From assembly GCA_000165345.1 (NCBI GenBank), contig CM000436.1, positions 256,001 through 320,000 on the forward strand: DNA of 64,000 nucleotides, given 5' to 3'. Under the pieces are notes generated by a model. It was given only the letters and a program-made list of their open reading frames with translations. It searched no databases and was not told where the DNA came from. Position numbers and translations under genes: made by a program. This document shows, one piece after another, positions 1 through 64,000 of this stretch (positions within the stretch are counted from its first letter, which is position 1; each line of letters starts with the position of its first letter).

Positions 1-482
1 AAAATCAAACCTCTTCCATCCAACTCAGTAATTACTATAATGACAATAATAATTTATTGAATGGTTTTTCTTTAAAGAATTTCACCATAAAAATTTGATT
101 ATTTTCAACTCGAATTCGAGATTGTTTATTTAATTAACTTTTCTTCTTGAGCTAAACACTTCCTCTTCTCTTCATTATTCAAAAAACTGTGAATCTAAAA
201 TAAACCATTTTGTCTTAAATAATTAACTAAAGTTCTATCGTTTATAAATAATGCAAAATTTTTAAAAAATGCACACAAATTAAGTTGTCCACATGCAACA
301 TTATTATATACCGGTATCAAAAAAATAACAATAATTTGCACGTAACTGCATGACTATTGTCCACATTGAAAAAAACTTTATAAATAAAAATAATGTAATC
401 TAAAAAAAATTATAACTATAACTAAATTTAATGGGAATGAAAATATGATATTAAGTTAAATTAATTGTCTTAAATATAATAA

Positions 483-857
483 TTATCTTCCTTGCTTTTG
501 GAATACCCATTCTGTATTATCTAGAGGACATACATTTCTTGTTTTCAACCATCTAGATATACAGTGCAGGTGAAATGCATGATTACACTGTCCCCAAGTT
601 ACTGTGCATTCCTCGCTTCTTTGAGCAGATCCTGTATTGGCTTGGCATTCTATGCATAAGTCCATAATATGATTCCTACATATTGCGCAGTTATCTACTA
701 CAATATCCCATGACCAAAGTGCAACTGCATTCCATTTCTTTATTTCGAATCTTTTCTGACCAGGTTCTGTGTTTACTGAATTGTTAGCAGTATTATTTTC
801 TTCAATTTTTTGATCAATCATCTCTTCATTAACTTGCTCACAGCTTCTTGTATCCAT
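483..857 (-). CDS. RBX1: RING-box protein 1 (RBX1/ROC1), E3 cullin-RING ligase subunit, 124 aa
   Basis: Full-length match to the RBX1 RING-H2 core ([33 protein letters not shown]...[30 protein letters not shown]). ATG start confirmed on the reverse complement at 857. Confidence 0.9.
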
Positions 858-1494
858 TATACGTATTAATATAATTAAATATAGATATATTTTTTACTAA
901 ATTACCACTCTTATTGTTTTGAAAATGCTCTATTATTAGCTTAAATAACGAGTTGCGCTTTTTGTTTACAAAGATATAGAGAATATAGTACCAACTTACT
1001 TCCTTAAATTTGCATTATAGCTCCTGCTCTTTTTAGAAACGTGCTCTTCTTCTTTTCCTCCCAATAAATTTTCTAAATTATTTTAAGCTTATTTTATTTT
1101 TCTCTCTTCACAATAAACATTTTCCCACATTTTAATTATTAATATTGCAAAGTTACCGCCACAATTAAGGCGGGCCAGTCTGACCGCCTAGAAAGAATGT
1201 CATCGAAGACAATATATAGTTTATATTTTCGTACAAGTTAATTAATTAAACTTAGAAAATCGGTGAATAAATCATTTTTTCACTAACTAGGTTTTATTCT
1301 CCCTGAAGGATTATAAATTTATTCAGTCTGGTTAAAAAATTATTCAATTTTAGTCTTATTGAGCTTTGCAAACTCTGCTCTTTATTCTCTCTTGTTTCCT
1401 TTGGGTTTCAGGAGATAATGTAAAAGACTTAAACTTAAGTAGTTTCGGATAATCTATAAATTGTTCGGGTTTAAAAGCAAGCTATCAAGTAAAT

Positions 1495-2019
1495 ATGGCG
1501 AAGGGTTTGAGAAGTAAGGTAAAGAGAAGGTTTCGTACAGCCAAAAGGCTACTGATTAAGAATACTTTAGAATTAAGTAGAAATACCGAAAAGTCTAATG
1601 CTCTAAGAGAAATTGGAGAAGGTACCTATGTACAAAAAGAAATCCCATTGAATGCCTTCTTGTATCCAGAAAGTAAAAATGCTATTTTTCCACAAAAAAA
1701 CAGAAATGCATCTATTGACTTCAGATCAGAATCTATAAGTAGTATTGCAGGATATATGGGCCCAGGGAATAGACGTAAATACTATCCAGGTGAGGAGATA
1801 CCAATTCTAAGTATTATGGGAGACGGAAATATGACAAATAGTAGAGATGTTGAAATTATAAACACAACTAATATGAATATGAATATTGATAGTACAAATC
1901 AGGTTAAAGATGTAGTTGAGTTCGAAACCGAAAAGAGGCAGGTATCTATTCCTGTGATCAAGGATTCAATTAAAGGAGCATATGAGGCAAGCTTTAAGAA
2001 GAAAAGCAAAAAGAAATGA
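1495..2019 (+). CDS. hypothetical small basic protein (Lys/Arg-rich N- and C-termini), 174 aa
   Basis: Clean ATG ORF (MAKGLRSKVKRRFRTAKR...KKKSKKK). No domain recognised by eye. Sits downstream of a GGCGGG/CCGCC box at about 1161-1195. Confidence 0.5.
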   Translation: MAKGLRSKVKRRFRTAKRLLIKNTLELSRNTEKSNALREIGEGTYVQKEIPLNAFLYPESKNAIFPQKNRNASIDFRSESISSIAGYMGPGNRRKYYPGEEIPILSIMGDGNMTNSRDVEIINTTNMNMNIDSTNQVKDVVEFETEKRQVSIPVIKDSIKGAYEASFKKKSKKK

Positions 2020-2078
2020 GTAAAAGATCTTGTAAAAATTAATATATTTACTTTATTTCAAAGTTAGTAAGCTTTAAT

Positions 2079-3680
2079 TTAAAATAGCCTATAGATATAT
2101 GAATTAGACTGAGTAACATATCTTACCCATCTATAGTTATTTTGCTGTCCATATTTCTCTGAAATCTTTAGATACTTAACTTGTATGTTAGAAAGGTTAA
2201 ACATTGGGATTTCGAAGTTGAGGAAGAGAGGACCAATTTTTTTTCTTATAGAATTTAAATCGGTTTCAAAAGAAAGGCAGATCTTTGATTTTAAAATAAT
2301 CTCTGTGCCACCATGAATCTTCTTGATTTTCCAGATAATCCTCTGGTTCTTATCATCATATTGAGAAGTTTGTTGAACTGGAATAAGAGGATGGATAGTT
2401 TCTAAGGAAACTGTATTGGTTTTTTCTGGTAGTGGACATAGCATAGTTAGATTTGTAGCAAAAGATGATTCAGGAATATCAACCTTAAGTTTAATAACAA
2501 AGTCAAATTTGGATGAATTCTTTTTTGAATTACCCGAAGCCTCAATCAAAGTTGTGAATTTAAAAGGTATATTAAGGGTGCCTTTTGAGATTCTATAATT
2601 CATTACAATAATTTCACCTTCTGGAGGCTTTAATGTAAGTACTTTATCATTTAAAAACTCATTCACATTAACGCTTTCATGGAAATTACAATCATCAATT
2701 ATAGTACTTGGGGCATAGTTGAAAAGATTATTAGATTCTGAAGGGCTGAGTTCGTCATCCTCTTTTAAAACGATACTATTAGAAAACCCTAAAGTAAGTT
2801 CAGGTTGACCTATTAAATAACTTTTCATAAGTATTCCTCCTTCAATATTAAAGCGAGAAATTTCACCCAAATGATTTAAAACCAAGCTAATTCTCTCAAA
2901 TATATCCACAAAAACCTCATTATTTCTGTCAACACATGGACCTGTATTTCCAAGAAAAGTCATTACCTTATTTTCTGCTGAATTATTGGAAACTGTAGTC
3001 ATTGGATTTATTGGTCTCTGAGAAGCATTACTAGAAATAGTTTTTGGACCACTAAAGTTGTTTGTATTATTTGAAATATTACCATGATTTTGTGTAGGTT
3101 TGCCACTAGAAGAAGGAAAGATTCCAATTGGAAGCATGGATAAACCTCCTGATACAGTACTAGTTAATCCAAGTATTTGATTTGTACCAAAAACTTCATT
3201 TCTTCTATTAAAGTTCTCAGAGCTTAGGACTTTTGTTTCGTTATATACACAATATTTAAGTTGATTTGTACTAACTATTTGAGGGTATCCATAGTCAATT
3301 ATTTCGTCAATTAATTCATAAACAAGGATAAAATTTCGTCTTATTGAATCCTCGTTAACTGTCCCACAGAAATCTCTAACTAACTTGATTATTCTGTACA
3401 AAAGTTCAATAATGTATGTTGGACTTACATCATAATAGCTAGTTAATACAAAGAAAAGACTGCTTTGGCGTAGATATATATATATCTGTTCTTCAAAGTA
3501 GATTACTGTTGGTTCATCACTGTTTCCCTGCTTGATTTTTTTGTAGAACACATCTTGAATTTTGATAAGACTCTCACTTAAGCTTTTCTCTCCACGGAAA
3601 TCCCTAAATATGATTGTATCTCCCCTCACATTTAAGATTAAAAACTGGCTGATCATTCCTTCCTTCTCTATTTTCTTCAC
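2079..3680 (-). CDS. AP4M: adaptor protein complex AP-4 mu subunit
   Basis: N-terminus MISQFLILNVRGDTIIFRDFRGE...YDVSPTYIIELLYRIIKLVRDFCGTVNEDSIRRNFILVYELIDEIIDYGYPQ matches the AP-4 mu longin domain. C-terminus ...RWVRYVTQSNSYIYRLF matches the mu-homology domain end. The likely true start is the internal Met at 3656 (MISQF...); the ORF's first Met at 3680 adds MKKIEKEG. Confidence 0.85.
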   Translation of the reverse strand: MKKIEKEGMISQFLILNVRGDTIIFRDFRGEKSLSESLIKIQDVFYKKIKQGNSDEPTVIYFEEQIYIYLRQSSLFFVLTSYYDVSPTYIIELLYRIIKLVRDFCGTVNEDSIRRNFILVYELIDEIIDYGYPQIVSTNQLKYCVYNETKVLSSENFNRRNEVFGTNQILGLTSTVSGGLSMLPIGIFPSSSGKPTQNHGNISNNTNNFSGPKTISSNASQRPINPMTTVSNNSAENKVMTFLGNTGPCVDRNNEVFVDIFERISLVLNHLGEISRFNIEGGILMKSYLIGQPELTLGFSNSIVLKEDDELSPSESNNLFNYAPSTIIDDCNFHESVNVNEFLNDKVLTLKPPEGEIIVMNYRISKGTLNIPFKFTTLIEASGNSKKNSSKFDFVIKLKVDIPESSFATNLTMLCPLPEKTNTVSLETIHPLIPVQQTSQYDDKNQRIIWKIKKIHGGTEIILKSKICLSFETDLNSIRKKIGPLFLNFEIPMFNLSNIQVKYLKISEKYGQQNNYRWVRYVTQSNSYIYRLF

Positions 3681-3826
3681 TCTAAATGTGTCGTAAAAAC
3701 ACCAGAATAGCTTTATTACATTCCATTACAATACCTTTTTTTTCTGTTGAGTGAACCCCACTTTAGTCTTAAATTCTCTCTTCTTTAAAAAAAACACATA
3801 CAAAATAACATATGTTGTATGATAAA

Positions 3827-3856
3827 TTGTGGCGCTTTGGCGCCACAATTTGGCGG
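3827..3856. promoter_or_regulatory. E2F-like inverted repeat TTGTGGCGC-TTTG-GCGCCACAA plus adjacent TTTGGCGG, in the divergent spacer between AP-4 mu (-) and the membrane-protein gene (+)
   Basis: A 9-bp perfect inverted repeat read directly. The GGCGCC core is the Cryptosporidium E2F/DP-type upstream motif family. Confidence 0.65.
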
Positions 3857-4010
3857 TAAAACACGGTACTCGAATTAATTAATGCATTAATTGCAAGGAC
3901 AAAATTTCGATAATAAATAAAATGAAAAGATTGAATAGAAGAGAGATAACTTTTAAGAAAGATTTAAGTTGAATGGATTTCTTAATGAATATTCTCTGTA
4001 AGAAATAGTG

Positions 4011-6050
4011 ATGAATAAATTTAACAGACAAATTCATTTAACTGTTAAAAGTATTTTACATGTACTATTCGTTTTACAAGTGGGAATTACGTGTGTAAAA
4101 TGCATTGTGGAAAAAATTGATTCAAGAACTCCCAGTGGAACAAATGCCTATATTTGGCTAATTAAATCACCAAATATTTTATCTCAGAGTATTAATGAGC
4201 CAACAAGATATTCATATGGATTAATGAAAGGATCAATAATAAGTTTAGATCTAGAATTCGATTTTTGGGAGTATACAGAGGATAAAAATTTAGTAGATTC
4301 CAAAAATGAAACTGAAAAAAAATCATTAAAAAATAATAATAAAGAGCTAATTAGCAAAAGAAATAAAATATATAAAATAAATAAAAGTCAGTTATTAACA
4401 TCAGGAGTTCCTCTAATAAGATTTGAAGATCTTCCAATGAGTTGTGTGTTTTCTCTAAAGTCAGAGGAAGTTAATAGGCTTGTTGGAGATTTAAATATTG
4501 CAAATTCGAATGATGTTTTTATTGGTATTAAGTGGAGAAATCATAGACTAATATTAGTTTTTAAAAGATTAATTAGGCAATTAATATTGTATTGGAAAAG
4601 TATAATAAATTATTTCATGCCAAAAAGTATTTCAAAATCAATAGAAAAAAAGTGCCAGGATTATTTTTCAACAATTTTAAGAAATATCACAAATTCGACA
4701 GAATTAATAAATAGTAATATGATTTCATTAGATTCAGAAAAAAAGAGTTCAAAGAATCATTTGAATAGAGAAACATCTTATCAGGTAACTTCCATTAATA
4801 ATTTTGGTACTAATAAAGTGTTAATAAATGAAAGTAATCAAGCAAGTAAAGAGTTGAAAAATATATTTCTTTTATTATTAAATAGTGAACAACTAGCATC
4901 ATTAAACCATTCTCCAATCCAAGATTTGGCTCTCCTTTCATTTTCGGCAATTTATCCAAGATTTAACATAAGTTCTTATATTAGAAGCGTATTGAGGATT
5001 CCAATTAAAGATCGTACATTAAGACTTGAATATAAAGTTTCAAAAATGGATAGATATACATTATTAATAGTAAATGGAGATCGAATTCCACTTCATATTA
5101 AGGGAAAAGTAGTCGTAAAGAATCCATTTCCATTCAATCATCTCTCATTTGAAAGGAGAATGGATAATTTTGTGGTTGATTTCATGTTGACTTTATATAT
5201 ATCTACTATTTTAGGATATTTAATTTATTCAATATATAGTAACCAAGCTCTAGTACAGACTTATGGAAGTGTGATATATATTAAATTTAATAGTCTTCAA
5301 ATAATTGGTTTAATATTATTACTGATTAAACCAATTTGTTTATATTATGATAAATTAAATATAATTGCATTTACACAATATGGAAATGTAAAATTTTCAT
5401 CTTGGTTTATTCCAAGAATATTAATGAGAAGTTACGAGACTTTATTTATAATGTATATGTTATTAATATCACTTGGCTGGAGGGTGTTAAGAGATAGCTT
5501 ACTCTCTATGGAAGCAAAATTATTAATAGGATTCTTTACACTACTTTTTTATTTGGGAGTTTTTGAAGTAATTTTAGGAATTTTCCAAATTTCAAGGTAT
5601 ATATTCCAAGCTATTGCTTCGTTATGTATAATTATAGCAACAAATATTAATACAACTCTTCTTCAAAACACAATTTCTGATCAGTCAATTTCATCAAGGC
5701 TTGGAATTCTTTACAATATATTGGAAGCTTATTCAAATTTTAAATGGGTATTCGCTATTTTTATTCTTAAACCTTCAATTTTATTTCTATGTAGAGTTTT
5801 CACACTCCAGCCAAATGGATTTGATGATTGGATTTATACTTTTTTTGATTATATGATAGACTACAGTATTTTATTATTTATAATGTTTTTGTTCAGGCCA
5901 TTTAAATCTTTAAAACTTTTTAGTAATGTTCTAGCAAAACATAACAATGAATCGAATAACGGTAATAATCGTAATAATAGCTTTAATATAAATAGTAATA
6001 ACTTCAATAATAGCAATTTGGATGTATCAATGTGGCCAGTTATAATGTAA
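4011..6050 (+). CDS. multi-pass membrane protein with signal peptide and C-terminal 7-TM-like block (possibly GPR107/TMEM87 Lung_7-TM_R-like)
   Basis: ATG at 4011 (the ORF track starts at a GTG at 4008). Hydrophobic N-terminal signal, ~380-aa luminal part, then about seven hydrophobic segments (FVVDFMLTLYISTILGYLIY...LLFIMFLFRP) and an N-rich tail. The family assignment is tentative. Confidence 0.6.
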   Translation: MNKFNRQIHLTVKSILHVLFVLQVGITCVKCIVEKIDSRTPSGTNAYIWLIKSPNILSQSINEPTRYSYGLMKGSIISLDLEFDFWEYTEDKNLVDSKNETEKKSLKNNNKELISKRNKIYKINKSQLLTSGVPLIRFEDLPMSCVFSLKSEEVNRLVGDLNIANSNDVFIGIKWRNHRLILVFKRLIRQLILYWKSIINYFMPKSISKSIEKKCQDYFSTILRNITNSTELINSNMISLDSEKKSSKNHLNRETSYQVTSINNFGTNKVLINESNQASKELKNIFLLLLNSEQLASLNHSPIQDLALLSFSAIYPRFNISSYIRSVLRIPIKDRTLRLEYKVSKMDRYTLLIVNGDRIPLHIKGKVVVKNPFPFNHLSFERRMDNFVVDFMLTLYISTILGYLIYSIYSNQALVQTYGSVIYIKFNSLQIIGLILLLIKPICLYYDKLNIIAFTQYGNVKFSSWFIPRILMRSYETLFIMYMLLISLGWRVLRDSLLSMEAKLLIGFFTLLFYLGVFEVILGIFQISRYIFQAIASLCIIIATNINTTLLQNTISDQSISSRLGILYNILEAYSNFKWVFAIFILKPSILFLCRVFTLQPNGFDDWIYTFFDYMIDYSILLFIMFLFRPFKSLKLFSNVLAKHNNESNNGNNRNNSFNINSNNFNNSNLDVSMWPVIM

Positions 6051-6690
6051 ACTAATTAATAATTTTAATTATTAACTTTGTAACAATATTAATTGTTTAA
6101 GGAATTTTATTTATTTATTTACATATAAATATTTTATTTATTAATTTTTTTTCCACATTAATTAATTACATGAAAATTACGTGTTTAAATGCAAATTTGC
6201 AAATTATTTTTGTTTAATTGCAATACCGTTGCATGCATCCATGTGGATTGAATAGCCGGTATATAATTTTTAGATCAAGAAATACTTTGTAAAGAAGGAA
6301 AAAATGACATAGAGTAGAATCACTTTAAGTATTGAAATGCGTATAGGGTATGGATTTGTTTTGTTTTTTTCTTCAAGTAAAAAAAAAAAAATGGGTTTTT
6401 TAATCCTTAAAAAATTTAATTTTCAACTATAGAAAAATATTAATTATAATTAGAGAAAATCCCCCAACCGCAAATTACAAAAAAAAAAATGTATTGGCGC
6501 CAAAAGCACACAAATACTAATTAGCAACTTTTTGTATAATTTAGACCAAATAAATAATTTGAGGATTGTGCTTAGTTGTTAGATGCCATAATTAGTATAA
6601 CTTTGAGAGCACAGTATACTTCTATGATCTAGCTCTAGCATCAAAAGGTTTCCTTTAAGAGATTTTAGATTGATATGCATTCAGTTCGAG

Positions 6691-9600
6691 ATGTCTTTAA
6701 GAGAACTGGTAGTGGGATCGACTCAGATGCTTGTGGAGAGTGTATTAAGGAGGATAAATGAAAATTTGCTGAATTACTTTATCAATTTGCCAGAAAGTAT
6801 TTGGTTGAGTGGGTTTTTAGACCAAGTAAATTTGAAAGATGTAATGTTAAATACAAGAGCGTTTTCCAATGAATGGTATTCTTTAGATATACCTTTCAGA
6901 CTTAAATATGGACATATAAGAAGAGCAAGTATCCAAGTTTTGTTAGCTCACTCAAAATTGGTGATGGAAGTTGAAGGGGTTGTATTAATTGTAGGCCCAA
7001 ATTTGGCTTATAAATCATACGAGGATGTGATAAGGAATTCAATGGACAATGTATTTGGGTTGGTTGAACTATTTAAGCATATCCAAACAATTAGATACAA
7101 CAATGATAGTTTTGAGGAAGGTTTAGGATCCCAAAAAGGGGAAGTTTCTGAGAATCTACTCAATATTAACTCGTCAAGTAAAGAAGGATTAAACGCACTT
7201 CTTAGATGGCTTTTTAGGTATGTTCCTGATTTGTCCCTTAGTATTAGAAATCTTTACATTCGCTATGAAGATGATGTGTTGGATACTTCTCATCCAATGT
7301 CAGCAGGAATTCATATTAATTCTGTGACTATTAATCCCGCTAGAAACTGTTGGGAATTTCAATGGCCAACTGAAGAGAAAGAACAAGTTGGATTTACTTC
7401 AAAGGGTAGCTCAGACTCTGAGACTGATCCAACCAATTTAGGTAAAACACAGCATCCTCTTTCAATTAATAATTCTAGTGCAGATCCAAGGGGTATTTTC
7501 AGTATTAAAGTTAAAGGTTTAAGCGCCTTTTGGGATGATGAATCTGCTCCATTTATTCCTATTTCATTGCTAGAGCAAACTGAAGCTTCAAATGATAAAT
7601 TTGGAGTATTTTCAGCAGTAACTATTGATGATATCCAGAATCTAGTCAACTCTAATCTACATTATCACACAAGGATTATTTCAAATCTTAATATTTCTGC
7701 TCAGTTTGGGTTTGTAAATCCTTTCATCCACAAGCTTTCTAACGAAAAAAGTCGTCAAAGCAATGATATCAGTGCTAATGGTAGTGATAATAGTAGTAGC
7801 AATAGTATGATTAATGGTAGTAACTTTGGACAAGGCTCTTCCTCTGAACCAATATCTTCTCAAGAATCCTCGTCTTCATCGTCATCTTCTACTTCCAAAA
7901 ATTCAACTGAAAATAATGGTTATATAGCAAAAGATTATTTGAACGATTACTATACTGGTTCTAATATTGCTACATTACTGAATATTAATATACAGAGTGG
8001 ATTTGAAATTAATGTTTATCCACAAATGATTCACGGACTTGTTAGATTCGTAACTCTCTATAATCAGTTTCAATTTTGGACACAAGTAAGGAGGTTTAGA
8101 CCAATTGAAAGGCCAGGAAGTGGTAAAACTCCTGCTGAAGTCAGAGCAATTTGTAGAGATTGGTGGATCTTTAGTCTTAAATATTACAGAAATATCAAAT
8201 ACAAAGACAACAAACAAAATAGTCTTAGAGATGAAATTAACTACAGGGTTGAAAGAAAAAAATATATCAAGATTATCAAAAAATGGAAATGGATCGAATT
8301 TATGATTACTGGCCAAAAACCTATTTTGAACTCTGGGACCATTATACACAGGACTGGTACTAATGAGTATAATGCATGCAAATTTGGCGGGATGAGTGGG
8401 CCCGCCGAATTTGGCAAGATGAATGAATATGCTAAAAGTATTGGAACTTCTATTTCATTTCTGGATTCGAATTTGAATGGTAATCCAAGTTTGTCATCAA
8501 TTCTCGGTCTAAGTTCTCTTATTATTAATCATTTGGGTGTATCTTTTAATTTAAGTAGATATTGGCAATACGATGTTGAAGTCTTACAAAAGGTATCAGA
8601 GAAAAGTGATGATATGAGATGTATATTAACTGTATTGCAACACCATTCTTATTGGGTGGTATCTCAATGGCATATTTTAGCAGAACGTGAGTTTGAAATT
8701 GAGTTTGCTTTATTTCAAAATAGTTCAACTATCCAAAAAAAGCAAAAAGGAGCTATGGATACATTTTCTAATGTAAACCATAATATGGATATCAAAACTA
8801 AGAATATCTTAACTTTACTAGCTTATGGCCTTCATATTCAGACTGATTCATCAGTTTGGGAGTTAATTAGTAAGTTAAGAGATAGTTATATTGATCTTAT
8901 TAGGAGAATAACGCAAGATGACTCTTTGAGTAACCGTATTAAAGAGAGTCTTCAATCTAAATCATCACTTTTGAGTGGAGGATCAGTTTTTGAATTTAAA
9001 CTAACTTCAGGAATTCCATCAACGGTACCGACACAAATATCTAATTTTATACAAGAAAATATTGAAAGACATCCTTATGTTATTTTTGGAACAGGAATCT
9101 TTAAGAAAAGTTTAATTGAAACTGATATTTTATCTGACTTCTTTGGTGTGGGGTTGAATTCTAAGTTACTAATGAAGAGACGAGATTGGCATGCAATCAG
9201 GCTTAGGTTACATTTATGGGGGAGGTTTTATGATGAATATTTTGAAGCCTTTCCATTAGCTATTTCAGAGACTTTAGAGATTAATCAATTAATGAACTTG
9301 AGCTACCACTTAGACTTCCAGCAAATGAACAAATTGTTTAGTATTTCAATGCAAAGTGATTCTTTATGTTTCTCAACTTTAGTTTCTTCTCAGGCTACAT
9401 CTTCAAATCCTATGGAAGATATTGATATGTCAATGGGAGTTACAAATGTGACTATGGCAAGACCAAAGAGTCAACAAATATCGATCATTGAAAGAGATCC
9501 AGAGTTTTCATTATCTTTGTCATCTTCTTCAACTAAACTTGAGAAATCTGAGGAGAATAGGAATGAAATGGATCATATTGGAAAGGATAATCATACAGAT

Positions 9601-12600
9601 AAGTCTGAAATCTATAATTTGTCTAAATCAGGTATCTCTATGAATCAATTAAATAAAGAATACGCAAGTATGGAGTCTAATGAGATGGTAGAGGAGGAAA
9701 GTATTATAAATAGTACATCTGTTAAAAAGAAATCATTCAAGTTTGAGAAAAAGTTACCATATGTCTTTAAAGATTCATCAAATGTTCCAGAATGGCTGAG
9801 TGATTTGGCAGGACCTGGAATTAGCCTTCCTAAGATCATTTCAAATAAAATTATTGGGATTTGTATTCCTAAATTTGAGGTTAATATTTGTCATTTGGTT
9901 AGTGACAGTAAAAAATCTACAGGAAATGGTAAATCTGGACCAAATAATGGTGAATCCAATGTAGAAACTACAGGATTTAGCCCGAATAATTCAAATAGGA
10001 TTGATGGAATCAAAAGAAGTTACCACTCATTAGCAAGATATTTTAGTAGAAATGCTCAGGATACTGGTAATAATACTATGGTAACGAGTGTATTTACTCC
10101 AAGAAAGCTTTTTGGGATTGTGATTACTGGCTTAGGATTTAATATGAGTACATGCACAAGCCTTAGAGTAAGTTCTTGCTTTAAGAGGATGGAGTTGATA
10201 GTTTGGAACTATAATGACAGTAACTTGATGAGAGATTTCATTTCCAGTATCAAGTCGGATAGGTCAGTAAACAAGAAAATGATCAGAGATGATCAAATTG
10301 TCATATTTTCAATGTCTGATGAAAGACAAAATACTAGTAATGAATCATCATCATCATCAAATTATGTACAAAATAAGGGAAATACTTTGGGTAGTAGTAT
10401 TACAACTGTATCCGGATCTATTTCTGTATCAGGATCAGGATCTGGATCTGGATCTGGATCAAGTTCAAGGTTAGAAGTTTTGGGAATAGGAATGGGTCAA
10501 ATGAATAACTTTCCCGAAAACCCTTCAATTGAAGGAGGAGTTGATGGAAATAAAGTCCAAACTCCAAATAGAAGAGGTTCTTCAAGCTTAAATGAATATG
10601 ATAGTTCTCCATCTTTAACTCATTATGTAGACGAAGCACATGGAGGTACATTTTCGTCATATATTGTTGGAAATGGACGACAAGGTGGTTTGACATCTTC
10701 AAAAAGTGTGAGATTTGAAGATTCAAGAGGAATAAGTACTAGTTCAACTTCATTAGGAAAGAATTCTTCAGTCATTTCAGCTTCTTCTGAATTAACTAAT
10801 GAATCAAGTTTTGGTAGTATTAGAAATGATAATAATAATACAACATCAGTATCGGTACCTAGTACTATGAATAATAATCAAACAAATAGTATTATAAGAT
10901 ATATGAGAAGATGGAATTACTTGAGTTTGGTGATGTTACCACCAAATAATTCGACTAATAAAGAAAGTAAAGGAGAAGTGAGAGGAAATGGAGAATCCAA
11001 TTTTTTAAGCTTTGTATTTAAGTTACCTTTTTATTTAAAGATGGATATTAATTTGACGCCTGTAACTATTGTACTTAACGAACAGCTTCTTGATAATATT
11101 CGTGGTGAAATTTTGAAATTAATTCAGGTATGTCTATTGACTATTTGGAGTCAGTATAAAGGACTTGGAGCATTTCCAGTTACTGATGGATTTAGAGAAT
11201 TATTAGTACAAGAAGTTAGTACTAGTGGTAGTGGTAATGGATTAGTAGAGAGTTCTCGAGAAGAGAATAACTTTGAATTACTTCTTTGCCACCCTTTTAA
11301 CTTATCATTAAACAAATATAATGCTATTAATAAGTTAAATAAAATAGAATGGAATAAGATTAATTCATTATTAAATAAAGTACATGTAAGGATTTCAATT
11401 AGGTTACCTTCAGTGGAGTTATTTATGTTAAATGAATCAATCGAATATTTCCGTCAAATGGATGATGATTTATTTATTGAAAGAAATTCAGATGAAAGAT
11501 TTGAAAATGTATCATTTGATTTATCAACATCTTTTAAACTTTCTGTTGAATCTCAAACTATTTTGATTGGGACAATTATTGATAAATTACGTGGGAATAT
11601 CAATAGATTATACTTTAGAGGCTTTCAAATGAAATTCGATACTCAACAAAATATAACTAGTATAATAAGGTTATATTTGAGATTCAAGAATTTAATTTCG
11701 GATAGATACGGTAATATTATTGCTATTATGAACTTATTCAAGGATTACAAATTTGATAATATCTCTAGACACTCTCTAACAAGTTTTACTGACGAGATCT
11801 TGAGGCTTCAATGCGAAAAATTACCTGATACTAACAATATCTTGCTTAAAGAATTTACTTTAAGCTTGGATGAAAAGTCAGGTACTAAAGTTGAAAGAGA
11901 TGAGAAGAAGTCAGTGGAAGTGGAAAAAGTGGGAATGGAAGCGGAGAGAGAGGTGGAAGCAGAGAGAGAGGTGGAAACAGAAAGGGAAGTGGAGACAGAA
12001 AAGACAATGAAAACAGAGAAAGAAATGGATGTGGAAAAGGAAATTGATATGAAAAAGGGAATAGATGTGAGAAAGAAGGTGGAACTGGATAGAGCAGTGG
12101 AGACAGAGGAAAAGAGAATGGGAACGGAGGAAAAAGGAATTGAATCGAAGAAAAAAGAGTCTATAGATTCTTTATCCAAACTTCCAAGGCAAGAATATTC
12201 TCAACACACTGTCCTAATTCAACCTACAGAGCCTATTCCTGCTCCAGTTATAACATCGTATCCATCTCCAACAGTATCTCCTTGTATTTCTCCAACAATT
12301 TCTCCAACACCTATTCCATCTACATTTGTATCTCCAGCATTTTCTGTATATTCTGCTCCAAATCATTCTCAATATCCTCTTCCAACACATATTCATACTT
12401 CTGATGTTACTAATTCAGTTTTGTCCGAAGCCATAACTAGAGCAATCCCAGTAACAACACCACATGAACAGGTAATTACTACTGTCGATAACACACAAAC
12501 ATATTCTGTTAGAGAGGTTAGAACAGAAGACAATGAAATTCGCCGTTCTTCTCAGTATAATAGTGCTAATGTGAAGCCAATAAACTTGCATGAAAACCAA

Positions 12601-13008
12601 ATAGGAACAGAAATTAACAATACAAATGGAAATTTTGAAACTAGAAGAAAGTCTAGCAACCTTATATTAATTAGAGACATTGAGACTCAGAGCCTTAAAG
12701 ATAAGAATGATAACCACAGTCTTACTATAGAAAAACAAGGAACAGAGGAAGAAAAAAGAAACTCAAATGACTATCATCACCTCCGCCTCCATCATCATAT
12801 TCCAACCAAAAACCAAGCAAATTTAGTTCCTCATATTGGTAAAGTATGCGAAGAAAAAGAATCTGAAATTCTTAACAGGGAATTTATACAAAGAAATAAC
12901 AACCATGAATATATTGAAACACAATCTTCACCTCATCAAAACACTAAGAAAATACAAAAAAAGAAGCCTCCAATATCTCTTAGGTCTGGCTTCAATTTTA
13001 ATAATTAA
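6691..13008 (+). CDS. chorein-N domain bridge-like lipid transfer protein (VPS13/BLTP family-like), ~2100 aa with low-complexity inserts
   Basis: N-terminus MLVESVLRRINENLLNYFINLPESIWLSGFLDQVNLKDVML...GHIRRASIQVLLAHSKLVMEVEGVVLIVGP matches the Chorein_N motif of VPS13 (MLESLVANLLNRFLGDYVENL...GHIGSLKLKIPW...LLIVP). The ORF track start at 6670 is TTG; candidate ATGs are 6691 and 6727. Internal (GS)n, EVE/ERE acidic repeats and a Pro/Ser/Thr-rich tail. Confidence 0.75.
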   Translation: MSLRELVVGSTQMLVESVLRRINENLLNYFINLPESIWLSGFLDQVNLKDVMLNTRAFSNEWYSLDIPFRLKYGHIRRASIQVLLAHSKLVMEVEGVVLIVGPNLAYKSYEDVIRNSMDNVFGLVELFKHIQTIRYNNDSFEEGLGSQKGEVSENLLNINSSSKEGLNALLRWLFRYVPDLSLSIRNLYIRYEDDVLDTSHPMSAGIHINSVTINPARNCWEFQWPTEEKEQVGFTSKGSSDSETDPTNLGKTQHPLSINNSSADPRGIFSIKVKGLSAFWDDESAPFIPISLLEQTEASNDKFGVFSAVTIDDIQNLVNSNLHYHTRIISNLNISAQFGFVNPFIHKLSNEKSRQSNDISANGSDNSSSNSMINGSNFGQGSSSEPISSQESSSSSSSSTSKNSTENNGYIAKDYLNDYYTGSNIATLLNINIQSGFEINVYPQMIHGLVRFVTLYNQFQFWTQVRRFRPIERPGSGKTPAEVRAICRDWWIFSLKYYRNIKYKDNKQNSLRDEINYRVERKKYIKIIKKWKWIEFMITGQKPILNSGTIIHRTGTNEYNACKFGGMSGPAEFGKMNEYAKSIGTSISFLDSNLNGNPSLSSILGLSSLIINHLGVSFNLSRYWQYDVEVLQKVSEKSDDMRCILTVLQHHSYWVVSQWHILAEREFEIEFALFQNSSTIQKKQKGAMDTFSNVNHNMDIKTKNILTLLAYGLHIQTDSSVWELISKLRDSYIDLIRRITQDDSLSNRIKESLQSKSSLLSGGSVFEFKLTSGIPSTVPTQISNFIQENIERHPYVIFGTGIFKKSLIETDILSDFFGVGLNSKLLMKRRDWHAIRLRLHLWGRFYDEYFEAFPLAISETLEINQLMNLSYHLDFQQMNKLFSISMQSDSLCFSTLVSSQATSSNPMEDIDMSMGVTNVTMARPKSQQISIIERDPEFSLSLSSSSTKLEKSEENRNEMDHIGKDNHTDKSEIYNLSKSGISMNQLNKEYASMESNEMVEEESIINSTSVKKKSFKFEKKLPYVFKDSSNVPEWLSDLAGPGISLPKIISNKIIGICIPKFEVNICHLVSDSKKSTGNGKSGPNNGESNVETTGFSPNNSNRIDGIKRSYHSLARYFSRNAQDTGNNTMVTSVFTPRKLFGIVITGLGFNMSTCTSLRVSSCFKRMELIVWNYNDSNLMRDFISSIKSDRSVNKKMIRDDQIVIFSMSDERQNTSNESSSSSNYVQNKGNTLGSSITTVSGSISVSGSGSGSGSGSSSRLEVLGIGMGQMNNFPENPSIEGGVDGNKVQTPNRRGSSSLNEYDSSPSLTHYVDEAHGGTFSSYIVGNGRQGGLTSSKSVRFEDSRGISTSSTSLGKNSSVISASSELTNESSFGSIRNDNNNTTSVSVPSTMNNNQTNSIIRYMRRWNYLSLVMLPPNNSTNKESKGEVRGNGESNFLSFVFKLPFYLKMDINLTPVTIVLNEQLLDNIRGEILKLIQVCLLTIWSQYKGLGAFPVTDGFRELLVQEVSTSGSGNGLVESSREENNFELLLCHPFNLSLNKYNAINKLNKIEWNKINSLLNKVHVRISIRLPSVELFMLNESIEYFRQMDDDLFIERNSDERFENVSFDLSTSFKLSVESQTILIGTIIDKLRGNINRLYFRGFQMKFDTQQNITSIIRLYLRFKNLISDRYGNIIAIMNLFKDYKFDNISRHSLTSFTDEILRLQCEKLPDTNNILLKEFTLSLDEKSGTKVERDEKKSVEVEKVGMEAEREVEAEREVETEREVETEKTMKTEKEMDVEKEIDMKKGIDVRKKVELDRAVETEEKRMGTEEKGIESKKKESIDSLSKLPRQEYSQHTVLIQPTEPIPAPVITSYPSPTVSPCISPTISPTPIPSTFVSPAFSVYSAPNHSQYPLPTHIHTSDVTNSVLSEAITRAIPVTTPHEQVITTVDNTQTYSVREVRTEDNEIRRSSQYNSANVKPINLHENQIGTEINNTNGNFETRRKSSNLILIRDIETQSLKDKNDNHSLTIEKQGTEEEKRNSNDYHHLRLHHHIPTKNQANLVPHIGKVCEEKESEILNREFIQRNNNHEYIETQSSPHQNTKKIQKKKPPISLRSGFNFNN
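10431..10460 (+). repeat. GGATCT hexanucleotide repeat encoding (Gly-Ser)n inside the chorein-N gene
   Basis: ggatcaggatctggatctggatctggatc read directly. Protein SGSGSGSGSGS. Confidence 0.8.
11935..12010 (+). repeat. imperfect 18-nt tandem repeat encoding EVEAEREVETEREVETE acidic repeats
   Basis: gaagcggagagagaggtggaagcagagagagaggtggaaacagaaagggaagtggagacagaa read directly. Confidence 0.6.
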
Positions 13009-13230
13009 TAGTTAGGCCATTATATTATTTTCTAGTAATTTTAGCCTTTCCATTAACAATTAATTTATATCTTTTGAATATTTAATCATCTCAATCACTA
13101 CTGAAGCTACTACTCTCAATAATGCATGTGGGGGGCAATTGCATGACTTCCCGCCTAAAAGTTGCATGTGGAGAGAAGAAAAGTGTGATCAATAAATGAG
13201 AGAATAATGAAATAAAATGAATAAATAGAA

Positions 13231-14070
13231 ATGACAACAGTAATTAAGAAGAAGATTAAACTTCCGAGGAATATAACACCTGAATTTGTAAGTTTATTAG
13301 ATTAAGCTTAAAAAAAGAGATTGGTGAGAATTTCTTAATTTAAAAGAATTTCTTTCTTATTAAACAGTAATGATTTCTTAATTCTGGGAGAGTATTGAGA
13401 AATCATTTAATTAATTTTCTCTATTAATTATTGATTAACTTAACTTATTATTTTCTTCAAATAGGCTGTTGAATTGAAGGAATGTTTTGATTGGCAAGAT
13501 AGAAATGGTGATGGATTAGTTTCCAAGGAGTGTTTACTGGTATTATTAAGAGCAACAGGCCAGGTTTGGTCACTTGATGAAATTGACAAAATATGTCATG
13601 GTAAGTTTTTTGTTCTCCATTTGTAAAAAAAAAAAAGAAAAAATTGTTTAATATTGTAATATATTCATCTTTAATATTATAAAATTAAATTAAATAAAAA
13701 AATTCTTATTACTCGCAATGTTAGGACTTGGTTCAAAGGAAGTCGATTTCCAGACATATCTCGATTTAGTATCTCATAAAGTTATGTTAAAGGCTGATAA
13801 GGAAGAGTTAAGAACTGCCTTTAATGTTTTGGATAGATATGGAAATGGTAAAGTTTTGGTTAGTGATTTGAAACATATTTTGTGTAATATTGGAGAGAAA
13901 TTGACTGTAAGTTACATAAATTAACTCTTGTTTTTTAAGCTAAGCTTAAATATTTTGAATTGAATTCTATATTTTAGGAGGATGGTTTCCAAGAACTCTT
14001 GAGTATTTCAGATATTCCTGATGCAAATAGGTTAACATTTTTAACAGAAGAGGAATTTGTGAAAATGTAA
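13231..14070 (+). CDS. ELC1: myosin essential light chain (EF-hand, calmodulin-like; apicomplexan ELC1-like), 4 exons, ~155 aa
   Basis: Exons about 13231..13287, 13465..13600, 13725..13906, 13978..14070. All donors are GTAAGT and the acceptors are ATAG/TTAG/TTTTAG. Phases 0/1/0 join with no stops. Product MTTVIKKKIKLPRNITPEF|AVELKECFDWQDRNGDGLVSKECLLVLLRATGQVWSLDEIDKICHG|LGSKEVDFQTYLDLVSHKVMLKADKEELRTAFNVLDRYGNGKVLVSDLKHILCNIGEKLT|EDGFQELLSISDIPDANRLTFLTEEEFVKM. It aligns with the Toxoplasma MyoA essential light chain ([29 protein letters not shown]...). Only exon 3 is present in the ORF track (13718..13924). Confidence 0.75.
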
Positions 14071-14613
14071 GTTTATAATGGAAGGAATTGGATAAAGAAA
14101 TTGTATATGGGAAAGAAAAAAAATTATGAAAACATAAGAAGTAACTATTTTCACTATAATATTTTTTTTATCCATCCTTTCGTATTCAAAAAAAAACTAT
14201 TATCATTTTAATTATCTAATTTACTATTTTTATTGCTATATAATTTATTTGTGTAGATTTTCAGGAAATGTTAATTAATAGATTTAATTGTCTTTAAGTC
14301 TCGAATTTAAGTCAAAATAGAATTTTTCTTTTTTTGGAGGGAATTTTCTGAATGATATTATTTTGAAATATAATGTTAAATACAGATTGCTTGAATAATT
14401 AGCTGAATAAGATTTTCTATTATTGCTAATAATATTACTGTTACCAATTTGTTAGTATAATTTTCTGACTTCCGGGTTTGTATTGAATAATTTGGCTCCA
14501 AATAAAATCTACAAATTTCAAGCAATACTTACTTGTGATAAGGGTGGTATTAAATTTAGTACCAAAATATATAGGGGAGAAAAAAAAAGGACGGAAGAAT
14601 ATTATACATTATA

Positions 14614-17600
14614 ATGCAAAGTGATTTTCAGTATAAAGATCTTTTGACAGTTTTTAACATTCCAATTTCACTTTGGGTACAAAATGGGACTCATTTATTT
14701 CATAAGAATACTTCAACTTTGGTTGATAAAAATGGTAAAAGACTTTGTATTAAGGTAAGTTAAAAGGTGAAATTAATAAAATTAAATATTATATTATTAA
14801 TAAAATAAATTGATATATAGTGTATTATTGATATGTTTAAAAATAACCAAAAATCAAGTACATATTTATCACAGATTTGTGAAGATTTGATGTTGGTAAG
14901 TTAAAATAGATTAATAAAATTCATTTTCATTAAAAAAAAAAAAAAAAAAATTCAGATGATAAAATGTGAGAGAGGTAAAGGAGTTGTAAGATTTATTATA
15001 AGTGAGATTTTGGGAAATGAAAGTAATTTCATTATTGAAGAAATTAATAAAGTTGACGTAAGTTTTTGAAGTATATTTAAAAAATTATTAATGAAATAAT
15101 AAAAATAATATAATTTAAATGATAAATTTAATAATTAGGATGAAATGTTACTTAATAATCTTATAAATTTGAAGTTAACATTATTAAACAAACATTTTTC
15201 AATATCAGAAAATAAACAAAGACAAAAATTAAATGAAAATATATTAAATATAATAATTAAAAGTGTAAGTAAATTGTAATAAATATTTTATTATAAATAT
15301 TGATTTAATATAATTAATTTAACAAATAATTTTAGATGAATAATTTGAATATAAGAATGAGATCAATGGCAAAATTAATATATATACTATTTGATGATAG
15401 ACTTTCAATATACTCGAATAGTTTAATAGATAGAATAGTGGAAGATACAAAAAATCTATCAAGCTTTGGAAAGATGATTTTGAGAATGGACATAGAGAAT
15501 ATTCAATATTTAATTCCTATAATAGTTAAATTAATAGAATGCAATCCTGAGAAAGTAATAAATAATTTATTGATTGATAAAGGACTACATTTATCAAGAT
15601 TATTATGTGAAGTTACGGATAAGAAGATTTATTTTGAATATATTTTAGAGTTTTATTTACATATATTAAATAACTATCCAAATCAATTTGGAAATTTATT
15701 AATAGATAACAGTAATAGATTGGATATAAAAAGTAATAATAGTAAAGAAGAGTTATCTTTGAACATTTTAGTCGGAATAGAAAAGATGGCAATAATTCTA
15801 GCAAGATCAAGTAAATACTCTAAAAGCAATAATTATCATTCATCCAGAAACTTGGATATTGATAAATTTCAAGATACAGAATTTTCAATGAGTGACTTGG
15901 AATACATGCAGCAGGGAGGTTCTATTCCCAAGATGGGTAATTTTTTAATTAATAATTCTATGAATGAAAATAATATATTAGAGGAGATGGGAGAGCATGG
16001 TGAAAGGAGTTTGAGGATGAATATAAGCAATAGTAGTATTGGAAGTAGCATTATGAACATGAATAATAATCACATAAGTTATGGAAGAAAGGATTTTATG
16101 GAAATAAATGAATTGGAAGAAAAGAAAGTTGTTGATGGAATTAATATGTTTGGATTATTGAGAAATAGGGAAGAAGATGATAATAGATTAATGAAGAAAT
16201 TGATTCAATTTTTTAAAGGTTTTATGCTATATAAAAATAAAATGGAATTATTTTGGAATTCTGATAAAGAAAAGATAGATTTAGAAGATGATGAAGTAGA
16301 TTCAAATATAGATAATAACTGCAAAAAAAACAGATGGATTATGGAAGGAGAGTGTTTTGAAGTTGTTCATAAAATAATTGAATGGATAATAGAATTACTA
16401 AGAAATAGTATAGAAGTTGAATTAGATAACTTAGCTTTAGATTGTATTTTGCAAGTATTCACACAAGAAAAGTGCTGTAATTATGAGGAAGAGAAATCAG
16501 AAGCTGATGAAGAGCTTTCAGACCTTAATATAAATCAAAAAGATAATGATAATAATAAAAACAATTTATTGGAAAAAAATTCCGCAAATATAGAATTAAT
16601 AAATGAAGATAAATCGGAAGATTTTATTTTTAATATGAAACCTTTAAATATGAAATCCAAAAGAGTAACTTTCAAAAGAATTGAAGAAATTCCACCAAAA
16701 AAAAAATTAATAACTTTTAATGATGTGGATAAAAATAAATTACGTGTAAATGCATGCAAGCAAGGCGGGTCAAAATGTGACAATAATACCGGTATAGAAC
16801 AAAATAAATCATGTGGAAAATTATGTTTTCACCAGATTTTTGTAATAAAACATGGCCAGTATTTGTTGGATATTTTTTTAGAACTTTTTGATGATTATTT
16901 AAGAAAATTTGGATTAAATTTTATAAGAAGAAAGAGTGGAAATGCAAAGAGTTTATCATTTTATGACCAAAGTTACAAATATATAATCGATAATGAGCAG
17001 CAGATTGAGGAGGTATTATATAAAATAATTCAGGGAATAAATAATATTTCAGATGGGGTTGCTATTCAATCATGTCCTAGACAGATATTTGCAATAAGTT
17101 GGTTTATGGAATTTATTTTATACGGTTTTTCGAATGAGGAATCTGTATTAAAAAGTAAGCCACCAGTTCCTTTGTATGGTTCATCAAGTATGGATTTAGT
17201 AATGAAAGCTGCTAATATGGATCAACCATTGGAGCATGCACTATTAAGTATTTCTACAAAATTTAGTGAGGAAAGTAATCAAAATAATGAAGAAGTGAAT
17301 CAAATTCAAAAAGGATTAATTAATCAGATTGATACTATAAATCAGGTTCAAGTAGAAGTTGTTAACAAATTAATCTCTCTAACAGAAAGGATGTGTAAAT
17401 GTTTGTATAGCAAGGGTAAAAGAAACTCTAAATTAGAAGGTGAACATTTTAATGGAAGCTTTTATCAAGTGGATATCAAAAAGTTATGGAAACTTAATGG
17501 TACAGTTTACAGTAGGGATCTGCTACTAGAATATTTTTCAAATATCCTCCAAATTACAGAAAAGTTATTCGGTTTTAAAGGTGTTAAAGTTATTCAATTC

Positions 17601-20600
17601 TTAGATTCTACTGATAAGTTATTTGAATTTTATACCCGAGAATTAAAAAATAAGGAACGGAATATAGTTTGTTTGTCCCAACTATACTTAATTCAGCATA
17701 TTTTTGATACAAACTTAACAAGTGAATACGAGGTAAAAGATTCTTTAACTAAAAATAAAGATCCTCAAGCAAATTTAGTATTTAATATTTTTTCTATAGT
17801 ACTTCAAATTGATAAGAGAATTCAAGATAATCTTGAAGATTTGGATGAAGTAAATGACCAAATTCTGCAAAAGGCAGATAGCAAAATTAAGCTATTAATT
17901 AATAATAAGGTTGGAGCTCAGCTAATATTCCAATGGATTAAAAATCCTAATATTGGCGATCAAGAAATTTATGGAATTAAAACTAACATTTTAATAAGAT
18001 GGATAATTCACATTTCTAAACAATTATTACATCCAATTATGAATGAAAATGAGATTAGTAGCAGATTAAAGTATTTAACCAAAGAAAGGATTAAAGCTTC
18101 CTTGCTACTAGACGACTCTGCTTCAAACGATACAATTTCTATTGTAATTTCTCTTTTAACATTTTGTTATGGCTATTTTCCAGATCAAGTTATTCTATTC
18201 ATTTTAAAAAATATTAATCGAGAAGAAATTCAGGATCTTGAATATCCAGGAATATGTAATATTTCTGAAGATATTGCTCAAAAGATTAATAATTATGGAA
18301 AATCATCTGCTTTTGGAAATCTTTCCAATACAAGAAATATCCCAACTAGAGTACTTCTTTATTATTCATCCATACTTTTGGATAATACCAGTAGAAATGG
18401 TAAAAAGAATATTGATTTATTTCAAGATTATTCCTTCCAAAAAGACAAAATTGTTGCTAAGATTATTTCCATATTAGTTAATTCAAATTTAAGACGTAGA
18501 GAATGGCTACTTTGGCATTCAAAAAATTTTGACAAAATTGAACTTTTTTCAAATTCATTACATAATCTTATTCAATCAAGAGGAGAAATAGGAAACTATC
18601 AAGAACAGAAAAAAATTGAAGAGCAAATCTTTAAATGGATCTATGATCGAAATATCGATTATTCAAGATATCAGGTCAGTTCTAGACCTTTTTCAATATC
18701 TTCTTTTTACTTTGGATTGGTTGATTTCTCAATTTCCCCTATTTTAGAGAAATCTATATTGCAAAATGTATCATTTATTAAGTTTCAGATCAAACAATTA
18801 CTAAATCTTAGCTCTATAAAACCCAACACTTGTACTGAATATGAACTTGAGGATTTCATTCAAAAGCTAAGTATGAACTTGAATTTGTTCATCTTTTCAA
18901 TTCAAAGTTATATCGAAAGAAACGATCAACTTAATTTTGCTGATATACTTACTATTGAAGAAGTTACTTTACCTTTAAAACTATTTTTAAATATTAATAG
19001 TGATGAATTTGATTTCAGATTTAAGGCAATTATTGGCCATTTAACTTTAAAATTCATTTCAGTTTTCTTTAAGCCAAGCTGGAGAGAGTCAAACTTTCAA
19101 GAATTAAATAAATCGAATCCGTCCTCACAAGTATTTGGAATTAAAACTTTTACAAGTCTTGATAACTTTGGAAAAAGTTCAAACAGAAAAACTTCAAGTT
19201 TATTATTTATTCTAGTAAATCTGATGGATGAATTAACAAAGTGGTAAGTTTTTTAAATATACTAATTTAATCAAATAGACGAATATATCTTTATATTTGT
19301 ATATACTTTTTTTAATTATTTTTTACCTTCAGGATGAATGAAATTTTCAATATGAACAACTTTGACAAGTTTTATGTATCTGCCTATTTAGAAACGTTTT
19401 CAAGTTTGGTTTTGGAATTAGGAATTAGAGATAACATCCTTTCTCAAAGTATGGATATCGGATCAGGAGGTGAAAAAGGAGAAATATTTAAACTCAAGAT
19501 AAGGCAATCACTAATCAATTTAGTTCAAAGTGACTCTACTGTTTCTTTAATAGAGAAGATATTAAACTATATCATTATTTGCAGAAGAAAAGGTAACAAT
19601 TTGGATGCGGACAAATCAAGTTGTTTAATGGGTATCTCCATATTACTACTTTCCATGTTATCAAGTAAAATCAAAATATTCAGAACTAATGGAAGATTAG
19701 AGAGTCTTATTGATTCTATTTTAGCTCATCCAACATTGTTATTTCATGCTGAAAAAAGCTCAAAATGTGGATTAAATTCTCGCTTTTCGTCTGATGAATA
19801 TGATAATTCGCTTATAGATAACAATACAACGAGTTTCAATCTATGTAACTATTGTCTTAATTTTGGCTTCAATCATAACATAGAAGATATTAAATTAATA
19901 ACCAATGTTTCTATTATTGTGGCATTGCTACGTCTAAATCATGTAAATAGTAGAGCAATATCAAAAAGTAACTTAATTAAAGATATTTTTCTACAAAGCA
20001 TTTCAGGGATTTTAAATACAAATAATAAAGCATCATCAGTAAGTCATGGATATATGGGAATTATATTATCGTCAATATATTTATCATATGACCAAATTCA
20101 GTCTTTGAGCCTTGTACATAATTTGTATATTCAAAAATTCCTTGTAAAGGAGTTTGTTTGTGATGTTTTAAACTTTGACAAGAATCCAGTTGAAAATTTA
20201 AATCTTTCTCCATGTATGATATTTCATTATTCTGTATTATTTTCATATTTGGTTTTTATATTGAAGACTACTCCTTGGTGGCTTAATATTTCTGATTTGA
20301 TCAATCTAACATTCATAAATAAACTTGGAAAGATTTATAAATCATTACAAACTTCCGCAATTATTTATAATGATGAGAATGACAATATTGGAGAATATTT
20401 AATTAGCTTGACAGAGATTCTTTTAAAAATTGTACAAGAAACAATAATGGCTCGCTCTAACTCATCTTCTAGTTATATTCAAGGTAAGTTAATTTCTGAA
20501 TAATTGAAATATATATAGAGCGTGTTTTAAAATATTTGATTAACTTTTTCTTTCTGATTAAGATGAAAAAAACAATGCAGAAAATAACGGAGTAATTATT

Positions 20601-20876
20601 AAATTAATACAAGAAATCCTTAAAAACCAAGAAAATGAAAATATTCAAGACTATAATATAACATTAGTAAGAGAACATGCAAATTCAAGAAATGGAAATA
20701 TTCTTAAAAATACCTCAAATTGTAGAAATAATAGAGGATCTGGATGCTTTATCTGTGGTTTTAAATACAAATTCAAATACTTTGAAAGTAAAGAGAGTTT
20801 TATAAGTAACTTTTTTATTTCTCAAGTATTAAAGTTTTCAACTATGGAGATATTTAAAAGAATTATTGAAAATTAG
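14614..20876 (+). CDS. very large alpha-helical protein of unknown function, 7 exons, ~1940 aa (joins ORF-track ORFs 15336..19247 and 19334..20503 plus 5 further exons)
   Basis: Exons 14614..14754, 14821..14895, 14956..15057, 15139..15264, 15336..19243, 19333..20483, 20563..20876. Every donor is GTAAGT. Acceptors are TATAG, TTCAG, AATTAG, TTTAG, CTTCAG, TTAAG. Exons 1-4 are all phase 0 and open. Exon 5 ends ...ACA AAG TG|gtaagt and exon 6 starts cag|G ATG, which restores TGG and continues in frame. Exon 6 ends CAA G|gtaagt and exon 7 (G+AT GAA AAA...) is a 104-codon open frame to TAG at 20874-20876. No conserved domain recognised. Confidence 0.65.
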
Positions 20877-21137
20877 TATCAAATTCAAATATTTACTCAA
20901 AATTTTGAATTTTTTATTCTTAATATATATTGCTAAAATTTCCAACCCACTCATAATATTTGCAAGTGGACAAATGCATGCAATGCAAATGCATGCATGT
21001 GCATGTATTTGCATTATGACATCCAAGCCTGACAAAAAGAAAATGTATATTATACATAGGAGGAAAAAAAATCAAGTTTTAACAATATAAACAAACATAT
21101 TAAAGATAGACAGAATTAATTATTCAAAAGGTTAAAA

Positions 21138-23571
21138 ATGGAATCAAGAATATTAAAGTTTGAGAGTAAGTTTCAAATAATAAAAAGAGGAGATTATAGT
21201 AGAAAATAAAATTTCTGCTTATTGGAAATATATCATTGAAGGAAAAAAATTTTAGAATAAAGTGATTAACTATTTTTCTGTTTCTTTTTAATAAATTTAG
21301 CTAGTGCAGGTAGATTGTGGATTGCAGGAACATATGGAATAAACAAAAAACCTTTTAACAAGAAGATAATTCAGGAAGTAGTCGTAAAGTCAGAAGTGGC
21401 AGATTTTGTTACTTTGGCGAATAATATGAGTTATTCTTTAAGAGTTTCAGCTACACTGTTGAGAGGATTGATGCTCATTTATGATAAGCAATGGATATAT
21501 TTGGGTAAGTTTGGCCTTTAATTCCAATTTGGGGATGATTCTTATAAGAAAGTTTAATACTAAATCGTTATTTTATCTCATTCAGAATCAGATTTGGATA
21601 ATTTATATTTGAGGGTAAGTCTAAAAATAATTACAAATTTTTTTTTGATCATCATTATTAACAAATCATTACTAAAAATAGTTTAGGGAAGGAAGAAATG
21701 AGACAGAAAATAAAAATAATTGTAACACATTAGTTAGGAGGAATAGAGGAGAAAAGAAGAATTCTTTATTGACTGAGTTAATTTCAATAAATTCATCACT
21801 TAGTTTGAATGGCGATAATTTGAGTAATAGCAGTAATAATGATCGAAATGGTGAATTGGTTTTGTCATTGGATGCTGAGAATTTTGTTTTGGACTTAGCA
21901 AACAAAAGTATTGATGAATTGAATTTTGAAAATATTCTTTTCAAAGGTAATGGAAATAGTTCAAATATTGGAAGGATTGAGGATATTACTCTTCCTGAAA
22001 TTAATAGAAATAAATCCAACTTGTCAAGAGATTTTGGAGTTGAGCAGGATTTCGTAAGTCTAGAGGAGAGTAATAATGAAGAAAATGAAGATGAAAGTGG
22101 AAATAGTGGAGGAAAAAATAGCATAAAAAATTCATCAGATAGAAGAGGAGAAAGCCAGATAGTACTATGGTCTTCAATAAATAATGAGGATTTTATGTTT
22201 CAGGGAGAAGAAAGTGAAGAATTACTTGAACAATTAGAAAGAAAAAAGTTAAATGCTGAAAGAAGCAAATTATCGGATCGAGATAAAGAAAATCAGTTTA
22301 TGGAGGAGACTACTGAGATAGTTTGTGAAGCTCAAAATAGAGGAGAAAATAGAAAAAGATCTAGATGTTTAAGTCATCTTGATGTTGATTTAAAGTTTAA
22401 AGGAATTAGCTCTATTAATAAGAATCAGCTTGAAATGTTGGTATTTAATGATGAAATAATTGCTGGTATGGATGAAAGATTAAGAGGTTGGGACTCATAT
22501 AAGTGGTGGCAAACAGAAACCCAAAAAAATGAGAAAAGTCAATTTCTAATAAAGTTCCAAAGCCTTGCAATACGTAGTATGAAAAAATCCAAGAGAATCT
22601 CAGTATCAAACCAAAATGGTAGTAATTTAGACATGTATGAAGCAATAGAAAAACATAGAGGTGAATATGATACAGGAGTTGAGTATAGTAACGTTGATTT
22701 GGGATTTGACCATTTTAATTTGGATAATGGTTTTGTTGGATCTCCAAGTAATCGTTTTAGAAATGGCCGTGATACTATTGAAAGCTCAGTTAATTATTAT
22801 GGAGATGGTGCAAATTCTTCAGGTGGAGCAAGATTACAAAGTGGAAGAGAGTCTATGATTTTCTCAGATAGTAGACGAGGTTCCAATGATGGAGTTAGGT
22901 TATCAACCATGTTAGAAACTGGGTCAGTATTATCATACAATAGTTCTCCTTTCCAGTTTGAAAAAAACTTAATGGGTATCCGAAGAGATTCGTCTAATTC
23001 TGAATTACAAAGAATTGTGAGATCTGGAAGGCTTAGTGGATCAATAGTAGGTAATAGCTACGATAAACAATACAGAACAAATTCTATTGCAACCAGTATT
23101 AGTGATATATTTTGTATGGAGGAAATTAAATCATCTAATTGGAGCAAAAGTGGAATCACTACAAGTAGTGGAACTTATAATTTGAAGACTTATACTGTTC
23201 AGAAATTCATTGCAACTAGAATGAAAGAAATTAGAGAAATTAGAAAGATTAATGAAGAAAATGGCTACTTAATGGACAATAATACTTCAAACAAAGAAAA
23301 TATAGGTAGCCATAATAGAGAGGAAGAAAATTCTGGAACTTTCAATAAGAAAAAAGACAATAGAAATGTTGAATCTGATGATAATGAAGAAGAAATGTCA
23401 ATTTACTTAAGTGAATTATTACCAGAAAAAACTGCTACAAAATGTACTGCTGCAGTTTTTTTCTATCATCTATTAGTTCTTGCAACATATAATGAAATCA
23501 AACTCACTCAAAGTACACCTGGGGGTAATATTAAGATTACAAAAACTAGCTCATTTAATGAAGAAAGTTAA
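21138..23571 (+). CDS. RAD21: Rad21/Rec8-like cohesin kleisin subunit, 4 exons, ~717 aa
   Basis: Exons 21138..21165 (MESRILKFE), 21301..21504, 21586..21614, 21682..23571. Donors GTAAGT x3. Phases 1/1/0 join cleanly. The N-terminus ...SAGRLWIAGTYGINKKPFNKKIIQEVVVKSEVADFVTLANNMSYSLRVSATLLRGLMLIYDKQWIYL matches the Rad21_Rec8_N domain (LAKIWLAAHWEKKLTKAQ...[24 protein letters not shown]). The C-terminus KCTAAVFFYHLLVLATYNEIKLTQSTPGGNIKI matches the Rad21/Rec8 C-terminal winged helix ([27 protein letters not shown]). The ORF track shows only fragments, with TTG 'starts' at 21315 and 21769. Confidence 0.75.
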
Positions 23572-23943
23572 GAATAAAGCTGGTATTGTATTAATTTATA
23601 TATTTTATGGGTACTATTTAAGAAAAAGGCGGTAACTTCTGGCAAATTTATTGTCAATATTTTAGCCTAATAAATTACGTGTTATATTAATATTTATATT
23701 ATACAGGAATAATTAAAACTTGATCACGAAAACAAAAATCAATTTATTAAAAATTGAAAGGAAAAAATAAACTTAAAGTGGGAGATTATTTTCTTCATTA
23801 CCTTTTTGTTATTTTTTGGAGATATTTATTATAGTTTATAAAAATAAGGGATTGAAGGATAATTAAAGAATTCAATCATTGACTGAGATTAATATAATAA
23901 TATCAAACATTATTAATTTGAATAAGTACATTTAAATTAAAGA

Positions 23944-25914
23944 ATGAATCGGAAAACACTTATAGAAAGAAGAGAAGCACTTGAGAATCTTTTAAAGAGA
24001 AGGTTTTTTATAGCTCCATCTTTTGAAATATATGGAGGAGTAGCAGGACTATTTGACTATGGTCCTCCAGGATGTGCATTAAAGTCAGAAGTTGAGAGTT
24101 TCTGGAGAAGACATTTTGTATTAGCTGAAGATATGTTGGAGATTAGTGCAACTTGTTTAACTCCATATAACCCTTTAAAGGCATCGGGTCATGTTGATAG
24201 ATTTACTGATTCAATGATAACAGATATAAAAACTAATGAATATTATAGAGCTGATAAAGTTTTAGAAGAGTATGTTGAAAATAGATTAAAGGAAAAATCT
24301 TCAAATCCCCCAAAGTCAGAGGAAGAGAAGAATGAATTAGAAACTTTGGGAATTAAGGCAGGTTCAATGAGTATTGATGAGATAAAAGAAAGTTTAAATA
24401 AGTACCAAATTAAGCCACCAAGTGGTGGAGAATGGTCAGAACCATATCCATTCAATTTAATGTTCAGAACAAAAATTGGCCCTAAAGAGGTTGAAGGAAA
24501 GAATGATAGTGTTGGTTTTATGAGACCTGAAACCGCACAAGGAATTTTTGTGAATTTTAAAAGATTATATGAATATAATGGAAAAAAACTACCATTTTCA
24601 GTAGCTCAAATTGGTTTGGGATTTAGAAATGAAATTGCTCCTAGAAATGGACTTTTAAGAGTTAGAGAATTCCAGATGGCAGAAATTGAACATTTTATAC
24701 ATCCTGATAGAAAGGATCATCCTAAATTTGATGATGTTGCCTTAAAATGTCTTCCATTATATTCAAGTAAGACTCAACTTAATAATGGTGAAATTGAGAG
24801 AAATATTACATTAAAAGAAGCAGTACATGGTGAAGAAAAGATTATTAATAATGAAACTTTAGCTTATTTCTTATCTAGAACTTATGATTTTCTTATTTCT
24901 ATTGGTATTAATCCAGATGGAATAAGATTTAGACAACATTTAAGTACTGAAATGGCACATTATGCAAGCGATTGCTGGGATGCTGAAGTATTGACATCAT
25001 ATGGTTGGATTGAATGTGCTGGTCATGCTGATAGATCATGTTATGACTTATTACAACATTCAAAAGCAACAAAAACTGATTTATTTGCATCTGAAAAGTA
25101 TGATGAGCCTCAATTCAAGACAGTTTTAGTATTAACATTAAATAAACCATTAATAGGAAAAACATTTAAACAGGAGGCATCATTAGTAACAGAAGCATTA
25201 CAAGAGATTGCAAATAAAGGAGATATTAGTTTCCAGGAAAAGCTCAATCAATCTAATAAGGCTCTTTTAAAATATAAATCATGCGAAAATGGAAAAGAAT
25301 ATCAATGGGAGATATCATCAGAAATGGCCAAATTTGAATTCCAGACAAAGAAAGTAACAGAAGAGCAATTTACTCCTGGTGTTATTGAACCTTCATTTGG
25401 AATTGGAAGAATAATATATTGTTTATTGGAACATAGTTTTAAAATTAGAGAGGATTTATCTGAAATTCAAGATCAGAGTACTGGTAATAAAAATACAAAT
25501 AATTCACCTGATAACGAAATGCAGAGAAGTTATTTATCTTTACCAGCTTTAATTGCTCCAGTAAAATGTTCAATATTACCTATAAGTTCTAATGCAATTT
25601 TTAATGATTTGATAAATCTTTTACATAAAAGTTTTATTAATCATGGTATTTCATGCAAAGTAGATACATCATCTGCTTCAATTGGAAGAAGATATGCAAG
25701 AACTGATGAAATTGGTATTCCTTTTGGTATTACTATAGATTTTCAAAGTGTAAAAGATGATACTGTAACATTAAGAGAGAGAGATTCAATGAAACAAGTT
25801 AGAATATCATCATCAGAAGTTCCATCTGTAATTTCAAAGATTATTAATCAACAAATTACTTGGGAAAATGTTTTAGAGAATTATCCATTATTCACTCAAC
25901 AATCAAATGAATAG
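23944..25914 (+). CDS. GARS: glycyl-tRNA synthetase (class II, eukaryotic dimeric type), 656 aa
   Basis: FEIYGGVAGLFDYGPPGCALKSEVESFWRRHFVLAEDMLEISATCLTPYNPLKASGHVDRFTD and downstream class-II motifs match eukaryotic GlyRS closely. Single exon with ATG start. Confidence 0.95.
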   Translation: MNRKTLIERREALENLLKRRFFIAPSFEIYGGVAGLFDYGPPGCALKSEVESFWRRHFVLAEDMLEISATCLTPYNPLKASGHVDRFTDSMITDIKTNEYYRADKVLEEYVENRLKEKSSNPPKSEEEKNELETLGIKAGSMSIDEIKESLNKYQIKPPSGGEWSEPYPFNLMFRTKIGPKEVEGKNDSVGFMRPETAQGIFVNFKRLYEYNGKKLPFSVAQIGLGFRNEIAPRNGLLRVREFQMAEIEHFIHPDRKDHPKFDDVALKCLPLYSSKTQLNNGEIERNITLKEAVHGEEKIINNETLAYFLSRTYDFLISIGINPDGIRFRQHLSTEMAHYASDCWDAEVLTSYGWIECAGHADRSCYDLLQHSKATKTDLFASEKYDEPQFKTVLVLTLNKPLIGKTFKQEASLVTEALQEIANKGDISFQEKLNQSNKALLKYKSCENGKEYQWEISSEMAKFEFQTKKVTEEQFTPGVIEPSFGIGRIIYCLLEHSFKIREDLSEIQDQSTGNKNTNNSPDNEMQRSYLSLPALIAPVKCSILPISSNAIFNDLINLLHKSFINHGISCKVDTSSASIGRRYARTDEIGIPFGITIDFQSVKDDTVTLRERDSMKQVRISSSEVPSVISKIINQQITWENVLENYPLFTQQSNE

Positions 25915-26061
25915 AGATAATTTTGGATACTTGTTATTGAAAAAAATATGTAAATTTTAAAGGGATAAATAAAAGAAAATTGTTATTATAAATGATTTAA
26001 AATAAAGTCTATTTACTTATTTATTGATCTATCTCTCCAAGCAGATTTTCCTTTAATCATT

Positions 26062-26878
<817 letters not shown>

Positions 26879-27712
26879 TTAAATAGTAATCAAAATGTAT
26901 CAAAATTCAAGCCAAGCTCCACTTCATATATATTATTAATTAAATGGTGAAAGAAAAATCCAAATATCAAGTTTGAAAGAAATTATTAATTAATTTGATA
27001 AATGACTTTTCAGATTATCAATTTTAACTTCACACTAAGATAAAAAAAATTAATTTGTGGCAAATTTCGGAATTAAAGACAAATTTCTACGCCTTTTTCA
27101 AACTTACCTAGAATATATTGAAAAAAGAATTTAAGAGAAGCCAATGCAATACTGAACTTCCTTTTTCAAAATACTTTAATTCATAAAAATCCCCACAGAT
27201 ATTCCTCTTTTTTTTAATTTCCTCTTTTTTTTTTTTTAATCTCTTTCTCCTTTCTTTACAATTTCCTTATTTAATTTTGTGTTTATTTTTTACATTTAGA
27301 CTCACAAAATCAGTTTTTGGCGCCGAGTAGCGCCAACAGATCAAAGAAATTTATTATAAAATAATTTTATGACAAGTTATGTAAGAATGGAAATAAAAAT
27401 TTTTAACAAGATTTAACAATTTCAGAAAAAATTCAGAGTTGCATATAAAAACAGTTTTGAGAAATTATATTCTATTTAACATTTTTGATCATTTTACCAT
27501 TTATTTTTGATATCTATCAACTTTATTTAAAAAAAAAAAAAAAAAGCCCCCACAAACGCACTTTAGCTGATACCGGCATTATTTCATAATTATCCACATG
27601 CATTAATTATTAATAATAATTTTCATGTGGACGCATGCATTAATTGTCAAAGTCTGCAAATAAAAAGCACCGGCATATAATTTTAGTTTGATAAATGTTT
27701 GTACGTGTGGGT

Positions 27713-27765
<53 letters not shown>

Positions 27766-28842
27766 ATAATATTCTTTACAGAAATTAAGAGATTGAAATA
27801 TATTTTGTAGGAAATGGAAGAATATCAATGGAATATATAAGTGAGAAACTTTATTATTGTGAATAAAGAGGAGGAAATGGGAATGATATGTGAAAAGAAG
27901 ATTTAAAAAAAATTAAGTAAAAAGTTTTCTATTAATATTCAAAACAAGTATTTATTAAATTAACAAATCACGAATTCATATTATTTAATTGGTAAAAGTA
28001 TTTAAATTAAATTATTAATCATTTTACTAAGCAAAAATTCACTTAATTATATCAAGATACCAAAATTCCGTTTTGGCGGCAAACACACAAAATTATGATA
28101 CTTGGGAATTGGATTGAATAGAGGGTGGATGTGGAAGGATATTATATGATGCATTGGATTTTATTTTAATGATCTTAACATCAATATCATTTATTAATAA
28201 TATTATTATTATTTATAATAACAATAATATACCTATAAATAAATATTATTTTATTGCTATTTAATTGCAATATTTTTTCTTATTGGTTTTATTTCAAAAA
28301 AGTTGATACTTGAGTAATAAATACAAAGTAGGAAAGAAATTGTGATTAAGATAAAATATTAAAGTGTATTTTATGGCAAATAATATGGTATAAAGATCGG
28401 TATAAAAAGGGGAATATACGTGAACTAAGGTTATTTTTCATATGTAAACAGGTAATAAAGTGTGTGAATTTAAAGATTTGTTTTGTTTTTTATTGTCAAG
28501 CACAAAATTTAATGGTGCTCAATATATTTTAGTAAGGCCAAGGTAATTTTGGATCAATTTTAAGGGTTTAATAGTTATATAAATCAGGTATATTTAGAAA
28601 CAGGGTTAAAGCAAAAGTTAAACCTATATGAAACTCATTATTAAAAGGAAATCCAAATAAAGTTATTAAGATACATATAAGGGAGTGTAATTGATAATTA
28701 GGGTGTTTTTAAACATAACAGAAATAATAAAAGGTAACAGGTTCAGATTCAGGTTAATTTCAGGTTGGGAATTATAATCAAAAGTGTCGTTTATTTTAAT
28801 TTTTAATATTTTACATTTAAGAAATTTTTAGAATTAGAGAAA

Positions 28843-30939
28843 ATGAAGTTTAATTCAAAGAATGAACGAACAAAAGAGTTAAAATGTGACGAAGATGTGA
28901 AAATAGTTATGCATTCAAATGAATTAGGAGTGGAGCTTCCAACATTAGAAACTACTGATTCCATTGATAGACAATCCAATGATTCAATCAGTTCAGCTCA
29001 AATTATTAGCTTAACTCCTAAAAGGTGTTCCAAAGGAAAAGAAATGTCAAATATTGAATATATGGCCTCTTTTGGAAAAGAAAATAGAGATTTAAATCAT
29101 GGAGATGTTACAAATAATATGTTTGGATCACAATCTTCTTCTTTGGTTAATAGTGTTGAAAGAACAACAGCTCCCTCATCTATGATGGGTAGTCTATCTA
29201 GATATGATAGTTGTTATCACTCAAATTTAAGTCCAAACACAAATTTTCAAACTCCTTCTGGAAGAGATCCAAAGAGAAGAAATATCTCAAATATATCATC
29301 TTTAGGTGAAAGTTTTCAAAATAGGGAAAATGAAAAATCAAATAACTCAAATTTTTTGGGGTCCAGGAAAGACTTAGTGGAATCTAATGGTTTGACAAAT
29401 ATTTCGGGAGCATCGAATAGTACGATTCAGTCTAATCAGATTAATAATTCAGTTCTTCTTTCGGCCGTTCTTCAAGTTATAGCTTCTATTCAGAAACTGA
29501 AGAATGGAGAACAAGCAAATGCAGTTAGTAGAGGTAGAATGGCAACGAATACAGCAAATATAAATAATGCTAATACCGTCATGAGCAATGGAGCAATTAT
29601 TAACAATAATGCTGCAACACAAATCCTTGGTTCAAAGCTCCCTGGAGTACATCCAACTACAGCAGCTTTGGCTCTGGCCTATTCTCTTTCAGTTGCGGCT
29701 TCTGCAAAGAGGACTTTAAGCGGAACACCAGTAAACTCTGATGACATCATTCAAGGTTTGAATCAGATAATTTCAGAAAAAAATTCTAGTAATAGTCTTG
29801 CAATGAATACAGAAAATACTGATAATCTGAAAATCACTGGCGAGCTCATACAAAGTATTGTTTCGTCCTTGAGTTCTTTGATTTCTAATTCTCAAGGAGA
29901 ATCTGCAAATACTATTCAAAAAAAAGATAAAGATTGTTTAATTTCTCCAAAAAGGACAAATGAATTGAGTGACATTTCCAAGGTATCAAAACTAGGGGGA
30001 ATAGATTCCAGAACTTCAGGATCCTCATATAACTTGAAGCTACCACCGATGGATTTTATAATAAACGAAAAATCATTATGCAACGATTTTAGAAAAGCCA
30101 ATAACTTCCAAAATGTGGGGAATAATAATTTTAATCTGAATAAGTCAGTTCTTTTAGACGTAACTAATAATATTAGCAATGCTAATAATTATAAGTTTCA
30201 ATCATATTTAGAAGCAGAATCGAGTTTGGGTATGGAGCCTAGAATTGAGGATTCTTTTAGTCAGATTGAGTATGTAAATCAAGCTTCTCAAATGAACAGA
30301 TTAAATCATTCTAAAAGTATGGCTAGTAATACTGAAAATATTCAAAATGAGATTAATAATAATTCTCGATTATTACGTGAGAATAATTATAATCCTTTAT
30401 TATCCGAAATTTCTAGATGTTCAGAAAAGAAAATTATTCTCGAATCTAGCAATAATTGTATATGGAATGATTTGTTATATAACCAAGTATTTGATCATGT
30501 TGATTTTGAAACTCCATTTACTCGTAAACACGCTTATATGAGAAATGAGCTGGTATTTTGTAATAAGCCAATATTGGAAATTGATCATGGAGGAGATTCA
30601 TTCTCAATGCCAAGTTATATACGTATCCCAAGCAATAATTTTCCAAATTCTAATAATAGAAATGGATATTCAAATAATAATAATATAAATCATTCCAATA
30701 TATATAACAATTCCAAGCCTAATTTTACTCATTCATCTAAATATCCGCCTCCAAATAATTTTGATTTTTATAATTTGCATAAGTACAACCCCAGAATTCA
30801 GTCATTCTGTGACGATCTTCTCGTAAACACGAATAGCCGAAGAAATTCCCAGATATTTAATTCCATTAACTACTTAATGCAAATAGTTGGCGATGGAAAC
30901 ATGAATAATAATAATAATAGTAATAATAATGGTAAATAA
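28843..30939 (+). CDS. hypothetical Ser/Asn-rich low-complexity protein, 698 aa
   Basis: Long ATG ORF with no recognisable domain; the composition is biased (S, N, I). It lies downstream of an unusually long ~2-kb spacer carrying multiple GGCGCC-type boxes. Confidence 0.5.
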   Translation: MKFNSKNERTKELKCDEDVKIVMHSNELGVELPTLETTDSIDRQSNDSISSAQIISLTPKRCSKGKEMSNIEYMASFGKENRDLNHGDVTNNMFGSQSSSLVNSVERTTAPSSMMGSLSRYDSCYHSNLSPNTNFQTPSGRDPKRRNISNISSLGESFQNRENEKSNNSNFLGSRKDLVESNGLTNISGASNSTIQSNQINNSVLLSAVLQVIASIQKLKNGEQANAVSRGRMATNTANINNANTVMSNGAIINNNAATQILGSKLPGVHPTTAALALAYSLSVAASAKRTLSGTPVNSDDIIQGLNQIISEKNSSNSLAMNTENTDNLKITGELIQSIVSSLSSLISNSQGESANTIQKKDKDCLISPKRTNELSDISKVSKLGGIDSRTSGSSYNLKLPPMDFIINEKSLCNDFRKANNFQNVGNNNFNLNKSVLLDVTNNISNANNYKFQSYLEAESSLGMEPRIEDSFSQIEYVNQASQMNRLNHSKSMASNTENIQNEINNNSRLLRENNYNPLLSEISRCSEKKIILESSNNCIWNDLLYNQVFDHVDFETPFTRKHAYMRNELVFCNKPILEIDHGGDSFSMPSYIRIPSNNFPNSNNRNGYSNNNNINHSNIYNNSKPNFTHSSKYPPPNNFDFYNLHKYNPRIQSFCDDLLVNTNSRRNSQIFNSINYLMQIVGDGNMNNNNNSNNNGK

Positions 30940-31224
30940 ATAAAATCTATTTCTTCCGAGATATTCATTCCATCTCACACATTGTAGTATTTTTTATATT
31001 TTCATTTGAATGTATAAAATCAAAATAAATATTAACACATCTTTTTCATTGATTAAATATTATTATACCCATGTATATTCCATAGTCCATTAAAATAAGT
31101 AAATATTTAACTAATAACTTATTGTATTTTCTCTTTAAAAGATTGATATATAGAACCCTTATTCATTTGTATAACTATTTTTCTTTGTATTCCAACATAA
31201 TAAATCTACTCTCCATCACCTTGT

Positions 31225-33276
31225 TTAATATTTATTCCCATAACACGGAAAATTTGGACCTCCAGGAATCGAACCTGGATGCACGCCCATGCTCATAAAA
31301 TTTCCATTGCCGGTGCCACTTTCGCATGCAAAATTGGAATTGGCGCCGTTATTATTATTATTGTAAATGTATGGATTATTTAAACCTCCATTTCCATTAT
31401 TATATTGATTATTTACTGAATATTGATTACCTTCAAAATTTGCTGTCATTTGATTTGGATTTCCATTTTGATACGGTAACTGCGTGTGATGTAGTTGTAA
31501 TTTATCTGAATGTGAAAAGTATTGTGAATGAATATGTGAATTTTGACTTGAATTTGGGTACATTTGTTGCGCTTGCGTCTGAGAATGGAAAGAGGCGGTA
31601 AAGTCATGTCCATTATTATGGTTATAGAATGGAATTCTTCCCCTATTTTGTTGAATATCTTGTGCAATATATGCATTATTTGGGGCACTATATGAAAATT
31701 GTGAATAGTTATTTTGAAAGTTTTGGAATAATAAATTGCCTTGATTGTAACCAAATTCAGTTTCTGAAGTTCGTCTTGTTATTTGATTTTGGTGATTATC
31801 TTTTCTTAAGCTTAGGTCAAAATTAGAAAGGGAATTTTGTCCATAAATATTTCCGCTTCCAAATTGTTTAAATCGATTAAAGTTCTTATCTTTATTGTAT
31901 TGAAATTTTCCACTTGAGTTTGTAAGATTTTGGTTTGATGCTCTTCTATTGTTTTTGTTCTTAATGTAGTGACCCTGGTTATTGTTATTAGGCTTCTTTT
32001 GATATTCTTTTTGCTTTTTAAGTGAGATATTATTTGTAATAGAATCCTCAACAGCAGATTCTTGAATATTACCCAAATTATCATACTTTTCTACAAACTT
32101 CTTGATTGAAACTTCGTTTAAATTAACACTAATATCATCACCACTCTCTTCTTGTCCATCATCATCATCTTCATCTTCATCATATCCATCAGGAATAACT
32201 TCTCCATTTTCAATTTCAGGTTTTAAAGAAGAACCATCTTTCATATTAGAGTTAGTAGCACTTGATACTTTAGTTTTAGGGTCTTTTTTAAACTCCTTGT
32301 TAGAGAAAGGAGATTTTGATGTACTTGAAGTAAATACTGTACTTTTCCTATTTCCATGGCTTGTACTTGATAAATAACTACATTGTATTTTACCTGCCTT
32401 ACCTAATATAGTAGAATGTCTACGATCACAATATATTTTGGTACCTTTTTTAAGTAAGTCATTATTTACATTACTTTGTTTAGATAAGACGTAGAATGGA
32501 GATGAAATTGGACCAAATGTGTCTATAATTGCTCCTACTATTGTCTTATCCTCCAAACATAAAACTGATCCCAAATCTAACATTATAGTGGATGGGTCAC
32601 TTTTTACTATAAAGATTCCCTCCATGCCAAATATTGCTCCGTCATCAATAATGGAGTAAATTTCTCCAACAAACTCACAAGGAAGAGTAAGATCTACCTT
32701 TTCTGGCATATCCAAAATCTCAATATTTGGTAGCCAGCTTAATTTTTCTTCAAAGTTGTCTAATTGACCATCTTTTCTTATGTTACTATGCTTTCCTTTC
32801 TTAATCACCTCTTCTTCTGATTCTGCCATCTCATTTTCGCATTCACTAATATCAGATAAAGTACTCTTAGTACATTTATTATTATCCAGAATAATACCAA
32901 ATTGAGATAAATAATCATCAGATAGCTTCTCACCCAAAATTTCATTTTTAGATTCATGAACTTCAGAAACTTTATGGCGGTAAATCATCTCCTTCCTAAT
33001 TAACTCCTTAATCTCGTTATCCTCATTTTCGCTGGATTCATAGCCATCATCTTCAGAATTATTCAACTCATCATCTGTTAAGATAATATCAACATTATCG
33101 GATGTCTTCTCATTTTGTATTTTCCTACCTCTTGAAGAATCTATCGCAGATAGAATGGAAGCAGACTTGTAATTTTCTAGTTCTGCGAACTTGGATGCAA
33201 GTAATAAATCGTCAATTTCTGTTTCTCCATCAATAATTATCTCACCTCCACATAACTCATCAGCTTGAACTTCCAT
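31225..33276 (-). CDS. NAF1: NAF1-like H/ACA snoRNP assembly factor (Gar1-type beta-barrel domain) with Q/N/Y-rich C-terminal tail, 683 aa
   Basis: Core LTLPCEFVGEIYSIIDDGAIFGMEGIFIVKSDPSTIMLDLGSVLCLEDKTIVGAIIDTFGPISSPFYVLSK matches the NAF1/Gar1 domain (…VIFKSDRQAAGKIFEIFGPVAHPFYVLRF). Acidic N-terminus; prion-like N/Q/Y-rich C-terminus. Confidence 0.7.
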   Translation of the reverse strand: MEVQADELCGGEIIIDGETEIDDLLLASKFAELENYKSASILSAIDSSRGRKIQNEKTSDNVDIILTDDELNNSEDDGYESSENEDNEIKELIRKEMIYRHKVSEVHESKNEILGEKLSDDYLSQFGIILDNNKCTKSTLSDISECENEMAESEEEVIKKGKHSNIRKDGQLDNFEEKLSWLPNIEILDMPEKVDLTLPCEFVGEIYSIIDDGAIFGMEGIFIVKSDPSTIMLDLGSVLCLEDKTIVGAIIDTFGPISSPFYVLSKQSNVNNDLLKKGTKIYCDRRHSTILGKAGKIQCSYLSSTSHGNRKSTVFTSSTSKSPFSNKEFKKDPKTKVSSATNSNMKDGSSLKPEIENGEVIPDGYDEDEDDDDGQEESGDDISVNLNEVSIKKFVEKYDNLGNIQESAVEDSITNNISLKKQKEYQKKPNNNNQGHYIKNKNNRRASNQNLTNSSGKFQYNKDKNFNRFKQFGSGNIYGQNSLSNFDLSLRKDNHQNQITRRTSETEFGYNQGNLLFQNFQNNYSQFSYSAPNNAYIAQDIQQNRGRIPFYNHNNGHDFTASFHSQTQAQQMYPNSSQNSHIHSQYFSHSDKLQLHHTQLPYQNGNPNQMTANFEGNQYSVNNQYNNGNGGLNNPYIYNNNNNGANSNFACESGTGNGNFMSMGVHPGSIPGGPNFPCYGNKY

Positions 33277-33817
33277 TTCCTGATTTTGATGAGGAAGTCC
33301 TTCAAATGAAAGTTCTCTTTTAACTTTCGATTAAATATTTATTAATAATTTATTTACTTACGTGTCAAATTTGACATGTCTGGCGCCTAAATGGGAATGT
33401 ATCTTTAATTTTACAAGGGTAAGAGGCGTAAAGAAATTTTAGGGTTAAAATAAAACGAGAAAAGATGAAGAGAGTTAAGAATGGAGAAAAATGAGCACTT
33501 TTGGTTAAGGTTTGTTCATGTTTAGATTAAAGGATGAATTTTTTTTTTAGATATATAAATATAGATATATATATTAAATTTTCCTTTTTGTTAGTTACAA
33601 TTTGGATTAAAAAAAAATAATTCAAAATAGTTGGCGCCATTTGTTTTAATATGTTTTCAATTGATAAATTCTTTAATTAATAGTATATATTAATATATTT
33701 TCAATTATAATAAAAATCAGGAAAGAAAACGCAGAATTAGCATGAAATTGTGTGTGAGACAAAAATAGTTAACTAATAACAAAGATAATCTAGAAGTGGG
33801 AAAAGGTGCATAAGAAG

Positions 33818-34987
33818 ATGGATGAAATAGGAACAAATAAAAACTATATAATAATATTACTTGGAAGACGGCATGTAAAAGCAGGATTTTCTAAAAAAAT
33901 GGAACCATTTGTAATTTTGCAGACAAGTGAGCTCTTTTCTAAGTGTGTGGATGTATTAGAAATATCAGAAAATGATAATACAAATTTTTCTAAAGAATCA
34001 AATTATGTGACAGTTTTTAAAGATCCCATAAACTGGAAAAGAAGCTGGAGTTCTTTGATACGTATGTTGTACACTGATTATTTGATGTCAAATCCTAAGG
34101 ATTATCCAGTAATACTATTAGAAAGACCATTTTTTCCAATAGAACTTTCAAATTATATTAAACAGATTCTATTGGAGAACTATCAGGTTCCTGGTGTTAA
34201 GAGAATTAGTGAGCCAATAGTAAGTCTTTTCACCACAGGATTTAAAACAGGAATAGTGGTTGATATAGGAACAAATGAGACAATAGTTTGTCCTATTTAC
34301 GATGGATATCCAATTGAATATAATGTTAAAATAATTAATTGTGGATATGATGATTTTAAGAAGAAATTTATGAATGAATTATTTTCTCAATATAAAGAAA
34401 AACCAGAAGAAGACATAATTAAAGAAATAAGTAACGATTTAATGGATGATATTATCTTTCAGAGCGGAATAGTAAACCACGAATTTAACGATAATATTGA
34501 AAGTAATCCCAATATTACAGATTTTACATATGAGAATTTAATAGTTAAAGATAAATACATTAATTTAGTTGTTGATAAAAATACCAGAACCAAACCATTC
34601 GAGATTTTCTTTGGAGATAAAGCATTTCCCAATTCAGAAGTCATTCATCATATTGTTTTAGATGGAATCATCCAAGTTTTATTAAATTCTAATATTGAAA
34701 CAAGAAAAGAGCTTTCTCAAAATATATTAATTTGTGGCGGGCTTGCATCCGTACCAGGTTTTGAAAGAAGAGTCTCTTCTGAACTTGGAGAACTAATTTC
34801 AAATGAAAAAATACTAAAACCTTTAGCAGATCATTTCTTCGTTACTTGTCCCCCCATTTCTCCTTTTATCAGATCATACTATGGTGCAGCTCTTATGTTA
34901 CAACATGAAAAAATTAATTATAATTTTGAAAACACTAATTTACAAAGAATTTCCTCTAAAATTAACTCAAAATTAGAAATTGCATAA
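33818..34987 (+). CDS. divergent actin-related protein (actin-fold ATPase), ~390 aa
   Basis: [35 protein letters not shown] aligns with actin [60 protein letters not shown] aligns with [24 protein letters not shown]. The ORF track start at 33806 is GTG; the first ATG is 33818 (MDEIGTN...). The ARP subclass was not resolved. Confidence 0.75.
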   Translation: [389 protein letters not shown]

Positions 34988-35226
34988 ATGCCAATTACGT
35001 GGTGCATGCGCATGATTTGCGCGCCTCAAAGTTTCTCCCCACACTTTTGGAGGCAGTGTATAATTTTAGGAATAATTAGTCAAAAAAAGGGGAATTATTC
35101 GATATAGAAAATTTAAAAGCTGATTAAATAACTGGTCATTTTTATTACATATGATATCATGTAGAAACTGTGTATGACACTTTTTTTGGTTTTTCTTTTT
35201 TCTCCCAAAATTTCAACAAGGAAGAC

Positions 35227-37215
35227 ATGAGTTTACTTAATCATTGTAAGAGGAGGATCATAGAGGAGATCATTTCACCGGTACGTGCAATGTCTGCTTC
35301 TGGAAGTGATGGATATTTAACTATGGTAGTTGATCAATTTACACTTAAAGTAATTTCCTCATGTTGTTCATTCTATGATATTATTGAGGCAGGAGTTACC
35401 ATTGTCGAGCAGTTACATTCAAAAAGGCAGCCATTAAGAAAAATGGATTGTATTTACTTTGTAACAAACGAGAAGAGAAATCTTGAACGGATTCAGAAAG
35501 ATTTTGAAGGTGAAGGGATGTATAGGTCAGCTCATTTGTTTGTTACTGGTTTTAGGGGAGAAAGAATGGCAGGTTTTGATATACTTTCTAATCACGAAGG
35601 TCTTTTGAAGAAGTTATTAGCTTTTAAAGAAGTCAATTTAGACTTTATTCCATATGATAGCAGAACCTTCTACATTGATATTGATGGTTTATTTACAACT
35701 AGTCTTGATCTTTCTGAAAAGCTTCAACAACAAATTATGTCTGGAATTAATACATTATGTAAGACTCTTGGAGTTAATAGTAAGCCAGTAATAAGATATC
35801 AAGCATCAGGAAGAGTAGAAGTGTCAACAGAATGTAAGAACTTGGCTGAAAAGCTCAATTACTTGCAGAATGGAGGAGCCGAAAGCAATGAAGAATGTAC
35901 AATATTATTATTAGATAGAAGTTTTGATACTGCTCCATTGTATATACATGATTATCACTATCAAGCATTAGCTTATGATTTATTGAATATTCCAGTATCT
36001 ATTAGTAATCCTGATCATTATAACATTTTATCAAGTACTAGACTTGACAACACTAACTTGAAGAATAAGGACGAAAACCAAAAGATGGATGATGTATATG
36101 AGTACGAAGTCTCTAGTACAGGAGGAAAAAAGGAAATAAAGAAGGCAGTGCTTGATGAAAGGGATTCAAAATGGGTATTATATAGGCATGAACATATTGG
36201 AAATGTAAACCAGGCAATTACGGATGAAACTTTAAAGTTTACTCATAATAATGTTACTGCAAAGATCCATAGAGGGGAAAATAAAGGGTCAAATTTTTCA
36301 ACAAGTGAGACAATACAAGCAGTTAGAACTCTTCCTCAATATCAACAAACTCTTTCCCGATACTGGACACATATTAGTTTGATCGGAGAATGTTTTAATA
36401 TTTTAAAGAAGAATGATATTACATCAATAGGGGAAATTGAGCAATGTATTACAACAATGTTAGATTCTGATGGGAAATCCTTAACTGCAAATAAGCAAAG
36501 AAGTAATCTGCTTACTGTGTTGGATCAATCTGCATTGGGAAAATCGGAAGGAGAATTTCCAATAATTAATAACAATAATGACAAACTTAGATTGATCTTA
36601 CTATATATCTCGCATTATACAGGAATAAATAATGATGATTTGAATCAATTAATTGAGCATGGAAGGCTCTCGAATAACGATCAAATTGTACTTAAAAAAC
36701 TTCTTGGACTTGGCTTGTGTAACTCATTTGATGATATTGCAGCTGGAAATGGAAAACATATTCACAAATACGAGCTTAATAATAAAGAAAGAGTTAAATA
36801 CTATAAACAAAGATTGAGAAATATAGAAATCAATCTTTCCAGATTTGAGCCTTTAATAAAGACAATAATCTATCACCTTCTTTGCCAACTCAATATTGGA
36901 AACAACTCATTAATTTCTTATAATAGTTTTAATCAAAATAGTTTTAACGAAGAATTTCCTTGCATCAGTAAATATTATGCTAATGAAGGTTCACATTACT
37001 TGCTTGGAAACTTGAACCAAATACAATCTCATTCTTCTATTCCTAGGTATTCTTTAAAAAACAAACTTGTGATTGTATTTGTGATAGGGTCTATTACATT
37101 TCCCGAAATTAGATGCGTTTACGAACTTATGAATGAATCCAATTCAAATATTTATATTGGAGGAATTAATATTACTACTCCTACTCAACTTATAAGGCAA
37201 GTTCTACACTCATAA
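35227..37215 (+). CDS. Sec1/Munc18-family (SM) vesicle-fusion regulator, ~660 aa
   Basis: The N-terminus ...YLTMVVDQFTLKVISSCCSFYDIIEAGVTIVEQLHSKRQPLRKMDCIYFVTNEKRNLERIQKDF matches the Sec1 domain-1 signature ([57 protein letters not shown]). The ORF track start at 35170 is GTG; the first ATG is 35227 (MSLLNHCKRR...). Which SM paralogue (Sec1, Sly1, Vps45 or Vps33) was not resolved. Confidence 0.8.
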   Translation: MSLLNHCKRRIIEEIISPVRAMSASGSDGYLTMVVDQFTLKVISSCCSFYDIIEAGVTIVEQLHSKRQPLRKMDCIYFVTNEKRNLERIQKDFEGEGMYRSAHLFVTGFRGERMAGFDILSNHEGLLKKLLAFKEVNLDFIPYDSRTFYIDIDGLFTTSLDLSEKLQQQIMSGINTLCKTLGVNSKPVIRYQASGRVEVSTECKNLAEKLNYLQNGGAESNEECTILLLDRSFDTAPLYIHDYHYQALAYDLLNIPVSISNPDHYNILSSTRLDNTNLKNKDENQKMDDVYEYEVSSTGGKKEIKKAVLDERDSKWVLYRHEHIGNVNQAITDETLKFTHNNVTAKIHRGENKGSNFSTSETIQAVRTLPQYQQTLSRYWTHISLIGECFNILKKNDITSIGEIEQCITTMLDSDGKSLTANKQRSNLLTVLDQSALGKSEGEFPIINNNNDKLRLILLYISHYTGINNDDLNQLIEHGRLSNNDQIVLKKLLGLGLCNSFDDIAAGNGKHIHKYELNNKERVKYYKQRLRNIEINLSRFEPLIKTIIYHLLCQLNIGNNSLISYNSFNQNSFNEEFPCISKYYANEGSHYLLGNLNQIQSHSSIPRYSLKNKLVIVFVIGSITFPEIRCVYELMNESNSNIYIGGINITTPTQLIRQVLHS

Positions 37216-37404
37216 AGTAATTACAATTAAAAATAAATACTAAATAGTTAATAAATAACATTATCAAAGTTTAGTTTAATTACTTTTATACTCACTGTGT
37301 TGTTTCATATTTAAGTAAAAATATTAATTTCCTAATTCAGATTTATCAGTTCATTCGAAATTAATATTACATTTTTTGTCCACATGCAAATATGCAATGG
37401 CCAT

Positions 37405-37425
37405 GGCGGGCAATTTTTGCCGCCC
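37405..37425. promoter_or_regulatory. inverted pair of GGCGGG boxes (GGCGGGCAA-TTT-TTGCCGCCC) upstream of the 37600 gene
   Basis: Direct read; flanked by CCACATGCAAATATGCAATGG. Confidence 0.6.
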
Positions 37426-37599
37426 GAAATTTATAAGCAAGGTCTAGAGATCTTATTTGACATTCAATGTGTAAAATTGGATGAAATAAGGAGAAAAAAA
37501 GATAATAGTAGGAGAGAAAAAAATAAGGAAATATTAATTGAGCAAATTCTAGTATTATCAAATAAAAAGATTAAGAGAGAGGTATAAAATTGATTAAAA

Positions 37600-38694
37600 A
37601 TGGGGAGAAAAAGTAGTGATGGATCCGGAATGGGAGCGGATATTCTGCATGCATTGGGGTTTAATAAGACCTCAAACTCAGATAATTCTGATACTGCAGA
37701 TAATAAAAGCAAGGGTCAGACAAAATTAGGTAGACTTAAATTTCCTAAGAATAAAAAAAAATCAAAAAAACATAATATTGAGGTGGATTCTGCTAAATTT
37801 AGCACAGAAATTGATTTAAAAGCAAATGACAATAGTGAGATAGAGCAAGCAAGTGAAAAGCCTACAAATTCAAGTTTAATGGATGTTCAATTATCTTTTG
37901 AAGGAGTTCTTACTGAGCTAGAAAAATCTTTGGAAAATATTAAAAAGAATGTAGATCATGCAGAATCTTGTTTGGAGAATATTTATATATCTGTAGATAA
38001 GCTGGAGAAGTTTTCTGAACTTTGTAAAGTGGAAAATAAAGATGTTATATTAGGTTTGCATAAACTAGTAAATGTACACAAAGGAGCAGCATTACTTTCA
38101 ACATTTTCTAGTGACCCTACATTTAAAAAGAATTGCGATTACAACGTAAGTGATGAATCAAAATCTGCTGAAAAAAGGCTTGAAAGCAAAAGATCTGGTG
38201 ATACTAATGTAGTGGAATCTGAGCATGAATCAAATGTTGCAACAGTAATAGAAACTCATAATTCAAATAACTCGGAAACTAAACCAGCTTTTGTTAAATC
38301 AAATTCTAAGACTTATAATGTAAAGAACAGTCTATCAAATAATGTTTTTAATAAGACAGAAATGGTTACACCTAGTAAAAGCAATAATAATTTTAATTCT
38401 GAATCTCCTAGTGCTAAAAGCACTATGAAAAGTGAACCAATTAATAAAGAATTGGAAATAACAAAAGATGTTAATGCTTCATATTCTGACAAAAATAATA
38501 GTGAAAAGTCACCAAAGGAAGGTAAAATTAGTAAAACTGAAAAATTTAAAGAGAAGCTTAACCTCAAAATGAGGAAGAAAAAAGACAGTACACATGAGTC
38601 CAACGATCCAGATTCAGCTGATGCAGAAAATAGTACTGGTATTCAAACCAGAATGGAAAGGTTTAAGAAAAAGTTTGACCGAAAAAGTAAATAA
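37600..38694 (+). CDS. hypothetical Lys/Ser/Asn-rich protein with N-terminal MGxxxS (possible N-myristoylation) motif, 364 aa
   Basis: ATG ORF MGRKSSDGSG... with Gly2 and Ser6. Extremely K/S/N/E-rich with no recognisable domain. An inverted pair of GGCGGG boxes lies 180 bp upstream (37405-37425). Confidence 0.5.
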   Translation: MGRKSSDGSGMGADILHALGFNKTSNSDNSDTADNKSKGQTKLGRLKFPKNKKKSKKHNIEVDSAKFSTEIDLKANDNSEIEQASEKPTNSSLMDVQLSFEGVLTELEKSLENIKKNVDHAESCLENIYISVDKLEKFSELCKVENKDVILGLHKLVNVHKGAALLSTFSSDPTFKKNCDYNVSDESKSAEKRLESKRSGDTNVVESEHESNVATVIETHNSNNSETKPAFVKSNSKTYNVKNSLSNNVFNKTEMVTPSKSNNNFNSESPSAKSTMKSEPINKELEITKDVNASYSDKNNSEKSPKEGKISKTEKFKEKLNLKMRKKKDSTHESNDPDSADAENSTGIQTRMERFKKKFDRKSK

Positions 38695-39051
38695 TTTCTA
38701 CTTTCTTTTCTCCATTATATTTTAATATAATGCATGTAGTCAACAACATGTGGCGCGTGTTTGGCGCTGGCGGGCTACTGTATGTCAAGAAAAAACTGAA
38801 TTTAGTGAATTAAATCTAATTAGGAAATAGCTTGAAACTAAAACGAAGGAGAATAATCTTAATTGAAAAGAATACTGGAATTTAGACAAAAGGTTATAGA
38901 TTTCTTGTATTTTTTTTAGTTTTAACTCCTTTATCTTTAATTTTATAATTTTGTTATTTTCAATTAAGCTTAATAGTTTTTGAGACCATAATTATTATAC
39001 GATAAGTCTATAAGGTTAGAAAAGTATAGAGAGAGCTTGAAAGGTTGGAAA

Positions 39052-42000
39052 ATGAAGCAAAGTAAGCCTCAAGATAAAAGACAGGTGAGGCAGAGGTACA
39101 AACAGCATGCAAAGGATGCAAATGATATATTTGAGTTAAATTCTCCTATTGGAGTTAGTTGTTTGGATTCTGCATTACAAGATAGGCTAAATATTATTCT
39201 TCAAAAGTATAAGGATTATGGGACAGAATCTAAGAATATGGTATTGGGAGCTTTGCCTTATATTGTTTCTATGTTAAAAAAGGTGGGATATTTAGAGTTT
39301 AAGACTCCATTAAAGAGTACTATTAGAGAGAATAGTAAAACAATGCTATTTGCAGATATTTTGAAACTTGATGAGGAGTTTGGATTGTCCGGTACCTTTC
39401 AAGGATTGTTGGGAGAAAATATTCCCATAAGCAATTTAAGATTAAAGAGTCCGATAAGATTAATGAACGTGGAATTTGCTATTAATCAGGAATCTGTTGT
39501 GGATTTAGTTTTTGATCTTCCAGGATCCTTGATAGAATCCAAAGATTATACTAACTATTCTTATTTTATTAAGAGGGGAGCATTAGTTATGGACTTATTT
39601 CATAAGTTACTTAGCAAAAATAAGGATAATAAGATACAAAACATTGCAGAAAATGAGGCAGAAATGATAAATAGAGAATTATTATCTAAGGAAGATCTTC
39701 AAACTATGGGTAAGAATGGATTACCTACGCTTTTGTCAGTCAATCAAATCAAGGAAATTCAAATAGAAATTGACTATTTGTATGATCTAAGGTATATTCC
39801 AGTTGTTTCAATTGTATTAGTATTAAAATCAGGTAAAGAGTCGAAAGATTTATTTCTATCAAAATTTAGATTCAGAATCCTACCAAGTATTCCTGAATCA
39901 TCCAAATTGAGTAAAGATTCTATCTCAGTATATAGAAATTGCGTAAGAAGGAGTTTTATGAATTACGATACCTTCAAATATTATCAAGATCAATTAAATT
40001 CATGTTTTTTACCACCAACACCACAATATAATGGGGCTATTTTGAGTAATACCAAAAATCAAATGCTTAAATTATCTCAAATTATTAATGAAGTTTTATC
40101 TTCTGTTATGCTTGAAGATACTTTCCTACTTCTCAAACTTTGGTGTATAAGATGGAAGATTTGGAATCACTTAAAAGTTAATGATCAATTTAGACTTTCT
40201 GGTCAGTTTGATGAAGAAATTCTCTTATATCTTTTGTTTCATACTCTGGAATTAAATAGAGATGTATTAAATTCAAGAAAAACTAGCTCATTACAATTAT
40301 TTAAGCTTGTATTAATGACTCTACAAAAAATGATCACAAATTGGAAATCTCAAGATAAAGATCAACCCGGTACCTATTACGTGTTTGGCGAATTATCACC
40401 AAAATATTATGAGAAAATATTTGTACAAGGTAAAGACTTTAAGAGGACGAATTTATTACATTTATTTAATAGAGATTATATTGGAAACCAAGTTTTTATT
40501 TTAACAGATGAAGAAGATCAAGTATATAATGTATTTTGGAGATGTCAAGATTTACTCAAGGAGGAGTTACCTGAGATATTAAATAAAACTTTGTCACTTT
40601 TTGACAATAAAGAAATTCTTGGTTATTCTGAAACTATTTCTGATATATTTAGTCTTGGAGTTGAGCTTGATAATAAGTTAAGAGTTCAAGGACATGATCA
40701 AAATAAGATTTTGAATGATACTCCTTTAATGCTTACATTATTGGAATTTGATTCTTGTATAATGATATCTTATCCAAATTCTTTTCATAATATTCAACTT
40801 AGTTATTTAATTTCACCAGATAACAATATTCCAAAAGAAATTAGTCTAGGTGAAGATTCAAATCCAAAAACTATCAAGAGAAATTTTGATTCAATTTGGG
40901 AAAATTGTCAGAGTTCAAATTTGGTTGAGATCACGAGACGAATCTTAATTAGAAGCTACACCGATAGAGTCAAAAATATAAATTTGAGAGAAATAGTCTC
41001 AAAAGAAAAGTTTGGATGTATTATTGGTATTCAATTCGCTTCAAAAATTACAAGATCTATAGATAAAGGTCCTTTTGTTGATACTTTTGAGGCAAAATTA
41101 TTTAAAGAATTTTGGGGTAATGATAAAATTGAGACAAGAAGATTTAGAGACGGTACCGTATTAGAAACATTAATTTGGAATAATGAAATTGATTCAAATA
41201 ATGAATTTATTACAAATAAAGGGATTAATGAAGATATTTTAAAATATACATTAAGTAGACATCTCCCACAAGTTAAATTAAATTCAGAAACAATAACAGG
41301 TACCAAAGATAATAATAATATTACTTATTCTATGACACCTTTTGGATCTATTAATCCTTATTTAAGCCGAGAAAAAAATGTACATGAAGAATTCTCCAAC
41401 TTTAAATCTATTATTACTGGATTAACTTCTCTTCCTTTAAGTATTAAATCAATTCAATCATCCAATTCAATTTTGAGATTTATGAAATTTTATACCAACT
41501 TAAATTCTGATCTAAATGAAGGAGAAGGAGAAGAAATACAATGTGTAATAGAAATGGAACAATCTAATAAATGGCCAAAAACAAAAGAATCTATTGAAAA
41601 GATTAAAATTGCATTTTTATTATCAATACAAAAAGAATTAGGAGAATTACATTCTATTTCTTCTGATATTATACCAGAATATAATTATTTAGAAGGTACC
41701 GATAATCCTGATTTAAAAGGCTTTGCTCCATTTTTAGATGTATATTGGAAAGGAGATATCACTTTTAGAATTAGTATATTTCATCCAACAGAATTAGAAC
41801 AAATTGCAAAAATTACTATTGAACCTGAAAATATGTCAGAAAAAGTTATTGAAGAAAATATTAAATTTCCACAGGAAAACCTTTCCCAATTACGTAATTT
41901 GTGGTGGAAAACACAAACTGGAGCAAAATTACTCAATCTAAGTAATTATTTCCCTTCTTTAAGACAAACTATTAAGAAATTAAAACAATTTGCCTCAGTT

Positions 42001-42957
42001 AATAAGATCCCAGATTCTCAAGAATTCTTAGAACATGTTGCTGCTTATGTATATACAAATAATGATCTAATGAATTCTATATATAAGGTACCCGGTACTT
42101 CTACTACTGGATTCTTAAGATCTTTATGGTTAATTTCAAGATTTGATTGGGAAAAAAAACCATTAATTGTAGATTTTGATTTTCAAATTAATGAAGATTC
42201 TGAAATTAAAAGAATTTCTACTTCAGAATTTCAAAAGCTTGATCAGATTCATTCAATTCAGTATAATTATATTAAAAAGCATAAATTACCAAAGAATTTT
42301 TTTTATGTATCATCACAATATGATCCACAATCTTTGTTGATTAAACTACCAAGTTTCTATAATTCTACTAGATTAGTTCATTTTTCAAAATTATATATTA
42401 ATATTATTGTTTATCAGAATTCATTCAATCTGCCAATTAAAGAGATTAAATCATCATTCTTAACTCAGCCTAAAAATGACATTATTATTTGTCTTCAACA
42501 AGATTATATGAGTCTTATTAATCCTCAATCAAAAAAGTTTAAATCTTCAAATGTACTAGCACTTAAAAAACAATATGTTAATTTGAATTCTACTCAAGAG
42601 TTATTAAGTAACTGTAATATCAAAGCTTCACCTTATAATGTTGCTAAAGAGATTTTTGAGAGTTTTATATTGGAAATTAAATCACTTTGGAATCATCAAG
42701 TTGATATAATTTATGATTCTTATGTACTTCCTTATCCAGAAAAGATTTATCTTAAAGTAAGAACAAGTCAATTCTTTCCTTCAAAAATTACTGAAAGTCA
42801 AAATAAAAAAAGAAAGAATCATCTTCCTGGTTGTATTATTTCCTATTCTAATAATTCCACTGGAAATTACAATATTTTTACAATACCTAATTTACCTCTT
42901 ATTTTAAGTACAATTTGGAGTAGATATTCTGGTTTTATCACTGATATACAGATATAG
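39052..42957 (+). CDS. NOL6: nucleolar protein 6 / Nrap (UTP22-like SSU processome component), ~1300 aa
   Basis: SLWLISRFDWEKKPLIVDFDFQINEDSEIKRISTSEF matches human NOL6 FLVSTFDWKNNPLFVNLNNELTVEEQVEIRSGF. FKEFWGNDKIETRRFRDGTVLETLIWN matches FRQFWGSRSELRRFQDGAIREAVVWE. LLLKLWCIRWK matches LLKVWLRQRELD. The ORF track start at 39037 is TTG; the first ATG is 39052 (MKQSKPQDKRQ...). Confidence 0.75.
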   Translation: MKQSKPQDKRQVRQRYKQHAKDANDIFELNSPIGVSCLDSALQDRLNIILQKYKDYGTESKNMVLGALPYIVSMLKKVGYLEFKTPLKSTIRENSKTMLFADILKLDEEFGLSGTFQGLLGENIPISNLRLKSPIRLMNVEFAINQESVVDLVFDLPGSLIESKDYTNYSYFIKRGALVMDLFHKLLSKNKDNKIQNIAENEAEMINRELLSKEDLQTMGKNGLPTLLSVNQIKEIQIEIDYLYDLRYIPVVSIVLVLKSGKESKDLFLSKFRFRILPSIPESSKLSKDSISVYRNCVRRSFMNYDTFKYYQDQLNSCFLPPTPQYNGAILSNTKNQMLKLSQIINEVLSSVMLEDTFLLLKLWCIRWKIWNHLKVNDQFRLSGQFDEEILLYLLFHTLELNRDVLNSRKTSSLQLFKLVLMTLQKMITNWKSQDKDQPGTYYVFGELSPKYYEKIFVQGKDFKRTNLLHLFNRDYIGNQVFILTDEEDQVYNVFWRCQDLLKEELPEILNKTLSLFDNKEILGYSETISDIFSLGVELDNKLRVQGHDQNKILNDTPLMLTLLEFDSCIMISYPNSFHNIQLSYLISPDNNIPKEISLGEDSNPKTIKRNFDSIWENCQSSNLVEITRRILIRSYTDRVKNINLREIVSKEKFGCIIGIQFASKITRSIDKGPFVDTFEAKLFKEFWGNDKIETRRFRDGTVLETLIWNNEIDSNNEFITNKGINEDILKYTLSRHLPQVKLNSETITGTKDNNNITYSMTPFGSINPYLSREKNVHEEFSNFKSIITGLTSLPLSIKSIQSSNSILRFMKFYTNLNSDLNEGEGEEIQCVIEMEQSNKWPKTKESIEKIKIAFLLSIQKELGELHSISSDIIPEYNYLEGTDNPDLKGFAPFLDVYWKGDITFRISIFHPTELEQIAKITIEPENMSEKVIEENIKFPQENLSQLRNLWWKTQTGAKLLNLSNYFPSLRQTIKKLKQFASVNKIPDSQEFLEHVAAYVYTNNDLMNSIYKVPGTSTTGFLRSLWLISRFDWEKKPLIVDFDFQINEDSEIKRISTSEFQKLDQIHSIQYNYIKKHKLPKNFFYVSSQYDPQSLLIKLPSFYNSTRLVHFSKLYINIIVYQNSFNLPIKEIKSSFLTQPKNDIIICLQQDYMSLINPQSKKFKSSNVLALKKQYVNLNSTQELLSNCNIKASPYNVAKEIFESFILEIKSLWNHQVDIIYDSYVLPYPEKIYLKVRTSQFFPSKITESQNKKRKNHLPGCIISYSNNSTGNYNIFTIPNLPLILSTIWSRYSGFITDIQI

Positions 42958-43653
42958 GATTTTGTTTTAATTTCAAACTACTTAATTTACTTGGATAATT
43001 TTAGATAGATAGAAAAAGAGAGATAATGAAGGAAAAAGAAAAAAAAACAAGAAACAAATCAATTCAATATTAATCGCTATATTACTAGTCCATAGGAATA
43101 ATCTGTCAATTTTACGATTTGTACTCCAATTTTACTTTCTTTCATTATATTATTCATTTAAATATATTATTTCTATAATCTTATTCAACGAATCCTTTTT
43201 TTTATTTTTCTTTCAAATTTGATCTTAATTCATCTTTTTTTTTCCCCTATTGAAATTAACCGATATAATCAATAAATTAAAAAAAAGTTTCCCACATGCG
43301 GCGGGAAAATATTGGCGCCTCATGCCAGATTAATTTATATAATTTTATATAATGGATCATTAAGTTAAATAATAGTGCAGTTAATAATAATAAAAGTTAA
43401 TAATTGTAATATAATAATAATATTAATATTTGAAAAATTAGTATTAAAAATATATTTATATATAAATAAATATACATAAATATATAAACATTTATTTATA
43501 AATATATATTGGAGTTTAGTGGGAAAGAAAAAAGATCAAGTAAATAAGAAGGTTTGTAGAAGATTGTGTGCAAAGAATTTAAGTAATATTAGGATAGTGT
43601 AAATAAGTTTGGATATTATATATAAATATAGAAAAGTAAGTGTTTGGTAGAAA

Positions 43654-44313
43654 ATGAATGGGTTTAGATTGTGTGGTGATATGCTCCACCTTTTGAGCAT
43701 TTTTCTTCTTTTAAAAAAGTTAAGAAAGAGTAAGAGTTGTTTGGGTATTTCATGTAAGATGCAGGAAATCTATTTGATAGTATTTTGTAGTAGATATATT
43801 GATTTATTATGGAGTTTTGTATCAGTATATAATACTTTAATGAAAGTTGTATTTATTGCAAGTACTAGTTATTGTATATATTTAATGAGATATCAAATTC
43901 CAATCAGTAGAACTTACGATTCAAATGCAGATAGTTTTCCATATCATAAATATTTATTATTACCAGCCCTATTATTGGGTTTTATTACTTCTGAAAAATG
44001 GATAGTTTCTGAGATATTATGGAGTTTTTCAATCTGGCTTGAATCTGTTGCAATTTTGCCCCAATTAGTACTTTTACAACAATTAAGAGAAGTAGAAAAT
44101 TTAACATCAAATTATGTTGTAACTATGGGACTTTATAGATTATTTTATATTTTTAACTGGATTTACCGTTTCTATGCTCAACATTATGTAAACTGGGTTG
44201 GCTGGATTGGAGGACTAATTCAAACAGCAATTTATGTGGATTTCTTTTACTATTATGCAATGAGTAAATGGTATGGCCAGAAATTGATACTTCCTTATTC
44301 TATTGAGATTTAG
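43654..44313 (+). CDS. ERD2: ER lumen protein-retaining receptor (KDEL receptor, ERD2), 219 aa
   Basis: [40 protein letters not shown]...[23 protein letters not shown]...[17 protein letters not shown] is colinear with human KDELR1 ([37 protein letters not shown]...[20 protein letters not shown]...LGLYRALYLANWIRRY). Confidence 0.9.
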   Translation: [219 protein letters not shown]

Positions 44314-44409
44314 TTCATGTAATTATTTATATTTTCTGCAGTATATATTGAATATTGAGTATAAGTAGAATAAATAAGATGAATTTCTAAGGAAGACTTT
44401 CAGATAAGT

Positions 44410-44429
44410 GAGGGGAGGGGGGAGGGAGG
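44410..44429 (+). repeat. G-rich tract GAGGGGAGGGGGGAGGGAGG (G-quadruplex-capable; resembles the Cryptosporidium G-box motif class)
   Basis: Read directly. It is the only strongly G-rich 20-mer in the window and lies in the convergent 3' spacer between ERD2 and the Pam16-like gene. Confidence 0.7.
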
Positions 44430-44693
44430 CATCGGAGTGTAGGTCAAATTCACGATCCTCTGCTTTTTTTTTTCTATTTTTTAATATTCTTTCTCTTCCA
44501 ATTAGCATCTAAACTGAGTATAAATTAAGAATCTCATTCTTTTAGTATCAAAAAGAGAAAAAGAAGAAATAAAGGAAGAGAAGTAAAAACATATATTACT
44601 TAGTATTAATTTGGACAAAGTTGAATAAAATAGAGAAAGAATTAGTGACCTATTATTTCATGTTCACTCTAATTAAAAAGTATATTTTCAATA

Positions 44694-45360
44694 TTAAATC
44701 TTTGAGTTTTTGATGATTTGGTCCAACATAAGTTTTTCAGCTATAATAAGTTTTTCTTGTATATATGGAGATCCTCTATATTTTCCACTTGCTTCATTCA
44801 ATTCAAGCATTCTTCTTGCAATCTAAAGAACAATATGAATAATTCAAGTTAGAAATAATGCCAATATATGAAGATACATTTTTTTAAAAATTTCTTTATT
44901 AGTTGAGAAAGATTTGAACCATATTTCAACAGAAATTTGGTTATACAAACTTTCAGAAGAGATTGATATAATGATATTTATTATAAACTACAACACTTAC
45001 CTTTTGTATATCTTCTACAGAATACTTCTTCCCAAATTCGGTACCTAGGATTTTGTTTGCTTCTCCAAGAGTCATTTTACTTCCAAAATTGATAGATCGA
45101 ATTGCTTTAATACCATCTAAATCAATTTTAAAGTTTTAATGATAGAATTATATTTGAATATTTAACAAATTTTAGATAAACAAACCTTTATATGAATCTT
45201 TAAAACATTGCTTTACAACACTTTGTAAGGATCCTGAAGTAATCTTAATTAACTTAGTTATTACTCTGGAAATAGTTATTATTAATTATTATGAGTCAGA
45301 AATTTTGGTAAATTATTCAAGTCAACACATCTTAGCTTACCTTAAAGTCCTCGGAGACAT
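44694..45360 (-). CDS. PAM16: Pam16/Tim16 (Magmas)-like J-like-domain protein lacking the HPD motif, 4 exons, ~123 aa
   Basis: Minus-strand exons 45341..45360 (MSPRTLK), 45186..45265, 45001..45116, 44694..44822. Donors GTAAGC, GTTTGT, GTAAGT; acceptors CCAG, TTTAG, TTTAG; phases 2/1/0 with no stops. Product ...DGIKAIRSINFGSKMTLGEANKILGTEFGKKYSVEDIQKIARRMLELNEASGKYRGSPYIQEKLIIAEKLM. It aligns with yeast Pam16 ITLDEACQILNIKEP-LTKEKIEERYTRLFKINSPEKGGSFYLQSKVYRAAERL. The HPD tripeptide of true J-domains (Pam18/Tim14) is replaced by NEA, which is the Pam16 hallmark. The second donor (GTTTGT) is weak. Confidence 0.6.
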
Positions 45361-45962
45361 TCTTATTGAAATACCATAAAATTAATAATATGCTTATTTT
45401 TCTATCTTTCCATGTATTTATTAGATTTATATATAATATATATTATATAGCCAAAATGTACTAATATAAGCATTAATTGTTTATATTACCATTTCTTTCT
45501 TAAATAGAAATTCAAAATCCAATAAGAAATAATGCAAAGAAAAGATATAAATTCAATATTAAGAACTGAAATTAATATGAATGAATGTGAAGTAGAAAAA
45601 CTATTATTGTAATCACTTGATAACTTGTATTATTTGTGGGGAAAAGTAAAAAGCTGAAAAATTAAGAAATCTATAATTTATTAACCAATTATTTTATAAA
45701 TGAAATAGACCATTAAAAAAATGAATCTAATTAATGATTTAAATCCTTATTTTATTTCCTTCTTACAATCAAAATTTATTATTAAAATTATAAATGATTA
45801 CCCCCCAACCGCTTTTATAGAAAGAATTTGCGATTTAGGCGGGAAAGATTGCATGCAGAAATGTAGTAGAGAATAACAATAATAACAGTGGTAATAGTAA
45901 TAATAATAATAGTAATAATAATAAAAATAATAATTAATTAATTAATTAAACAATTAAAAAAT

Positions 45963-47561
45963 TTAATGAAAGATCATTTCTCCAATAAGAACGGTGATTC
46001 CAAAAAATCGAACTGAGACTTTACTTAGATTAGTATTATCATTACATGAACATTTATTATATGAAACAATTTCTTTTTCAGTTTCAAAATAAAATATGTC
46101 ATCCCTGACACTAAGTAAAATGGCGGGAGAAGCTTCACAATGGTAATAAATCATAAAAGATTGACCAGGAACATTCCAAAATATATTTTTGGAACTTAAA
46201 AGAATTTCATTCAAGAATTTAAGACATTTTACTTTAAGTTTTGTGGAAATTTGTATTGGATATAAACTTGAAAGTAGAGATGTAATAGGTGTGTTACTAT
46301 TACGTCTTGTATTATTTTTAGAAGAAATAGTTGATACAATAATATTACCAATGCTAGGATGAATATTGCAATTAAATGTTGCAGAAGAGATATAAATGGG
46401 TCCATTACATGTATTGTATGTATGATCATGAATAGAAATAGCTTTACATTTAACAGATTCACTGAAAGGGAGTACATGATAAGATTGACCAACTTTAAGT
46501 TGACCATATTCAATATATAATGATGCTTTAAATTCAGATGAAGATACTGAGATGATTTCTAGAATACATGCAGAAAAAGAAGTAAATTGTTTAGATTCTT
46601 TATGACAATGACATTCAATAGGGCGTGGTATAGATCTTTTTGAACTTTGATTAATGCTTGATAGAATTTCAAACAAACTAGGCCCTTGATACCAAGAAGA
46701 AAGTTCTTTGGGAAAGGTGTTATTTTTATCATTAAGAATATTGACTCCATGATATGCACTTATTGGTAAAAAAATAATATTTGAATCATTTTTAATATCA
46801 GCAAGTTCTAAATTTATATAATTACTTATTGTATTAACAATATTTGAATAAACTTGTTCATCCCAATTACATAGATCCAATTTATTAACAGCAAAAATAA
46901 TATTCGATACATCTGCTAGAAGTGAATAAATAATATGTTCAATAGTTTGGCCTTTTTGAAATCCTGAATCAAATCCTGAGCTATCAATAACTACAATAAT
47001 ATTATCAGAAAACATTGATATTGAAAAGCTGTTAGGTATAAATTCAGAATGTCCTGGTGCATCCAATATTGTAACAAGTTTTTTTTCAATCATCATACTT
47101 TTAGCTGATATATTGATTGTAATTCCTCTTTCCCTTTCATCATCACAATCATCAAATATCCAAGCATATGCAAAAGATCCTTTTCCAATGATCTCACTTT
47201 CTTTCTTGTACTTTCTCATCACTCCCTCACTAATTAGTCCCAAACTCACAAATAAATGACCCATCAAAGTTGATTTACCAGAATCAACATGGCCTAACAC
47301 TACACAGCTGTAATTATCTATTGTAGGTGTTGATATTATTTCATTTTTCATCTGAATTTTTACTCCTTTATCCTGATTTTGTTTAGCCACATGTTTTTTA
47401 TCTGTTTGTACTGTAGGTTTTGTCTTTACTGTTTTTGTTATTGTTTCTCTTTCATATGCCACATTATCATCATCATCTGAATAGTAATCAGAGTCATAGG
47501 CATCATAATAATCATCATCTGTCAATTCCACATACTTTGATCGTGTACGTGCCATTGTCAC
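45963..47561 (-). CDS. HBS1: HBS1-like translational GTPase (eEF1A/eRF3 superfamily; Dom34/Pelota partner), 532 aa
   Basis: G-domain [91 protein letters not shown] matches HBS1L ([91 protein letters not shown]). Acidic, Tyr-rich N-terminal extension. Domains II/III are divergent, so eRF3 is less likely. Confidence 0.8.
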   Translation of the reverse strand: [532 protein letters not shown]

Positions 47562-47760
47562 CTATTGACAGTTTCTTCAACTAATAATAATAATAAACAG
47601 ATAATTATGTTGCTCTGGTTTTGTTATAGATTTGTATTATTCTATATTTCATTCACCCTTTCTTCTTTTTTTACTGATTTTTATTCCACACTTTTATCTT
47701 GTTTTCTTTTTTTACCTTTAATAACGTAATTATAATAAATATATTATTTTAAACAAATGT

Positions 47761-47782
47761 CGGCGCCAAACATTTGGCGCCG
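47761..47782. promoter_or_regulatory. perfect 10-bp inverted repeat CGGCGCCAAA-ca-TTTGGCGCCG (double E2F-like site) in the divergent promoter between HBS1-like (-) and the Sec14-like gene (+); TGCATGCA box at ~48052
   Basis: Direct read. Confidence 0.7.
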
Positions 47783-48256
47783 GTTCGGTGTAAAGTCTAA
47801 TTTTAATATTATTGCATTGAATAGTGCATGGAGGGAAAGAAAGAAAAAAAGATATTATGAAAATGGAAGTTAACAAGTAGATAAAGTAAAAATTGAAAAA
47901 TTTGTATATATTTATAAGTAAATTTATATTAGTTATAGATTTGTAATGGATTTATAAGAGAAAATAATCACAAATTAAAGAATAATAATTTAGACTTTAA
48001 AAAAAAAAAAATTATATTAAAAAAATTTTAGGGGTAAATATTAAAAAAAAAATGCATGCAGAGTACCGGCATTATAATTATTAGTATTTTTATTAAAAAA
48101 AAAACAAATAAATAAATAAATTTTTATTAATATAAATTTAGGATTAGAAATATTAATATAAATTAAAATTAACTAATTAAATAATAAATACAATTTCTTA
48201 GAATGATAATAAAGTTTAAAAACTTTGATTTACTTGATTAAAAAGTTAATACAAAA

Positions 48257-49556
48257 ATGGAGAGTATAAATAAAAGATCAAATAGAATAGAGTTAGCATT
48301 GGATGATTGGGCAAAGCTCGTGAAAAAATCATATTCAGTAGAAATTGATCAAATTAAAAAGAAACACTCAAAAATATTAAATCAATATAAACCTGATCGA
48401 ACAATATATATGGAAAATGTATTATCATATCAATATACTAAAAATATTTGTTTATTAGCAAGTGAAATAATTCGAAGAAATGGTGTATCATATTTAATAA
48501 TTGATTTCTTGAAACAAATGTTATTTTTAAGAGGTTTTTTTGCATTAACAAAAGACAGTATACTAATGCAACTTACAAGATTTTCAACATATATGAAATT
48601 AGTAGAGGTAAGTTTTCCTATTATTATATTAATAAAGTAAATGAAATAATTACATTTTTATTACTTATTTAAAATATTAGGATGGAATGAATGCTATATT
48701 TGAATCAAATAATAGTCAACATAAATCAACATTAAATATGATCAAGGAAAATAGAAGAAGAATTCTGATATATAATCTTAGAAAAGTTCTAGGGAGTGGT
48801 ATTGGTCTTAAACATGATAAACAACCAGTATTTTATATTAGAGTAGTTGATCTACATTTGAAAACAACTTTATCATTTGGATCAATCAGTGAACTTAGAC
48901 AATTGATTGTTTGGGAATTAGAAAAAGTAATATATTCTTTTTCAGAAATATCAATGAAAGAAAAGAATTTTATATCTCATATTTCATTAGTTTTAGATTT
49001 TAGTGAAATGGGGATTTATACTTGTAAAGTGGAATTTCAATCTTTTATGAGATTAATTTCAGAAATTTTAGATTTTTATTCTCCTTTATTAATTAATACA
49101 ATAATAATTCACAAATCAAAATCTTTAAAAGAGAATTTATGGTATTCTATTGAGCCAATTATTTCATTATTATATGATAGAGAAATTATTACAATTTTTA
49201 CTGATACGGAAGAAGAACTTTGGAAACTTTTGAAACCTATGAATAATGCTATTCTTCATTCAAGGGGTGGATTTATACCAAATACTTGTTTATACCCAGT
49301 TTGTTCTAGATCAACTGTTGTTCCAAATATTGAATTATGTATTCAAAAAGAAAATGATCAACAACATGAAACTTGCAATAAATATTCTACATATAAAAGT
49401 TTCTTTTTATCATTTAAACCAGATTTATCAATTAAAAAATTCATTAATAATTGTGTAAGTATAGAATGTAAATCTATTGATAGATCATATTGGACTGAAG
49501 AACAAAATGTAATAAAGACTGAACAAGTTCAGAAAAATTTTATTTATGATATTTAA
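48257..49556 (+). CDS. Sec14/CRAL-TRIO-like lipid-binding domain protein, 2 exons, ~409 aa
   Basis: Exon 1 is 48257..48607 and ends ...MKLVE|gtaagt. Exon 2 is 48681..49556 and starts ttag|GATGGAATGAAT in phase 0, in frame with the ORF-track ORF 48687..49556. PVFYIRVVDLHLK, VLDFSEMGI, MRLISEILDFYSPLLINTIIIHKSKSLKENLWYSIEPIISLLYDREIITIF and ELWKLLKPMNNAILHSRGG follow the order and spacing of the CRAL-TRIO signatures (PVLYIRPGKFDPK; VIDLKGFSL; ILQDHYPERLGKIYIINAPWIF...KPFLDEKTRSKIHFL; ...GG). Confidence 0.6.
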
Positions 49557-49870
49557 TGATTGATTGCTCAGTACCCTTAGATATTATATTAATTATTATA
49601 CTAAATTTATAGAATATGTTGCAACAAAAACAATATGATAGTTGAATAATTTATATATTAAATTCAGGCATTTGAGTTAGTTTTTTGTTTGTAATAAAAC
49701 ACTAATAATTGGATTAAAATATGTTTACTTTAAATAGTTTTAATTAATTAAAAATCAACCTGTTTATTTTACTCTTCTATTTCACACTTTTTTTCTACAT
49801 TTATTCTTTTCATTCTATATTATTTTTTTTCTATTATTAATTATTTTGATTCATAATTTACATGCAAAAA

Positions 49871-49890
49871 GGCGCCAAATAATTGGCGCC
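49871..49890. promoter_or_regulatory. inverted repeat GGCGCCAA-ATAA-TTGGCGCC upstream of the roadblock-like small gene
   Basis: Direct read. Confidence 0.65.
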
Positions 49891-50230
49891 ACAAACTTTA
49901 TGTCACAATTTAATAGAGGTTAGAACTAGTTGATAAAAAAGAAAAAAGAAAGAAAGAAAGAAATTAGAACACAATATATATGTATTTGGTAGAAAAGGTT
50001 GAGTTATACTTGGAATGCTATAAATATGAACAAGCAGTAAGTTTTAACAAATATATTTTAAATAGTGATCTATTTGTACATTTTCTTTTTTTTTTTGAAA
50101 ATCAAAATATCATATTAATTGAAAAGAGTATAATTAGATCAAATATATATAATAAATATTTATTGTTTTAACTTGTTATATTAGTGTAATTATAATTGAT
50201 TATAAATCAAAAGAATTAGCAAATATAGTA

Positions 50231-50475
50231 ATGGAATGTATTAAGCCTGATTTTATTTTATCTAAAAATACGAAAGATTCAAGAAGAGAAATAATGGTAG
50301 ACAACACAGAATTAATAGTGTAAGTTAACTTTACATGCTTTTTGTTTTTCAGTTTATCAATAACTTCAGTGAAATAGAAAGTTCTAATGTTCAAATTCTA
50401 AGAAAAACAGTAAATGCAATATATGGAGCTTTAATTTTGTCGACTAAAACAATTGAAGAGTTTAGTAATATATAA
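50231..50475 (+). CDS. small spliced gene, tentatively roadblock/LC7-type dynein light chain (3' two exons only; 5' exon(s) unresolved)
   Basis: Exon 50231..50319 (MECIKPDFILSKNTKDSRREIMVDNTELIV, donor GTAAGT) joins in phase 2 to exon 50370..50475 (acceptor CTTCAG; VEIESSNVQILRKTVNAIYGALILSTKTIEEFSNI*). KDSRREIMVDNTELIVVEI resembles roadblock [23 protein letters not shown]. Upstream, ORF 49980..50171 contains MYLVEKVELYLECYKYEQA|gtaagt and ...QNIILIEKSIIRSNIYN (compare roadblock GVQGIIVVNTEGIPIKST). I could not find a consistent splice path between these pieces. Confidence 0.35.
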
Positions 50476-50881
50476 GAGTGAATTCTTCACAATTTATATC
50501 TTTATTGAATTTGAGTATGAATCAAGTTCTTTAAAAATAGGTCTAATAAGTAAAAAGTATTAATAATAGATATTAATATTCCAATGAAATTTAATAACTT
50601 TTTAAAAATATATATCTTTATGTATGTAAATATATCTATATGCATAAATAAAAATGTTAAAGCTTGGAAATATATAATATTTATCTATTTACCTGTATTC
50701 ATACATATATATAGATAAATAGGTAAATATTTATTAGTTTTATTTCTTTCCACTTGTGAATGGATATTATCCGTGATTATATCAACTTTTCCCCTTCCCC
50801 TCATATTTGGCGCTCAAAGGTACCGTTGTATGTAATAATTTACTGAGGGAAAAAAAGGATTATTAAGCATTAAATAAATAA

Positions 50882-50919
<38 letters not shown>

Positions 50920-51081
50920 TTATATATATATTAAAGGTAAATCAGGAAAGTAGTAAAATTACGAGGATTAATAGTTCTTCACTAATACTTGCATATTTTC
51001 AGTCAGAAAGCCAATATAAAAGAATCTAATATATGTGGATGTAAATAAGTATATACTAAAGGAAAATAAAGTCTTAGATAT

Positions 51082-52199
<1,118 letters not shown>

Positions 52200-52970
52200 A
52201 TGCATTAATTAGTCATTTTGGTAGACGATATACTGCTACTATTACTACTATTCCTATATCTATTACCTATAATAATTTACTGTCTTTCTTCGAAAAATTC
52301 CCGGCTGCAAACATGCATTTTACCTGCATGCGTTTTTTTCAATGTGGACAAAAAAGGATAATGCTTACGTGTTTTTTTTAGTGGATAAAAAGAGTCTGAT
52401 ACCGGTATGCAAGTGCACACATTTTTTTTTTTTTAACTAATTTCATAATTTTTTTTTTTAAATCGATAATAAAAAATTAGGAATAGCAAATGAATTAATT
52501 GTTTTAATTTTTGTTATTAAGAAGAAATTAAATGGCAATGAGTGAATTAATATTTGTCGAGCAATGTGTTATAGTTATCAGAGATCTCTAAACAAAAATT
52601 CGAGTAATAATGAGGGGTGAAAGTGGATATTCATTATATATAAAGTATATAGGAGATATATATTATAAATATAATTTAAGATATAGTACTCTTCGACCGA
52701 TAATGGCGGGAAGATCTACTGAAGTTATTTAAATATTGCAAATTTGCACCATACCCACAGTGGAAATGAATACAAGGGAATAATTATTTTGAATAGAATT
52801 CGAAAAAACAAGTATAATAATAAAGAAAATAAATCTTGAGTGTAATTCAAGTATAAACAAATATTATTAATAAATAAATATATTTTTATTTATATATATT
52901 TATCTATATACATATTTGCATATATTCGGTGTTTCTGAAATACATTAATATAATTTTAAAAAACAAAAAG

Positions 52971-54533
<1,563 letters not shown>

Positions 54534-55243
54534 ATATTTTCTTTAAGAGAGATTAAATAAATATTTGCTATTCAAAATACATCATAAAGAAAAATATTTA
54601 AAAGATTAAATATTAATAATAATAATAATAATTTACAATTTAAAAACATTTTCAGATTTAAACCAAATTACTTTGATTAATATTTAATTTAAGTAGTATG
54701 TAAACAATACACATATTATTATTATTATTATTATTATTATCATTATTAATACTCATATGCTTCTTTTTTCTTCAATCTTTTAATTCTGTCTCATTTTTAT
54801 TTGCATTTATTAATAAAGTTGTAAAATTTGGTTTCCACATTAATTTTTTTATATTTATATACCGGTATATTACGTAATACAATAACGGTATTATTTATGT
54901 GGATATTAAATATATTACGTTTAAATTGCATGTACATGTACATGCAAATGCAAATACGTATGAATACATAAATCTAATATTCTGTATATATTTATGGTTG
55001 ATAATTGGCTTAGAAATATACAAAAAATGTAAGAAAAAAAAATTGTATTGACTAAATAGGAAAGAAATTATTTATTTATACAAAGTAAAATCATCAATGC
55101 TAATTTATAAATATTCAAAGAACTTAACTAAACCTTCTTTTTAATAATTCACATTTTATTGCTTACTTTCTTTGTAATATAAAGTGCCAAAATAAAGCTT
55201 TTAATATATTAAATTTGATTCAAATTGGAAATATGGGACGATT

Positions 55244-56632
55244 CTAGTGGTAAAATAATTTTAACAGTGAATTTACTGATCCAAGTACTGAAATAATGAA
55301 AAATAATGAAAATAATAATCTGACTGGGCTTGAAGTAAATTTCTCCTTTTTATTATAAATTACTCTATGATGAATTAAAGCAGGGAATAAGAAGACAAAA
55401 ATCGAGTCAACAAATCCACCAGCCATAATTACAAGTGAACTTGGCTTATTCTGGAAACATATACCAATAATACATGATAAAAATAAAATTAAGGTAAGTA
55501 ATGAAATTCTTCCAGTTTTTGTTCTAATAAAAGTAGTTTTTTTATTAATAGTACCAGAAGCAATAACATTATTACCGTTATTAATCAATGGCATTCCTTG
55601 TTCATTAAAACCACTCTGGACATTTCTTGAACCTAACATTTCATTCAAATAGTCATTATCAATAAAATTTGTAAGGGCATCCAACATAGGATATATGTGA
55701 AGTGGAATTATAAAGAATAAAGATACCACAACCAGTAATCTTGAAATAAAGAATAAATATGATGTATCAGTCAAACTGTTAAGGAGAAATTCTTCAGTTC
55801 TATCTCCAAGAAATGAAAATGATATCAATGACATTATTGAATATGTAAATACTATTATAATACCAGTTACAGCTGTTAATATACGTAATCTACTTTTGCT
55901 TGGATTATTAAGATTAGATGCTGCTTGAATTATATTGAATTGTGCAAAGAATGCAAAAATACAAATATTCAATAATGAAAAGTAACTTGAAATTGAGTTA
56001 CTGTTGAAAGATATATTTGAAATTTCTTTAATAATATTATTAATACCAAAACCTGATGAAATTGATTGGCTAATTACTGATGCAAAGCATAGGAAAATGG
56101 AAATTACTGATAAAAATGTAAGTCCAATCCAATTAAAGCATCCTGAAGGAATACATATTGGAAAGAATAATAGTGAAAATAATGATATTATTGCAGTTTT
56201 TGAACTAAACATAAATAAATAGTCATTCACAAACCCAAAATATGAAATTAGCGCTGGTATTAAGTCTGATAAAACAATTAAAAATAATGGTATGCAAAAT
56301 AAACAATCTAAAAATACCAGAAAATCAAATAATCTTGGTATAGAAAAAAATGGATTTTCCGATCTCTGAATTCTTAAACTTGTTGTTATCTCTTCACTAT
56401 ATGCCATAAATAATAATGATCCATACGATTCTGCACCTGATTTCACACTTGCATTTGCCAAAGTCTTCATTGATAATACTGAAAATGTACCAACTATTAA
56501 TGAAATTATCAATCCTGCCATTGCACCACAATTCTTAAATGCTGCTGGAATATAAAAACATCCAACTCCAACTGAAGTTGCAACAACTATTAAAATTGTA
56601 GTTAACATTGAACTCTTCTCGTGGGAAAACAT
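55244..56632 (-). CDS. amino acid transporter (Aa_trans / SLC38-like, ~11 TM), 462 aa
   Basis: N-terminus MFSHEKSSMLTTILIVVATSVGVGCFYIPAAFKNCGAMAGLIISLIVGTFSVLSMKTLANAS...SYGSLLFMAYS matches the Aa_trans family signature (…GSGILGLPYAFKQSGWILGLILLLLVAILSLYSLHLLV…SYGDL). Multiple hydrophobic segments throughout. Confidence 0.8.
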   Translation of the reverse strand: MFSHEKSSMLTTILIVVATSVGVGCFYIPAAFKNCGAMAGLIISLIVGTFSVLSMKTLANASVKSGAESYGSLLFMAYSEEITTSLRIQRSENPFFSIPRLFDFLVFLDCLFCIPLFLIVLSDLIPALISYFGFVNDYLFMFSSKTAIISLFSLLFFPICIPSGCFNWIGLTFLSVISIFLCFASVISQSISSGFGINNIIKEISNISFNSNSISSYFSLLNICIFAFFAQFNIIQAASNLNNPSKSRLRILTAVTGIIIVFTYSIMSLISFSFLGDRTEEFLLNSLTDTSYLFFISRLLVVVSLFFIIPLHIYPMLDALTNFIDNDYLNEMLGSRNVQSGFNEQGMPLINNGNNVIASGTINKKTTFIRTKTGRISLLTLILFLSCIIGICFQNKPSSLVIMAGGFVDSIFVFLFPALIHHRVIYNKKEKFTSSPVRLLFSLFFIISVLGSVNSLLKLFYH

Positions 56633-57918
56633 TATTGTAAACAGTTCTTTATATACTAGTGATAATTTTCCAATTTATTTCTAATAATAATTAAAATATT
56701 AATATTAATAATAATACTAATATTAATATTAATATACCCTTGATTAATTTTCTCTTTTTTTATCAACTAGATTATTATAAATTATATATTTATTTTCTTT
56801 AAATCACTATTTCATACAATATTACATCTTACATATTTCATTAATTAATTATATTATTATTTCTTTATTAAATTTTAATATTCGCCGGTACTAAATTAAT
56901 TTGTGGGAGCATTTCCCGCCCAACTCCTCATATTTCTATTATATCTTTTGCATTATAATTTATATATTTTATTAATACTATTTATCCCGCCAAATTCTCA
57001 AAATTGTGCTTGCTTATCAACCAAATGGAAAAATTACTATAAAGAAATAAGGTTAAAGAAACTAGAGTTTACAAAAAAAAGTAAAATACTGAAAGAATAA
57101 ATCCAAACCAGATTTTATTCATAATTTTCTATATATATTCTAGTCATGGAATGAAAGAAAAGGTCGAATTTTTATCTTAATATTCATATTTACTTGTTAT
57201 AATTAACATTTTTCCTTTAATTTATGTAAAATGTGCACATAATTCAATTATTCTGATTTTGCCGCCCAAATATTCTTTAATTTCTGTTGTGTGTATGTTT
57301 TGTTTTCGTGTAATTTGCATGAATGTATAAATAACAAAGGGCGGCAGCATGTAAAATTTTAATAAGATTACTAATTAAAAGCTATAATTATATTAAAAAA
57401 TATCTATAAAGTTAAACATAATGAAAGTAATATAAGATAATTTAATTTTTAAATTAAATATAAATATTATATTTTTTACTTTTTTCGAGAAAATAAAGTT
57501 AATTTTTATACAAAATATTCGAATATTGCAAATAATTTAATAAAATACAAAAATGCATGACTTTGCCGCCTACACCGGTATATAATTTTGAATTAAAAAA
57601 AAAATTACACGTAATATTAAGAGGAAAAGAATAGGATTTTCTCTTTATTGAAATAACGATGACGATTATTAATATTATCATTATTGTTACTATTACTGTT
57701 GTAAGTGTTACTAATATTAATTTAAGAGTTGTTAATTATTATTGATTTCAATGCATTCAATATAAATGCTATCAAATGATAATAATAAGAGTTTTTTATT
57801 AATATTAGTAATAAAGGAAGCTACATTAATAGTATTTTTCACTTTTTTAATAGTTTTTAGTAGGAAAAAAAAAGTTACAATTAGATTTCCTTCTACTTGA
57901 ATATTACTGTTGTTTTAC

Positions 57919-60399
57919 TTAGAGTTTCTCAGCTGCAACTTTCTTCATACCATTGAATGATTCAGCTAAAATATCTTCAAGTTCTCCATAAAATTCTTTG
58001 TAAAGGCCAAATAAAGCGGATTGTTGTCTATAAGCAGTATTAAGGTCATAGTATTCTGAACTTAATCTTGAAAGTTCGTCTCTAAGTTTAGTAAGTTCTG
58101 CAGATTTATTCTCAATATCTTGTTTTTCTTTAATAGCTTTATGCTTAGAAGGAATATAATTAGATTTTATAGCTTGATCTAGTTGTGAAATCCTCTTGTT
58201 TGCATCTTCTAGATCTCTTCTGATACTGGTAATAATATTTGTTGAAATTGATTCAAAATCTGAACAAGTTGAACTTTTTGAAATAATTGAAAGAGTATCT
58301 AAAGATGCATTACTTGGACTTCTATGAGGAAGACTTTGTTTACAGAGTTTAGCTCTATTAAATCCACAACTTTCAAGCTGAGAAGTTGCAGGATTACAAT
58401 TTGCTGAATTGATTATTTCTACCATTCTTTTAACAAATCCTTTATTACTTAAGGAATTAAAATCTGTATTACATTTTGGACTGTTTAAAGATGAAAGATT
58501 ACATGGTATTTCTGGTTTTCCAAGACTGAAATGGCATGCTGGGAGATCAACAACTGATGTATTTCCTGAATATTCTGCTCTATAGTCAAGTATATCACTA
58601 TATTCAAGTTCCTTCTTTTCAAATAAATTACAGTCTTTTGGATTTGGTGCAACTTTACAAGGTGAATTAAACAGTGAACCAAAATCAGTCACTGGATTGT
58701 AATAACTAGATTTTGTTGATCCTTGAATTGAATTCTTTTCTGAAGGGGTATTGAATATATCATCTTCAATTAAAAGCTCTTCTTTTGGTAGTTCAAAACT
58801 CTTTTTAGATGTAATCTTAACGTTACTAGAACTCTTTTTACCAAATGATAACATTGACCCTAATTTTGAAAAGAAACCTGATGATTTTGATCCTTTTCTA
58901 AGTGATGAAGATCTTCTACTTAAAGAATTTACATCATTCAATTGATCTTCACTTTCTTCAAGAATATGTGGGAGCTCATTAAGATAATTAAAAGATCTAC
59001 TGGAATTTATTGAAAATTGTTTATTTAGTGAATTAATTCTGCTTAAATTAATAGAAGATCCTGATTCACTTCTTTGTATAGATTTTGACCTGATAGAAAG
59101 TTGTTTTGCTAGATCATCTTCATCTTTTGGTAGATATGGCTTTTTCTCAGATTCTGGATTCATTGAAACAAGAACTGGTGGATTTGAAACTCCTTTTCTC
59201 CAATCATCAGAAGTACATGATGGTATACCTGCAAAACAATCAGGGAATAAATCTTCAGAGTATGAATGTTGTTTTCTAGGTAAACAAATACTAACAACAT
59301 CAATAGAATCGGTGTTAACAGCTTTAAATAAGCGAATTACTTCGGATTTTGATACATCTAAACATCTTGTTGGTAAAAAGCAGACTCCTCTTTGTGGTTT
59401 AGTTGTTCTAACTTCTTCCATTAAAGTTAAAGAATCTTCTTCATTATCAAATTTAAAGACTCTGAAATTTCCATCACCTTTACCAAAAACAGTTAATAAT
59501 TTAAAGTTATCATCAAAATTTGGATATAAAGTACTTGACATTATATCTAATTGTATATCAATAATTGGTGATTCTATATTACGTATATCCCAAAGTTTTA
59601 CTGATCTAGATCCTGCTTTAGTAAATCCTGTGGTTACAAATTTATTTTGTATAGTACCAAAGCCACCCATCCAAGTACATTTACCAATACGGGTACCTTC
59701 ATGTGCTAAGAAATTTAATGCTGTCGTTTGTTCTCTAGGATCTACAATTCTAACTAATCTATCTTTATTAGTAGTAGCTAAGATATTACCAAAATAGTTC
59801 CATTTAATATCATAGCAAAGATTCTTGTTTTCTTGATAAGAGAAGATTTTTAAAGATCTTTCAAGATCCCAAATAGCTATTTCTCCATCGCTAGATGTTG
59901 AAGATAAGATATTATTAGCATTTCTATTAAACTCAATCAAAGTTACTCTCTTTTCATGGCCATGTAAACTTGCTATAGGTGAAGCTATTTTTTCAATAAA
60001 TTCTCCTCTTTTTATATTTTGAGAATCATTCATATCACTTTCCAAAACATCAAAGAATTCTCCATTATTTGGTAATTTCCATGTTTTGATACTTCTATCA
60101 TCAGAACTGGTTGCCAAAAAGTTATTATAAAATGGAGAGAATTTCATATCGGTGATTCCTGCTGAGTGACCAGAAACCATCATTATTGGAGGTTTTCTAA
60201 TACCTATTGAATCCATTGATATAATGCTTGCAGACCCTCCTCCTCCATCATTTGCAAAAGCTATGAACTTGGATGAACATGTTAATCCTGGTCCTTCATT
60301 TAGTCTAGTACCTATTCTTAGATCAGTATAGTTTTCCTTGAGTATTTTACTTGACAGGGTTTTGAAGCTATTAACTCCTGATTGCATTCTAAGTGTCAT
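57919..60399 (-). CDS. CORO: coronin (WD40 beta-propeller actin-binding protein) with long C-terminal extension and coiled-coil tail, 826 aa
   Basis: KFIAFANDGGGGSASIISMDSIGIRKPPIMMVSGHSAGITDMKFSPFYNNFLATSSDDRSIKTWKLP...LHGHEKRVTLIEFN...GKCTWMGGFG...TTGFTKAGSRSVKLWD...TVFGKGDGNFRVFKFD is colinear with the coronin-1 propeller ([68 protein letters not shown]...). The C-terminal ~60 residues (LTKLRDELSRLSSEYYDLNTAY...) look like a coiled coil. Confidence 0.9.
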   Translation of the reverse strand: MTLRMQSGVNSFKTLSSKILKENYTDLRIGTRLNEGPGLTCSSKFIAFANDGGGGSASIISMDSIGIRKPPIMMVSGHSAGITDMKFSPFYNNFLATSSDDRSIKTWKLPNNGEFFDVLESDMNDSQNIKRGEFIEKIASPIASLHGHEKRVTLIEFNRNANNILSSTSSDGEIAIWDLERSLKIFSYQENKNLCYDIKWNYFGNILATTNKDRLVRIVDPREQTTALNFLAHEGTRIGKCTWMGGFGTIQNKFVTTGFTKAGSRSVKLWDIRNIESPIIDIQLDIMSSTLYPNFDDNFKLLTVFGKGDGNFRVFKFDNEEDSLTLMEEVRTTKPQRGVCFLPTRCLDVSKSEVIRLFKAVNTDSIDVVSICLPRKQHSYSEDLFPDCFAGIPSCTSDDWRKGVSNPPVLVSMNPESEKKPYLPKDEDDLAKQLSIRSKSIQRSESGSSINLSRINSLNKQFSINSSRSFNYLNELPHILEESEDQLNDVNSLSRRSSSLRKGSKSSGFFSKLGSMLSFGKKSSSNVKITSKKSFELPKEELLIEDDIFNTPSEKNSIQGSTKSSYYNPVTDFGSLFNSPCKVAPNPKDCNLFEKKELEYSDILDYRAEYSGNTSVVDLPACHFSLGKPEIPCNLSSLNSPKCNTDFNSLSNKGFVKRMVEIINSANCNPATSQLESCGFNRAKLCKQSLPHRSPSNASLDTLSIISKSSTCSDFESISTNIITSIRRDLEDANKRISQLDQAIKSNYIPSKHKAIKEKQDIENKSAELTKLRDELSRLSSEYYDLNTAYRQQSALFGLYKEFYGELEDILAESFNGMKKVAAEKL

Positions 60400-60523
60400 C
60401 TTTAATAGAATTTTGTTTTATTTAACGCTTCTTATTAAGAATTTCTATTATTAGCAATTTATTTGCTTTACTCATTCATTTCTATGTGTATGTTTATTTA
60501 TATATATTATATATATTATATAT

Positions 60524-60571
<48 letters not shown>

Positions 60572-60784
60572 GTATATGTATTAGTTTTTAATGCTTTCAC
60601 TGAATATATTTATCAATAAACACTCTTTTCTTTGATACAATTGACTCACTACTTTTCTTACCTTTCAATGTTCTTATTTTTCTCTTTTAAAATCTTAAGT
60701 ATTATTATTATTTTTTTTTTTTGCCTTTACCCTTTTTTCTTGTATGATCACTCCCTGACACCTGGTATCTTATGATCATGCACT

Positions 60785-60826
60785 TCCCGCCAAAATGCGT
60801 ATGCATGCAGAAAATCTGGCGCCAAT
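60785..60826. promoter_or_regulatory. motif cluster TTCCCGCCAAAA / TGCATGCA / TGGCGCCAAT upstream of coronin (-)
   Basis: Direct read. Three distinct known motif classes within 42 bp. Confidence 0.65.
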
Positions 60827-61197
60827 ACTGTACAAATTAATAATAAAATTATTATTAAAAATGTTTAATTTAATTAATCAAATCAAATCATTTTAAAATT
60901 AAGAAAAAACAAAAAAAAAGAAAATATAAAAATTTTCTTTATTATGCTTTGCTCCATTTTTCCTGTTTGAATCACAAATCTTTTTTTTTCAAAGAAAGTA
61001 AATTATTCATATAATTTTGTAGATAAAGCGCGCAAAACATGAGAGTAGTTTACATATAAAATGTAGGAAAGATGAATACTTGATGTTGAGTGGAAAAGAA
61101 GGGAGGATGGTAAAAAAAAAAAGTTGTAGAATAAAAAGCTTAAGTAAGTGATTATTTCTCCTTTTTTTTTAGAAAAAAAAAGAAATAACTATTTGAA

Positions 61198-61904
61198 TTA
61201 ATTATAGTTAGTTTCAATAGATAATGATTCATTTAAAGAGTAATCAGAAAGATCATCAATAATATCGTCTAACTCATATAAATACCTTTCTTTTTTATTT
61301 TTCCATTTTTCTTTAAGTTCATTTAGAACTAATTTCTTTTTATTATTTATTATATTTCTTTTATCTATTGTAGTATTATTTAAAGAAGAATTCAAAGTTT
61401 CTTCTGAAATAGTTGATTCTATACTATTTTCAGCATGTAATGTTTCTTCTGATTTAGTTAAAGTTTCTTCCAATTGTTCATTTCCTGCTTTAACATGCAT
61501 TTCCATCCTTGTATATTGTAATAATCCACATGTTCTACATCTGCAAATACTAGTATCTAAAAATTTACAAATATTAAAGTTGAAAATTTTAATCTAGCTT
61601 AGAAAGTTCTTGGAATTAATCTCATTTCAAGACTTTCCCGCCATTTCTAAATTACTCTTACCTTTTGGTACTATGGTATATGCAATACATCTAGGACATA
61701 ATACTTTTATGCATTGAAAGGCTTTACCAAAATATGGATATCCAACAAAATTAATGCATTGACAGAAATAACATTTAATAAAAATACCCACTAATTATTT
61801 ATATATAGTTATAGGTTTTATAATAATTCTTATTTTTTTTTTTTTAACTTACTAACATATTCATTCTTAGTATTACATTCAGAGCAAACCACTACATTAA
61901 CCAT
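61198..61904 (-). CDS. Cys-rich zinc-ribbon protein (four CxxC-type pairs) with acidic/Ser-rich tail, 3 exons, ~179 aa
   Basis: Minus-strand exons 61853..61904 (MVNVVVCSECNTKNEYV), 61662..61790 (MGIFIKCYFCQCINFVGYPYFGKAFQCIKVLCPRCIAYTIVPK), 61198..61556 (DTSICRCRTCGLLQYTRMEMHVKAGNEQ...). Donors GTAAGT and GTAAGA; acceptors AATTAG and TTTTTAG; phases 1/1. The alternative GTTAGT donor after TAT would put a stop in exon 2, which supports the model given. The ORF track shows only the 3' exon (61198..61506). Confidence 0.55.
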
Positions 61905-62089
61905 GGTTTCCCCTCCATTTGTTTTATTTTTTTCATAGAATACTCCTATTTTAATTAATTTATTCTTCTCTAAAAACTCTAATCTCTCTTTTATTTGTTT
62001 TAATTTCCTTTTTTTTCTTTCCTTTAATTTTTTTTATTTTTAATTTTATATTATATCCATAAATTATTATCTTTATTGCAAATTCAGAT

Positions 62090-62144
62090 TTTCCCGCCAT
62101 TTGTGAGGTATCTAAAATTTGCATTTCCACGCTTTGGCGCCAAT
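62090..62144. promoter_or_regulatory. TTTTCCCGCCATTT and TTTGGCGCCAAT boxes in the divergent promoter between the zinc-ribbon gene (-) and the 62410 gene (+)
   Basis: Direct read. Confidence 0.65.
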
Positions 62145-62409
62145 ATGAGGGGAAAATTATGGGTAACTGATTAAAAGAAATTGAATTGGAATTAAATTGG
62201 AGGAAAAAAAAGGAAAAAAAAAAAAAAGCAAAATTAAGAGAAGAAGAATTAGAAAGTTAAAGTTTGGAATTTGAGATCCATTTAAGGAGTAAATATTGAA
62301 GGAGGAAAATATAAACAAAAATAAATAAATAAAAATCCAACTATAAATTGATTCATATGTATAAAAAATAAGTGATCAATCACTTTAATTTTGGATTATA
62401 GTATTAATA

Positions 62410-64000
62410 ATGTTTGGGAAACCAAATAGTAAAGGAGTGGGGGGTAACAAATTAGTTATTGGTGCTAATGTGAGAAATAACAAAGATTTAGATATTCCAA
62501 TATCTTTTGGAAGATCTTCTAAGGACTATATAATAGAAAAAAAGAAAGAAAAAGAAAAGAGGATTTATGAAAGAATTAAAGGAAATAAAATGAAAATTAT
62601 ATCTTATTATGTATTACAATACAATTCATATAAACTTAAAAAAAGAGAATTTTGTAATGATTTGATTCATTTAATATCACAAAATCATAAAGACATAAAC
62701 AAATTGATTCAAATCTTTAGATTCACTCTAAAAATTAGTTCTAATGGTATTGAACAAGATATTGAAAGATTTAATATGATTATTGAGAATATTCATACAA
62801 ATTTTGAGAAAGTTTCTATTGAAATATCATTCAGTAATCTTTTATTTCTCTTTAGAAATTGTCTAATATTAATATTTCTTAATGATCAAAATAAAATTCA
62901 TAATATTAATAAAAATTTGGTAAAAAATCTTGCTGATCAAATATTTTACTCATTTTTTTCAAGATCTAATTTTCAAGATCAAAAGGTACCGAATATGCAA
63001 ATTAATAAGAAAAATTTTATTAACATGATTTTTAATTTTTTAATGATTGATTTATTTTTTATTAGATATTTTGAATTAAAAATCTTAAATAAAGAACTTG
63101 AAAATGAAATTATTATTGATATATTTAATGAAGTTTTTCAACTTTGTATATCCAAATTATCCAGCAAAGATAAATTGAATTTTTATTATATGGGTAAAGA
63201 TTTAATAGATTTTCCTAAAAGTGATCACTTTCTATTAGAAAAATCTAAAAAATTGAGTAAATACAATAATTCTCAAATGGAAATATTTTTTAAAAATAGA
63301 TATTTTTGGATTATATCTTGTTTATTTACTATTTTATTTAAAACTAACAATATTATTACAAAAGTTAAAACTCAAGAATTATTTCAAACTTATTTAGAAC
63401 TTTTGGATTTGGATTCTTTTCAAAATTGGATCATGAATGAAAATCAATATTCTATTAGAGTTATTAAAAGTCCATTTCAACAAATTCCTCCAAATTCACC
63501 CTTTTCTTTACTATTACTAAATTATTCTTTCTTTAATTATATTCAAGTTAATAAGAATTATTGTAAATTATCCAAAGTTATCAAACTTAATGAATTAAAG
63601 AAAATGAAAGAAACTGATCAAAAAGAATTTGTAAATACTATTGAAAATAATCTTTTGTCTATTTACTATATAATCAGTTCTTGGAATTTCTCACCAGATA
63701 CTTTAATTACTATAGACGAGACAATTTCTAACAAGAATTATACTAATAGAGATGAAATTATTCAAATGATTAGTTTTTTATTTCAAATAATTATACAAAA
63801 TAATAATACACAAATCAATTCAGATCAATCAAAATTTATCAAAGAAAAATTAAAGATTATGTATTTGATTCGTTTATATACTTTATTTTTAGATTTTCAA
63901 GGGAAATTCTTACTATTAAGTACTTATATAAAAAATACAGATATTATTAAAGATCAAAATATATTTTTTGGAATAAATAATCAACAATTAAATGAAAATC
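62410..64000 (+). CDS. hypothetical protein, 5' part only (ORF open to the window edge, >530 aa)
   Basis: ATG at 62410 (MFGKPNSKGVGGNKLVIGANVRNNKDLDIPISFGRSSKDYII...). No in-frame stop through 64000. Absent from the ORF track, presumably because it runs off the window. Preceded by a TTTCCCGCC / TTTGGCGCCAAT box pair at 62090-62144. Confidence 0.55.
   Translation, partial: MFGKPNSKGVGGNKLVIGANVRNNKDLDIPISFGRSSKDYIIEKKKEKEKRIYERIKGNKMKIISYYVLQYNSYKLKKREFCNDLIHLISQNHKDINKLIQIFRFTLKISSNGIEQDIERFNMIIENIHTNFEKVSIEISFSNLLFLFRNCLILIFLNDQNKIHNINKNLVKNLADQIFYSFFSRSNFQDQKVPNMQINKKNFINMIFNFLMIDLFFIRYFELKILNKELENEIIIDIFNEVFQLCISKLSSKDKLNFYYMGKDLIDFPKSDHFLLEKSKKLSKYNNSQMEIFFKNRYFWIISCLFTILFKTNNIITKVKTQELFQTYLELLDLDSFQNWIMNENQYSIRVIKSPFQQIPPNSPFSLLLLNYSFFNYIQVNKNYCKLSKVIKLNELKKMKETDQKEFVNTIENNLLSIYYIISSWNFSPDTLITIDETISNKNYTNRDEIIQMISFLFQIIIQNNNTQINSDQSKFIKEKLKIMYLIRLYTLFLDFQGKFLLLSTYIKNTDIIKDQNIFFGINNQQLNEN

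What the first reader, a model, noticed from the sequence alone, without database searches (positions are those of the whole stretch)
61198..61904. Three-exon CxxC-rich zinc-ribbon gene with an E2F-like TTTCCCGCC box inside its second intron
The assembled product has four CxxC-like pairs (CSEC, CYFCQC, CPRC, CRCRTC) in the first 75 residues, followed by an acidic Ser/Glu-rich tail. This looks like a small zinc-ribbon or LITAF-like domain, but no family can be named by eye. The second intron (61557-61661) contains GACTTTCCCGCCATTTC at 61631-61647. That is the same motif that marks promoters elsewhere in the window. It suggests either an intronic enhancer or an internal alternative promoter.
Basis: partly seen in the sequence, partly recalled or inferred. 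Interest (0 to 1): 0.5.

Follow-up and report, generated by a model that had tools for sequence, protein, structure and literature searches.

The report
Cryptosporidium zinc-ribbon gene, conserved intronic E2F box
This is a real, already annotated three-exon Cryptosporidium parvum gene for a small genus-specific protein with two zinc ribbons; its second intron holds a conserved copy of the parasite's main promoter motif inside a small stem-loop, which is a modest regulatory curiosity, not a new kind of system.

Summary
The window is Cryptosporidium parvum chromosome 8. The three-exon model (61904-61853, 61790-61662, 61556-61198, minus strand) gives a 179-aa protein identical to current GenBank C. 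parvum models (locus 8g1190). The 2004 annotation kept only the 102-aa exon-3 ORF.

Intron positions and phase hold from C. parvum to C. muris. Exon 2 is 129 nt everywhere and changes mostly synonymously. Eight cysteines are invariant and form two C4 zinc ribbons.

No Pfam or PDB sequence match is significant. An exhaustive HMM search of 1.84 billion proteins found only Cryptosporidium orthologues. The best fold matches, below significance, are the TMEM55B tandem Zn modules and RNA polymerase tandem ribbons. It is not LITAF-like.

The intronic GGCGGGAAA is real. It sits at the same place in intron 2 in five species or lineages (C. parvum, C. hominis, C. meleagridis, C. ubiquitum, an unnamed Logan species). 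It is degenerate in two species and absent in the C. bovis clade and the gastric species.

Unlike the seven promoter copies in the window, it is the 5' arm of a stem-loop.

My best reading is an intragenic E2F/DP site. An RNA hairpin role is the main rival. A conserved tail-only protein from an internal promoter is unlikely. Interest is low to moderate.

The parts
61853..61904 (-). Exon 1 of the C. parvum 8g1190 gene (ATG at 61904). It encodes MVNVVVCSECNTKNEYV plus the first base of codon 18, which is the first CxxC knuckle of ribbon 1.
   Evidence: The spliced product is identical to GenBank C. parvum P0039.
61791..61852 (-). Intron 1 (62 nt, GTAAGT...TTAG, phase 1).
   Evidence: The same position and phase are seen in 12 Cryptosporidium genomes.
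61662..61790 (-). Exon 2 (129 nt). It encodes the second knuckle of ribbon 1, the linker and the first knuckle of ribbon 2.
   Evidence: It is exactly 129 nt in the 8 species compared. Substitutions are mostly synonymous, for example 20 synonymous-only against 6 amino-acid-changing codons versus C. canis.
61557..61661 (-). Intron 2 (105 nt, GTAAGA...TTTTTAG, phase 1).
61634..61642 (-). E2F-like box GGCGGGAAA (TTTCCCGCC on the + strand), 20 nt after the intron-2 donor.
   Evidence: The GCGGGAAA core lies at the same offset (14-23 nt) in C. hominis, C. meleagridis, C. ubiquitum and the SRR31860986 species.
61624..61642 (-). Conserved block of about 19 nt, GGCGGGAAAGTCTTGAAAT (box plus TCTKGAAAT).
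   Evidence: Sequence comparison of intron 2 in seven species.
61595..61643 (-). Predicted stem-loop: UGGC.GGAAAGUCUUG ... CAAG.ACUUUCU..GCUA. The 5' arm overlaps the box and the 3' arm lies at 61595-61613.
   Evidence: RNAfold and RNAduplex against shuffles. It is the only one of the 8 GCGGGAA sites in the window with such a partner.
61198..61556 (-). Exon 3. It encodes the second knuckle of ribbon 2 (CRCRTC), a disordered acidic Ser/Glu region, a Lys-rich helix (about residues 120-168), an acidic end and the stop codon. It contains the old 102-aa ORF (61198-61506).
   Evidence: P0003 is the Iowa II model of 102 aa.
62090..62142 (.). Upstream promoter pair: GGCGGGAAA (62090-62098, same orientation as the intronic copy) and TGGCGCCA (62135-62142). 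The pair lies between this gene's ATG (61904) and the divergent HECT ligase ATG (62411).
   Evidence: The block is conserved in C. hominis, C. meleagridis, C. ubiquitum, C. canis and the SRR species, with one substitution in chipmunk genotype I.

Best explanation
Shown:
- The locus is the C. parvum chromosome 8 gene annotated as 8g1190 (CPATCC_003924 / CPATCC_0001240).
- It has three exons and encodes a 179-aa soluble protein found only in Cryptosporidium.

Inferred for the protein: the first 75 residues form two C4 zinc ribbons (C7, C10, C24, C27 and C49, C52, C67, C70). These probably pack into one small Zn-stabilised binding module. It is followed by a disordered acidic stretch and a Lys-rich helix.

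Shown for intron 2: it carries a conserved element of about 20 nt that begins with a perfect E2F-type site (GGCGGGAAA).

Inferred mechanism for the box:
- It is a genuine E2F/DP binding site in the DNA.
- It works as an intragenic, promoter-proximal cis-regulatory element. It would act with the matching upstream site 456 bp away on transcription of this gene, and possibly on the shared bidirectional promoter.
- I do not think it serves to start a conserved tail-only protein.

Shown by computation only: the same element is the 5' arm of an intron-specific stem-loop. That structure may add an RNA-level role in splicing. No function has been tested.
For: Gene model:
- The spliced product is identical to deposited C. 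parvum proteins.
- Baptista et al. 2022 (PMC8744675) state that introns of the IOWA-ATCC annotation are 100% RNA-seq supported.
- Splice sites, phase and the 129-nt exon 2 are conserved from C. parvum to C. muris, with mostly synonymous change.

Protein:
- Eight cysteines are invariant in 10 species.
- Both AF2 models show eight short strands.

Box:
- The motif is roughly 100-fold enriched in the window and otherwise confined to non-coding promoter regions.
- The 9-mer is the only k-mer shared by intron 2 of C. parvum, C. ubiquitum and the SRR31860986 species. Only 25 of 20000 shuffles share any 9-mer, and the offset from the donor is the same.
- Its orientation and flanks (AAATGGCGGGAAA) match the upstream site.
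- E2F-type motifs dominate ATAC-seq peaks in C. parvum. They also occur inside transcribed regions between ORFs of polycistrons (10.1101/2025.01.17.633476).
Against: - The box is degenerate in chipmunk genotype I (GCGGAAAA) and in C. canis (GACAGGAAG). It is absent in C. xiaoi, C. bovis, C. ryanae, C. muris and C. andersoni, so it is not essential to the gene.
- No binding, chromatin or TSS data for this locus could be reached.
- E2F/DP binding to any C. parvum motif has not been validated experimentally (PMC12246861).
- The published C. parvum E2F motif is the GCGC-core type, not GGCGGGAAA.
- The stem-loop offers a reason for conservation that needs no transcription factor.
- Both structure models are low confidence (pLDDT about 52), and no fold match is significant.
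Confidence: 0.45

Rival explanations
1. The conserved element acts in the pre-mRNA. A stem-loop starting 15-20 nt after the 5' splice site loops out the middle of intron 2. It would aid or regulate splicing, or give rise to an intron-derived small RNA. On this reading the E2F-like sequence is incidental, or a second layer.
For: - The box arm has a stronger downstream complement than shuffles in C. parvum (p=0.003), C. meleagridis (0.005), chipmunk genotype I (0.001) and C. canis (0.007). The combined p is about 6e-6 over five lineages that are not fully independent.
- In 6 of 7 species the window 15-18 nt after the donor is the most self-complementary spot of the intron. This includes C. ryanae, which has no box.
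- None of the seven promoter copies of the motif has such a partner (z -1.5 to +1.05, against -4.3 for the intronic copy).
- All three stem substitutions between C. parvum and C. meleagridis keep pairing.
- Li et al. 2022 report 23 intronic small ncRNAs in C. parvum and suggest they help keep introns (PMC9465071).
Against: - Whole-intron MFE z-scores are weak (-1.9 to +1.6).
- C. ubiquitum and the SRR species are not significant on their own (p=0.17 and 0.15).
- The C. parvum and chipmunk helices differ by a register shift, not by clean covariation (and my own reading).
- A hairpin does not need an exact 9-mer identical to the genome's main promoter motif in three lineages.
- Rfam finds nothing.
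Confidence: 0.25
2. The box is an internal sense promoter. It starts a transcript in intron 2 or exon 3 that encodes the 102-aa tail protein from Met77.
For: - The box lies 130 nt upstream of the Met77 ATG, within the 100-440 nt range seen for other boxes in the window.
- Internal monocistronic transcripts associated with E2F motifs exist inside C. parvum polycistrons.
- The species with the box region are also the ones with the long tail.
Against: - The in-frame Met is not conserved. C. ubiquitum and C. canis have their first Met far downstream. The SRR31860986 species has an intact box but no Met in exon 3.
- Short out-of-frame ATGs precede Met77.
- The correlation between tail and box is confounded by phylogeny, because it rests on a single clade.
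Confidence: 0.12
3. The box drives an antisense or other non-coding transcript across the 5' half of the gene.
For: E2F/DP motifs lie within 100 bp upstream of 93 C. parvum lncRNAs, most of them antisense (PMC7840661). E2F sites work in either orientation (general knowledge).
Against: No lncRNA sequence or gene ID for this locus was found in the held part of that paper's supplements. The FASTA file there was truncated, so this is weak evidence.
Confidence: 0.08
4. The box is a non-functional relic, or a chance survivor, of an ancestral sequence with no present role.
For: It was lost or degraded in several lineages with no visible effect on the gene.
Against: The exact 9-mer is retained at the same offset in three lineages whose introns are otherwise barely alignable. 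The expected frequency of the motif is extremely low.
Confidence: 0.1

Closest known systems
TMEM55B (PIP4P1) cytosolic domain, PDB 8oqh / 9qm9
   Different: There is no detectable sequence similarity. The scores are below the usual significance thresholds and the query models are low confidence. TMEM55B is a lysosomal membrane protein with transmembrane helices, while this protein has an acidic, helical, soluble tail.
Tandem zinc ribbons of RNA polymerase subunits and cleavage factors (A12.2, Rpb9, TFS4)
   Same: Two C4 ribbons in one small protein. They recur among the fold matches.
   Different: E-values are 0.05 or above with very large rmsd. There is no Pfam TFIIS_C or RNA_POL_M hit. Cryptosporidium should have its own orthologues of those subunits (inference).
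Cryptosporidium E2F/DP promoter motifs (Oberstaller 2013, PMC3734150; Xiao et al. 2025 preprint)
   Same: The intronic site matches the canonical E2F consensus TTTSSCGC. It is identical, over the 13 nt AAATGGCGGGAAA, to the site in this gene's own promoter.
   Different: It lies in an intron 270 nt downstream of the ATG instead of in an intergenic promoter. It has no nearby TGGCGCCA partner, unlike three of the promoter copies. It is embedded in a stem-loop.
Intronic small ncRNAs of C. parvum (Li et al. 2022, PMC9465071)
   Same: A conserved, structured element in one of the rare introns of this genome.
   Different: No C/D or H/ACA boxes were seen by eye, and there is no Rfam hit. Whether this intron is among their 23 loci could not be checked, because the supplements are not held.
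eL40 / eS27 ribosomal zinc ribbons
   Same: Weak sequence resemblance of ribbon 2 (E=0.016 for the single sequence, 0.22 with the profile).
   Different: Not significant. The length and architecture differ, and the family is genus-restricted.

Membership tests
Zinc ribbon (structural class) | Two CxxC knuckles supplying four Zn ligands, conserved across homologues | tested here: met
   C7, C10, C24, C27 and C49, C52, C67, C70 are invariant in 10 species, including C. muris and C. andersoni. The extra cysteines C29, C44 and C65 are not conserved.
Zinc ribbon (structural class) | Knuckles carried on beta-hairpins forming a small sheet, with fold similarity to known ribbons | tested here: inconclusive
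LITAF / SIMPLE-like domain (PF10601) | Match to the family profile | tested here: not met
   There is no hit even at E<=10, for the full protein or for 10 orthologous domains.
LITAF / SIMPLE-like domain (PF10601) | Long hydrophobic membrane-inserting stretch between the N-terminal CxxC and the C-terminal (H)xCxxC (feature recalled from general knowledge) | tested here: not met
   The knuckles are only 13-14 residues apart, with polar residues between them (NTKNEYVMGIFIK and IAYTIVPKDTSICR).
TMEM55 / PIP4P family | Sequence homology and C-terminal transmembrane helices | tested here: not met
   The profile search against PDB sequences does not recover 8oqh or 9qm9 at E<=10. The C-terminal half is acidic or Lys-rich and is predicted disordered plus one long helix.
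E2F/DP binding site | Match to the TTTSSCGC consensus | tested here: met
   TTTCCCGC(C) lies at 61634-61642.
E2F/DP binding site | Location in a promoter or open-chromatin region upstream of a gene | tested here: not met
   It lies in intron 2, 270 nt downstream of the ATG. The other 7 GCGGGAA sites are intergenic. Chromatin state is not testable here.
E2F/DP binding site | Evolutionary conservation of the site | tested here: inconclusive
   The site is intact in five species or lineages: C. parvum, C. hominis, C. meleagridis (core only), C. ubiquitum and the SRR31860986 species. It has one mismatch in chipmunk genotype I, is degenerate in C. canis, and is absent in five other species.
E2F/DP binding site | Bound by E2F/DP protein | not testable with these tools
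   This needs EMSA, PBM or ChIP. The review PMC12246861 notes the lack of functional validation in Cryptosporidium.
Known RNA families (Rfam), including snoRNAs | Covariance-model match | tested here: not met
   Over 60900-62500 the only match is a chance-level snoR53Y hit in exon 3 (16.9 bits against a gathering score of 43, E=8.8). Nothing matches in intron 2.

The most novel reading that the evidence does not exclude
Intron 2 is retained in this intron-poor genome because it is a dual regulatory module. At the DNA level it is an E2F/DP site. At the RNA level it is a stem-loop next to the 5' splice site that gates splicing, conceivably bound by the zinc-ribbon protein itself as an autoregulatory loop. 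Because exon 2 is symmetric (129 nt, phase 1-1), skipping it would give an in-frame product with a single hybrid ribbon.
Probability: 0.08. Interest if true: 0.55.

Novelty: new member of a known kind. Interest (0 to 1): 0.3.

Why it matters
Cryptosporidium is the only apicomplexan genus that kept E2F/DP factors, and how they control genes there is untested. A conserved E2F-type site in an intron, paired with an identical upstream site and wrapped in a stem-loop, is a compact and mutable test case. It could show whether these motifs act only in promoters, and whether some of the few remaining introns persist for regulatory reasons.

The protein itself is a genus-restricted, uncharacterised tandem zinc-ribbon family. 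It is annotated inconsistently across species: 99-179 aa, or missing altogether. The comparison here gives a corrected model for C. ubiquitum, C. canis, chipmunk genotype I, C. bovis and C. ryanae. None of this changes current understanding; it is an incremental annotation and regulation note.

Tried and rejected
- The bacterial promoter/terminator scan is irrelevant for a eukaryote and found fewer sites than shuffles.
I used the 96%-identical C. hominis orthologue and alignments of returned proteins instead.
- The afdb50 fold library was unavailable.
- The second, domain-focused AF2 model was no better (pLDDT 52.5).
- Word-indexed homology searches with the single sequence and with a profile found only Cryptosporidium. 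So did the exhaustive HMM search.
- LITAF, LSD1-type, eL40 and TMEM55 membership were considered and rejected.
- Literature searches for cgd8_1190, cpbgf_8001190, the CPATCC ids, cubi_03343 and CMU_025120 gave nothing.
- Supplements of the lncRNA paper had no hit for the locus. Supplements of the polycistron and small-RNA papers are not held.
- MAFFT mis-aligned the box region twice, so I compared intron 2 by hand and by scripts.
- Longest-common-substring tests with mononucleotide shuffles were underpowered pairwise. The three-way k-mer test was informative.
- The C. felis contig ended before the gene.
- I did not try to compute an 'effective intron length' from MFE structures, because the outer helices are model-dependent.

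Full report
**Origin of the window**

The window is AT-rich (20-32% GC). The 102-aa ORF at 61198-61506 (minus strand) is 100% identical to a Cryptosporidium parvum Iowa II hypothetical protein on a 1,344,712-bp contig (XP_627026).

The flanking genes are a divergent HECT ubiquitin ligase (ATG at 62411, + strand) and a coronin-like WD40 protein (57919-60399, minus strand). Every Cryptosporidium genome I fetched that covers this interval has the same three-gene order.

**Checking the gene model**

Reading the minus strand and testing all GT/AG combinations leaves one open frame:
- exon 1: 61904-61853
- intron 1: 61852-61791
- exon 2: 61790-61662
- intron 2: 61661-61557
- exon 3: 61556-61198

Both introns are phase 1 and the product is 179 aa.

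This protein is residue-for-residue identical to GenBank C. parvum entries QOY39870.1 (CPATCC_003924), CPATCC_0001240 and CPHLJ_8g1190. It is 96% identical to a 179-aa C. hominis protein and 82% identical to a 177-aa C. meleagridis protein. So the three-exon structure is already in current annotations. The paper describing the IOWA-ATCC re-annotation states that its introns are 100% supported by RNA-seq (PMC8744675).

Independent comparative evidence agrees:
- I located the gene in C. hominis, C. meleagridis, chipmunk genotype I, C. ubiquitum, C. canis, an unnamed species assembled from SRR31860986, C. xiaoi, C. bovis, C. ryanae, C. muris and C. andersoni.
- In all of them the two introns sit at the same codons in phase 1.
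- Exon 2 is exactly 129 nt in the 8 species compared. Its substitutions are mainly synonymous, for example 20 synonymous-only against 6 amino-acid-changing codons versus C. canis.
- The introns differ widely in length. Intron 2 runs from 75 to 170 nt, and between the more distant species its sequence is hardly alignable.

**The protein**

Ten orthologous N-terminal domains align without difficulty. Eight cysteines are invariant: C7, C10, C24, C27 and C49, C52, C67, C70. That makes two CxxC-x13/14-CxxC units.

The tail is lineage-specific. The C. bovis clade and the gastric species lack the Lys-rich helix.

No known family fits:
- Pfam gives nothing above threshold. It returns only sub-threshold resemblances to assorted zinc ribbons: Com, S27e, TFIIB and DmmA_C.
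- PDB sequence searches give only eL40, Lin28 and IntS9 at E of 0.016-0.06.
- An exhaustive HMM search of 1.84 billion representative proteins returned seven proteins, all Cryptosporidium orthologues of this gene. The family is therefore genus-restricted and has no paralogues.

Structure prediction was of limited help:
- AlphaFold2 on the C. hominis orthologue gave low confidence: pLDDT 52 overall and 60-79 in the domain.
- The pattern is nonetheless consistent: eight short strands, a disordered region at residues 78-128, and a long helix at 120-168.
- A second model, of the short C. xiaoi protein, was no better.
- TMEM55B's domain is two tandem four-Cys Zn modules that act as one peptide-binding unit (PMC12393467).

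None of these matches is significant. I take them as support for 'tandem zinc ribbons' and as a hint for 'binding platform', not as family membership.

LITAF-like is rejected. There is no profile match, and there is no hydrophobic insert between the knuckles.

**The motif in the window**

| Motif | Observed | Expected |
|---|---|---|
| TTTCCCGCC | 5 | 0.04 |
| GCGGGAA | 8 | 0.66 |
| GGCGCC | 13 | 0.22 |

Long ORFs cover 64% of the window, yet 20 of these 21 sites lie outside them, mostly 100-440 nt upstream of a start codon.

This matches the literature. E2F-type motifs are the most over-represented upstream motifs in C. parvum (PMC3734150). They dominate ATAC-seq peaks, and they also occur between ORFs inside polycistronic transcripts (10.1101/2025.01.17.633476). 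Binding by the parasite's E2F/DP proteins has not been shown experimentally (PMC12246861).

This gene's own promoter has a GGCGGGAAA / TGGCGCCA pair at 62090-62142. The intronic copy has the same orientation and the same 13-nt core, AAATGGCGGGAAA.

**Is the intronic copy conserved?**

The state of the box at 14-23 nt after the intron-2 donor:

| Species | Sequence at the box position |
|---|---|
| C. parvum, C. hominis | intact GGCGGGAAA |
| C. meleagridis | AGCGGGAAA (GCGGGAAA core intact) |
| C. ubiquitum | intact GGCGGGAAA |
| SRR31860986 species | intact GGCGGGAAA |
| chipmunk genotype I | TGCGGAAAA |
| C. canis | GACAGGAAG |
| C. ryanae | ACGGCAAAA at the same offset |
| C. xiaoi, C. bovis, C. 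muris, C. andersoni | nothing comparable |

Among the three deepest lineages with the box (C. parvum, C. ubiquitum, SRR species), the box supplies the only shared 7-, 8- and 9-mers. Only 25 of 20000 composition-matched shuffles share any 9-mer.

Conservation extends about 10 nt further 3' (TCTKGAAAT). So the element is retained beyond chance in one clade, but it is not indispensable.

In C. parvum the box region pairs with a segment 30 nt downstream: GGAAAGUCUUG with CAAG-A-ACUUUCU, closed by UGGC with GCUA.

- **Duplex test.** I compared duplex energy of the box arm against the downstream intron with 1000 shuffles. This gives p=0.003 (C. parvum), 0.005 (C. meleagridis), 0.001 (chipmunk), 0.007 (C. 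canis), 0.17 (C. ubiquitum) and 0.15 (SRR species). The Fisher combined p is about 6e-6 over five lineages, which overstates independence.
- **Window scan.** Scanning all windows along each intron, the spot 15-18 nt after the donor is the most self-complementary one in six of seven species. This includes C. ryanae, which has no box.
- **Promoter copies.** The other seven GCGGGAA sites in the window have no such partner: z from -1.5 to +1.05, against -4.3 for the intronic copy.

Against this:
- Whole-intron MFE z-scores are unimpressive.
- The C. parvum and chipmunk helices differ by a register slip, not by clean covariation.
- Rfam finds nothing.

I regard the stem-loop as probable but unproven.

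**Weighing the mechanisms**

- **Hairpin alone.** This would not explain why its arm is an exact copy of the genome's dominant promoter motif in three lineages.
- **E2F site alone.** This would not explain the intron-specific complement.
- **Internal promoter for a tail-only protein.** This is disfavoured as the conserved role. The in-frame Met is missing in C. ubiquitum and C. canis, and the SRR species, with an intact box, has no Met in exon 3 at all.
- **Antisense promoter.** This is possible in principle, but I found no record of one.

I therefore put an intragenic E2F/DP cis-element first (0.45). The RNA stem-loop role comes second (0.25) and may coexist with the first. Then come the internal sense promoter (0.12), the relic reading (0.10) and the antisense promoter (0.08).

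**Novelty and verdict**

The gene model is already known. The protein is an uncharacterised, genus-restricted member of the zinc-ribbon class. The intronic box is a new instance of a known motif in an unusual place, with an added stem-loop.

I could find no paper mentioning the gene under any identifier.

This is a tidy, correct observation of modest interest. It is useful for annotation clean-up and as a small test case for E2F-dependent regulation and intron retention in Cryptosporidium.

Noticed in passing
window 61791-61852 and 61557-61661 (both introns): Both introns are phase 1 and split each zinc ribbon at the same relative position: 7-8 residues after the first CxxC and 6 residues before the second. 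This suggests the two ribbons arose by tandem duplication of an already split ribbon.
   Followed up: partly
L005:3001-3768 (C. ubiquitum cubi_03343): The annotated 140-aa model is exactly the exon-2-skipped form. Yet exon 2 (129 nt, in frame, intact splice sites) is present and conserved in that genome. This is either a mis-annotation or a hint of in-frame exon skipping, which would leave one hybrid ribbon.
   Followed up: partly
L006, L007, L004, L009, L011 (chipmunk genotype I, C. canis, C. xiaoi, C. bovis, C. ryanae): Annotation of this gene is inconsistent across species. The chipmunk (99 aa) and C. canis (128 aa) models miss the N-terminal zinc-ribbon exons. C. bovis and C. ryanae have no model, although all three exons are intact. 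The 104-aa C. xiaoi model does contain the ribbon domain and matches the genome; it simply lacks the long tail.
   Followed up: yes
L006:2340-2352 and L006:2815-2826 (chipmunk genotype I): Both E2F-like boxes of this gene carry a core substitution in this species: GGCGGCAAA upstream and TGCGGAAAA in intron 2. C. canis keeps the upstream box but not the intronic one.
   Followed up: no
window 43301/43314, 60784/60818, 62091/62136: E2F-like sites often come as a pair, GGCGGGAA plus (T)GGCGCC(A), 13-45 nt apart. The intronic copy is solitary.
   Followed up: partly
window 31342-31347: This is the only one of the 21 E2F-like sites in the window that lies inside a long ORF (31225-33276, minus strand).
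   Followed up: no
window 45839-45845 and 13148-13154: Two GCGGGAA sites lie in long ORF-free gaps (44313-45963 and 13008-15336), with no obvious start codon of a long ORF nearby. They may mark small, spliced or non-coding genes.
   Followed up: no
L011:2405-2535 (C. ryanae intron 2): The motif ACGGCAAAA occurs twice in this intron, 13 nt after the donor and again about 60 nt later. The intron also has a strong internal hairpin (MFE z=-2.2).
   Followed up: no
L013 (Logan SRR31860986 contig, 8473 bp): This is an unnamed, more GC-rich Cryptosporidium. Its orthologue has CPSC like C. canis, an intact intronic box and no Met in exon 3. The species was not identified.
   Followed up: no
window 60463-60600: A TA-rich, microsatellite-like tract translates as runs of YIYIYI. 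It lies just upstream of the coronin start codon (60399).
   Followed up: no
L001:about 2700-2800 (C. hominis LN877954): A run of N (an assembly gap) sits in the shared HECT / 8g1190 promoter region of this C. hominis assembly.
   Followed up: no
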